Shown here: positions 1 through 64,000 of the stretch, piece by piece
Position numbering within the stretch: the stretch's first letter is position 1
Layout of the letters: each line of letters opens with the position of its first letter
NCBI GenBank assembly: GCA_965279035.1
Contig: CBDIHM010000003.1
Span: 32,001-96,000, forward strand
Length of the DNA stretch: 64,000 nucleotides
Source: Bacteroidia bacterium
GTDB taxonomy: Bacteria; Bacteroidota; Bacteroidia; M30B66
Direction: 5' to 3'
The notes under the pieces: generated by a model
What the model was told of the DNA's origin: nothing
The model's database searches: none
The model's input: only the letters and a program-made list of their open reading frames with translations
Position numbers and translations under genes: made by a program

Positions 1-1055
1 CTTTCATGCTACTCATCTTAAACCTATCCAAATCTCCTCTCAACCATCTCCTCTAATTAGGTTACCAAAATTTATTCCGACCTTCTTCCCTAAGTGGCAT
101 AATTGTATTCATTTTAGAATGTTGCACATAAGACGACTGCTTAATCGTACAATTAAGTGGCTCTTTATAATTTATTTGATGATTATTAAGCAATGGCTGA
201 TTATGATCCAATACATTGGCTTAATCCATTTAGTACTTTTTCAAGTCTATCATGTTATTTAACAATTCTAGTGCTAGTTGTACGAAGTCTTTCTTTTTAA
301 TCATTGAACAATTAGACTGCAACAGCATTACCTACAGCATAATCATCGAAAGCATCCTTGACTTATTTTCTCAAAGTGTCTAATAATTATGAAGCTCTCT
401 CTAGGGATGTCTCATCGAAATTGCTTTCAAATGATTTTCCAATTCTGGCTAATTATGCCAAAACTTATGCATACCCATTAAATAATTTAATATTTAATGC
501 GTTTTGGAGTAATTTTCTAGATATCTTTGAAACCTCAATTAATGAACCTGCTCCACTGTAGAGGGATGTAATTATATCTTAAGCCTCCTCAATAGCATAT
601 AAGCTGTCTTAATAGTCTTATGATCTTTTTTTGTAATAGGCTTCCTCCTAATCTCTGGCTAAAACTATCAATTCCATTTATTGGTTATTAGTGAAGGATT
701 ATCTTTCATTTACCTCAAATGAGCTTGATGCTCTAACTTTTTAGGTTGTACATGCTTTTAATTAGGCTGAAGAGTCTCTTAACACATTAGAATTCTAATT
801 AATTTCTTTTTATCTAAATTCGTGTTCTGATGAACATTCTTTTTATTAAACATCATATATTTCATCATGTGATATTTGCTCTAAATTAATTGCATCTCTG
901 AACTCATTCAAAACCCTAATAATAGCGTCAAGGGGTGATTTTGAGGCTAATTTACTCTCAATTGTAGCCATCACTGTACTTATTGACCTTCTTGATGAAT
1001 AATCTAACTTAGCAAATGAAAGGATAAGAAGGGTTGTTAAGAGAATGTATTTCAT
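1..1055 (-). CDS. Trichocyst matrix protein / granule-lattice-like secreted coiled-coil protein (3' end runs off window)
   Basis: In the ciliate code one ORF: signal peptide MKYILLTTLLILSFA, then 'SPLDAIIRVLNEFRDAINLEQISHDEIYDVQQKEC...', an SLIEV processing-like motif and C-terminal 'LCATFQNEYNYATQGRRSE', typical of the TMP family. Confidence 0.75.
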
Positions 1056-1221
1056 ATTAAATTTTTGTTTTTGTTATATCGTTTTCTCCACATTTATAAA
1101 AAAAAGTTTGTTTTTGTGAACTAACGTAAACACTATTTTAGATAGAAAAATATTAATAATCTCTAAAAATTAAAACAAAATAAATAAATAAAATTTTAAA
1201 TAAAATAATAAATAAATTTAT

Positions 1222-1837
1222 TCATTTTTAATAAATATCTATCCCAGCACTGATAAGACTCTTAATAACTAGGTCTTAAAATTCCTCTAAACTAATATTT
1301 CCATCTCCATTTGTATCTGTTAACGCCATCCATTGAATGAGATCATCCTTTGTTGGTGTTTTCTACATACCACATTACTTAAAGGTCTCCTCTAATAGCT
1401 TATGGGCCTCATTTTCATCAATTTCTCCAGAGCCATCATTATCAAACCTTTTAAATAACTATTTTGCTTTATCTAATCGATCTTATGCATACTATGTATA
1501 TTATTTCTTCTTAATTTATCTCTAAAATACTATATTAATCTAGTTTTATGTCTTTAAGATATAAAAATTTTATACAAAATATTTTATACATAATGATTCA
1601 AAATCTGCAAGTGTAATTTATCTATTTTTAGTTGCATCTAAGACATCCGCGTATTGATCAATATCTTATTTTGATGGTGAAAATCTTTAACCCATAAATT
1701 AATAATTATTCATCATCATCTAAATCACTAATTTTTTATAGTTTCTTACACTCCTAATCATTTAATTATCCACTTTTGTCTTTATCATAATATGAAAATA
1801 TTGATTATGCAATAAATCTGGCTTGCTCTTAATCCAT
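1222..1837 (-). CDS. EF-hand calcium-binding protein (calmodulin-like, 4 EF hands)
   Basis: EF loops DKDKSGQLNDQE, DATKNRQITLAD, DNDGSGEIDENE and DTNGDGNISLEE; two tiny introns (22 and 24 nt); TGA at 1222-1224. Confidence 0.85.
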
Positions 1838-1885
1838 TAAAGAAAAATTATATTATAAATCAAACAATTCCTTAGGTTCGAATAT

Positions 1886-3185
1886 ATGCCTTTAAAAAAG
1901 AAAATTCTTCATCTAAATAGTTAATTTTGGATATTAGAACTTTAAGACATTCTATTCGATTAATCATTTGATAACTAGTTGATGAATTTATAAACTTTTT
2001 TTCTTAGTCAATCTGAATAGTTACCTATTTCTGTAATTGATTCATTTAACTAGGTTAATATGTTTTCACACTCCTTTATTTATGTGATCTTACTACCTTT
2101 CAATAACAATTGCTATATTAGCTATAAGTGATCGAAAAATTCATTATCCATTAATGGTATTTATCAGTTTAATTTCTTAAGTTTTCTTTTATTATGTATA
2201 AGAGTTCATAAATAATTTCTTTTTGAAAAAGATGTTTAATCGACTAAAATTTTCGGATTACAATTAAGGATAGTATTTTGAATTTCTTCGACACATAAGT
2301 GCCTTTAGAAAGAAAATAAATTTAGAGATTGATTATTTGGAATAATTGCTTTATAATCATGCAGAAATGGTTTTATAAAAATCTGATGAGTCCAAAAAGA
2401 TTATAGACCTCACCTATATTTATCATGACAACATTAACGATGATAAGTGTTTAGATTTGATTTCCTCTAATGTTTCTAAAGAATTCAACTATAAGGAAAA
2501 ACTTATATTAAAAGAAAAGAGATTGATCGACATTGCAGTACCTGTTTAAAGGCTCAATGGATTAGTTAGAACATTTAAATACTACATAAAGTAGATTTTT
2601 AGTTAAAAATAAACATTTGATTTAAGTTTAAAAGAGTAATAATCAGGAGAGTTATGGAAGTATTAGAATGTAGCAAAGGATGCTAAAGGGTTAGTCGCAA
2701 CTAAGCTCACCCCAAAATAATTTTTTGCTGACAATTTTCTCTGTTTGAAATAATCATACCTAACTGGATTGTATATTTGCAATACATTTGAGGGCACCAC
2801 CAATTTTGGTGATAAGGTAGATTGTTAAAAGGAGGAATTTGATATGATATTCAGAATTCATGAGGGTTACAACACAAACTAGAATCTATATGAATAGGGG
2901 ATTACTTTAAAATTTTAACAAGGTGTAGCATATAAGAATTCATGCTTCTAAATTAAACTTAATGAGTGCGTGATGTTAAGACCTGGTTTGATATATACAG
3001 TAACTCTTCAACCTAAGAATAAAACAGTCACACTATTTAATTTACAAGGAAAGGGTAAAGAGTCCGTTGATTCAATAAGATTTCTAAATAAAGAGGCGAA
3101 TATGAATTATTTCTCAAGTGGTCTTGGGGAATTGAAGACCTACACCACTTATTCACCATTACCAGCATTAATAGTACAAGCTTGA
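1886..3185 (+). CDS. Hypothetical protein with a PHR-like C-terminal beta domain (5' structure uncertain)
   Basis: Long open frame in the ciliate code from about 2090 to TGA 3183-3185 ('...LTGLYICN...FQIKLNECVMLRPGLIYTVTLQP...PALIVQA'), resembling BTB-BACK-PHR C-termini. Start and first intron are not resolved. Confidence 0.45.
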
Positions 3186-3215
3186 TTTATATTTTTTTTT
3201 TATAAAAAAAACATA

Positions 3216-3947
3216 ATGTAAGAAAATCAAAAATTTGAAAATTGGCTTCCCCTTGAGTCAAATTCAGACGTCCTCAACAAATATTTATTTAATTTAGGAG
3301 TCAATACGGAAATTGTTAATTTTGTTGATGTACTTTCATTTGAGAAAGAATTTCTCACTCCTGGAGCTCTTGGTGTATTGTTTGTGTACCCAGACTCAAA
3401 ACTTATCAACAACTATTTCTTTAACTTAGGTGATAAGCTATTCGAAAGACCTGTTGCAAATGATCTCTATTATATGAAGTAAGAAGCTGAAAATGCATGC
3501 GGAACGGTAGCTATTTTACATATTATGGCCAACATTTTAAATGAGTATCCTTTCATATTGAATGAAGAATCCTTCATTTCGACATTCGTCTAGAATACCC
3601 TTCACTTAAATCCTGAATAAAGAGGGACTTTTTTGAAGGATTGTAAGATTGAAATAAAGAAAGAGAATGGATAAAATCAATCTCTTTAGTAAGCACATTA
3701 AGAGATTGCTGAAGAAGGGGTTGAGCCTGATATTGAGCTGAAGCCTGGTCATCATTTTGTAAGTTACATTTGGAAAGATGGATGTGTCTATGAGTTAGAT
3801 GGTAGAAAAAAAGCACCAATTAATTTTGCTGAATGTTCATAGGAAGACTTTTTGGAGAAGGTTACTGAGATATGTAAAGAAAACTACATATAATAAGATG
3901 AAAAATGTATAAGTTTTAGTATGATGGCACTTTAGATCGGTTTCTGA
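3216..3947 (+). CDS. UCHL3: Ubiquitin C-terminal hydrolase (peptidase C12, UCH-L3-like)
   Basis: WLPLESNSDVLNKYL, YMKQEAENACGTVAILH (catalytic Cys), HHFVSY and YELDGRK motifs; intronless 243 aa in the ciliate code. Confidence 0.92.
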
Positions 3948-3996
3948 TAATTTTATTTTATTTTATCTTTTAGTTTTTTTGTATATTAATATTAAT

Positions 3997-5155
3997 ATGA
4001 ATAAATTATTTATATTATCATTGATCGTTTTTGCTTCTAAATCTTATGTCCCATATTAGGAATAAAGGGCTATTGAAGTAGAAATGGAAAATAAGGGTAT
4101 GAGTAGGTAGGATTAGCTTGAATTTGAAAACTGGGTCCTTGAAAATAACAAACATTATGATAATGATTTCACTTTGAAGCATAGAATGTAAATTTTCTTC
4201 GAAAATAAAAAAGAAGTTGAGGTATAGTTTTAAAAAAATTACCTTTTAAAAAAATCTAGAGATACAACAGAAATCATTTTGACGAACGATAATAATTAAA
4301 TGCTTTTGCAGATTTAGATAAAAACGAATTCAGACATTTACTTTTCATGCATATGGAAATTGGAAGTGACCCAAATGAAAATCCCTTCCACCTCTTTGAC
4401 TAAGAAACAAAGCATAGAATATTAAATCATCCAACTCTTGTTGAAATGAGACAATAAGCATAATAAGGAGCCACTCTAGATTGGAGTTAATAAGTAAAAA
4501 AAAAAAATATTATCTTTTTTTAACAAAGACACCACCAGTAAGAAATCAAGGACTTTGCGGATCATGTTGGGCTTTCTCAGGAGCTGATGTCTTTGCTAGT
4601 AGAGCAAGCTTAGTATCTAAAAATATACCTTTGAAACCAGTTTCTACCTCATATATTTTAGATTGCATGAGAGATGAAAAATGCGACGGATGTAATGGAG
4701 GACTACCTGGTAGAGCAGTAAAGTTTTTAAACACTGAAGGAGCAACTACTGAAGAACACTATAGAGAATATGATGAGACATAAAAAACATGTAGGACACC
4801 TGATGTTTTATTCGGATAGAATCTTTTCTCATCATTTGCATCGGTGGATAATCCAAGTGTAGAACAAATTACAGAAGGATTACAAACTGGACCAGTTTCA
4901 GCTATATTCTATGCTAATGAAGATGTTTGGTTCTAATATGGTAGTGGAGTTTTAGATACATGTGAATATCCAAAAGATAAAAATACCCTCCATGTTGCTG
5001 TGATTGTAGGATATGATAGTGTTAATTGGATTGTCAAGAATTCATGGGGATCAACTTGGGGAAAAAAAGGATTTTTTAAGGTTAAGAAAGATTTTGGATC
5101 ATAAAATGAATAATGTAACAAGATATTCAGAGTATCATACGCATTAAAGGGATGA
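3997..5155 (+). CDS. Papain-family (C1A) cysteine protease, cathepsin-L-like, copy 1
   Basis: Signal peptide, I29 prodomain (RMQIFFENK, LNAFADL), RNQGLCGSCWAF, GCNGGLP, LHVAVIVGY and WIVKNSWG; two short introns. Confidence 0.93.
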
Positions 5156-5494
5156 ATTATTAAAATAAATATCTTTTGTATTTTTTAATATTTAATATCT
5201 TTCGGTACTAGCAATCTTTATTTATTTTTTGTATTCCAGAACAAGAAGAAGGAGGAGTAATTAATAATATCTCATTTATAAACAAATTAATTTTTGTTTA
5301 CATATTAGATAAAATTTTACATTATTATATGTATAGTGATTTTATATGTCTCGTGATATTTCAGAATTTTAAGAAATTATCTTAATACATAATCTCAACT
5401 AAAATAACTCATGATAATACATAATATATATTTTATAAGAAAGTTAGAAAATGATTTTACTCTCTTAATTAGCGAGTTTAGTATTAATTTTAAT

Positions 5495-6637
5495 ATGAAT
5501 TAAAAAATTATATTATCGTTATTCATTATTATAGGGCAAGCCTATATCCATGATAATTAATTCGATCTAAGCCAAGATTTCGAGAGAACATATGCAACCA
5601 AGGAAGACCAATTAGAATTCGAAAATTGGGCCTTAGAAAACAACAGGTACTATGACAACCAATTCACACAAATGCATAGGATGCAAATATTCTTCGAAAA
5701 TAAAAGAGAAGTTGAAGTATATAATTTTTTTTTAATCATTCTAAATAAGAGATTCAATAGAAATCACTTTGACGAGCTTAAAAAGTTGAATTCTTTCTCT
5801 GACTTAGATAAAAATGAATTCCGTCATTTCATGTTTATGCATATTGAATTAGGTGACGAACCAAATCTAAGTCCTTATCACTTATTTTATCATGAGGAAA
5901 TAAACACTCATCCTTCCTTCTTAGATATGCAGAATAAGGAGGTTAAAAAAAAAAATCAAAATTTCCTTCTGCCTTAGATTGGACTCCAAATGTATTGATA
6001 ATTAATTATTTCGAAGGCTCTTCCAGTAAGGAATCAAGGACTTTGTGGATCTTGTTGGGCTTTTACGGGAGCCGACGTTTTTGCTAGTAGAGCCACACTT
6101 ATATAAAAGAGTATTCCATTAAAACCAGTATCTGTGACTTACATAATGGATTGCTTAAGAGACAATACATGCGATGGATGTAATGGAGGGCTTCCAGGAA
6201 GAGCTGTAAAATTCTTGAACACTGAAGGAGCTGTCACAGAAGACAATTACAGAAAATATGATGAAAAGTTAAGCGTCTGCAAAAAGCCAACTTCATTATT
6301 TGGTTAAAACATTTTCAAATCATTCACAACATAGGATGCTCCCACTATAGACTAAATCGAGTAAGGTCTTTAATCAGGACCTATTTCAATTATAATTTAT
6401 GCTAATGAAGACTATTGGTTCTAATATGGTGGAGGAATCTTAGATACTTGTGCATATAAGAAAGATTCTAATGTTTTGCATGTTGCAGTTTTAGTCGGGT
6501 ACGATAGTTAGAATTGGATATTTAAGAACTCATGGGGTACATCTTGGGGTGTCAATGGATATTTCAAGGTTAAGAAAGACTTTGGAAGCAAAAATAAATA
6601 ATGCAACAAGATTTATAGATTGTTTTATGCAATATGA
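5495..6637 (+). CDS. Papain-family (C1A) cysteine protease, tandem copy 2
   Basis: Same architecture and intron positions as copy 1: RNQGLCGSCWAF, GCNGGLP, LHVAVLVGY, WIFKNSWG. Confidence 0.93.
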
Positions 6638-7849
6638 TCATTATTCAATAAATTTCTAAATTTTATACAGCAATATTTTATTTGGCTTAAAAGCAGGTTC
6701 CTTATATTTTATAGCAGGCTTATTTTTAAATATCATAAATTACAATAATTTTCAATTTATCCTAGTCCTTGGAATTCAAATACTCTTTTAGATTCTCCTT
6801 ATCCAAGTTCAATGTTTCATTAATAACTTTTATGGGATCTTACTAATCTACATCAATCCAAATAAATTCCTAATTATAGACTTTGAAGTATTTCTTTTAC
6901 TATTTAGAATATTGTCTAGTTTATCCATAAAATTATTCCAAGAAATGGGTAATTTATTTTACTAACTATTCTTACCTTTTTGATTCAGATAAGTATCTTA
7001 TCTCTGATCTTTATCTTTTGATCACTTCTTTTAGATTTAAATATTCCTTAAACCCCAATGGGTAAGGTACTTAACTGATGTCTAATTTGTTTATTTTTAA
7101 AAATTCTTCAAATTCTTCCAATAAACCATCAAAAATCATCTAGTCACATCAAAAAAAAATATGGTAATTTATTTAGTACCTATGTTATATCTTCTTATTT
7201 AAATTATTTTAGCCAGAAAAAAGGAAATAACCTCTAACATCATATTTATTCTTTATCTGTTAATCAGAGCTTATAGGTAAATGTTAGAAATGTTTGCCTT
7301 CTGTTAAAAGAGCATACCTCAATGCTTTCTAAAAACGATAATTATCATTATCATTTATACTATTATCGTAAGATGGGCAATATTATTGAAGTACTTACCA
7401 TTTTTTTTACGATTTATTTAATAATTCTTATGCCTTTTTATCAGCCTCTTGCATTTATTCCTCTGTAAAATAAGTATGCCCTGATTCAAGCAAGTATCTC
7501 AAATAAAAACTGCATCCTCCTTCGATTAGAGGATTATCTTATTTTTCAATTTATTCAACAACTAGTTCTTTGTATCTCGAAATAATAATTTATGTACCTT
7601 TATGAACTTATTTTACCATTTGATGCATCTAGTATGCCTTAGAGAATATATTTATCACTTTTTTCATACCATCCACTTGAGATTGGCCAATTTTTGTACA
7701 TCTGTTTAAAATTGTTTTTTGAATATCAATTTTACTTATAAAGAATCTCCTAATATTATTCTTGTGTTTAGTTATTAAGCAATTTAACTTGATATTTATG
7801 ATTTCCCTCCTGATGTTACGCCAGAAATAATAATTAATTTCTTAAACAT
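6638..7849 (-). CDS. TRIT1: tRNA dimethylallyltransferase (IPP transferase, MiaA/Mod5/TRIT1 family)
   Basis: MFKKLIIISGVTSGGKS P-loop, 'ILGDSLQ-MYK' and 'PLIEGGCSFYL' family motifs; several short introns. Confidence 0.8.
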
Positions 7850-7930
7850 ATATATAACACACAATCTTAAAAAAAGAAAAATTAATATTAATAAAAACCA
7901 AAAAAATTCAAAATTTCATACACCCCTAAA

Positions 7931-9134
7931 ATGAACAATCGTCCAAACCCAAATAGATATCTTCTTCCAACAACTATAGGATAAGTTAGAAGAGAGTAGG
8001 TTACAATGGTAGACAAAAAGCATAACCGTGATTAGTTTTGCAATTCAAAAAGGCAAACTCACTTATCTAAGGTAAAATTTTTCTTTTAAAAAATGCAAAG
8101 CTAAGGCAATAGCACTAGGCTCAACCTACTAACACTATCCCCACACTTCCTCCACCTAAATCTAAAGTTTTTCAGACCAAATCAAGTTCTGTTAACTAAA
8201 CTCCTAGTCGAGATCAGCAAGTGATTGAAAAGGTAATACATATTATTAAAGGTGTAGTAATCAGCAAGTCATCCATCGAGTTTAAAGAAATAATAAGATG
8301 ACCCGGTCAAAATCTAGGATGATTAATTTGATAGCATCTCAGTCGTCTAATAGGTAAATATTATCCTAATAAATCTAAGGAGTAGTATGTCTAATACTAA
8401 AACTTTGTCTAAGACGCTCCCCGAGATCAAAACTTGCTTCAACACTAGTCCGAATAATTTGAAAATTCATCTTAGATAAGATAGGTAACCTCATATATTT
8501 ATTCCAATAGGATGAGCAAGGCTTACAAGGCACACCATCATAAAGGAGTAATCACTACATTAATGTCCCTCCACATCAAGAGTATGAAGTCGAATATTTG
8601 AATTCCTAATCTCAAGTTCAAAATAACTCACAGAATGTAAGAATACTTTAATATACAAAGGTATCTCCATAATAGAACCAAGAAGCTTGGGTAAAGAATC
8701 AGAATGGAGAAAAAATACTTTATGAGAGTGAGTTAAAGAATCCAAATCTTGTATACTCTCAAGAATCATCTTAACAACTAGTGCCCTAAGATTAAGGTGG
8801 TTAGAATGGACAAGTTGCTCCAATGGAAACTGTGAACTAATTCCAATTATAGGGTCGATACGAATAATCTGAATCTAAATCAGTCCAATAGACACCTCAA
8901 AGAAACAGATCACCAACAGGATTCTCCACTTCATAATCTGAAAAGTATTATCAATCAGAGTGGAAGATAATGCCCTCAGATCTAAAGTTTCATATGTTTC
9001 CAAAATAACCTATTCAAACCCCCGATGAGCTTGAATTGCCCCCAATTAGTTCCTCCTCATCAAGTCAAGAGTAGGATAAGGATGATGGAATTTTTGGAAA
9101 TCTTATGGAGAGATTCAGAAATTTGTTTAGATGA
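7931..9134 (+). CDS. Hypothetical low-complexity (Q/S/P-rich) protein
   Basis: ATG 7931, frames open in the ciliate code across short introns, ending '...GFFGNLMERFRNLFR' TGA 9132-9134. No recognisable domain. Confidence 0.55.
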
Positions 9135-9328
9135 GATGATCATTTATTATTAACATTATCATTCATTATTTTATTCATTGTCATATCAATTCCTTCCTTA
9201 ATAATTTTATTTATCATAATATTCATAGCAGATTCATTATTTCATTCCTTATTTCATTCATTATTTTATTCATATAATATAAGATTTCTTTTTTTGTTAT
9301 GTATATTATTGAAAAAATATAAAAATAT

Positions 9329-10675
<1,347 letters not shown>

Positions 10676-10729
10676 TTTAAATTAAAAGTTTTTTTTTTTT
10701 AATGAAATAAAAAATGATTAGAATTTTAT

Positions 10730-11646
10730 TCAATTTTTTGATATAATAATACAAGATATATTATCCTTACCATATTCTTACTCAATAGTTTATGCTATAA
10801 TTGAATCAATAATCGAATCTAGTATCTATGGTAATGATTTTCCTTAATTTATTCTTTCTAAAATAACGTCCATAATCCCACTATTTGTCCAAGTTTACCA
10901 AAAACCTTATTATTTAATATTTTATTTACCATGACTTCCTAATAAAATTAGCTTAGTCTCCCTGATATCAACATACTTTAAACTAGGAATGTTAATAAGC
11001 AATTATTTTTCAGCACTTAATTAGGTATTATTTTTGTATCTTATTTAAAAAAAAAAAATTATACTCAAATCCACCTAACGCTCTACTAAATGGTAAATGG
11101 GCATTAAGTCTATTCTCCCAAACCTCTCCTCCAGCTGCAATAATCCTTTATTTCTCCTCATCAAAAAATGGATAATGATCAACTGACATCACTTTGTGTT
11201 TTTATTGATATTGTATAACACACCTTGCTAGCTTTTTTATTGAATCAATCATTTACTCCTAAATTTGAAACATAGCAACTTTATTCTGTAATTAAACATA
11301 GAATTAAATTAGATGTCTCGTATTAAATTTTATCATATATTTGTTTGAGTTATTTATCTAATGTATCATAAATATTTGCGATTGCAATATCATAATTCCC
11401 ATTTTTGTAATCATTATCAGCAATTAAAATTTCCACTATATTTTATTCAATAAAATTTCCAACAGCAGATCCTCCCTACATTTCAATGATTCCGAATAAA
11501 CTGTTATTTTTGTCGAATTATGGTTTTATGATAAGCTTTTCTTCCAGTGCTATCTTCCAACCTTAAACTTATTGAAAAGCGAATTTGAACTCATCATTGT
11601 GTCCTTGTATTTTATTAAGATCTGGCTTTGATAAATACAATCCCAT
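10730..11646 (-). CDS. PP2C-family protein, catalytically degenerate (pseudophosphatase)
   Basis: MGLYLSKP N-terminus, QGWKIALEE, LFGIIEMQGG, NLGLARCV, RIIAAGG, SRALG, LLGSHGFW and GKDNISCI. This is the PP2C motif order with most metal-binding Asp residues replaced. Confidence 0.8.
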
Positions 11647-11665
11647 AAATATATAAATATTTTTA

Positions 11666-12242
11666 TCATTTTTTTCTTCTTTATGCTTATTAGGCTTCTT
11701 CTTGTGCATTTTATGCACTCTCGTTTAATTTTTACGGATCCTACTAAGCAGTTAAATAAAATAATCCAAATCCTATGATGATGTACCATTTCTATTTATT
11801 TTTAAAAAATAATATACATATTAAGAAAGTAATCCAAACAATCCCTATGGTTATTCTTATTATGTCTCAGGTTTTTCTTCCTCTTAAGCTAACTAACCTT
11901 ATGGTGCAGGCAAAAGCTCTTTCAACTAAACAAAATATTTCTCAGCTCCCTTTTTTGATTGCTTAACTTAATAATCGAATGAAACCAGATTTTCATTTAC
12001 TAATGCCAAGTTTATAATTTCCGTTAAATTTCCTCGAATATTCAATGAGGTTATATGACTTGATTCCACATGAGCAATGTATTATTTTTAACCTCCTCTA
12101 AATATAAAGTAACATATGGAAAATGATGCAATTTTTATTTATCTATGATAGTATCAGTCTCTAAAGTAATTTGAGGTCTTTATGATTTTGATTTTGGTAT
12201 TTTAATTGATCCTATATGAGTCTTTTCTTTCCCATACTAAAC
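11666..12242 (-). CDS. EMC10: ER membrane protein complex subunit 10-like
   Basis: Signal peptide, lumenal beta domain, acidic linker, then 'GLFGLLSQY-KWYIIIGFGLFYL' transmembrane segment and a short tail, matching the EMC10 layout. Confidence 0.55.
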
Positions 12243-12351
12243 ATGGAGTTCATAATCAACTTATGATTGAACACTTAATATTAAAGCACAAATTATAATC
12301 ATTTGATAGTAATTTAAACTCAAAAACGGAGAATAAATAATATAAAAAATA

Positions 12352-12771
12352 ATGATTAAACTCCTTCTAGGATTAGTTGGTGCCATCAAGTTGAGTGAGA
12401 AAGAATAAACATCTAATGCTTAGGTTTCAAATTGTGGAAATATATTTAAATATTATGCATTAAGTGCATCAGTATAAGCAGGAGTGTTAGCAGGTTAATA
12501 TAGGATGTCAATATCTGGAAATGTTAAAGAATAAGTTGATTTGAAATATATATAAGCACAAAGCTATTGTAGTGGAACTTAAGAAAGCGCATCACAGAGA
12601 TTATTACCTAAAGATTTTAGTGTGAATTCAAATGGTGGATAATTTAGTGTTAGCTTTGGATTTTAAAATAAATGTGAATCATGGTATGTTTAAAAATTGG
12701 TTATCACTTTTTAAGATAAAGACTTAAATTAAATAGGATGTGCTAGCGTAAGTTGGAAATAATTGCAATGA
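12352..12771 (+). CDS. Secreted ML (MD-2/NPC2-like) lipid-binding domain protein, divergent
   Basis: 139 aa with a signal peptide, 'VSNCG' near the N-terminus and 'DKDLNQIGCASVSW' at the C-terminus, the ML-domain Cys pattern. Confidence 0.6.
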
Positions 12772-12924
12772 TATTGAAAAAAAAAAATCTAAAGAGAAAT
12801 TTAATATATGATAAAAAAAATTTCTTAAGAAATATTATTAAAAATAAAATACAGATTACGTAATAATATTATTCAAAGCCATATCCTAAATTTTTAAATA
12901 TAAATAAATATAATTAAAAAATAT

Positions 12925-13349
12925 ATGAAAGTCGTCATCTTGTCCATTTTGTTGATTTCAGCCTTAGCTGTCATCCCAACTGCAGTCACCAATTGTGGAA
13001 CATCCAAAAAAATTGTCTTCACAGAAGCCACATTCTCTGTTTAGCCAGCAAAAGGTGTTGATGAAACCATTACTTTATACGGTACTGCATCAGAATACAT
13101 CGAACTTGAAAATGTTGAGCTTATTGCACTTTGGAATGGAGCCAAGGTATTCAATTAGGACACTCCCAATGACAAATAATATGACAAGAATGATAAAGTA
13201 ACATATAGTTAAACCGCTAACTTCCCAGCCTTCACACCATCCGTAATAAAATAATATATTTTTTATAGGGAAAAATCAGAACACAATTCCATTTCATCGA
13301 CCTTAAAGGAGAAGAAGTTGGATGTGGTGAGGTTCAATTTAGTGTATGA
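12925..13349 (+). CDS. Secreted ML (NPC2-like) lipid-binding domain protein
   Basis: MKVVILSILLISALA signal, VTNCG, 'FPAFTPSGKIRTQFHFIDLKGEEVGCGEVQFSV'; one 26-nt intron. Confidence 0.75.
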
Positions 13350-13373
13350 GAATGGATTTTTATAAAGTAATAT

Positions 13374-14148
13374 TCAATACATCACAATATTTTCTTTATT
13401 GCTAAAACTAAAAGAGCTTTATTCTGTTTAGAGCGAATTCTCTGTAGAGTCTGACAAAATTTTCTAGATTAGGTTCATTTCTGAAATTCTCGATTTATCG
13501 CCATTTTTTTATCCATATTCTTCGAGGAGCTCCATTAATTGATTTGCCTACTCTTCATCTAATTATTGGAGAAATGTTTTCAGTTCGCTATCATTAGGAT
13601 CTTCATCATTAATAATGCTTATATCAGTATCTTGTGTTTAATTAGATACTAATGAACACCTTTTACTTGTTTTAATAATATTATTCATAAATGGATTTTA
13701 GAATTATTATTAAGAATTTTAAGGATTTAATTTTTTTAGTTATGCATTTTCAACTAACAGAGCATCAACTTAAACTTATAATTAATAGTTTTCTTGTTAT
13801 AACAAGTCCCTATTCTTTGTGACTTCAGTTAATGCATCAACATACTATTCTGATTGCATTTTTCCATAATACAAATCCATTTTCATAATATAATCTGTAT
13901 CCTTTGTGTAATAAAATTTTAAACTAATAAAAATACCCTTCTTTGAATCTTTTCCATTTCCCCTATCTATTTTAGAGCTTTATGATATTTAGTTTATATC
14001 TCAGTTATTTAATCTTTTAGTTTAGCTATATCTAGTCTTTAGGACGCATTGCATAGTTGAAGTTTGTGTACTATCTTTAGTGATTTTAAATTTATACTTC
14101 TCTTAATTATGTTTCTGTTAATCCTAACAACTACTTTTTTTATTTCAT
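13374..14148 (-). CDS. Hypothetical coiled-coil protein
   Basis: Open frame in the ciliate code with the heptad stretch 'DLLQQENYQLQVQVDALLVENAQLKK'; one short intron; TGA 13374-13376. Confidence 0.55.
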
Positions 14149-14165
14149 AAAATATTTTTTAATAA

Positions 14166-15217
14166 TCATAGCTTAATTTTTTCAATGCAACTCCTGCAAA
14201 TATCAAAATCACAATCATGGCAATTGTATGGAAACTAATTAGGCATCATGAATCCTGGAATTGAACAAATATCACATGAATAAGCTATATTTGGACGAAT
14301 TTTCATCTCATGATTACCTGGACACATGTGGGGAACATTATCTTTGAACTATATATCAGGTGGTAAACATTGTAAACAATAGAATTGTCTGCACTGAATA
14401 CAAATATATCTGCATATTTTTTTATTATGGCATTTACAACAAAACTATTTAGATTGAGGAACACCAGGAGCAACCCAAAAGTTTACTTTATGACCAGAAA
14501 AACAAATTTATTTATTATGAAAGTTTCCTACTTATCCAAATGGTGGAAATTATTCCTACACTTATGGATTCTTATCATTTTATTTCTTGAGAAAATTTTT
14601 AATTTCTTGGAGTTATTTATCTTATTCCTCATTTTTAAGTTTTAAATTTTTGATTTCTTATATTAATGCTTTTAAGCAAGAATGCAGTTTGAAATCTTCC
14701 TTATTTACCTCCAAACCACAATTAATACATTCTAGGAATTTCACAAATTGACATTGTTCTTTCTTTTAAAAAATAAAAAAAAATATATTACATGTGTTTA
14801 AAGTTCACTTTCTAAACCTATCCACCCACATTATTCCAAACAATTTTTAGTGATGTACTGACAATGGAATTTATGAAATAAAATTTTCTCATATTCAATT
14901 TACTCAAGACACCCATAATTTCTATTTCTACAATTAAATTTTAATGCAGCTATTTGGGCTTTGATTATTTTATGAGGCTATTTTGTCTCAAACTCTCCAG
15001 TACATCTATTTGGACATCTTTTTGAATAAATTTATAAGAAATTTTACTCATTCTTTGCCCTTTTCCAATCATTAACGCATTATTAACAATAAAGTGATTC
15101 ACAATGTTTGCATTCAACAGCATCAATAGCAAACATTAAACATATCCTACAAAGCAGGTTCTCACTGACATCTTATTGTGTATTGTAGTCATCTCTATCA
15201 GAAGTTTATTAGATCAT
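14166..15217 (-). CDS. RING + TRAF-type zinc-finger protein (E3 ligase-like) with C-terminal Cys-rich fingers, paralog B
   Basis: CRICLMFAIDAVECKHCESLYCQQC..CPNRC RING; 'CRNRNYGC' TRAF-type finger; C-terminal 'CDIC..C..CDFDICRSC'. Confidence 0.82.
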
Positions 15218-15274
15218 TTCTAGATTTTTTAAGTTTTTAAAGATAATTAAGGATAAAACTTTTTTTTTAAAAAA

Positions 15275-16498
15275 TCATTATATCAGACATCCTTCACCGT
15301 GTGGATTTTGTTTTTTTAAACATTCAGCACAAATATCAAAATCACATTATCTACACTGTAATGCTCTCTTGTCCATCATTTCTGAATCATCCCTATTACA
15401 AACATCACATATATATCCTCCACTATTTCTTTCATTAATTTAATGACCTGCAGGACAATGTGATGGTTTCTTATTAGTGATTCTAAATTATGGTGGTGCA
15501 CATTTCATACAAAAATAACTTTTACATTATACACATAAGTATCTACATATTGTTTTTTAGAGGCAATTCTCACATATTTATTTGCTGGCCTCGATGCCTG
15601 GAGCCAACCAAAATTAGAGGTTGTGCATTTTAGAGCATCTTAATTTGGAAGGCTCACAAAGACTTCCGCTTTTAGGAAATGGCTGGTTATTTATTAATTT
15701 TTGTGATCCAGCCATAGGTATAAATTAAGCTTCTTGTTATGGTAATGGTACTGATTAGTTCATATTTGGATATGGTGGAAATTTTTATTATTAAACGATT
15801 TAAATAGGAGATTATTTATTTTGTTGTTGAGGAACTTATTATATAATTATAGAACTTTCTTATTTTTGTTGAATGATTTAGGAATTTTATTATAATTCTT
15901 AGATTTAAGACTATTACAATTATGACATTGTTAGAAACTATTATTTCAATTCTTTGAGTTCCTATTTTAATTACCTGATGCAATCATGTTTTTAGATATC
16001 GACTTTCTAAATATCACATTCACATTTTTGGCATATAATGACTGTAACTTTCTGACAACCATATTACTATTCAATTTAAAAAATATAGATTTTACATGAT
16101 TTAATAGATCTACTTCAAGACCTTACCATTAGCAACCTGCAACACAGTGGGTGGTCTTAAACTTACATTCATTCTGATGTGACTTTATTGACTCATACAT
16201 TATAGTAACTTTGCATCCAAATTATCTATTTCTACAATATAATTTTATTTTTGATAATTCTATTCTGATCATTCGATGAGCTTGTTTTGTAAAAAACTTT
16301 CCAGCACATCTATTCGGACATCTTGTGTTAATAATAAGAATACTCATCTTTCTTAACAACCCAATCACCTATACATTGAGAACAGAAAAGATTCTCACAG
16401 CTTTTACATTCGAGGGGTTCAATAACTAGAAGAGTGCAAATGCCACAACACAGGTTATCAGGTACATCTTCAATTGGTTCAAAGTCATTTCGATCCAT
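15275..16498 (-). CDS. RING + TRAF-type zinc-finger protein with Q/P-rich linker, Cys-rich fingers and CaaX end, paralog A
   Basis: CGICTLLVIEPLECKSCENLFCSQC..CPNRC; CRNRQFGC; 'YICDVC...CRQCDFDICAEC'; terminates GEGCLIQ-TGA. Confidence 0.82.
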
Positions 16499-16535
16499 TT
16501 ATACAAAAAAAAATAATAAAATAATAATAAAAATT

Positions 16536-17963
16536 TCATTTTAATTTATCTTTTAGAAGTATTAGTTAATCTCTGATAAATTTTATGCAATTTTTTATTA
16601 TAACTTCTTTTCTTTCATTTGTTATCACCTATATATAAGCTACGATTTTGTTTGAAGTTGATTTTTAAGTAATTAAAGCATCATCAATCCACTTAGCATT
16701 ATTTAAATTTTTTAAGTCATTAAGTTTTTGCGAATGCTCAACCTTATACTATGTAATCTATTACTAGATAATATATCTTAATTCTAGAGTTAACTTAGCT
16801 GATTCTTTCAAAATATGAAATTTTTAGAGATATTTTAAGGATTCTTATAATATGGATTGCTCTTAAATATCAATCTATTAACTTGAGAGTTCATTATATG
16901 CTGCTTGTACTATATCTTTATATTCTTTAATTTCAAGAATTCCAAAATTGGAAATACATTTCTCACAACCAAACTAGGTTTCTTTATTTGTTGGCATTCT
17001 ATATCTAATCAACAAATGATGATAGGGACAATACTTGAAATCACTTTCCGGTTATTAAAATACTTATGTGGTTTCCAAATTACTGAAAGTGGAAATGTCT
17101 TATGCGAAATATCTATCATTATTTTAAAACTTCTATTCCTAGATTGGACTATCAATCTAATATTCATTCAATTTAGCGACTATAAAATCTAAATCCTTTC
17201 TCTGTTTTGGATCTTTATTGAGACATCCATTCAAAACATTTTTTATTATTTCTTTCCTTCTCTCGAATATATTTGCTTATTAGTATTCTTTATTTCTAAT
17301 TTAATAATTTTCAACTTTTATTTTATAATGGACCTCTTCCTCGCTCTTACCGTTAAAAAATGGAGTCCCATGAATTAATTCATCCAAAATAAGTCCCATA
17401 GCCCATATGTCAACACTTTTGTTATAACCAAATCCCTCCAATATTTCTGGTGCAACATAATAAGCTGTTCCTACACCTTAAGTAGTCATTCTGTCCGATT
17501 TTATAGAACTTAATCCAAAATCAGTAATTTTATAAATTTCCTCATTTTATTCGAATTATCTTAGTATGTTTTCTGGTTTAATATCTCTATGTACAATGTT
17601 TTATTGATGTAAAAATTATAATCCTTTAGCCACTTATGTAATTATATTAACGATCTTTTATTCATCTATCTTATTTCTTAACAACATCATTTCGAACAAA
17701 CTCCCACCAGTGCAATATTCAAGGAATATAAACAAAACACTACCAGATTCAAATATATCTAGAATTTTAATGACATTTCTATGGCTAATAGATTTGAGGG
17801 ATTTTAAAACATTTTTTTCTTATTACGATATTTATGAGTTTCTATTTGAAATCTTGACGGCAACTTTTTAGTTATCAATTTTTCTTATAGCTAGAAAAAC
17901 TTATGAAAATGCTCCTTACCCTATTAATTAACTAGTAATTTCATAATATTCCTCATATTTCAT
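16536..17963 (-). CDS. Ser/Thr protein kinase (ULK/ATG1-like catalytic domain)
   Basis: GQGAFSQV, VAVK, LEYCTGGSL, HRDIKPEN, TDFGLS, GTAYYVAPE and DIWAMG motifs. Confidence 0.88.
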
Positions 17964-18005
17964 TATTTTAATATAATTTTTTTTTTCTTTTTTTTCTTAT
18001 ATATA

Positions 18006-20285
18006 TCATTAAACTGTTTGAACAGCCAATTTTATTAGATGGTCTGTAAAAATCTTCAAACTTGCATCATCAGTTATATAATTGCCGCTCTCCACATTCT
18101 AATTCTAAACTGTATTAACTGATGGATTGACTCTGCTCTTAATATACCTTTCATGACCATGTCCATAATATGTCTTTATCAATCTTGGCACTGGGAATCT
18201 ATCTTCCATTATTAACTTTATAAAATTAATTAATGAATACCTTAACATCTTCAAATGGTGTATCCAAAAGCTCTTTAATATGAGCATATTCAGGCAATTC
18301 GTGATATCCTTCTTCTTTCCATTTTTGTACATTCTCACCATACCACACAACAACATTGAAGTAAGAGTCTAATAGTAATGCCACATCTGGTTTCAGGCTT
18401 TCAATATCTAGCATAACTGGTGATGGTTGAGGATCCTCTATCGTATATTATAGCAATGCAGGTTGAATCATTACTAAAGCATTTGTTACATTTTCTCTTG
18501 ATAAAGAAGCTCTATAAAATGTTGTTTCATCTGGTGATGCACCAAATGTAGTTATGAAATGACTTCTTCTTAAATGATACATGAATTGAGGATATAATTG
18601 AAATTCTGCTTGAATTTTAAAAGATGAAGGGTCATCCTTTTTGTAAGTTCCAAACCTACTCACCAATCTAATTAATGATCTATCGAGCCATTTTAGGACT
18701 TCTATTGATTCCTCAGTTTCAGTCTTACTAATTCCTAATCTGGCCATAAGTACACAAGCAGCTTCTTAATCAAATCCCTTCGCTAATTCATTATTAGTTT
18801 AAGCATCTGCGAATTTCCTCATTATAGTTGTGACTCTCAATCTCTAAACTCTACTTGAATGTCGATATAGTGTGATAAATTAAACAAATGCATGCGTACT
18901 ATTCGACTAATCCTTATTTGGGGCTAAATCTAAAATAAACAGTATAGTGGAATTCCTATCTAAACCACCTGCATACCAACTAGTTGTACCTCCTTCTCCT
19001 ATGATTTGCTCAGAAGCCATAGGTCCTTATTTCTTAAGGGAGATGCATGGGCCAATCGCTCCTTATATCTTAATGTCTTTTGATGCAAACATATCAATTC
19101 TGGATCCAAAACCCATTTTAAGAAAACCTTGAGAGTCCCTATCAAACAACTTTTTGTAAGATTCCCTAAAGACATCGCTATCGAATTTTTCCTGCATAAC
19201 CACAACTCCTCCAGTTTTCTCAGCTAAAAATTTCATTTCCAACAATCCAAATTAATCTAATGTGAATGCAAAAATATCGATAGTGAGATTTGACTTTATA
19301 GCTTTTTGTGTCAATTCATTATAAAATTTCTTGGCCTTACTCATATATTAGGTGTTGGGAGCTTCTTTCTAAATGTCAAGATAAGACCTTATAGTTTCCT
19401 CATAAAACTATCCTACAATTTATCCAGGACCTATCGTACAGGGTCCTCCTGCAAAGAATAGAATTTTCGAATATTAAGATGCATATTCTAAGATGATGCT
19501 ACCAATTTTTAATGCTGCACCATTAGCTCTCAATTCTCTCTATCCTGATGGAACAGGCCATGGATCAACTTACAAATCATCTAATATCGAATTGAATGAG
19601 AATTCACATTCACTCAAAGGGACTAAAAATCTGCTTATGATATCTGTCTTGTTTGTAATTTGTAACATATCTATAATTTATTATGGTTAGTAATCTTTTG
19701 ACATAAAACTATAACATTTTGGACATTCCTCATATCCAAGTTCATGAACAAAAACTGTTCTTCCATAAGTAATCAATCCCACTTAAGTATCTGGAGGAAT
19801 AATTGATAAGCTCTATTAGATAGCATCTCTAATTGCATATAATTCTTCTTTTGTTACACATGTATCGATAATATATAAAAATGATGCAGGAGTTGTTTAT
19901 TAATTGGCTAAAATATATTCGATTGTTGTTGATTAGGGTTATTTTTCAGCTGGTAATTATTATTCTGTAATGTGATCAGCATAATTTTTGGGGAATGGAT
20001 TTCTCATTGAACAAAATATACAAATCCATTGCTTATTTCTATAATCAACTTAACAATATGGATTTAAAATTGATCCACATCTACAATAAAGTGGCGAATA
20101 CTCGACAACTACTAGATTCTCTAGATCTTTCATGGGTGCTATTTATTAGAAAAATATAAATTACAATAGAAAACACCTATTGGCACAACAGCTCGAGTAA
20201 GCTAAACCTTCGTTGATGGTAGATTATTCCATGACATTCGAACAGCATCTTTAGATTCTAAACCATAAAAGTCTAATTGTTGCAT
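18006..20285 (-). CDS. SEC23: COPII coat subunit Sec23
   Basis: VRMSWN, zinc finger (CGSILNPYC...WICIFC), GGVVVM..FD, GFDQEAACVLMAR, WLDRSLIRL, YPQFMYHLRRS and TDDASL..F..HL..LAV. Confidence 0.97.
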
Positions 20286-20324
20286 TAGGGACACGTAATT
20301 CTTATAATAATAAAAAATTAGAAA

Positions 20325-21497
20325 TCAAATTTTTCTCTTAAACATAGCAATAAAAAATCCATCAGTTTCTCCTGGAAATATTCTGACATAGTTTTTATTA
20401 TCTATGCCACGTGTCTCCCATTCAGGGAATAAATTTATTACCATCCAATTAGGATTTTCAATTATAAATTAATTGGCGACGATTTCATTCTCCTCCTTAT
20501 AAATTGAGCAAGTTGAGTAAATGATTCTTTTTAATTTTGGAAACTTAGTCAAATGATTCAGCAAATTCAATTACAAATACTGTAAATTCTATACTTGTTC
20601 TACTTTATCAAATGGAACACTCAAATCCACATCATTTAGTCCTTCTACAACTCTCTACTTAATCATACCACTTCCAGAACATGAGGGATCTAAAAGGGCT
20701 AATTTAACATTCGGATAATCTAAAGGATTAACATCCAAGAAATCCATATTAAATGTTTTGACATCACAATTATATTTTTAAAGCCTATTGTTTAATAGAT
20801 TAAATCTCTGATAATCCTTTTCTATTGCAAATAGGGTTCCTTCTACTTGTTTTAATTTCATATATTAAGATAACTAAATTGTCTTATTTCCAGGAGCAGA
20901 ACAACAATCGATAATATCAAATTTCATGTTTTGCTTCTTGATACTTCTCATTAATAAGAATGCAGGCAATGCACTGGATTTACTTTACACAACATAATTG
21001 TTTGATTTTAAAAAATCGGGATTATCCTTAATAAACTATGAATATATTTCATAATCCACCTTTACTAGGTTGGGGACATGTTCGTCTAACATTCCAAATA
21101 AAGGTTGAGTGTTCTCAAAAAATCTAACATATATAGTTTTAGATTATTTGTCATAAATATGATAAAAATTTAGCAAACTAGTAATTAATGTATGGTGTTT
21201 TTTCAAATATTTAGATATTTAACCTCCAATTTTTTTAGCCTTTCTATTATTAGGATTAAATATTTCTAAAATCAATATGATAAGTAGATTGTGATCATTA
21301 ATTTAAAAGTAATCCAATTCCATTAATTATCTTATAATTTCTTATAAATAGTTGAAGTTCTACATAGCTTTATGAAGGAGGGCATAAGATTATTAAACAA
21401 ACTTTTCATCATTTGATTTGAAAACAATTGATTTAAGACTTTATTTAGTTGTTACTACCTTGGTTAAGAGCTTGCTTAATTATGAATATTTATTCAT
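20325..21497 (-). CDS. NSUN5: NOL1/NOP2/Sun-family RNA m5C methyltransferase (NSUN5/Rcm1-like)
   Basis: QSKSSALPA, DCCSAPGNKT, LLDPSCSGSG, IYSTCSIYKEENE and TDGFFIAMF motifs. Confidence 0.88.
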
Positions 21498-21513
21498 ATT
21501 TTTTTTTTAATAA

Positions 21514-22151
21514 TCATTTTGGATTGGCTAATATTCCTCTGAACGTCTTCACTCCACCAAATGCAATATTAATTCTCTCCTTCTTGGGTTAATTTTTCTC
21601 ATAAGATTATGATCTTCCTACTGGTTCTAAGATTGGAGACTTCATAGGTTAGCATGCTGGAGTATTGAACTTTTGATTTTTTTTTTTTAAATATATATAC
21701 TTTTGACTTTGACTTCAAACTAACTTGACCACCTTCTTCTTTAATCTTCTATTTCTCCATTTTCTCTATCTTTTTATCTCTTTCCTTCTAAGCATCAATG
21801 ATGAAGTTCTTCAAAATCAAACTATCCCTAACAATTTTTGAAGAATTCAGATTCCTAAAAAAACTATCAAGTTATTATCTTCTATGTTCTATTAATTCTG
21901 GGTTGGCATTAGTATTTCTCCACCATTATGTTCCAGGAAATTTTGGCAATTAAACTTTAAGTGTTTCTAACTATTCATTCAGTCTCTTTAAATCACTATA
22001 TCTATATTCTACAGTAAAATTGTATCCCCTCTAAAGTTCCTCTAGACTTTTTAGGTCTTATATATAAATAATACTTCAATTGATAGTGTACGACATCGTC
22101 TTATTTTTTAAATGAAGGCACTGTGATTAAAATTGATGCATTTTCTTACAT
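21514..22151 (-). CDS. PX-domain protein
   Basis: 'VHYQL...TVEYRYSDLKRLNEQL...LPKFPGTQWW...IEHRRQQLDSFF' matches the PX consensus; two short introns. Confidence 0.8.
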
Positions 22152-22164
22152 AAATAATATAAAA

Positions 22165-25100
22165 TCATTAAACTAAAATATTTGTTAATCTATGAATGCT
22201 TTGATATTCTTAAAGTAGGGATTTTATCTTTGCTTAAATAAATGTTTATACCTCAAATGCCATATTGGTTCCAAAATTAACTTTTATATCATGAAGCTTC
22301 ATATCAATTTGTAAAGCATAGCATTTTACATCACTAATGGCATCGAAATCATATGATTAAACAATCACTTTGGATGAATTAATTAAATTCAAACCTCTAT
22401 GGTTTATGCCTATAATTAATAATACAAAATTACCTAAATACATATTAGCATAAATAGTAACAGATAACTTATCATGAAATGTCTTTAACACTTATTAATT
22501 AACATCAACATAATATAAGGTTGTTCCAAATAACTATTTTGTCATAATGAAACTTAGAAACTATTATAAGGCCAAAGGTAATTTTTCTGTATATTAAGAT
22601 TACTTCATCTCATCTAAAACACATAGTTTATGGATCTATTTTTTTATTTATTCGATCTAAAGCTATATATTTTCGAACCAAACAAAATCACTCTACAATT
22701 TTAGAATGTGGGGTGGTATAATTTTTTAGTAGTTCTCCTTAATGCCTTATCCCTTATAAATGTTATAATCATATTCTTTGATTATGTTATAGTATGCACA
22801 TACTAGAAAGTACTCAAATTTTGACAATAAATACTTATCTTTATTGATTTCATCAAAAACTTAATATGATATTAATCTCATTCGTTATATTTGCTATTTA
22901 AAATCACCAGATTTAAAGTCAGCTAATTCCTACCCTGGTTATAAGAATAAAAATTTCTTAAGATATAGATTTTTTTCAGTAACTGTTTTTAGGTATTTAG
23001 TTACTGTCTAAAATAATCCTTTAACAGAGCCTCTTGGTTGTGGTTAATTTTATTGATTATGAAACTGACTTAATGGTTCGTCCTAATCTACTAATGTGCA
23101 ATCTTGAAAAGAATCCCCCAGAAATAATCTAAAGTCAACACATGATGTTAGGCATAAATGTTATGCCACCTTATTGACTAACTCAAAACTTCTTGTACTA
23201 CTCTTAAAACCAAATTCGATTCGTTACCCATCAGCTAGATCAACATGCCATTTATGTTCACATAATTAAGCTTATTCCCCGAATTCTATTGAATTTTCAT
23301 TAGCAACTTCATAGAAAGTACTCCTATTCTCCATTTGATTTAGATTTTCTAATAGAATGGTGCCTTTCCTGCTTGCCAAAACTTCTTATTGATTTGATTT
23401 GACAGATGTGAACTTTGATTACATGATGTTCTACATAACTTAGCTATGATTTAACGATTATCTATTTGTATTTTTTAATTTATCAGGTAAATCATAAAAG
23501 TTCTCGTCGATACTTAATAATTTTAAAACCTTTCTTTAATACTATTCGTCATTCATAATTTTCTTAGAATTTAAAACAAGCTACAAAAATTGCTATATCA
23601 CTATCATTCTATCATTCAGTAATTTAGGATTAGTTGTTCAGCCAATTAGAACTAGATAAATGAGGAGGTTAGAGTTCTTTATCGAATTATCTAACCAATT
23701 TTTCTAATTCCTATATTTGGCTATATCTAACAAATATCTTCAATTGTATTTAATCAATTGTAATTAAAGTAATATAGACAGTATATCTTTTTATGGAACT
23801 AGGATTCCGTATATCTGTACCTTTCACGTCTACTCTTATTTGTTGTTTCTATTATTTATCAGATTTTAATTATCTAATCTAATCTCTCTAAAATAATTGT
23901 TATATTATTTTTTCTAATTTAATTTTAAGTTCTTTTCTCTATTCATCTTTATCGAACGTAAATACTAAACATTAATTGTATGATAAAATCTCTAATAGAT
24001 TCTGTTTAAATTGATTATCTTCTTTCTCATATACTTTAGTAAACGATGATATTACCAGATGGTTCTAATATTTATAATTACATTCTCCAGATTTTGTGAG
24101 TAGCAATAAATTATTAAAAGCATATAAAATTATAGGTATATCCTGTTTATCATGATATAACTAACATGTTTCTTCAAATATGAACTCTCTGTTTGCCTCT
24201 GCTATTTGTACATAGCCACAGTAAAGATTATGCAATTCAAATGTTTTAAGTTATCCCAATTGCTTGCTCATCTTCTCATTATTATCATTATTGATTATTT
24301 CAAATTTCTTTAAACACTTAACTATGTTTTCATAGTCCAAATGAAAGGTTTCAGTATGTTTTAACAAATCTTTATAAAGTAGTACATATTTAGGTAACCT
24401 TTATACAGGCTTAACAAGAAAACTATGGATATCTAATCCTCTTAAAACATTTGATTTTCTCAATTGTTGCATAAGTGTGGCATATTGTTTATCCTTTTCA
24501 TATTATTCTATTGTTTTCGAAGATTATTTAAACTCATTGCAATAGTCGTAATAAACTTTGAAGCCATCAAGATATGGTATTATTTTACCCATTATATCCT
24601 TTTATTTATCTTGAAAAGCTCCCTATAAAGTTGACAGGATAATTTAATTGAAAGTATGAATTGTTTAAATGTTGTTAAATATCTTCTTCATATCAAATTG
24701 ATTTACAAATTTAGACATAGGTTTCATAATATAATTTATAACTATAGCTAAATCTTAAACATACCTGTCCTCGGTGTCAATGATCTCCTTAATAACAAAC
24801 TATCTGTGCCTACTTCTCTTCATCATAATTTTGAATCTCTTTTTAAATAATTTATTTCGAAAAAATCTTTAAATCATTATAATTTTCTTTAATTGTTGAT
24901 AGAAATAAGCATCCTGCCTAACCAAAACCGGCATTTATGATTTATTCATAAAAATAACCTAACTCGAATATTTCATTTCTTATGTAGTCATCCTTATGGA
25001 TTTATGAATTTCAGCATTCTAATATTACTTCTACTCTAACTCTAATTACTTGCTCCTGGTACGAACACTCATCAACAAATAGTTAGATTTGTTTATCTTT

Positions 25101-26317
25101 GTATCTTAAAGCTCATCAAACTAGATGTTAGAGCTTACAATATCCTGTTGTTCTGATTAATCATCATCTCCATCACTTTCGGCCAAGGTTATTTCAACCT
25201 CACCTAATGTTCTTTTGCTTACTAATAATTGAAACGATGTTTGCTATCTGAATAAGGGTTCAGGCTGCTATTCTTATTAGGATTATTTCTCAATACTTTC
25301 CGCTAAGACCTTTTCTTATTCATCATATTCATCACTATTTGCTAATGGATTTCCGTAGATTTTTTGTTCTGGCTTTTAAATTATTTATTGTATTTCTGCA
25401 GTTTTATCTTCTAATTTATTTATATTATATTATCCTGATTAATTTATATTTTAGTCTGTATTATTTTTATCGATTGCTTCAGAGATTTCTTATTCTAGGC
25501 CTTACTACTATAAATTTGAAGTCTATTGCTCAGCGATTTCTTACTTTAATAAACTTACATCATTTTCATTTATATCATTTTAAATTTATAATGGTAATAT
25601 CTAAGGCTCCTATTATAATTTTAATTATTTTTGCTCTTATTACTAGATACTTTCATTAATTATATTTTTATAATTAAAAGTGGATAATTATTTTATTGAT
25701 TGTTATAGATCTTGTCCAATTTATGAATCAATTTAATCATTTTATTCCTCTTCCTGTTGGTTATCGTTATCATCCTCTGACCCACTATCGATTATTACCG
25801 CTTTATAAGTACTCTGTAAAATATTTTAACTTTATTTTATACTCAACTACATCTGACTTGGTATATTATATAAATTATCTCTTCTAGATAGATAATCATA
25901 ACTATTTGATGATAATAAACTTTTCTATGATTTCTCTTATTATTAATCTAAATCATTATATTCCTTCTATTATTCATCTTATTCTAACTAAATTGGCTTA
26001 ATAATCTCTTATTGTAAAATTACATCTTATGGAATCTAATCATTTTTTATTTCTGCTGATATAGATTCCTCATTACAATCAACTTACCTTGCAGCTAGCT
26101 TTTATTTCAATTAGTTCATAAATTGCTAAGATTGAGCTAAAGCTTATAAATTTTATTTTTATTGTGGAATTGAATCATGCTCTTGTTTTTAAGTTTGATT
26201 AAACTCATCTTTAAGATTTTATTAATCACCCTTATCAATTTGTCTAGTAATAGCATCATTCTGAATGATTATAATTTTTTAAGCATCAGCTTCCTACAAT
26301 TCCTTATTTATTTACAT
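22165..26317 (-). CDS. Large RhoGEF (DH-PH) protein with IQ, PX and FERM-like regions; apparent 1-nt frameshift near 23630
   Basis: IQ-like 'IMIQRFFR'; DH 'IKEIIDTEDRYVQDL...FLVKPVQRLPKYVLLYKDLLKHT'; PX 'YTVY...VRYSQ...PPHL'; FERM-like 'VDLADGQRIEF...VAQHLCL...FRLF...YLKKFLF'. Confidence 0.75.
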
Positions 26318-26355
26318 TAAATTATATAATATTGTTTTTAACGATCAAAAAAAGA

Positions 26356-27210
<855 letters not shown>

Positions 27211-27642
27211 ACAGCAGGTCTGCCCTTGTCCTGAGGAGACCAACCTCCCATGGGTCAGTGTGCAGGCCAGCTGCAAGCATGAGCGCGCTCTCAGACCCAG
27301 TGAGACTCATAACTCTGAGAAAGAGTCCCCATAGTGCGATTGATTATTGTTCTGAACCCTTGGCCATGGCACAGAAGAAAGTTGGCTGAGCAATGAGTGC
27401 ATTCATGCCCCTTTTGTATGTGCTGGCAACTGCAGCTTCCAAGCAGGTCAGCCAATCTTCTCATCCTGATAGCCTTTGGCAGCGGCTTGAAGGAGAGCAG
27501 AATCACATCTCACTCTTGCAGAATTCCGCATCTGCTGGAGAGCCGCAGCCTCCAGTTAGTGGCCGTGTTACTTAAAGCTTGGCTCCTGTGATTAAGTTGG
27601 ACACTGATGTGAAGCTCTCTCCATCTTTTCTGTGCCCTGCAG

Positions 27643-30600
27643 CAATACTGGGCGGACACGGCGAAGCCATACGACTTTGTGCCGGTCGCGCAATTCGCAG
27701 CGGCGTTTGAGGCGAGTGAGCGCGGCCGTGCGCTGGCGGCAGCCGCCAGGGACCCCCCGGTCCTGGGCAAGGCATGCGCTGAGATGGACCCGCTCGTGCG
27801 CACCAGGTTCTGCGCGTTCCCTGCTGACCTTATCATCTAGGGCCATTTTATCACGGTCATTTAGGGTCTTTGCTGTATTTTGCATTGGGTAGCTGACATT
27901 TTGGAACAGGAAATGCAAGGCAAACGCTGAACCCCATAAATTTGCATTAAGTCTGCGTATTAAAGTGAATATTCACTTTGATCTGTTTACTTACACTTGT
28001 GTGCTGTCTGTGTGCAGGTATGCGCTGGGCGCTTTCCAGATGTTCAGGTGCGCGCATTTCTGCCCCGCTGATATCAAGTGTCCTTTTCATATGGAAACTT
28101 CCAATGTATAGAAGGATCCATACTCCAGAGCTTAAAGCACTATCCTCTCGGGCTCTCTCGGCATCTTATTAGATTCGGCAGGCATCAGAGCTCTGTAGCA
28201 CCCACCTGCTGTGTATAGATGACCATCCTTGAAATTCCCTGTCCAAGCCTTTGACATTTCTTCCAGTCCTCTGAAATGCCAAGCCATGTGCTGCCTGGTA
28301 GCAAGACTTCCACCATCCTGCATGATAACATTTATGGGGACAAAATCGTTATTATTCACACTTTTCCAGCCTTCCAAGGCTGGGTGCGCTCCATCAGCTT
28401 TTCTACAGAGTTCGCCCAAAATTCCCTGCCTTTACATTTTCTCCAGAACAGAATGTTGCAAAATTAAGGCAATGGCTTCACTGACTGCGCAGGGCGCTGG
28501 GCCAGCGGGAGGGTGTGCTGATGCTGCGCCACGCGTTCACCTACAAGTTCCGCACCGCCCAGAACCTGTTTGTGGCATTCGTGGCCGGCACGCTGTTTGC
28601 CAAGCCCACCATGCACACCGACACTGCCGCCGACGCCATCAAATTCTCCGGCGTCCTCTTCTTCGCGCTGGTGAGCGCCGTGCCCTTTTCAAAAAGACCG
28701 CCAAATGCCAAAAAGCCTATTTGTCATGGATATGCAAAGTTCTCCTCCTGCTTTTTGGACTGAAATGACACTGTTGAAAGATGGGGATCATTTTGCTGGT
28801 GAGCGCTGTAGTCTGTCAGGAGCGCTAATGTGCCATTAAGCCCATCTGGCATAGATGTGCAAAGTTCTCATGTTCCTTGTTGTGGCTCAAGTTGGAATGG
28901 AACGACAATGTTGAAAGATAGGGGATCGTTTTGCTGGTGAGCGCTGTGCTCTGTTATGGACCACCAGAAAGCCCATTTGGCATAAATGAGCGGTGCTCTC
29001 CTGCTCTCTGTTGTGGCTCGATGTGAATTGCTGATAATGGCATCAACAAATGAGTACTTCTTCCCGCAGAGTCTGACAAGTGCTTTTTTTTGCTTGCAGG
29101 TGCAAATGCTCTTTGACGGTGAGCTGCTCAGCGACTTCTCAACTCTGGCGTCACATTCACAAATAGGCCCTCTCCGATCTGGCCATGTGCTGTCCTTGAT
29201 AATCAACGTCTTAGCTTTGCAATCTACCACATACAACCCAACCCAGGCTGGCTGTGACCTTCTTGCAAGTTTCACACTACTGGGCATGGACGGTGATAGT
29301 CTGAGGGAGCTGAAGCACGTGCGCAGGCTTCTCGGAGATGAGCATGCTGATAGAGTCTCTGCCGGACTTCTACAAGCAGCGCGACAACCTCTTCTACCCG
29401 GCTGTGAGTCCAAAATCTTTTTTATTGTATGCATGGCCTTAGTGCAGAGTGTCTGAGTTGCCACGGTATGTGCCAGTGTGTCAGGTTGGACGGGTTGCCG
29501 CATGCACCAGAATGCTAGCTGATGACATGTTCCTGCTTTCATGTGTCAAAGGAGACAACTGTCTTCTATGACCTTGAATATTTCGGTGTTCCTACATGGC
29601 CTGTCTGCAGAGTGTCAAGCTGCCAAGTGCACCATAACGCTACCTTATACCATGTCCCTACTCTCATCTGATATAGCTGTCCATTCCAGCATTACTGCCA
29701 GATAGGCTGTCGGACAGGCTATGAGTCCCTGCACGGCCTCTCTGCACAGATTTCAGCTGCCACGTGCAACAGAGTGCCAGCTTATACCCTTTTCCTGCTT
29801 TCATGTGTCATGGGAGGTAGCTGTCCAATGTTCAGAGCGTCAAGTTGCCTTTAGCATCAGATGGTCAGCTCATGATATGGCCCTGCTTCCACATTGGGTA
29901 GGGTTGAGTGGCCACTGGCTTCCATTTGTCAAGGGCGATAGCTGTCATCTACCGTGACCGGGGTGTTTCTCTGCGCTCATGCTGAATGTCAGTTTGCCAC
30001 ATACTACAGAACTACAGCTCAACAGGGCGTCTCTGCTCCCTATCTCAAGGGAGAGCTGTCCATGTGACTAGGGTGCCAAAGTTCAGGGTGCAGGGTTTAG
30101 AGTTTATATAAACCAAAATATATGGAAGAGGAAAATGTGTGCGTGCAGTGGGCTTTTGCGCTGCCAGTGACGCTGCTGCGCATCCCCTACTCGCTGGTGG
30201 AGTCCTTCGTCTGGTCCATCATCATCTACTGGTCTGTCGGCCTCGCACCCTCTGCCGCCAGGTCAGCGCGTGACTCCTCCATACCTATTACTTTATGTAA
30301 GATATGTATGCATGGCAGATCTTTGCAGGAGGGCAATCATCACTTCCTGCAGATTCCCCAAACCCATGAGTAATACATTATTTATTAATTAATATTATTT
30401 TAATTGTTATTTACTTTATTTCTTGTTTTTATTATTATTAATATTATTATTTTTATTTGTTGAATATATTTTATTATATCAAACTGTATTTATATTTTTC
30501 CTAAATTTTTTATTTTGAGGTTTAGGGCTTAGGGTTGGGTGCGTAGGACCGGCCTATTCTGATGTGAAAACTCGGCTTCCGAATTAACTGCTTGTGATGT

Positions 30601-33600
30601 TTTCACTCCGAGCTCTCACTTTCCATGCCTGGCAGTGATGCAACAGGTTGCGCCTCCTCCAGAAGGCATGGGTTGCATGCAATACTTTGAACTGTGACCC
30701 TTACAGCGCATCACAATCCTGGGTGCCTGCTCCCTTCAGCAAGTGTTGTGGAGTGGAATTTCCATGCGTGCTGCAAATTCTTTGTGATGGTCTCGCGGCA
30801 GGGAACTTTGATCTGTGAGCCTTAAAGTGATGCTTCGTGAACTTGGCTGCCAGGTTCCTTCAGCGAGTGTTGAGGAGTGGCAATCGCGTGCGGGCTGCAG
30901 AGTGCTATAGATTCCAGGCTGCCACACTGTCTGAATTCGGGCATTGTGTGCATGCTGCAGGTTCTTTGTGTTCTGGCTGCTGTGCCTGCTGTCGCACCAG
31001 GTGGCCATCAACCTGTTCAGGCTCATCGGCGCCATCGGCCGCTCGGTCGTCATCGCCTTCAACCTGGCCTGGGTCGTCTTCATCCTCATCATGCTCCTCT
31101 GCGGATACACCCTCGTCAAACGTAAATACCCCTCACCTTGGTCCCTGGGTTATCACTAGTCCGCATTTTGCGTGTTTCTGTACTCAGACTTGACGTTGCT
31201 GTGAGTGCACAGCAAAGTCCCTCCAACAAGCATGCCCTGGTCATGCATCAAAAATGCATGATGAAAAGTATATTTGCTTTGAATGTCCTGCCCTGCTCTG
31301 CCGCTCTGTATTCTGTGTTTGGATTGTCCTCACTGCAAAGTCACCTGCTGTATTTGTAGCTACAGAGCATGCCCTGGAGACGCATGATGCGCTGATTGCG
31401 AGTGAGGAAGTGTTGGCCACAAAGCAACTCCTTTCAGGTGTTCTGTTGGCGATCAATGCGAAATCAACTGAAGTTGTGGCTTGATGTGTTGTGCAGCGGA
31501 CATCCCGCCGTGGTACGCGGGCGGCTACTGGGCGCTGCCGCTGCAGTGGCTCGTGAACGCCATCATCAACAACGAGTTCCAGGATGGTGAGCAATCCACT
31601 TTATTGCATCTTTTGGGCTGTCTTTCAGGCAGGTGCATGTTTCGCAAATGATTAAACGAAGGCTCTTTAGATCAAAAGTTCCATCTGGCTATCCATCCAC
31701 GCAGCGGCTTTCCAATTTTATCTGTCTAGCAGGGTGTTTTTGTTCATCCTGGGATTTTGCACGCTCTTGACAGAAACAGACCTCTCAAGACCATTCTGAG
31801 ACAGCGGCTCGGGCATTCCCTATATGCTAAATCATTATGCAATCAGCTTCCTCTCCAAATTACTTGACGGCCGGGCGCCAAAGCCGTACAGACCATTAGA
31901 AATGTGTGGCCACAATTGACCTAATTTTTTTTTCGACCACATTGGGGCCTTCAGAATTGCCTGTGAGCGAGGTTCAAATATTTTTCATTTTATTTTTTCA
32001 TTTTATTTTCATCTTGAAAGGGGTTTCAGGTTTCCCTAAACGTGAACCCTTAAATAAAATAAAATAAAAGTGAAACCTCTAAAAACCCTAGACTCTATCT
32101 GATGTGACTGCAGAGCGGTGGGCAAAACCGGACCCGGCCAACCCGGATCAGACGCTTGCGGAGTCGCTGTACCGGCAGTTTGCGTTCCACAAGGGATCGG
32201 TATGGATCTGGGCGGGCGTGGGCGTCGTGCTGGGCTGGATCGTGCTTCTCAACATCGCAACCACCCTCGCCCTCATGCTGCTGGACGGTGAGTCATCTTT
32301 CTCTGATGGAGTAACTCTATTTTGCATGTGTGTGGGCAGGTATGTGTTTGGTCTGTGGTAACCTGAAAACCCTAGATAAACATTAAATTTCGCAGCCATA
32401 GACGATGACAGTCCACTCATGCAGCCTTGACTGGCAGTGGGCGCCTGTAAGAGCGTGGTTCTAAGAGCGATCTAAGGACGCCGCAGCTATGTTTTTGGGT
32501 GTGGTAACACACTCACAGATATTTAGTTAGGCAAGTACAATTATCCAAGGTTGCACTCACAGTGTTCCAAGCATGCAATGACACTTAGGCTTTGCTGGCG
32601 GAGCCCGGACAGCCTGTGCTTCAAGGTTTAGCATCTCTTTTGAGATGTGACCCAACTGTCCATTTGTCTCAGAGCACATCTGGGCATACATGTTGTTCAG
32701 TAATTTAGGGTGTAGGCCGTTCTACAGTAAATACCCACAGTGTAGAATTAAGCAATCGTGTACCAACCGAGTGACAAAGCTTATTTGCTCTGTCAGCCCC
32801 GGACAAGAAGCCGGCTTCGATGCCTGAGGAGCTGCTGCACGAGCGTGAATTCACGCGCACCGGCAAGCGCCCGGCGCCATCGAAACATGCCGCTCCGGCC
32901 GCGGCCGCCGGCAACGGGCACAGCAGGGTTGCGCCTGCCGCGGCCAATGGATCTGATATTGAGATGGGCGTTCTACCCGAGGCAGCCGCTCTGCAGAGCA
33001 AGGTGCGCCATCGAAAATTTAAACTGGTGCAATCCCGCTGTATGTATGACGCTATCGTGACAGGAGGTTTGCAGACAGTTAGCTGGAAGCTGTGTTCCTA
33101 GCGTGCAAGCGACATCTCCTGATAAAGCGCAGTGCAAGACAAAACCACCTATAAGATAGCCGTGGCTTTGCTAGTCGAGGTTGGGCCGGCAGACACCTTC
33201 AGTTTGATGTTGGCTGACCCGCGCAGAGTCTACATTACCAGCAATACATTGACTGCGATATTCATTAAGACAGGAAAAGCGTGTGATACTGGTAAATAGA
33301 ATATTCTTAGTTAGGGTTTTGGTGTATTTAGGGTTGAATTACGAACCCTGAGTCATCGGGGGGAAAGTCAAAACATCTGTGTGTATGTGTGCAGGGGTCA
33401 GCACACGGTGCAGATGAGGTGGAGGCGTTGGCATCACGGCGGCGAACGGGCGTGGTGGCGAGCAGCAAGGGCATGGTGCTGCCCTTCCGCCCTCTCAGCC
33501 TGGCCTTCAGCCACGTCTACTACTCGGTCGACCTGCCACCCGTGCGCACCCTCATCTCGTATCTCTTGTGTGGTCTTGTTCTGAACTTTTGAGGCCAGAT

Positions 33601-36600
33601 ATATCTGCTATATCATGTAGGGTGTTTTGTTGTGCCAATTCTGAGCTTAAAATGGAAGGACTTCTCATAAATCCCAGTGAGCCTCACGTGTGCTAGCCTC
33701 ACATCCCAGCAAACAAACTCTTTGACAGGATATAAAGATAATCTCTTAATATGGCCTTGATTGTCTGACACAAATGTTTGGTTCGTCGTGCCATATGTGT
33801 CTGCCGGTTAGGATGCAGGCAAGGGCCTGAAGCAACACACTATCATGCTGATGTAGTAGACAAAGTGTATAGAATGTATCCAGACCTATTTAGATCATTA
33901 GATTACTGTTTATTTGAATTTTTATTTTTTATTCTATGAAATAGAGTTTAGGGTAACTGCATACCCTAAGAACTTAAAAACCCAAACCATGTGATTATGC
34001 GCAGGGCCACCCGGGCGCAGGCGAGACGGTGGAGGGCGTTTCTAAGCCGCAGCTGACGCTGCTGACGGACATCAGCGGCGCGTTCCGGCCGGGCGTGCTC
34101 ACCTGCCTCATGGGCGTGTCGGGGGCCGGCAAGACCACGCTCCTCGACCTGCTCGCCGGCCGCAAGACCGGTGCGCGCGCAGATTGCGTTGTGCTGCGAT
34201 GCATGTTCGACACGGTTCAGCAGCCCTGTGTTGAAAAGGCCATTGTTGCTGCAAGAGGGTGCTCGCCAGCCGCAAGACCGGTATCCGCTGCACCTGCCGT
34301 TGTGCTGCAGTGTGCATGCAAGATTTAACAGCCCTGACTAGCAGTTGGTCATGTTGCTGCAAAGGGTGCTTCCCAGAAACGGAAAGCAACCTTAGGGCGC
34401 TGCCGTGCGTTTAAATGTGGTGATGTGCTCACAAAATTCAGGCGGGGCAACGGCAAGCTTCATGATGGGATTCATTTGTTTCTTTCCGCAAAAGCAATAA
34501 CCCAACCACTTGAGAATACAGAGATCTTGGACCTCGAGTGAGTGTTGAGCTCGACATGGACAGCATGGTGCATTGAAAAAACAAAGAAAGCTGTCCATTT
34601 GACCCACAGGCGGCTTGGTGCGCGGCGCCATAACGGTAGACGGCCACCCCAAGGAGCAGGCCGCCTTCGCGCGAATCTCCGGCTACGTCGAACAGGTGCA
34701 AGGCACTCTGCTTCGCAACATTCCAATATTATTATTATTATTATCATTATTATTGTTATTGTTATCGTTATCATTAATACATTTACATAAAATAAAGCAT
34801 GCACTATGCTTCTATCAGAGAAAGTGTGCCTCTCCACTTAAAAGCACAGAACGAGTCGGCCCCTCCTCTGATGCATGCCCACTGCTAAAACGTAAAGCGA
34901 GGAAGCCGATGCCCTGCCCGCAAAAGTGAACAAGATTGAGTGCTCAGAATGTCCCGCTCTGATGTCGCACGCAGTTTGACATCCACTCGCCGGCAACAAC
35001 TGTGCGGGAGGCGCTGGCATTCAGCGCAGAGCTGCGACTGGCGGACGTCCAGCCAGCGCAGCTGCACAGCTTCGTCGACGAGGTATGATGAATGCTTTTT
35101 ATTACTGCTCACCAGACCTGTCACCTTGCTCGCGTGCTTCCACATTCGCGCCCAGTCAACAGCAGCTCCGAAGCGGATTTGAACCAACGACCTAACGGTA
35201 ACAGCCGTCCGCTCTACTACTGAGCTTTTAGAGATCCCTTTTCGAGGAGAATTGCACTAGGTTGAAGAATAATTTTTGTTTTTTAATGATACTTTTAGTC
35301 GGAGCCTTTCATTTTTCCCGCGTTACAAAGGTCGAGAGCAGTGAAACATTTTCTTAACTCATTAATCTGAGTCGAGCTCGAGCAACCGACTAAAATTACT
35401 AATTTAACATTTCACCCCTCCTCCCCCTCTGACCTTGCAGAGTTGCTTGTATCGTCAGCAAACAAATCAATGCTTTCTCAAGGGGAATCATGCATGTGTG
35501 CAGGTGATGGAGCTGATGGAGCTGGGCCCGCTGCGCAACGCGTTGGTGGGCGTGCCCGGCCGCAGCGGCCTCTCCGTCGAGCAGCGCAAGCGACTCACCA
35601 TTGGCGTAGAGCTGGTTGCCAACCCCTCTATCGTCTTCCTGGACGAACCCACCTCGGGTGCGCATGCTCACAGGGAAGATTTCGGGGAAGCCATAAACGA
35701 GCTTTCAGGCTGAGACCTTTCGGGAGACACCTGAGCAATATTGGTCTTGGCTTGAGGTCGCAAATTTGTAATGCGGGACTGGAGATTCTGCAGATAGATA
35801 CTGGATATGGCCATTGATTGCGCACATCAATTTTGACAGAGATTGCAAGTTTTGTGGGGCTGTAATGGCACCTCTGGTGCGCAGCCGCTCAGGGGAAAGC
35901 TGTCCACACTTGGATTGAGGCTCATTTAGAGACTGTACAAAGGTTGCAAGTTCTGTGGGGCTGGACTGGAGATGCTTCTACTAGAGCAATTATAATACAG
36001 CTCGCAGCACAATAAGCATGATTGGGATGGATGCACCAAGTTTTATGGCGCTCCAAAAGGCCTGCATTCTCAACGCTCACTGAGAGTGTTAAAATTATCG
36101 GTTGAGAAGCGTGTCCGCGTGAATTGTGTCTGCGTGAATTGTGTCCGCGTACATAGCCCACAGGGATCTTAATCAATAACGTCTCATTACTAAACACCTG
36201 TTGCACTGTGTCAGGGCTGGACGCGCGTGCGGCTGCGATAGTGATGCGCACGATCCGGAACACTGTCGACACCGGCCGAACCGTGGTCTGCACCATCCAC
36301 CAACCATCCATAGACATCTTCGAGGTGGGGCCTGCACTGACTTATATCTGCCCTATTATAGTGTAAAATAGTTTAATAAAATGTATTAAACAATGTAGGG
36401 TCACACAATATAAAGATATGTGTAACCCTCAAAATAGTGTTACCCAAAATCAAAAATATAGAGAAAAAGAATTATATACTCTAAATCTTAAATTCTAAAA
36501 GCAATGCCTGTCTGCCACAATGGACACATCTTTCCTAAATCTAAATTAACGGTTTGAAGCCCTTATATGACAATTTGCCTCATGTCACGCTAGCAAGGAT

Positions 36601-39600
36601 GGTGAAGACATAGATCTTCAAGCTTGAAAATCAGCACTACTTGACGTAAATTAGGCTTCCCTGGCTGGCAAAAATTAGCATAGCTTTCTAACTTGCTGCT
36701 ACCAAACATCTTTCCAGCAATGTGGACTCCAAAACTACAGAACCCACAGTACATTGTCCTTTTAGTAATTTCTGCTGACATAGTCCTTGTCTCCACCCCT
36801 CAGGCGTTTGATGAGCTGCTGCTGCTGAAGCGCGGAGGGCGAGTCATTTACGGCGGACCCACGGGCGACTGCTCGCGGCTTCTGGTCAGCTACTTCCAGG
36901 CCGTGCCGGGAGTGCCGCCCGTGTCAGCAGGGGTCAACCCAGCCACCTGGATGCTCGAGGTGCGTTGGTGCTGCATTCAAGGGAGATTTTGTGGGGTTGG
37001 TCTTTACTCGATGAGATTATTCTACCCTAGTGAGATGTTACAATGGTGTCATCTCTCTGAGCTGGGCATCTTGGCACGGTGGGGCACTCAGATTTACACC
37101 ACTGCAGTAGTACTTGTAAGTACTTGCAAGGCGCGCCCCAGTGCTGTGTGGATGTAGCGCCTCAAGAGGGAATGAGAAGAAGCTAAAGCAAAATGATTGT
37201 GGATGTATTTGCTTTGTTCTGTGACTTTGGGCTTGCTAATATAGCCTCTGGCTTCTCTTGGGCACTGGCTCTTCTCTCACTGTGCCTGGTGGGTAAATTG
37301 TGAACAAGGTGATTTTATTTTAGCTGGGCATTTGTTGTAGATAGCAGGTTTTACAGCAGCTTTGGTAATGCACAAAGGGGGAAGTCGGGCATAAGAGTAG
37401 TAGTTTTATAATAACCCTCTGTAACACATTTGTGCATGTGCCGGCAGGTGACGTCGCTGGGGTCTGAGCAGAAGCTGGGCGTGGATTTTTCTGAGCTGTA
37501 CACTCACTCCGATCTGGCCAGGTGCTCTTTCTGATGCCCAACCTGGCGCTGCATCCTGCGCTGGTGACAGGACCATATGCAGATAATTCTTAATTTACTG
37601 GTGTGATAAGTTTCGAGGCTGTGTTGTGAGCTGGCCAGGTACATTTCAAGGAAGCCAAACCCGGCCCTGCAATTGAAGTGGTTGCAGGGCTTCATGCTGA
37701 CCTCAAAAAAAATCAACAAAAATATAAGAAGCTTTCTAATTGTTCAAAAAATGGTTAAAGAATTACACCCTGGCTGGTTGCAATGGTGCATTCTTAGACA
37801 TACAACCATCTTATTTCTGGCTTCATCACAATTTCACGTCGTACTGGCAGCCGACCACCTTGATGCTGTGCTGAAGCTGGGGCATGATTCGTTTGGCAGG
37901 AGCACACAGGAGATGGTGGCGCGTCTGCAAGTGCCAGACCCCAACTCGCAGCCCCTGCACTTCGACAAGCAATTCTCGCGCAGCCTTCTTTCCCAGGTGA
38001 GCAAGATGACATTTTTTTATGGCTCCTTGGAAAAACAGCACAAAACCAATTGTCTGCAGACCACGCAATAGACCTTCATTGCATGCTTTTTTTGGCTGCC
38101 TGGAAAGGCGGCACCATGACCATGCAAGAGACCACCGGTCACCATGCTGCCTTTGCCCTAAGTGATTGGTTAAGATATCTCTGGCCCCTTATTTCTTTCA
38201 TTTGCCTGCAGTTCCGCCTCCTCCTCTTGAAGAACTTCACTGTCTACTGGCGCACACCCGAGTACAACGCCGTCAGGTGCGAGCATGTGCACATCCCATC
38301 CTCGCCTGCATGATTCCCTGTTTTGGGTTGTGTTGGTGTCAAAGACTCATGCCAGTTGGTAGTGGTAAGTGTCTTTATTTCTCTTTGTGGCAACCCTGAC
38401 AGTTCTGTCTGGGTTCAACAGGATGTTGTCAACCACGCTGCTGGGCCTCCTGTTCGGCTCCATTTATTGGCACATTGGCGGTCGAAGGTGCGCTCGCTCT
38501 TGGAAGGGTCCATGAGTGATTACTTGCTTCGGCAGCCTTCTGAATGTCGCTGAGAGTTGAATCCAATTTGATGAGAATATATCTAGCCAATATAGCCTTT
38601 GCTTCTGTAGCATGATCAAACATTTCAATTTCTTTGGCATGGTTTTCCAGCATTTTTTTGATATTGCCTCCTTTCACGGCAGGATCCAAAACAGTTGCTT
38701 ATCTTCCTCTTGAGCAGTGTCTTGAATGGATATTAGTAGTTTTGCCACATCCTTGTCACAGGAAATGTTCTCATACTCTGCCTCTTCTTGTGCGCGCAGG
38801 GACAACGCGCAGACCATCCAGAACATTATCGGCGCACTTGTTGTCTCCGCAATGTTCATCGGCACCTCCAACGCGTCCACTGTGCAGCCGGTTGTGGACA
38901 CTGAACGCACCGTCTTCTACAGGTCTGCAGCGAGCAAAATGAGCTCTATCACTGAGTGATTCATCTGGAAAATGATTTTATGTTAATTCTTGATTCTCAT
39001 GTCTTCCTCAGGTGCAAAGTGGTAATTTTTGCCTGGTGTGTCTAAGATCTTTCACTGCTTAAAGATCTTTCACTGCTTGAAGATTAAGCGCCGCATGAAT
39101 GGGTTACTAGCTGCCTAGTAGGCCTCTCTTCGCTTCTTGCTTTTTCTATCAGGTACTCATTTGTTTGTTTGAGTCAAGCTGAAATAGAAGGACCCTAGTG
39201 GATCACATGTCTCAGAGGGTGTGAAAAGGCATTTGTGGGTTTCGCAGGGAGCGTGCAGCCGGGTACTACTCGGAGTACCCATTCGCGGCCGCGCAAGCCA
39301 TCGTGGAGCTGCCATACCTGCTCGTCCAGTCCATCCTCTTCTCGTGCGCACCCACTCTCCACATTTCTTTGCTGGCAGAATTGCTGTGCATTTTCGGCCT
39401 GATTTTGTTTTCCCTTTATCTGCAGCTTGTCTGGAGACGCACGTTGCCTCTGGCAGGGAATAGCGTGTGGTAAATTTAGTATTAAAACACATTTTAGATT
39501 CTTTTGGGAGCCACCTGAGGGTCATTGGTCTTGTAGGCAGTCTGTCGCTACCCATCCTCATATGAAAAATTTGTTTATATTTCTCATGTGTCTGCATCCT

Positions 39601-41311
39601 GTCCAAAATTTGTGCAATCCTAATACCGTATTACTGACTGTTCTGGCCCAAAAATGCCTGCAAACAAGGTGGTGCAGTACCAAATAGCTCAGAGTACTGA
39701 TGATGATAATAAACTGTTGCCTGGAGTTTTAGCAAGAAATATGTGCATGGTTTCCTTCTCATGTGATGCTGTCCCGGAATGTCTTGTCAGAACATGCCCA
39801 GTGCCCGTTGTGACACGCGTGAAGCAATTTCCTTGTGGGGGATTTGATGCCCAGTCCACTTGAACGGCCAAGGTCTTGGGAGTGAATGCCAAATGTGACT
39901 GTGACCAAAGTGCTGCTGTGCTTACAGGGTGACGACATACTTCATGGTGTACTTTGAGATCAACGCAGGTGGGACCCGCTGTCACTCGAACCTTCTCTCA
40001 AAATCAAATATTGAAGCTGCTGTTATTTCTCTGCACAGACCGCCCAATGTCCGGAACCCTTCAATTGGGAATCCCAGCAACAAGGGTTCTCGCACACAGA
40101 CAACATGCAGACTGAACTTGATCTTCGCCTGCCCACTTTTGCGCAGGCAAATTCTTCTGGTACGTGCTGTTCATCTTCCTCACGCTAGCGTTCTTCACCT
40201 TCTACGGCATGATGACCGTCTCCCTGGTGCCCAACATTCAGGCGAGCCCTTTTTCTATGCTAATCTCCCCGGCTTGTCTGCAGCGCACCTTATCCTGCAC
40301 GTTATACTCGCAACATAGTTTACAGGAAGAGGTGATTGGTTTAGGATGCACCGCTTGCAACCCAGTTGACTTCACATGGTTCCTTGAAAGGATATGCTGA
40401 GGCAGCCAGCAATGCAGCCTTCCCCAATCACCCGGTCAATCTGTTAACTGCTGAGGATTCAGCGCATACTCTGACCAACAAGTGTCCTGCAACTTGCTAT
40501 TCTGGAAATCGAAGTGAAGCAGGTTGTGAGGAGGTTTCTGTTTATGTGTGTGCAGGTGGCATCCATAGTGTCATCCACGTTCTATGCAATGTTCTTCCTC
40601 TTCGCCGGCTTCATCGTGCCTCAATCTGTGAGCATTCTCTGCAGCCTGCTCTGCTTGCTATCCTACTTTGTTGTGGTATTGTTTGCTGCTCATCCTCGCT
40701 TGCTTCTGAAGCAAGCGAGTCCCTGAAGAGGGCTGGAAGTGTAGCAACTTCCGCGTGGATTCTTTTGCAGACCTGCTCTGTGCAAGAAGTATGTCAAGGC
40801 TGGCACCAGTGCTAATTCTACTGTGTGTCTTTCTTGCAGCAAATGCCGCCATGGTGGTCATGGTAAGTGACCTCTGATTCTGGAATTGACCCGCATGCGT
40901 CTTGCTTCCTTGAAACGTCGCGTATGTTGAAGCAACTTTTGTGAGCGAGTGTTGGAGATGTGAAAAGTTCTATTCTGAGCTGCGTTGCAAGACCACTCAT
41001 CTTATGATTCAGAGTCACCGAAGAACTTCTTGTCAAAGGCATAGAATGGGTGGTGTTTGCGCAGGTACTCATACTTGAACCCGCTGTCATACAGCATTCA
41101 AGGACTGCTGGGCAGCCAACTGGGGGATGTGACCGACGAGTACATTGTTTATAACGGTGAACGACAGAGCGTTGCGCAATACTTGAAGACTGCATACAAC
41201 ATCGACCGGTCCTTCATAGGCTGGGACGTGTTGATCCTAGTGGGCTTCACTGCTATATTTGCTGTCATCACGATGGGCTCATTGCGCCTCTTCAATTTCC
41301 AAAAGCGCTGA
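27643..41311 (+). CDS. PDR: Full-size ABCG / pleiotropic drug resistance (PDR) transporter, multi-exon, 5' part missing
   Basis: Exons give [110 protein letters not shown], and end [11 protein letters not shown]. Confidence 0.95.
29432..30062. repeat. Degenerate tandem repeat (about 120-140 bp unit, about 5 copies) filling a PDR intron
   Basis: Recurrent blocks CATGGCCT..TGCAGAGTGTC.AGCTGCCA (29432, 29596, 29732, about 29830, about 29980) and GA..AGCTGTCCA (29552, 29670, 29814, 29935, 30050). Confidence 0.6.
34726..34775. repeat. (ATT)n/(GTTATT)n microsatellite in intron
   Basis: attattattattatcattattattgttattgttatcgttatcatta is visible directly. Confidence 0.8.
35165..35234 (-). pseudogene. 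Degenerate tRNA-Asn(GTT)-like sequence (pseudo-tRNA or tRNA-derived SINE head) inside a PDR intron
   Basis: The minus strand reads TCTCTAAAAGCTCAGTAGTAGAGCGGACGGCTGTTACCGTTAGGTCGTTGGTTCAAATCCGCTTCGGAGC. It has a D arm (GCTC...GAGC), an anticodon stem ACGG/CCGT around CTGTTA (one base short), a GGTTCAAATCC B-box and an imperfect acceptor stem. Confidence 0.7.
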
Positions 41312-44300
41312 GAGAATCAAAGGCATGGTGAACAGTTGAACCTGGTATGATAGTCGCACTCACTTGCTGAATGCATAGATTTGTGGTGTGCGCGACAACG
41401 CTCAGCTCTTCGAGGCTTAAATTGGTTGCGCCTATATTTTATTTTAATTCGGTTCGCACAGTTAAATTTTACCTGAGTATTAGTACCGTGTTGATATATA
41501 TCATCAAATGTGGTGACGATTAAAACGTGATGATTAAAATGGTGAACAGTACTCAGTACCGTTGGGCACATGACGCCAGTGCGACCATAGGTATTGTCGC
41601 TCGGACCAGCAGAACGTCTCATTGTGTGCTTTAAAAAAACTTTCAGCTGTACTAAATTCCTTTAGCAGTTATCCAACTTGACGTGATCTTCAGAAAGCAT
41701 CCACGAACACGAAGGTCTCGACAAATTTCCGTCACAGTGTCTTGACCGACCAAGGTCGTTCGAAGAGGCCACAGGCAGACATGTTCCAAGGTAAGCGCAT
41801 TATGAGGCCCGCAACGATGATAGGAGTCACCGTGGTGGGTTTGCTCCTCCTTTTTGCAATCCAATCCTTTAAGACGAGTCCAAGAATGATACCGGCCACG
41901 CTGGCCAGTGACAGATCAATTTTGCGCCAGTAAAACATCATGTTGAACAGTCAAGGCCTGCGCTTTTCTGCCAAAACAGTTTTCTTGAATGCAAAAATAT
42001 GATCTGCTTATTTTCTAGCTTGGCTGTTAATAGAATATCGTGCCGGTTACGGAACACCGTTTGCCCCACTCGAACCGACAGCTCTTCCGACACGACTGTT
42101 TTTGGCCCGCCCCTTTGGTCAAGTCCCTGACTTGCTTTGTCATTTTAATTTTCCAATGTGATTCCGCATTGTCCAAAATCCGGTAGGTTGGTTCCAATAC
42201 TCGCTTAGGATGGGAAACCTCCCGTCTTGCCCCGAAAGTGCAAGACGGTCCGGAACCGTCTTGCACTTTCCCGTTTCTCAGACCTTCCATCGTTTCACTG
42301 AAGTTCTCGGCAAGAGCTTCACCGTTAGAGCCTCTAGAGCAACCACTGGCAGATCCCGACCGTGGCTCTGTGACAGAGCGTTAACAAGAGATCAGTAATT
42401 TCTCATTAATGTGTGCCTCCAGACAACCAAAATCTTCGTGGGAATGGAGAGCCTCCAGCGCCCCCAAATCGTCCAGACTATCCAATGCTGCCAAAGCCTT
42501 CAGAGCTTTTAGGTTGTATGTCTCGACCCCTGTAAGCCTTTGGATGTTCCAATGATTGATTTCAAGCAAAATTTTGATCAACACCTTCACTTTAAGGGCT
42601 CAAGCTTGGCTTGCCTCAGCATCCAAACCTAATAATATTTTCGCGTTGTGAGGTGTTACTATGAGCCCCTAAAATTTGTTGCAGAAAATTAAAAGAATGT
42701 AGACCGTTCACACTCATTGGATGCCATCACAAGTGCCATATGGGTTGTGCAGTTAGTTGTGGGGTTTCTTAAACTGTAGTATAGTCTAGACGACCTAGAC
42801 TGATTTTGATGGTCTAAAGGATGACCTTGCTATTGAGCATGCATATGACTGGCCATGCCATGGTGGAAGAAAGGAGGGAAGGAACATTACACGTCAACTC
42901 CTGCCGCCCAGGGCTGCTTAAATGTGGTGCTGTCAACAGCATCCAAATGATCAGAACAATCAATGACAAACTTGAAGTGTGCAACACTGACGATGTCCAA
43001 CAGCCACATGAAGTGCTGAACAGGCTGTATGGTCTCAGCGGCTAGACCAAACAGGTCATAAAAAGGGGATACTAGCATAGTATGCGTAAATAGATTTACA
43101 CACATTTCCTGATTTCCTTGCAAATATTACACCCCCACTAGGGCACCGCCCCGGCAACGCCGCCTCTTCCCGCCGGATCAAACGATTTTAGACTCGGTAA
43201 GGACTCGGTAGACATGTGAGATTATGCGGTTCCCAGTGTTTCCTTCGTGGGTTATAAAAGCCAATGCGGTCCTATAGGACTTAGGCCTAAGCATTTACAG
43301 AAGGTTTGTTTGTGGCCATTGGTAGGATTTTGGATGTCTGCACAAAAGCCACAAATTGGCGTTGAATTAATAAAGCACAACAGTTCTGCAGAAGCCATAT
43401 TTCGCGCATTTTGAGCTACTATGTCCCCAAAACCACAAGTTCGAGCCAAGAATTGCCTCAAACCCCTATCTTCGGCCACTTTTGTGGCTTCAAGAACATA
43501 TTTTGAGACCGTCTCCAGATGTGACATCTCTAAAGCCACATTGGCTTTTAGCCATAATATTCCTTAAAAGAACAAGAACGAAACATGGCTTGCTTACGCA
43601 TTGTCCTGGCCAGGCGGGCAATTTTCTTGTATCCTCTCAGCTGAGAAAGCGCAGCTATTTACAAGTTTGCAGTAGCCAAGCACCGTGCTGTGACATCAGG
43701 CTGGCAATGACTGTGTTGTTGACATCGATCAGCAGGCATATATGTTTGCTGCTATATAGTTGCTGCTCTAAAATTGCACCCCTGAGACCTCTTTGCTCAG
43801 TTTTTCAGCTGAACTACGTCTGAAAAAGTGCCCATTGTGTCAATGCAATTCCCATCCCCATCCCAAGCACGCTGCACTTTCCGATGACACCGTGGAACAC
43901 GGGATTTTTTTCTGCCGGGAGAATGTCAACGTTGTAGAGTTATTCCCTGCCGGGGATCCCAATTCAACCAATCACAGCGCAGCAATCTGGTTGGTCCTCC
44001 GTATACAGCCATTTTTAAATACTGGCGTTGTCTACAATTTCAAAACATGGCTGCCATTGATAGCTGCACCTTTTTCAATGATCGTGGCGTACAATTCCTC
44101 TTTATCAATATATCCTAAGTGCCAACCCTTCGGTGAGCCATCAGGAGTCTCAATAGAGCAGTGATTCAGGAAAAATAAGGCCGTATTCTAGAAAAACCTA
44201 CGCACACATTCACAGAGAGCATTCAAGACGCATGTGTATACACTGAAAGTACAGATATACATTTTGAACGAATTTTTCTATTTTTCTATTGGGTTTTCTT

Positions 44301-45784
44301 GGGTCAATATCTCAACCAATCAACCAGGCTGTTAGTGCCTATTGGATCCCAATAGACACCAATTCCAAATATCCCTTACTGAAGATTTTTGTGCTCACTG
44401 GCAGTGAAATTATCAGAGAAAGGTTCGTGCAAATATGACAATGTTGATCACGCATATGCCAAATATATTATCCAAAAGTTGTGAAGGAAATCGAGGCAGA
44501 ACCGGTTTCTGGTTTCAACCTACAACGTACAATGTAGGGAATGTTGTATACTATATATATTTTAGTAAATGCGCACCTTCGATGATGTATGGGTAATTTT
44601 CCACTCTCTTTGTTCAGCATTTGCATGAAGATATTAATATCGCGTCTTTCCAGTTGCAAGGCCATCGAACCCCCTCTTCCCAAGCGCTCTAGCAGTTGTG
44701 GGGGCTCCAGCAAGCGGGACAGCAGCACGAGCAAGGCCTTACAACATGAAGGCTACCCTTAATGGGGTTCGATGCAGATCGCAACTCATTCTCTTTGAAA
44801 TCTTTTCTGATTCCCGCAGACCTTCAATTGTCTGCATATGTAAAAGTAGAAGATGAGCTTTGATTTAAAGAGACTGTATTCCGACCGATACCGTAGTACT
44901 ATACATTCAGCTGAACTCAGAGGACGAAATATGTGCAACGTACGAAAGTGTGAATGTATAACGTAAGCATTGAATACAAAACCACGGTTCAAATTTAGGG
45001 TCTAGGTTACGCGCTTTAAAAATGCGGCAGTGTTGAATACAAATTTGGACTCGTATGATATGCAAGGCAGACCTGGGCCCAAAAGTTTTTAATCCTCATG
45101 AGTGCTCTTCAGATTCCATTAGCATGTAATGAGGATGGGTTGCTAATGCTGCAGTCATTTAGACGCCCAATATGCAGTCAACAGTGCTCAGCCACTAGCA
45201 GACAAACTATGGAATCATTGATGAGCTTGGTGTCAATGTTGCTGTTCCAGTTGGACCACCTCAGCAGTTCCTGCTGGCTGCCCATTTCAAGAGTCCGAAG
45301 TTCATCGTACTTGGGGATTCAGGTGTTATGAAACAGAAAGGTACACCAAACACCTATGCCAAATTCTAGAGATACTCTTTGTAAAATGAACTTTAGTCAT
45401 CGTAACAAAGGCTTCCCCTTTTGGGGCAGCATTGCCAATGACAGTGACAGGGACCGCTTGCAATATTTTCAGTCATATCCCACTATTGCAATTTTAGTCA
45501 ATTGAATTTTAAAATTTACCCGAAATCGCTGGTGTTATCATGCAGTTCAATCAACACCTCAGACCTATCTTTGCATATCAGGTGCGCCCAAGCTGCTTTA
45601 TTCCAACGCCAATGAAAAATGCTTTTGCAAGCTGCTTGCCGGTCACTTCACCCACCCAATGGCCAATCCCTTGCAGGAAAGTTCCCAGATAATTTGGATG
45701 CGAGTTGCACGTGGCATGCGCATTGCACAAAGGGCAAGAGAAGGTACTGTGCCCGTGCGATGCGCTGCCCTGCCACACCTCTAC

Positions 45785-46764
45785 TTATGGTGCTTGCTTG
45801 TGCAACGCAAGCAGTGCATACTTTGGCTGCCGCATTGGAAGCGCAGACTTCAGCTGTGCACCGATTGATGCAACGGTAGCTGTGACAATATGATTAAAAT
45901 GTCCCACAGCTGATTCAGCGTCGCCGGCCATCCCAGCAATGACGTGCTGGTACCTGACTGCCATCCATACCCGCTTTGCAGCACCAATGACCTTGGCTAT
46001 CTTCATCGGCGCGTTGGACTCCTCAAGCGCGTAAAAGCAACCCCTGGCAGTGAAATGGGTTTTCAAGTTCTGAGCTGGGAGGCGCTGCTTGCACTGCCAA
46101 CATATACAGGTATGGCAAGCTGAGCATTTGCACGCCACATGCAAAATGTCACTGATCTCAGGATCTGGCAATGATATCCCTGAAAATAAATCAAAATTGT
46201 CTCTAGGGAAGGCTCAATATTGTGCTTTGGCTTATGCATTGATGCGCACCTTGAATGATGTGAAAGCAAGGAGATCCTGATGATATATACCATGAACAGG
46301 TGGGATTCTGGTGGGTACCTTACAAGGTTACACCCTGTGGAAATTTGCTGCAGCTGAAGGTTGCAACTAGGACAAATCTTGCTTGCAGAAGATGGTTTGA
46401 CGGCGAGCGGCAATGGCGACTGCTCGAGCTGCACATTGTTTCTATCGGTTGCTATCCGATTAATTCTGGCTCTGCGGCCCTGTAAATCACGCAGCAGTGA
46501 GAGTTTATTTTAGGTTTTAGGGTTAAGTCTAAATAAAGATTCGTACTTTGAAGAAGAATTACTTCTTCGAGAGCAGATAGTCGTCAGCTCTGAGGCAGAG
46601 GCAGGCCAACTTGGAGAGGCAAACTCTACAGATCTGGGAAAAACCGACCATGGTGGAATCACCTTTCTTAGGAGGTGCACGGTGCTTGCCGCAAGCACTG
46701 CGGCGGATATCAGCGCTCCTATGGGAAGGCATAGACGCTGGTGCGTCGACAGCAGACCAGACAT
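45785..46764 (-). pseudogene. TM-RING2(IBR-like)-TM protein gene, probably inactivated
   Basis: MSGLLSTHQRLCLPIGALISAAVLAA hydrophobic start; CPSCNLQLQQISTGCNLVR|CSACHTCICWQC...HF; the acceptor before the second half reads CAA instead of CAG (46128). Confidence 0.6.
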
Positions 46765-48368
46765 CGGCAAGACAGGCTACAGTCCGCCAAATCCGCACAA
46801 AGACTGAATGGTGGCCAGCAAGAACATACTTTTGAAAGTTGAATTGGATCGTACATATGCGCCCCGATATCAAGGTTCTTCTGCTACGATCTCACTTGCC
46901 TCGCTGTCCTGCCAACATTGGGCAGCAAGGTCCAAGAAACGAATGAGAAGCTGCCCTAGAACCTACTACTAGGTAGTACCGTGTCTTCGCCCAGATATCA
47001 ACATTCATTAATAGAGTATGGGGTCGAACAATTCATGTCATCTGCACGTTCTCATCTGCATGCCAGAGGCGTGGAACAGCCACGACTCCATGCATGTTTT
47101 AGCATTCTGATGGCCGCCCCTCTACCAGTGTGCATGAACATTGATGATCATGATGAGAGACTTTTACCGAGTTCAATATCAAGATGATCATTAAATGCCC
47201 TTACGATCAGGCTGAATTCCTTAATCACATGCTACAGCATCCAACAAGCTGCCCTTGTTGGGCAGGACTCGCACACATATAAGACAGACTAGTTGAAAAG
47301 AGATTTAAGAATATCCCGAAAATGGCAGAAATATGTCGTCAATATTGTCAACAATCTCCGAGGTATGGCCCGAAAGTTTTGCAGAATTGACGGAAATAAT
47401 TATTTATAATTATAATTCCCAGAAATGTGTAGCCCACATTGGCCACATAGCCCGAGAGCTTCGCAATTAAGAACGGAAAGAAACACGGAAAGAAACACGA
47501 AAGCATTGTCCGATGACCGTGTCTGTCGGAAGGGTTCCGGAAGAATTGCCACGTGACGCGCTCGTATGAATTACAGGTCAGCGTCGCGCTCAAGTTGCGC
47601 TAAAGTACTGCAAGTTCTAGTCCGCCACTCGAAGCCGTTCGGGTGTGCTCGTAATGAAAAATAAACAAGCACACTTCAGACTCTGCAGAGAGTTTGCAAC
47701 GCACAAACAAGAGTGCCAGTCTGGGTTCTAAGATGAGTGTATGCCCAAAATGAGGGTTGCATCTAGGGCTGCATGGCAAGGGCAACAACTCCAGGGTCAC
47801 TGTACATCTTGCTGCCCAACTGAATCCTGGCGGCTTTGCTGGACCATCAATATATATTCTTTGAATAGTGAAATCCTAAAGATTCTCTCTCGGCTGGCGC
47901 CCTGAAATATAAGTTTAAATGGCAGGGTTAACCGGGATAACGTTATCCCGGGACTTTGAATGTCAGGGTCACCCGGACGGTCCTCTCTTATTCTCCAGCC
48001 TGCAGTCACTGTGCACGGTGCTCTTTGGCACTATGAAATTTTTGGCAACAGATGTAAAGCAAGCTTATTTTGTTGAAAGTGCACATGCGCTGTGGCTAAG
48101 CGCTCCTAATTATTGCTCCACTGGACTGCTGACTACACAAGCAACTTGATTGAAGTTCACTCATTTGTTGAGTCAACTCATGGGGATGTTCTGATTTTAT
48201 GCTATTTATATAAAGTCAAGCTCTGCTCCATTGTTGTGAAAGCTCCGGCTTGAAGCCACTGGCTTCCCCACTGAGAAAATAAGTTCCAGTAATAATTAAG
48301 GAAGAGGCTGACTCAAGGTTGCATAGCCTAGCAGGGGAATACTCATGAATATTTTCAATGGCCATGCT

Positions 48369-50044
48369 TTAAACGAACCGATTCTTATTTATTGTCCCTA
48401 ACGGAGGCCGGTGCGACGTCGACAAGGTCATCCAGGGTCCCGTAAAAGAGTGGGTCTCCACTGTCTGAATCTGTACTATCCTAAGTGCCAGAATCAGGGT
48501 CTTCACTTTCAGATTCTTCAATGCATGGTGCAGCTGAAGCCGCGTTCCTCAGGCTGCCTTGTCCAGAAATTCTTGCCGTGCCTGTACAAAAAGCACAATA
48601 TGCTTTTGAGCCACATCTTGTAGCTCAAATCAGTAAATTCTGACATGACTACTTGGTTTGTGGAAAGCCACCACCCTGTTAACGTTGCTGATCAGTCGTG
48701 ACTTGCAAGGCGCAAGGTAGCAATGAGCCCTGAGGGTGGCGATTAAATCACAAGTTGGTTGTCTGATCAACAAGCCTTTACTCAAAAATCTAATTTCACC
48801 AAAATTTTTGGTGTCCATGCTCTTGTGCGGCAGCCATCAGGCCATTTCATGGCTTTTGCTCACTGGGTTTTCCTCCATAATAGTACATCTCGTCCCACAT
48901 GTTGATAATACTGGACAGTTCAAGACACTCAAGCTCTCGGACCGGATCCGCTTGGCCATTGCTTTGCAAATGAAACTGGCACGCAGGGGTTTGGCTGGGA
49001 CGGTTGCGCGGATGCCACACACCGTGATGCCAACTGCCTGTCTCCTCTGAGGAACTTCCCTCCGCAGTAGCTGCTACTGCCACACCAGCAGCAGGCTCTG
49101 CTGGCTCTGGATCAGCCATTGTAGGCAGTGCTAGCTCTGCCGGACGCGCTAGGAATGCATTCTTCAGCTGCAGGGCACTGGCGACAACTGTGGCAAAGCG
49201 CTTGACAGAATCAACCACCGATCCAACAATGCCAAGGGCGCCTGGGATAGCGTCCCTGTGTTTGAATGTTACAAACACCAGCGCTGCAGCGCCGATAGCT
49301 GCGGCAACTTTTGGGGCATTGGAGTGACCGGCTTTGCGTGGGCAGCGGCCTTCATTGGTGAAATGGGGCTTTGGATCATTTTCTGGTAGAAGCTGCTTGC
49401 ACTCCCAGCAATAACCTGTGCAGCAGGCCAGGCACCTACACAAGCAGCACGCATTGTACTGAACTGGTCACTCTGGAAGGAGTCACTCTTGGGTGCAAGA
49501 CAGCTTGCCGCCACAAACGTTGGAATGGAAGGCACGTGTCAACGGGGCCTGCTTTGCAGGACTGCACGGAACAGGCAGCACTTTCTGAACCAATAGGACT
49601 GCAGAAAGATAAATCTATGCCACGGTGAGCTGGCACGTACCTGATAAGATTGCCCCTCCCGGGCCCTTTTCGCAGTTCAATATTGCAACAAGGACATTGC
49701 ACGGTCTCCACTGCAGGCTCGTCTTGGACTGCCTCTGGAAGGTGCTCTGCTGTTCCTCCAGTAGATTGTGCTGTGTGCTTCTCACGGTGGCGCTCGTGCA
49801 CCTGCGGCACGGCCATTTTCTGCTTCTCAAAACGCAGCTCAAGCCAATAAACTGGGAGCTTATCCATCCCCAAGGTTTCAGTCCGTTTGAGTGCCAACGA
49901 GAAATCCTTGACTTCGCATGTCTGTTCCTAGTGAGTAAAGAATTGGCTCATCCTCACGTTCTTGATGAAATGCACGGCGGTTGCTGTCACGAGAGTTCCG
50001 ACGCAAAGACCCAATCATTGCTCTGTCGACAAGAGTCCTGCCAT
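48369..50044 (-). pseudogene. TM-RING2(IBR-like)-TM paralog with nonsense codons
   Basis: MAGLLSTEQ*LGLCVGTLVTATAVHFIK (TGA 50015-50017 aligns to the Arg of the 46-kb copy); CPCCNIELRKGPGRGNLIR|CLACCTGYCWEC...HF; TAG 48481-48483 in an acidic last exon. Confidence 0.62.
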
Positions 50045-51266
50045 GTTGTGCCTCGAGACACCGAACTAGCTTAGTAGGAAAATGAACGGAGCCGAAGTTG
50101 CGGTAATTGAGGACTACAGAACGTTATGTTGGATCAATTCTAGGTGCCATAAGGAGACAATCTCACGTTGATATGCCTGAAGATACGAGAATGATGACGC
50201 TTTCGAAGCCCTGAAGCTGTCCTGAGCTGCAAAGTCCAAGGTTCCAAAATAGGAGGTGGCCACCTCTTCACGCAGAAAAGGATACGATCTAGGCTTGAAC
50301 ACTACATAAACACCCCTTTACCCCACTACATTTTTTAATGGCATGGAGATCATTTGATTAATGATCTCCATATATCACCATTAGAAAGGGAATGTTCACT
50401 GACTTGCAGTTAATTTCAAGCATTGTAGTCTCGACAATGTCTCATTTCTTATTATAATGGGTCCTTGACCTTTTGTGGTTGGAAAATTAAACCAGAATTG
50501 ATCCATACGCAATGAAAGCGGTGCACGGTGCAGAAAAATCTTGCACTCCCAGTCGGTGGACATCTTTTTTGAAGCAAAGGGCAGCAATAAAGGATACTCA
50601 GCAATGCTCATCATAATCACAGATATGTAGACAAAAGATCTAGATGTGCTAATGCCCGCCATGGCGTTCCAATGTGTTGGCAAGGCTTGATGGCCTTCAA
50701 TACAAGTGCCCTTCAATTGTTCAAAGAAATGGACATTATTTGCATTTCCGCATTTTTAACCTAGTAGGATAGTATCTGGAGCTCACCATATGCATTTCAG
50801 CGCGCAGCATTGCACATAAAATTAAGTTTAGCTCTTTGCTTTACGGGCCTGCAAGCCAGCTGGCAAATGCATTCAACGAAACGTTCAATTCTCCACGCAT
50901 GTCTCCACGCATGTGGCTGGCACTATGGTGCCACCAAGCAGTGCCGAGAAATGAGTGATCATTTGAGATACTATGTCCTATAATATAATTGTACAACATG
51001 TTTACATTCAAAAAGCTGAAGGCGGCGAAGCCAAAGTACTAGTATTGTAGGTTTAAGTCAGTGACTGCCACACTAGTGACTCTTAGGCTATGCCATGTCC
51101 AGTGGGAGCGATTTGATGTCTCATATCAATTTGCCAGTGGTGCCTTTTGGTGCATACTCCAGCAGCTGAGCATCCTGAGCGTTGAAACCATGTTCGCTGT
51201 GACATGCTGCGCAAGATTATTTCAATGCTCCCTAGCGAGCCTGTATCGCTCATCATCTTGCAGTGC

Positions 51267-51695
51267 TCAGGCAGCGACCTTTGCAGAACGGCGCTCCACA
51301 GCGGGGCAGAGAAGACTGATACACCCTTTGCGGACGTGCTCAACACGAATATGAAACACCTCTGCCACTGGCACGCCTTGCTTTATAGGGACGAAATTCA
51401 CTGGAATGGATAGCTTCTTTGTCACGCTCTCTCGTGCAATGGCCAGTCCTGCTGCAAGGAATGCGGCAATGCCACCACGGTTACGGACTCCCATTGTGAC
51501 ACCCAGCACCATGCCTGTGATGGTGAGGAATATCACAGCATTGGAAACCGTGGCAAGCTTGCGAGCCTCAGTTTGTGCCGCCGCATTGGGGCCATCTGAT
51601 GGAGACTTGCTAGCGGCATCAAAGGGGTGAGGGATATTGAATGCCGCCCGCTGCTCTGAATTTTTGCGCTTCTGCTCATTCTGGAGATCATCCAT
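51267..51695 (-). CDS. Hydrophobic ORF resembling the membrane tail of the neighbouring RING2 paralogs (fragment)
   Basis: 'AVIFLTITGMVLGVTMGVRNRGGIAAFLAAGL' parallels 'AAALVFVTFKHRDAIPGALGIV' and 'VWMAVRYQHVIAGMAG'. No Cys-rich domain seen. Confidence 0.35.
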   Translation of the reverse strand: MDDLQNEQKRKNSEQRAAFNIPHPFDAASKSPSDGPNAAAQTEARKLATVSNAVIFLTITGMVLGVTMGVRNRGGIAAFLAAGLAIARESVTKKLSIPVNFVPIKQGVPVAEVFHIRVEHVRKGCISLLCPAVERRSAKVAA

Positions 51696-52730
51696 GGCTG
51701 GTGGTAAAATTTTTACCAACAAGCACCTGCGTGACCACAAATTATAGAGTAACAGAAGAGTATTGCGCATGCACTGCAAGACATGTGCACCAAGCGCTTC
51801 CTTAGACGGAACGTCAGAATCCCTACTAGGCTAGGTTGTTATTGAATGTGCCACTGTGCCATGACAATCTTGAAGAGTATCAGGGACAAAAAAACATTTC
51901 TACATGCCGGACGCTGCCAGTGATGTGACATCCTCTGACTTTGCACGAAGCAGTTCGCCCATTTCACGAGAATAAGAAAAACACTCAAAGTTGACGGCTA
52001 ACCAGCATTTCCAGTTATTATTCACTGTTTGGTGTTGCCCGGAATACACTCAGTAAGCAGACCTCAGCAAACGTATGACGGTTCGGAGAGCTGTCGGTGT
52101 ACCGCACTGCGGCAAGCTGCCTCGCTTGACAGAATCGTCCTACGCAATAGTTCTGCCCGCCGGGTGCCCAGCAACCGTAGGGATTCGACCAACAAGACGT
52201 TCCAAACGATTCCAGATGTGTTGTGAGTGGTAGTATCCGGAAATGGACTGTGTTCCCAAGGGGACTATGGTGTGGAACAAGCTTGGTGTTCCGCTGTCGC
52301 ACAAGGTTGGAAGGCGGGCAGGGTTATAATCCCCAATGAAGGGGCTTTTAGTAAAAACCTTTCAAAAAGAGGGCATCTTCACTTTTACAGCAAAAAGCAA
52401 TGAAAAAAACTGAAGTCAAATCTTAACATAAAATGCATGCATATGCTCTGCTGCCCTGTGCAATTTTAAAAGGCAGACTCCTTCTTCGGAAGAAGAGAAA
52501 CCACCGTGGCACGCCTCTTGCAACTTAGAATCCTCTACCCCTATTCAGTGGGTCCACCAGGGGGAATCTGATCTCGTTAGTTGGGAGTCCCCTAGGAGTC
52601 CACCAGGGCCGGGGTCCACCAGGGGGTCTTAGCACACACCACGCAAATTTTTGGAGTAAAGACTCTACCCTATAGTATTCTATAGTATAATCATTCAATG
52701 CAATTGGAATTTGATTGCAAAAGTATATTT

Positions 52731-55020
52731 CTATATCTCTAAGGGGTCCCATAAAAGGTCCCCATTTTTAAAGCAACAAAAATCCCTTTGGATCAACTCT
52801 TCGTGAACAAATCTCAGAAGATCTATATCTGTTGATGATTCCTCGACCTGCGCATGTGCACAATAGAGGTACATACAACGTGCTACGATGCAACGTAGCG
52901 CGACAATAGTTTACTCCACTGGCCATATAGATGGAACCACGAAGTGCATAGCTCAAGATTAGCAAATACATGAGGGCAACAACACCAGAAATTAATTCTG
53001 CTCAATCGCTTTAAACTTTAACAAAAGTAAGAATGTTTTAGCACACCTCCGCATACATACGCCGCGGCGAGAGACAGCCCATCTCCAACCAGGGCATTTC
53101 GGTGTATGAGAATGCAACATAGCTGCCCCTTATGCCGCTGCTCTTAGTTTGTGTATACAAGAGACGCTTGAGCTGTGCCAGCGCCTCAGTTTCACCTGGA
53201 ACAAATACGCACTTTAGCTTGCAAATCAAAGCTCTAGCAAGTCGACATGTAGAGGTTGCATGCCCTTGCTGTATCCTTTTAGAAATGGTAACTTGTTTGG
53301 GCAGCTGTGAACACTCAGTAATTACTTATAAGCTCTGTATAGCACAACTCTCAAGATTCAGCAAAATTCAAACAGATAAAGCTGTGCATTCATGAAACAT
53401 GAGCTACATGGCTGCCCCACCTCCCTTGATTTTTGGGCTGTCAGGCATGCAATGGACTATCTGCAACCCCGAGTTTTCAGGAGTAGGTATTTTGCCGGAA
53501 GGTATGTCTCTGCTCTGCAGCGGTTTGCCTTTGAGCTTAGGTGGCGCTAAGTGTGGCTGCTTGACAGGTATAGATTTCAGAAGACCCTGAAAGTGTCCTG
53601 CATCCGGATCAATGGATCATTCGATGAGCCGTTGTTGACATTATGTATGCTCCTTTGACCCCATGGTGTCTTGACTATCACGGTTGTTGGACACACAACT
53701 TGGTATTGATAACTTCTAGAGCAAGTGGTGTGAAAGCTTAAAAGTAATTTCAGTGAATAAGTCATTTTACCGCAGGAAATTTTTTGGTGGCTTTAAATTG
53801 TCATCTGCCTTCAAAGATAAATGGGGCGCACTTTGTGTAGATGGCAAACGCTCTATTTTGGTTTGCAGCTCATCAGGTGAGTATAAGGTCGTCCCCCACC
53901 TCATCTTCAGAGCAACATCTTCTCTTTGCCATGCTGATGTCACCTCATTCATGAATGAGGTGGCATCGTGAAATATTCCTCGAAATTCTTTTCTGCGTGA
54001 CAGTAAACTTTGCTGGCGCCCACTTTCTTCACCATTCTCACCAATGATTATAAGTTATTGGAGGGATGCAAATTGTGACTAGCTGGTTGCAATTGCCAGT
54101 ATGGCTACCGCCAATAATAGTACTTTTAGTAGTGGTAGTCAGTGAGCTTGCAATCATTGATCTTGCTGTCGGACTTGCAATCTGTGACAGGGAAATCAAC
54201 TGTACTCAGTGCAGGCTTTATGTCCATGTTTGCTACGCTCAGAATATTTCTGAATTGTGGAGGCACGACTCTTTTAAAACTTGCCTCCTCAGGCTTGCCG
54301 ATGCGCACAATGATGTCAGAGCCGGCAGCCCTTAGGTTCTTGCGCGAATCCGCCACGGAATCCAGGATGAACCTGCGCATGGACCTCTCCACTGAGAAGC
54401 ACCTTGCACACTTTGCAAATGGAAGAGCGCTGCTGTGGGCCATAGGCTGTTCAGCATTACCTGCAAGAACTTCTAGAAGCACCAAATATTGGAGTTTCCT
54501 TCGGAAGGTGACTCACTTCAATGCTAACGCCGTTGTAGCGTGTGTCATACTGTCGGTTGTCAAAGCAATACACTGGCAGCAAGAAATCCGGCTCCTTGTT
54601 TGCGGCCATCAATGCCTCATTATCATGGACCCGTAGATCATTGCGGAAACACTTGACTGCCAGTGCACCACATCTTTAAATTAGAATTACGTGCGTTATT
54701 TTGCTTCCACAATGTACGGTTGCGTGTCAACTTGGCACATTTAAAATGTGATGAAACTTTGCCAAATTAATAATGTTGGGTTCGGTCTTTCCGGCCAGTG
54801 ACGGGCGGCCCGGGTTGGTCGAACGTGAGGACATCACCTCATGTGAACCAACGACTTGCGCTGCCATCGGCGATTCAAAAATTGCACGTTTCGAGCATCA
54901 GCGAGGGCCCACTTGGCGGAGATTCTTCATCGCAATCTCCAAGACAGTCGGCAGCATCACAGCAGCAGCGCCGAAACAAGCACCGGCGATGAAAGACGAG
55001 TATCCCCATCCTGTCGACAT
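52731..55020 (-). pseudogene. PHR2: Photolyase/cryptochrome-family PHR2-like gene, divergent and probably pseudogenised
   Basis: KCFRNDLRVHDNEAL..LLPVYCFD; RFILDSVADSRKNLRAAGSDIIVRIGKPEE; VGASKVYCHAE; WGTTLYSPDEL; GETEAL..L; FS....PWLEMGCLSPRRMY; EELIQRDF then a rapid end (no full FAD domain, as in plant PHR2). In-frame TGA 54898-54900 in the putative first exon. Confidence 0.75.
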
Positions 55021-55721
55021 CTTGTGCACTCGATATGTTCAGGGGCGTCGTACACTGTGAATTCCACGTATTCTGAGCTCAATCGAAGTTCAGAGTGCCA
55101 AGTTCTTGGACCTTTCTTTCGTCAAACACGGCTCAGGGCTTTTACAGAACCTTGGAGTTTTTGTATGTGCCCCTTAGGGGATTTGGAAAAACATAGGTTT
55201 TGACCTGGTTGAAATTCACTCATTAGAAAATGCCACTTTAATCCCTTTTCCACTGTACTTGTTCTGATGCTAGCACACCACAGCTTCAAGATGTTCTGCG
55301 CCGTTGACTTTCCAACAGGTTTCATGATGCCAGCATGGTCCCATTTAAATTTCAAATCCCAAATCCCAAGTTGGGGCCGATTGCAAGGAGCACGTCTTCG
55401 TATGATTTTCAAATTTGGCAGCTTAGTGCCACACAGTCCGTTGGACATGCAAAGGCGGACCTCTCAGTGAGTGCTCCAAGGTGTTCCACATTCTTGGACA
55501 TTAATGCATTATCTACACGAAATACTGGCCATGTCCTTTGTAGCAGCGCTTGTCAACAAAGCTGCAGCTGGTCTTCAACAAATTTGTTGGTTTAAACCAA
55601 CCCAGCGTCCGATACTCAACGGTCAATATTTTCCCCTGCTTTCCTCCTTGTCTTCATCTTGCTTCTCATGCAACCACTGAACAACATTTTTTGAGAACTG
55701 CACTGGGATCTCAGAGACACT

Positions 55722-57940
55722 CTAATTGCCTTCCACTGTGCAGTGCTCCACCCAGCCGGTCTTGACGCACTTCACTCGCGGACGCTTTGGCTTTGGCATA
55801 TCCGGCTGCACCTCAGACGCCGCTTCCAGCCACCAGGGCTTGTTTGCTTCTGCCCTCGGCCTTCTCATCCGCGCTTTGATCAGCACCCATTTCACACCAA
55901 AGACGCCCCATTTTGCAGCACCAATCACACAATACCTTGCCGCCCTGCCCACAGCGCAGCCTGTGGCGCTCACATTCCTGACAGTGACCACCAGAACCGG
56001 CCGCGAGCCGGGATTCGCAAAGTGGAAATCCGCCATTGCAGCGCCGACCGCCACTGAAATGACCAGCGCGCTGAACTCGGCATTCGTGCGCACAATGCCT
56101 GCTCTGATTGCCAGCTGGCTGGCTGCGCAATATGCATCAGCGGCAGCTGCCAGGATTTTGTTGCGCGGCCTGGGTTCCTCTGGAACTGCATCTGGAAGTA
56201 CAATTGGAGCCGGCTGCGCATGAACGGTGCCGGGGATGTCAACTGCCTGGCAGCCGGCGGCTGTGAAGTGGGAGTCGGGGTCGCGCGCCGGCATGCGCTG
56301 GCCGCACACCCAGCAGACGTGCGTGCGGCAGACCGTGCACCTGCAGGGAACCCTCCGATCAGCAACGATGACATTTTATCAAAAGTTTCCCATCAGTCCG
56401 GGGGAGGCCTGACCAACATGATCCTGTTTATTGGCACTCACTGATGGCATGCTGGACAGATAGTCTGAGCAGATCTGACATATTGTTTATTGCGGTCTGC
56501 CAAACAGATTTGGTTCATTGAAGATCCTTTCTCCTTTGAAAGGAGTGCTTTAGCTGAGATTAAATGGGTTCTAGCACCAATCCTCCAAGCATGTGTGACT
56601 GGGACATAATCAGAAATCTGACACATTCCAGGGTAAAGAGAATTATTGGAAACACACTGTAGATGATTGCAGCCGTCAATTTTCTGGAGCCCATTGTTGC
56701 AGGTGGGGCAGCGCACAATCCTATTTGCGGCAGTGTACTGCTGAAAAGCATTGTCCACTGTCTGCTCACCCCTCTGCCTGGTGTAATGGTCACAGCTCAG
56801 CCCGCCATGCCAGGCCACCTGGCATGCCTTGCACCAGGCATGCTCGCGCACGTTGCAGACCAGCATTGGAGCCTCTCCCTCTGCCACACCACAGGTGTAG
56901 TAACCATTATGTTGCACATTGAAGACTTTACAAGAGCCGCATGGAAGACTTTACTACAGCTTGGATGAAGAAGGATTCACAGGTGATGACTCTAAAACAA
57001 CCCAACAGGGAATGCAACGACTGACAACAGCCAGCTATGCACCAGATCGCTGATTCACCTGATCAGTCAAATAGCACAGAGTTTATGTGGGCCGTCTTTG
57101 CTCGAGCAGAGCACTCAAAGTTTAAATTTAAATTTAAGAGCTCACCTGCACAGTCAACGGCTGCTCCGTTGCAGTCTGGCTGGGGGCAGGGTACCATGTC
57201 AGGGCTAAATTGATTCCTGCTCGGACGCTGCACTGCTGATACTGTGCATGCTCCGCTGGAGTGAGAAGCTGTGCCATGTCTGGGTCTAGGCAGCAGCACT
57301 CCTTGCCGGTGCTGGCGGATTGATCATTCAATGGCTAGGTGCATCTGGCGCAGAGTGCTTCACCCCCGGCCTGGCAGATCGGGCAGGGGATGGGCAGGCT
57401 GGAGCCCCTGCAGAGGGATCACAGCATCTGTTGGCTACAGGTGAACCCATGCAGAGCATCTGACAAGACGTGCTCTTCGCAGCAACGCTGTGGGCACAAG
57501 GTAAATACAGAATATGCCATGGACACCTTTGCAGTCTCTAGCCTGCGCAAAGATCAGAATAGATTCTACAGCAACGCGCATGGATAATGCCAGTCCTGCT
57601 GACGGCTTGTACAAGGCAAGGGCTCTGCAGTCTCCCATTTGAAATCTGACCGCCTTTCCTTGCAAAGCTTTCCCCAGACTGATCCACACTGCCAGTAAAA
57701 CAATGTATATGCTCACCTGATGGCCTGGAGCACTGTCTTCCTGGCAGCCTCCCGGCACATGCAGGAATGGCCGCACATGCTGGCTGTGAACAGTTCCTCC
57801 AGGGGGTGATCATCGAGGCAGACTGCGCAGCGAAAGGTACCGCCGCTGTCCTGGGATCCTCCAGGGAGTGTTGCAGGTCCTTGATTTGGTGCTGCCAAAG
57901 TGGTGGGGAGGACATTCTCACGTTTCGTCCTCAGCATTGT
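55722..57940 (-). pseudogene. RBR (RING1-IBR-RING2) E3 ubiquitin ligase with hydrophobic C-terminal tail, disrupted
   Basis: RING1 CAVCLDD...MCGHSCMCREA..IPCPIC; IBR CPQPDCNG...CNVREHAWCKACQVAWHGGLSC; RING2 CPTCNNGLQKIDGCNHLQ|CTVCRTHVCWVC...HF. In-frame TAG 57335-57337 and a frameshift near 57210. Confidence 0.78.
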
Positions 57941-60149
57941 GACCACCTGTAAGCAAAAAACAGCCCATTCAAATCCCAGCATCTTGCACCGTGGCTTCCC
58001 ACAGATATCGTCGAGGGTTTTCGTCTGGAACGGGTATGCATGCGCAAGCAAGGAATGCATTTTGAGAATGGCCCACGTTCTGCTCCAGTAAGACAAGATA
58101 AACTTGCACATCTCAAGCAATCTCTCACGATGCCTTTGAATATGGGCGTTGGAGGTGCATGGAGGAAGCGCTTGCGTCCGAGGTTCGAGTGATGCGGCAA
58201 GATTATTGCAACAAGTACAGCGCACTGTGGCATCGGCCAGTGTAACATTGAATTTTTGACGAGATGCAAGAGCAGCGAAGAGTGCACAGCAGAGAACGTG
58301 TGGATCATCTCCACAGCATCAAAAGTCAAGGAAGAGCTCGCGCCCGGCCGTCTTGAGCGGATCAGTCAATTCAAAAAGTCTCAGTCGATCCTCCCTCACA
58401 AACTTTCAATACTTTTTAAATTGAAGTGTCTGGCCCCTCGTCTGGAAAGCAATCAAGGTAGCTACTCCCAGGTTACAGAAAGGCCGATCCTGCTTGCCAA
58501 GTTGATGAAGCTCTTATCTTAGTGCTTGAGATGTGTCACTGATGATTCCTCTACTTAATTGGTTCTCTTGTGCGTCTTCAAAAGCAACAATGGTACCTTG
58601 AAACGGGTGTCCAATTTCCACTAGGGAGCTGTGCAACATTCCATGCACCCTTGACACGCCTGCGAATAGACCTGCTTAGGTTTTGCTGATATCCAGAGTA
58701 AAGGAAGCTCATGCAACCTGAATCGCAGGGATGTTGGATTTGAAAAAAATGACTGCTTGCCATTACTAGTAGTGGGCAGATTTTAATGCTCCAGTGCGAG
58801 AGTCTGCAAGCTTTGACAAAATTATGGGATTCCTTCGAAGCACTGTGTGCATGCATGTCCGAGCAGCCGCAGTGGTAATTGCCAATCCCTGTGGCACAGC
58901 CAGTGTGATTCCAACCTTTTATAAAACTCCAAATTCCCAACCTCGATGTCAATACTCTTAGCAACCCCAAATAACCAGGGCAGCACACCAGTTGGTCATG
59001 CGGCTAAATCCCACATTCTAAACTTGATCAGCAGATTTACGGCAACTTGCAAACTTGAATGCTTCAAGTTTCCAATTTGTAACACTACTTGAACTTATGA
59101 AGCCCATCACCACACGAGCCTGCTAGGCACAATTTGAAAATTCACCAGCGAGCATGATGTTTGGCGGCATTCCACCACTGGCAGGGCCTGCAAAGCCTTG
59201 CATTGACAGAAGCCACACTGGCCACCTCTATGGGCCGAGCCATCCGGAGCGCTGCACCGCCTGCATCTTTTCTGGCTTGTGTCCGTCAGACACGTCATGC
59301 GCCACCCATCCAGCAACGAACGAGATAACAATCGCCACGCCTATGAAGATGAAGACGTCCAACAGATGAATTTCAGCAGTGTTTCCGTCTTGCCAATTCT
59401 GTGCTTGGGACAATTGTCTTTGCGGATGTCCCAGTGCACTATCAGATTTGGGTGCAATCCCACGCGCTGCTTTTGCATTCGCCGGTACGTCAGGGGGCCT
59501 GTCAGCGAGATGAGCAGGTCATTCAATATGCAGCAGGGTTGCATGCGTAGGCGTTTGGCAGCAGTTTAAAAGTGTGGAGTATCACGTTGACACCACTGGA
59601 ACCCAATCAGGATTGCTAGTGCCCAAACGTACACGGCCAGAAATTCATGCCTTCAACTTCGTCCAATAGCGTCACTGCAAAAGGGCAGAACGTGTATCAT
59701 ACATGCATGCATGATGCTACAATCATCACTCTTCAAATAAAACTTGCAGTCTTGTGTTTTCCAGGTGCCTTCACTTTGTCTGTCCTCAAAATGGTGTAAC
59801 GTTCCCATGAAGAGTAATCTGTAGGGTGCAACCCCTGGACTGGCTCTAGCAGGGAGTTCTACATCTGGACTTATATATATTTACCACCCCTTCTCTCTAA
59901 GCAGAGGGATATGTTGCCTAGGGCTCAAAGCTGGTGTGAAGGATCGTGAGATCCATTCCCGACTCTATCATTTATCTATATCATTTATATATTGAGCTAA
60001 AGCTTCAGTGTGATTGTGGGTATGAGAACACTGAACAGGAGGATTTGTAGAGTGGCTTGCGTTCCTTCACATGAAGGACTTCAGAAGGAGAGCTCTAGAT
60101 TTCTAATCAACAGATACCTTTCAGCTTGATCTCCTTCCTTTGATCCTCA

Positions 60150-63100
60150 ATGACCGCCGTATGGCTAGTCATTGCAGCCTTGGTGCGCACTTCGTTTTCT
60201 CTTAATACTGGATTCCGACTCTGACACAGCCTTCCTTTGGCCGAGGCCTCAACCTCTTCTGATTCTTCTGATAATTAAATGCACATCCTCTCCTACGCTA
60301 TACAGGCAGCGCTGTGTCGCGATGGTATAGCGATAGAATAAGTAGATCCATCGCAGGTCACTCCCAATGGAAACAAGATGAAGCAAACCCTGATGCTATG
60401 TGCGTGCAGGTGGTGCTTCTGACGCTGTTGATGAGGTTTCTCGCCACCTGGTTTGCGAGACACGAGGAGGAAGCGAGCAAGGTGTCAGAGAGGTTCTTTG
60501 TGAGCCCAACATCCTTCCAAAAGGTGCGCACCAGCTGCAGTGTATGCCATCAATCGTGTGACGGTAAGTTTGTCAAATATTTCTGTGCGATTTCTCTCTT
60601 TAATGCAGCAGAATGAAAGATCCAATAGTAGATGCTGGCTGGTGCAGATGCTCGCCCCGTCAGTATTCAGCGAGGCGACCAAGTCCCTGACTATTGTGGT
60701 CCCTGCATACAATGAGGAGGCGCGGCTACCTAGCACCCTGGATGAGACACTTCGGTGAGAACCAAACATGTCCACACTTTTGGGGCTCTTTTTCTTTTGC
60801 ATGCAAGACAATGGGTTTTGACCTAAGGCACCCACGACTTGCCGCTGGTCCGCAAATGCACCATCCTTTTCATGGCATGAGATCATCCAGAGGATGATGC
60901 ACAACATTCTGTCTTGATTCAATGTATTAAGCCTCCTGATGGAACACAAACAGCCCTTTTGATCCATCAGATCTTGAGGTAGCAGCTTTACCTGCCAGGC
61001 AGCTCACATGAAGGCACCTGAAATGAAAGGCACGCATGCACTGCCAGGCCCGCATCAGTCAAGGGATCAGCACTTTGAGTCATGAAAGACAGGACACAGG
61101 CACACAGTGCAGACATCCTGCACTCAAGTAACTTCTTGTTGTGACTCTCTTTTGTGCTGCCAATGCAGGTATCTGCAGGGGAGGCGGGACAGGCAGGGGC
61201 CCAACTTCACGTACGAGGTGATCGTGGTGGACGATGGCAGCATGGACGCCACTGTACGGACGGCATTTGAGTACGTGCGCAAGCACGGCGTGGACGCTGT
61301 GCGCGTGCTGCAGCTGCCGCGTAACTACGGCAAGGTGCGGCGGCGCAATCAACCGCTTCGGGGCTGTCTCAAATTGCGGGTGCAACTTGTGGTTATGTGC
61401 CACTGAAACAGGACCACAGCAAGTAGTGTCAGGGATATCCATATAAACGTGTCGGTTTTCAAATTAGGCAGACAGATTCAGATCACCACAGCTGCTCAGC
61501 TCTGCAGGTCCAAACTACGGCGAGTTCGGCAATGCTGGCATGATTCATCATGGAGGGCATTGTATTTTCGACAGGCTGGCATCTAACCATCCACGACAGT
61601 GTGTACACAGACCAGATGGATGGTCACATTTGCTGTAGTGGGCATGCCTAATGCCACCTTTCACATCAAATAAAGATTAAGATACAAGCCTGTAGGATGT
61701 GTAATGCATGCTGCATGTTGTGGAACAAAAAATGCCGGCGCAGGGCTCATTAAGTCTGGCATTGTTCTAGTTTCAGTGCTCTGTTAAAGATAGTCACTGG
61801 CGGCAACATGCATGGAGTAAAATGCTGTTGATGGCAGGGGACAGGTGCTGTTGTTGCCATGTGAGCCCAGCACCTTTGTCAGTACTGCAGAAGCTCATCC
61901 CCAGTCCAGAAGGAAGAGCGACAGAGCACCAGGAAGGGAGGAAGATCTGAAGGCATGCATTACAGGGGATTCAGCAAACCCAAGCTTTGGGAACCACCGG
62001 TGATCTTGATGATCCAGCACCAGGTGTCAGGAGATAAAAAAACCACCTGTGACACTCTATATGGTGAAGCTACAAAGGCTAAATGCATCCGCTACAGCTC
62101 TGACAATAAACACCCTTCTGCTGCAGGGGTATGCGGTGAAGGCGGGCATGCTGGCGGGCCGCGGCGAGCGCCTGCTCTTCATGGATGCGGATGGTGCCAC
62201 CCGAGTCTCCGACGTGGAGAAGCTGGAAGCAGCGCTCGCCACAATCAGCGGCAAAGGCAAGCTGCAGCCCTCAACTGTGCACTGGTCAAAGCCCCAAAGC
62301 AGCACAGGGGATGTCGCTGCAATGTCCCACTGCCAGTGTGCATGGATGCTGAATATTCAGCTGGCTTATCCTTTAATGTTGTGTACTGTATATTGAGCAT
62401 CTCTGGTTAGGATGTTTGGAATTCATACATACATGGCCGCATGGCTGCATGTTGGGACATGCAACATTCTTTGTGTCAAAGCTGCCATTCTGACACAATG
62501 TGGGGCCACGATCCTCCAATAAGGTGGCACAACTACAGAAGAAAATCATTCGCGTTGGGGTACCAAAACAAATCCCTCTATTGCACACTCCAGGGGCGGA
62601 CAATGGGGAGGGGCCCCCGGTGAGGAGGGTGGACAGAGCGGGGGGCGCGGCGGTGGCGGTGGGTTCGCGCGCGCATCTGGAGGCGGTGGCCATATCGCGG
62701 CGTACCTGGTACCGCAACTTCCTCATGCATGGCTTCCACTTTGTGGTTCTCCTCGTCGCTGGCGGCGCCGTCAAGGACACCCAGTGTGGCTTCAAGGTGC
62801 CTCCTTTTCACTCCTGCAAATCGCTGGATCTGGTGCTTGATCTGCTTCACCTGACATCAAAGGCGAGGACGCAAAGAGATGCCTGGCTTGCTCTGTGGGG
62901 ATCAATAAATGTACCCTCATTCAAGCAGCCGCAGTTCGTTGCCACAGAGCCCTGGACATTTGCTCTCTCTCCCTCGGGAGGATATTTAAGTTCAACAAGT
63001 GCATGCTGTTGCGGCGCGAACTGGCGTGACTTGCTTTCCTGGCAATGTTTCTAGGTATTCTTATGATGTGCATTGCACCAAGAGTGTATCAGAACGGGTG

Positions 63101-63711
63101 ACTTGCACATGGCTCAACGAAAGACCGATGTTCTATTCATGTGGTGATGTTCCCTGCGTGCATGCGCGCAGCTGTTCACAAGAGGGGCGGCGCGGGCGCT
63201 CTACAGCAATCAGCATCTGCAGCGGTGGTGCTTCGATGTGGAGCTCATATTTCTGGCGCAGCGGCTGGGCATCCCCATTGTGGAAACCTCTGTGAACTGG
63301 ACAGAAATTCCCGGTGCGCTCTGTTTTACCTACCAAATATGACAATGGCTGCTGAAATCTCTTGTCTACATTTGTGTGTGATTTTGACGATGGCCTAGTT
63401 TCTACTTCTGTTCTCAACACCACATGGGCTGGCAACCTTGGCTCCGCCTCGTTTGCAGAAGCAGAAGCAGACAGCCCGGCGGTTGCAACAGAGGCAACAG
63501 AAGGAGCGGGTTGGGCCATTCATATGCTGTAGGGACTATACTTGAATTACAGTACAAAACAAAAATTACAAGTATTTGTTCATGGTGCGCAGGATCCAAG
63601 GTGTCCATATCGTCGATAGTCCACATGACATGGGAGATGGCGGCCATCCTGATCGGCTACTCGTGGCTGGGGCTCTGGCATATAAACACCTCGGCGGGGA
63701 TAGCGCAATAG
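60150..63711 (+). CDS. ALG5: Dolichyl-phosphate beta-glucosyltransferase
   Basis: N-terminal TM; SLTIVVPAYNEEARLP; EVIVVDDGS; NYGKGYAVK; LLFMDADGAT; GSRAHL; RNFLMHGFH; DTQCGFKLFTR; WCFDVEL; VNWTEIPGSK; stop at 63709-63711. Confidence 0.95.
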
Positions 63712-64000
63712 GACAGAAGGCTTTCCTGAATGGCAGTTCTGCGCGGCCCAGCGGCCAGCTTGGTACCGCGAACAGTGTTGCAATGTGAAGAGACATGCGC
63801 CTTCTATTTTACTGTATAGAGAATTCCCGGTTCTCTGGGCCAGTAGATCCACCAAGACCTAGTCCTAGCTTAAGGCAGTGAGCTGACCTTAAAAGAGCAG
63901 ACATGCTGCAAGCACTTATAAACATAGACAGCATGCATGTGTGTCTACAATTGGATATCATCTCTGACAAGTAGCTCTTGCCCAGGCACTGGGTAGATTT

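What the first reader, a model, noticed from the sequence alone, without database searches (positions are those of the whole stretch)
27195..27225. Ciliate-to-green-alga junction inside a kinase gene
Seen: at ...ATCACTATTGATTA|CAGCAGG... the sequence switches within a few bases from AT-rich ciliate-code DNA with ~25-nt introns to ~50% GC standard-code DNA with long introns. Genes on both sides are cut: the SNF1-like kinase lacks its last helix and stop, and the PDR transporter lacks NBD1. No telomere repeats, TIRs or target duplication are visible. Known: Paramecium bursaria hosts trebouxiophyte algae, so such DNAs can co-occur in one sample. Inference: most likely an assembly or concatenation chimera; a genuine symbiont-to-host insertion is possible but much less likely.
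Basis: partly seen in the sequence, partly recalled or inferred. Interest (0 to 1): 0.8.

Follow-up and report, generated by a model that had tools for sequence, protein, structure and literature searches.

The report
Artefactual ciliate–alga sequence join
The abrupt switch from Paramecium DNA to Coccomyxa green-alga DNA is a false join made when the sequence was assembled or put together, not a natural insertion, so it has no biological meaning.

Summary
At 27,211|27,212 the window switches from about 27% GC ciliate-code DNA to about 49% GC standard-code DNA. The left side is Paramecium-like: a SNF1-related kinase, 81-83% identical to a P. octaurelia protein, cut at about residue 267 of 620. 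The right side is Coccomyxa subellipsoidea-like: a PDR/ABCG gene lacking its first 349 codons, cut inside an intron.

The join itself has no support. I laid independent contigs from two runs of the probable source sample (X1, X2). No listed contig bridges it. The ciliate contig continues past 27,211 with the rest of the kinase motif. The alga contig continues 1,536 nt upstream of 27,212 with other sequence. Depth drops 16- to 22-fold exactly at the join.

- A related ciliate (X8) holds only the left half and also continues the kinase.
- A mine-drainage metagenome (X5) and contig JADEYI010000215.1 hold only the alga half, at 99.9% identity, with the intact PDR 5' part upstream.
- The join is blunt: no shared bases, telomere repeats, terminal repeats or N.

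Verdict: an artefact, either a chimeric contig or a concatenation. It is not a real feature.

The parts
1..27211 (.). Paramecium-like (ciliate nuclear code) DNA, about 27% GC, carrying ordinary genes: protein kinase 16536-18002(-), Sec23 18151-20358(-), RsmB/F-type methyltransferase 20325-21545(-), RhoGEF 23612-26341(-)
   Evidence: GC profile. Long frames open only with TAA/TAG=Q (8-95 such codons each). Pfam hits at E 1.9e-23 to 4.2e-62. Held at 97.6-98.7% identity by run X8 of a second, differently labelled organism.
26359..27211 (+). 5' part of a SNF1-related protein kinase gene, in three exon pieces (about 26359-26424, 26456-26647, 26679-27211), cut off inside the last catalytic subdomain
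   Evidence: tblastn with P0121 (P. octaurelia, 620 aa) matches residues 1-25, 26-89 and 91-267. BLASTP gives 81% identity over 183 aa. Contigs of X1, X2 and X8 run on past 27,211; read by hand in frame, they give QMRLHPWFNL, against EQMKAHPWFNL in P0121.
27211..27212 (.). The blunt join between the two unrelated DNAs
   Evidence: Left contigs stop fitting at 27,211 and right contigs start fitting at 27,212. No base is shared (tables 7 and 8; window/L001 comparison).
27212..41311 (+). 3' part of a Coccomyxa PDR-type (full-size ABCG) transporter gene. It starts inside the intron that follows codon 349 and runs to the TGA stop
   Evidence: P0001 'putative pleiotropic drug resistance protein 3 [Coccomyxa subellipsoidea C-169]': residues 349-1292 map to 27640-41308 in 24 pieces, 9 of them at 100% identity. 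ABC2_membrane hits on two of the four window pieces scanned. Stop codon seen.
27212..64000 (.). Coccomyxa-like green-alga nuclear DNA, about 49% GC, standard code, many introns
   Evidence: GC profile. 27212-38675 is 99.913% identical to JADEYI010000215.1 (L001). 27212-33209 is held by a mine-drainage metagenome contig with 8 differences. The part from 38676 to 64000 is assigned by composition; within it only the PDR exons up to 41,308 were matched.

Best explanation
The join at 27,211|27,212 is not a structure of any organism's genome. Two unrelated DNAs were present in one sample: abundant Paramecium macronuclear-type DNA and much rarer Coccomyxa nuclear DNA. They were put end to end by a technical step.

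That step was one of two. Either a chimeric molecule or read (a ligation or amplification chimera) was carried into a contig by the assembler, or two separate records were written one after the other without a spacer when the sequence file or window was built. I rate the chimeric contig somewhat more likely than plain concatenation, about 55:45, and could not separate them.

Shown: both flanks continue differently in independent contigs, depth jumps at the join, and each half exists without the other elsewhere. Inferred: which technical step made the join.
For: Four runs of one sample (X1-X4) hold 0.99 of the sampled words of 25,200-29,200. I laid two of the four, X1 and X2.

(1) In both, none of the listed contig pieces bridges the join (25 pieces listed, 176 more not shown).
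- The left contigs (18,368 nt in X1; 4,817 nt in X2) fit up to 27,211 and then run on with other letters.
- The right contig (5,412 nt in both) fits from 27,212 and has 1,536 further letters upstream that are unlike the window.

(2) The letters that follow 27,211 in X1, X2 and X8, read by hand in the kinase frame with the ciliate code, give QMRLHPWFNL. This matches the continuation EQMKAHPWFNL of the Paramecium homologue P0121. X8 differs from X1/X2 at three bases of this stretch, all synonymous. So the kinase is intact in the real genomes.

(3) Word depth falls from 418 to 25.6 in X1 (16-fold) and from 1,702 to 78.5 in X2 (22-fold) exactly between the bins ending at 27,209 and starting at 27,210 (tables 2 and 8).

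(4) X8, a differently labelled organism, covers 21,210-27,211 at 97.6-98.7% identity and has essentially no cover to the right (depth 0-3.2).

(5) X5, a mine-drainage metagenome, has no cover to the left and one 8,434-nt contig over 27,212-33,209 with 8 differences. Its upstream letters equal those of L001.

(6) JADEYI010000215.1 (L001) equals window 27,212-38,675 at 99.913% and carries 8,727 further bases upstream. There, residues 1-349 of the PDR protein map (L001 3306-8431), including an ABC_tran Walker A hit. So the alga gene is whole elsewhere, and the window starts in its intron.

(7) The join is blunt. There is no shared base, telomere repeat, inverted repeat, target duplication or N.
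Against: - All four laid runs are Logan contigs, not raw reads. Contigs drop rare variants, so they show that the majority form lacks the join, not that no molecule has it (stated).
- 176 further contig pieces were not shown.
- X1-X4 may not be the data the record was assembled from. If a long-read set exists, I did not see it.
- A blunt join with no shared bases is unusual for graph- or overlap-based misassembly, which keeps plain concatenation in play.
- A 41-nt word spanning the join was not found in any of the three contig collections, so I could not inspect the original record.
Confidence: 0.95

Rival explanations
1. Genuine, fixed integration of Coccomyxa nuclear DNA (at least 37 kb) into a Paramecium chromosome, disrupting the kinase gene: a symbiont- or prey-to-host DNA transfer.
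For: Both DNAs are in the same runs X1-X4. Algae including Coccomyxa have been reported inside P. bursaria (introduction passages of PMC8005025).
Against: If the integration were fixed, depth would be equal on both sides. Instead it differs 16- to 22-fold.

The dominant ciliate contig continues with the intact kinase, and the alga contig continues with its own upstream exons.

The alga half is 99.9% identical to free-living environmental sequence and keeps its own composition, introns and code.

The related ciliate X8 lacks it. There are no integration signatures.
Confidence: 0.01
2. A real but rare molecule: alga DNA joined to ciliate DNA in a small fraction of macronuclear copies or cells, for example a repair product of ingested DNA. 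The assembler picked it up by chance.
For: Contigs cannot exclude rare variants (note). Blunt, homology-free joins are what end-joining repair would give; this rests on general knowledge, not a call.
Against: Nothing positive supports it. Ligation or amplification chimeras made during library preparation give the same blunt join and are common (general knowledge). No listed contig in X1 or X2 carries the join.
Confidence: 0.03

Closest known systems
Chimeric contigs or cross-organism misjoins in assemblies of mixed samples (host plus symbiont, prey or contaminant)
   Same: There is an abrupt change of composition, genetic code and intron style. Genes on both sides are truncated. Depth steps at the join. 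Each side continues differently in independent assemblies.
   Different: Misjoins made by assemblers usually sit in a shared repeat or k-mer. Here no base is shared, which points to a chimeric read or to plain concatenation.
Endosymbiont/prey-to-host nuclear DNA transfer (EGT/HGT)
   Same: Only the superficial picture matches: alga DNA next to host DNA.
   Different: Depth is unequal. An intact, undisrupted host allele is the dominant form. The 'insert' is near-identical to free-living alga DNA and not ameliorated. No second boundary lies within the window.
SNF1/AMPK-related protein kinases of Paramecium
   Same: The left-hand gene is 81% identical to a P. octaurelia kinase and 67% identical to a protein named 'SNF1-related protein kinase' of P. 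tetraurelia.
   Different: The window copy is truncated at residue 267 by the artefact. The real gene continues.
Plant/green-alga PDR (full-size ABCG) transporters
   Same: Exons are 79-100% identical to Coccomyxa subellipsoidea C-169 'pleiotropic drug resistance protein 3'. The next-best named hits are a second Coccomyxa protein and then land-plant PDR/ABCG proteins.
   Different: The window copy lacks codons 1-349 (NBD1) only because the sequence starts in an intron. L001 holds them.

Membership tests
Artefactual (chimeric or concatenated) join | No independent assembly of the same sample crosses the join | tested here: met
   in X1 and X2 no listed piece bridges 27,211|27,212. Loose ends sit at 27,211 (behind) in X1, X2 and X8, and at 27,212 (before) in X5. 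For the right-hand contigs of X1 and X2 the unmatched upstream letters follow from their record coordinates. 25 pieces were listed and 176 were not shown.
Artefactual (chimeric or concatenated) join | Depth discontinuity at the join | tested here: met
   418 against 25.6 in X1, and 1,702 against 78.5 in X2.
Artefactual (chimeric or concatenated) join | Each flank exists with a different, biologically sensible continuation elsewhere | tested here: met
   The kinase continues in X1, X2 and X8 (compared with P0121). The PDR 5' exons lie upstream in L001.
Artefactual (chimeric or concatenated) join | No raw read or read pair spans the join | not testable with these tools
   All holders are kept as contigs only.
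Real foreign-DNA integration (HGT/EGT) | Equal copy number of insert and flank in the host | tested here: not met
   16- to 22-fold depth difference.
Real foreign-DNA integration (HGT/EGT) | The join is present in independent data or in relatives | tested here: not met
   Absent from the listed contigs of X1, X2 and X8. A 41-nt word over the join has 0 matches in metagenome contigs, viral contigs and genome contigs.
Ciliate (Paramecium) nuclear DNA, left half | TAA/TAG read as glutamine, TGA the only stop, very short introns, low GC, best hits in Paramecium | tested here: met
   8 in-frame TAA/TAG in the kinase's last exon piece. Of the 6 inside the BLASTP alignment, 4 face Q in P0121, checked by eye. 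Gaps between the kinase exon pieces are 31 nt at most. GC is about 0.27. The top named hit is Paramecium.
Coccomyxa (Trebouxiophyceae) nuclear DNA, right half | Near-identity to a named Coccomyxa protein or sequence | tested here: met
   P0001 is named Coccomyxa subellipsoidea C-169 by its source; 9 of 24 pieces are 100% identical. The species name comes from the source's label. No marker gene such as rRNA lies in the window.
PDR / full-size ABCG transporter | NBD-TMD-NBD-TMD order with ABC_tran and ABC2_membrane domains | tested here: met
   The window holds TMD1-NBD2-TMD2 by collinear mapping of P0001 349-1292. L001 adds NBD1. P0001 has precomputed PF00005, PF01061, PF08370 and PF19055.

The most novel reading that the evidence does not exclude
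A small fraction of macronuclear copies, or of cells, of this Paramecium really carries Coccomyxa nuclear DNA joined by end-joining into the kinase gene. That would be a snapshot of alga-to-ciliate DNA transfer in progress. The contig data cannot see a rare form, so this is not strictly excluded.
Probability: 0.02. Interest if true: 0.7.

Novelty: not a real feature. Interest (0 to 1): 0.04.

Why it matters
It matters only as quality control. The record or window behind this sequence mixes two organisms. Its 27,211|27,212 join should not be read as horizontal transfer, and neither truncated gene should be annotated as a pseudogene or a fusion.

The alga half is ordinary Coccomyxa DNA, which also turns up in mine-drainage and biocrust metagenomes. 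It should be treated as co-sequenced symbiont, prey or contaminant DNA.

Tried and rejected
- No whole genome is held for the window.
- The record behind L001 is not held for the genome search. I therefore could not test collinearity of 38,676-64,000 with that contig.
- A 41-nt word across the join had 0 matches in metagenome contigs, viral contigs and genome contigs. The source record was not seen, and this says nothing either way about the record.
- No RNA holder was listed among the 24 runs.
Which half they hold is unknown.
- Telomere-like repeats: 3 one-mismatch matches against 1.06 expected, at 7,942, 10,495 and 55,358, none near the join.
- Repeats in 25,200-29,200: only short imperfect pairs, none framing the join.
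- Rfam gave one weak tRNA hit and ARAGORN found none. There is no rRNA for a marker-based taxon call.
- Pfam gave no family on 5 of the 10 exon-bearing frames and on 5 of the 10 frames.
- Rejected: a fixed real integration (depth and continuations) and a scaffold gap (no N).
- I considered, but could not test, that the very high and uneven depths reflect an amplified library, which would favour amplification chimeras.
- Species-level identity of the ciliate (P. bursaria or other) was not resolved.
- Supplements of papers were not consulted.
- Structure prediction, fold search, complex prediction and the protein atlas were not used, because nothing hinged on them.

Full report
**What is in the sequence**

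The window falls into two blocks. Every 1-kb bin from 1 to 27,000 has GC 0.23-0.34, and every bin from 27,001 to 64,000 has GC 0.41-0.55. In 50-nt steps the change lies between 27,175 and 27,225. The window holds no N.

**The left block is ciliate DNA of the genus Paramecium**

Long reading frames are open only when TAA and TAG are read as glutamine; the 25 frames of 250 aa or more carry 8-95 such codons each. Five of eight such frames scanned have ordinary Pfam domains: protein kinase, four Sec23 domains, an RsmB/F-type methyltransferase and RhoGEF. The other three have none.

The gene at the join has three exon pieces, about 26359-26424, 26456-26647 and 26679-27211, separated by at most 31 nt. 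Its last piece is 81% identical over 183 residues to a 620-aa protein labelled Paramecium octaurelia, P0121. Other named Paramecium proteins in the list of 120 score 61-70%, among them one called SNF1-related protein kinase of P. tetraurelia at 67%.

The alignment ends at residue 267 of P0121, inside ...DPKKRITVE|QMKAHPWFNL.... So the window copy lacks the end of the catalytic domain and some 350 further residues. I could not decide which Paramecium species this is.

**The right block is green-alga DNA**

An exon-bearing frame at 36,684-37,154 finds, as by far its best hit, P0001, labelled 'putative pleiotropic drug resistance protein 3 [Coccomyxa subellipsoidea C-169]'. It is 98% identical over the coding part. 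A second Coccomyxa protein follows at 81%, and then land-plant PDR/ABCG proteins.

tblastn places residues 349-1292 of P0001 in 24 collinear pieces on 27,640-41,308, nine of them at 100% identity. The last piece ends at a TGA stop. Residues 1-349 find nothing in the window.

**The alga locus is whole elsewhere**

A search of the metagenome contig collection with the exon at 28,485-28,676 returned one locus, L001, from contig JADEYI010000215.1 (103,784 nt). L001 equals window 27,212-38,675 at 99.913% (9 mismatches, 1 gap in 11,465), beginning exactly at window 27,212 = L001 8,728.

The 8,727 bases upstream in L001 are unlike the window. They carry residues 1-349 of P0001 in eleven pieces (L001 3306-8431), including a Walker A hit to ABC_tran. 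The window therefore starts inside the 724-nt intron between the exon pieces ending at L001 8431 and beginning at 9156.

Printed side by side, window and L001 are identical from 27,212 on and different at every aligned stretch before it, with no shared base at the boundary.

**The join has no support in the sample itself**

Four runs of one sample (X1-X4) hold 0.99 of the sampled words of 25,200-29,200. They are probably the source, so they are not independent evidence that the two DNAs belong together. I laid two of the four, X1 and X2, plus X5 (a mine-drainage metagenome, share 0.47) and X8 (a differently labelled organism, share 0.30), on 21,210-33,209. All are Logan contigs.

- **Left contigs.** In X1 an 18,368-nt contig (depth 418) fits 24,444-27,211 without a difference and then runs on with other letters. 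In X2 a 4,817-nt contig (depth 1,702) does the same.
- **Right contig.** In both runs a 5,412-nt contig (depth 25.6 and 78.5) fits from 27,212 and has 1,536 more letters upstream that do not fit the window.
- **Bridging.** None of the 25 listed pieces bridges the join; 176 pieces were not shown.
- **Depth.** It drops 16-fold (X1) and 22-fold (X2) exactly there.

Read by hand in the kinase frame with the ciliate code, the letters that follow 27,211 in X1 and X2 give QMRLHPWFNL. That is the expected continuation of the kinase (compare P0121).

**Each half exists without the other**

X8 covers the left half at 97.6-98.7% identity and has essentially nothing on the right (depth 0-3.2). Past 27,211 its contig encodes the same ten residues with three synonymous changes.

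X5 has nothing on the left. It has one 8,434-nt contig over 27,212-33,209 with 8 differences, and its upstream letters are those of L001.

**No mark of integration**

- No telomere-like repeat lies near the join.
- No inverted or direct repeat frames it.
- No microhomology is present.
- A 41-nt word across the join is absent from all three contig collections.

**Interpretation**

The dominant ciliate genome has an intact kinase at this place, the alga has an intact PDR gene, and the two DNAs differ 16- to 22-fold in abundance. The join is therefore technical. A blunt, homology-free join fits two causes: a chimeric read or molecule (ligation or amplification) that an assembler followed, or two records written end to end. 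I cannot tell these apart without the record or raw reads.

A fixed real insertion is contradicted by the depth step and the alternative continuations. A rare real molecule cannot be excluded by contigs, but nothing supports it.

**Context**

Passages in the introduction of PMC8005025 list Coccomyxa among algae reported from Paramecium bursaria. The alga could thus be a symbiont, but prey or a culture contaminant fit equally well. The same alga sequence at 99.9% in a mine-drainage metagenome shows it also lives free.

**Verdict**

- Observation: confirmed.
- Biological feature: none.
- Interest: low.

Noticed in passing
window 24957-25622 (RhoGEF ORF 23612-26344, minus strand): In X1 and X2 a minor contig form joins 24,957 to 25,622 with 9 other letters between them, at depth 13.5 against 418 and 40.3 against 1,702 (table 5c). 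About 664 nt of the glutamine-rich N-terminal part is thus replaced in roughly 2-3% of depth. It could be an allele, a paralogue or variable DNA elimination.
   Followed up: no
window 35164-35234 (-): A weak Rfam tRNA hit (31.4 bits, cut-off 29) lies between mapped PDR exon pieces of the alga, apparently in an intron. ARAGORN finds no tRNA in the window.
   Followed up: partly
window 43152-43940 and L001 1-756: An 85.7% identical stretch of about 790 nt in opposite orientation, some 16 kb downstream of the PDR start region. It looks like a dispersed repeat of the alga genome.
   Followed up: no
window 45785-46213, 48847-49467, 55722-56950 (minus strand): Several cysteine-rich frames share a motif resembling C..C...CW.C.Q..P...P..HFT, which by eye looks RBR/IBR-like, suggesting a small tandem gene family in the alga. 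Pfam at 1e-5 gave nothing for the two frames tried.
   Followed up: partly
window 28700-29030: Three imperfect direct copies of about 130 nt (65-77% identity) lie between mapped PDR exon pieces, apparently in an intron.
   Followed up: no
runs X1, X2 over window 21210-27211: Word depths of 418-1,800 come from runs of only 0.5-0.7 thousand million letters. That is far above even coverage of a macronuclear genome of tens of Mb (size recalled, not tested). It hints at a strongly uneven, possibly amplified, library, which would favour chimeric molecules.
   Followed up: no
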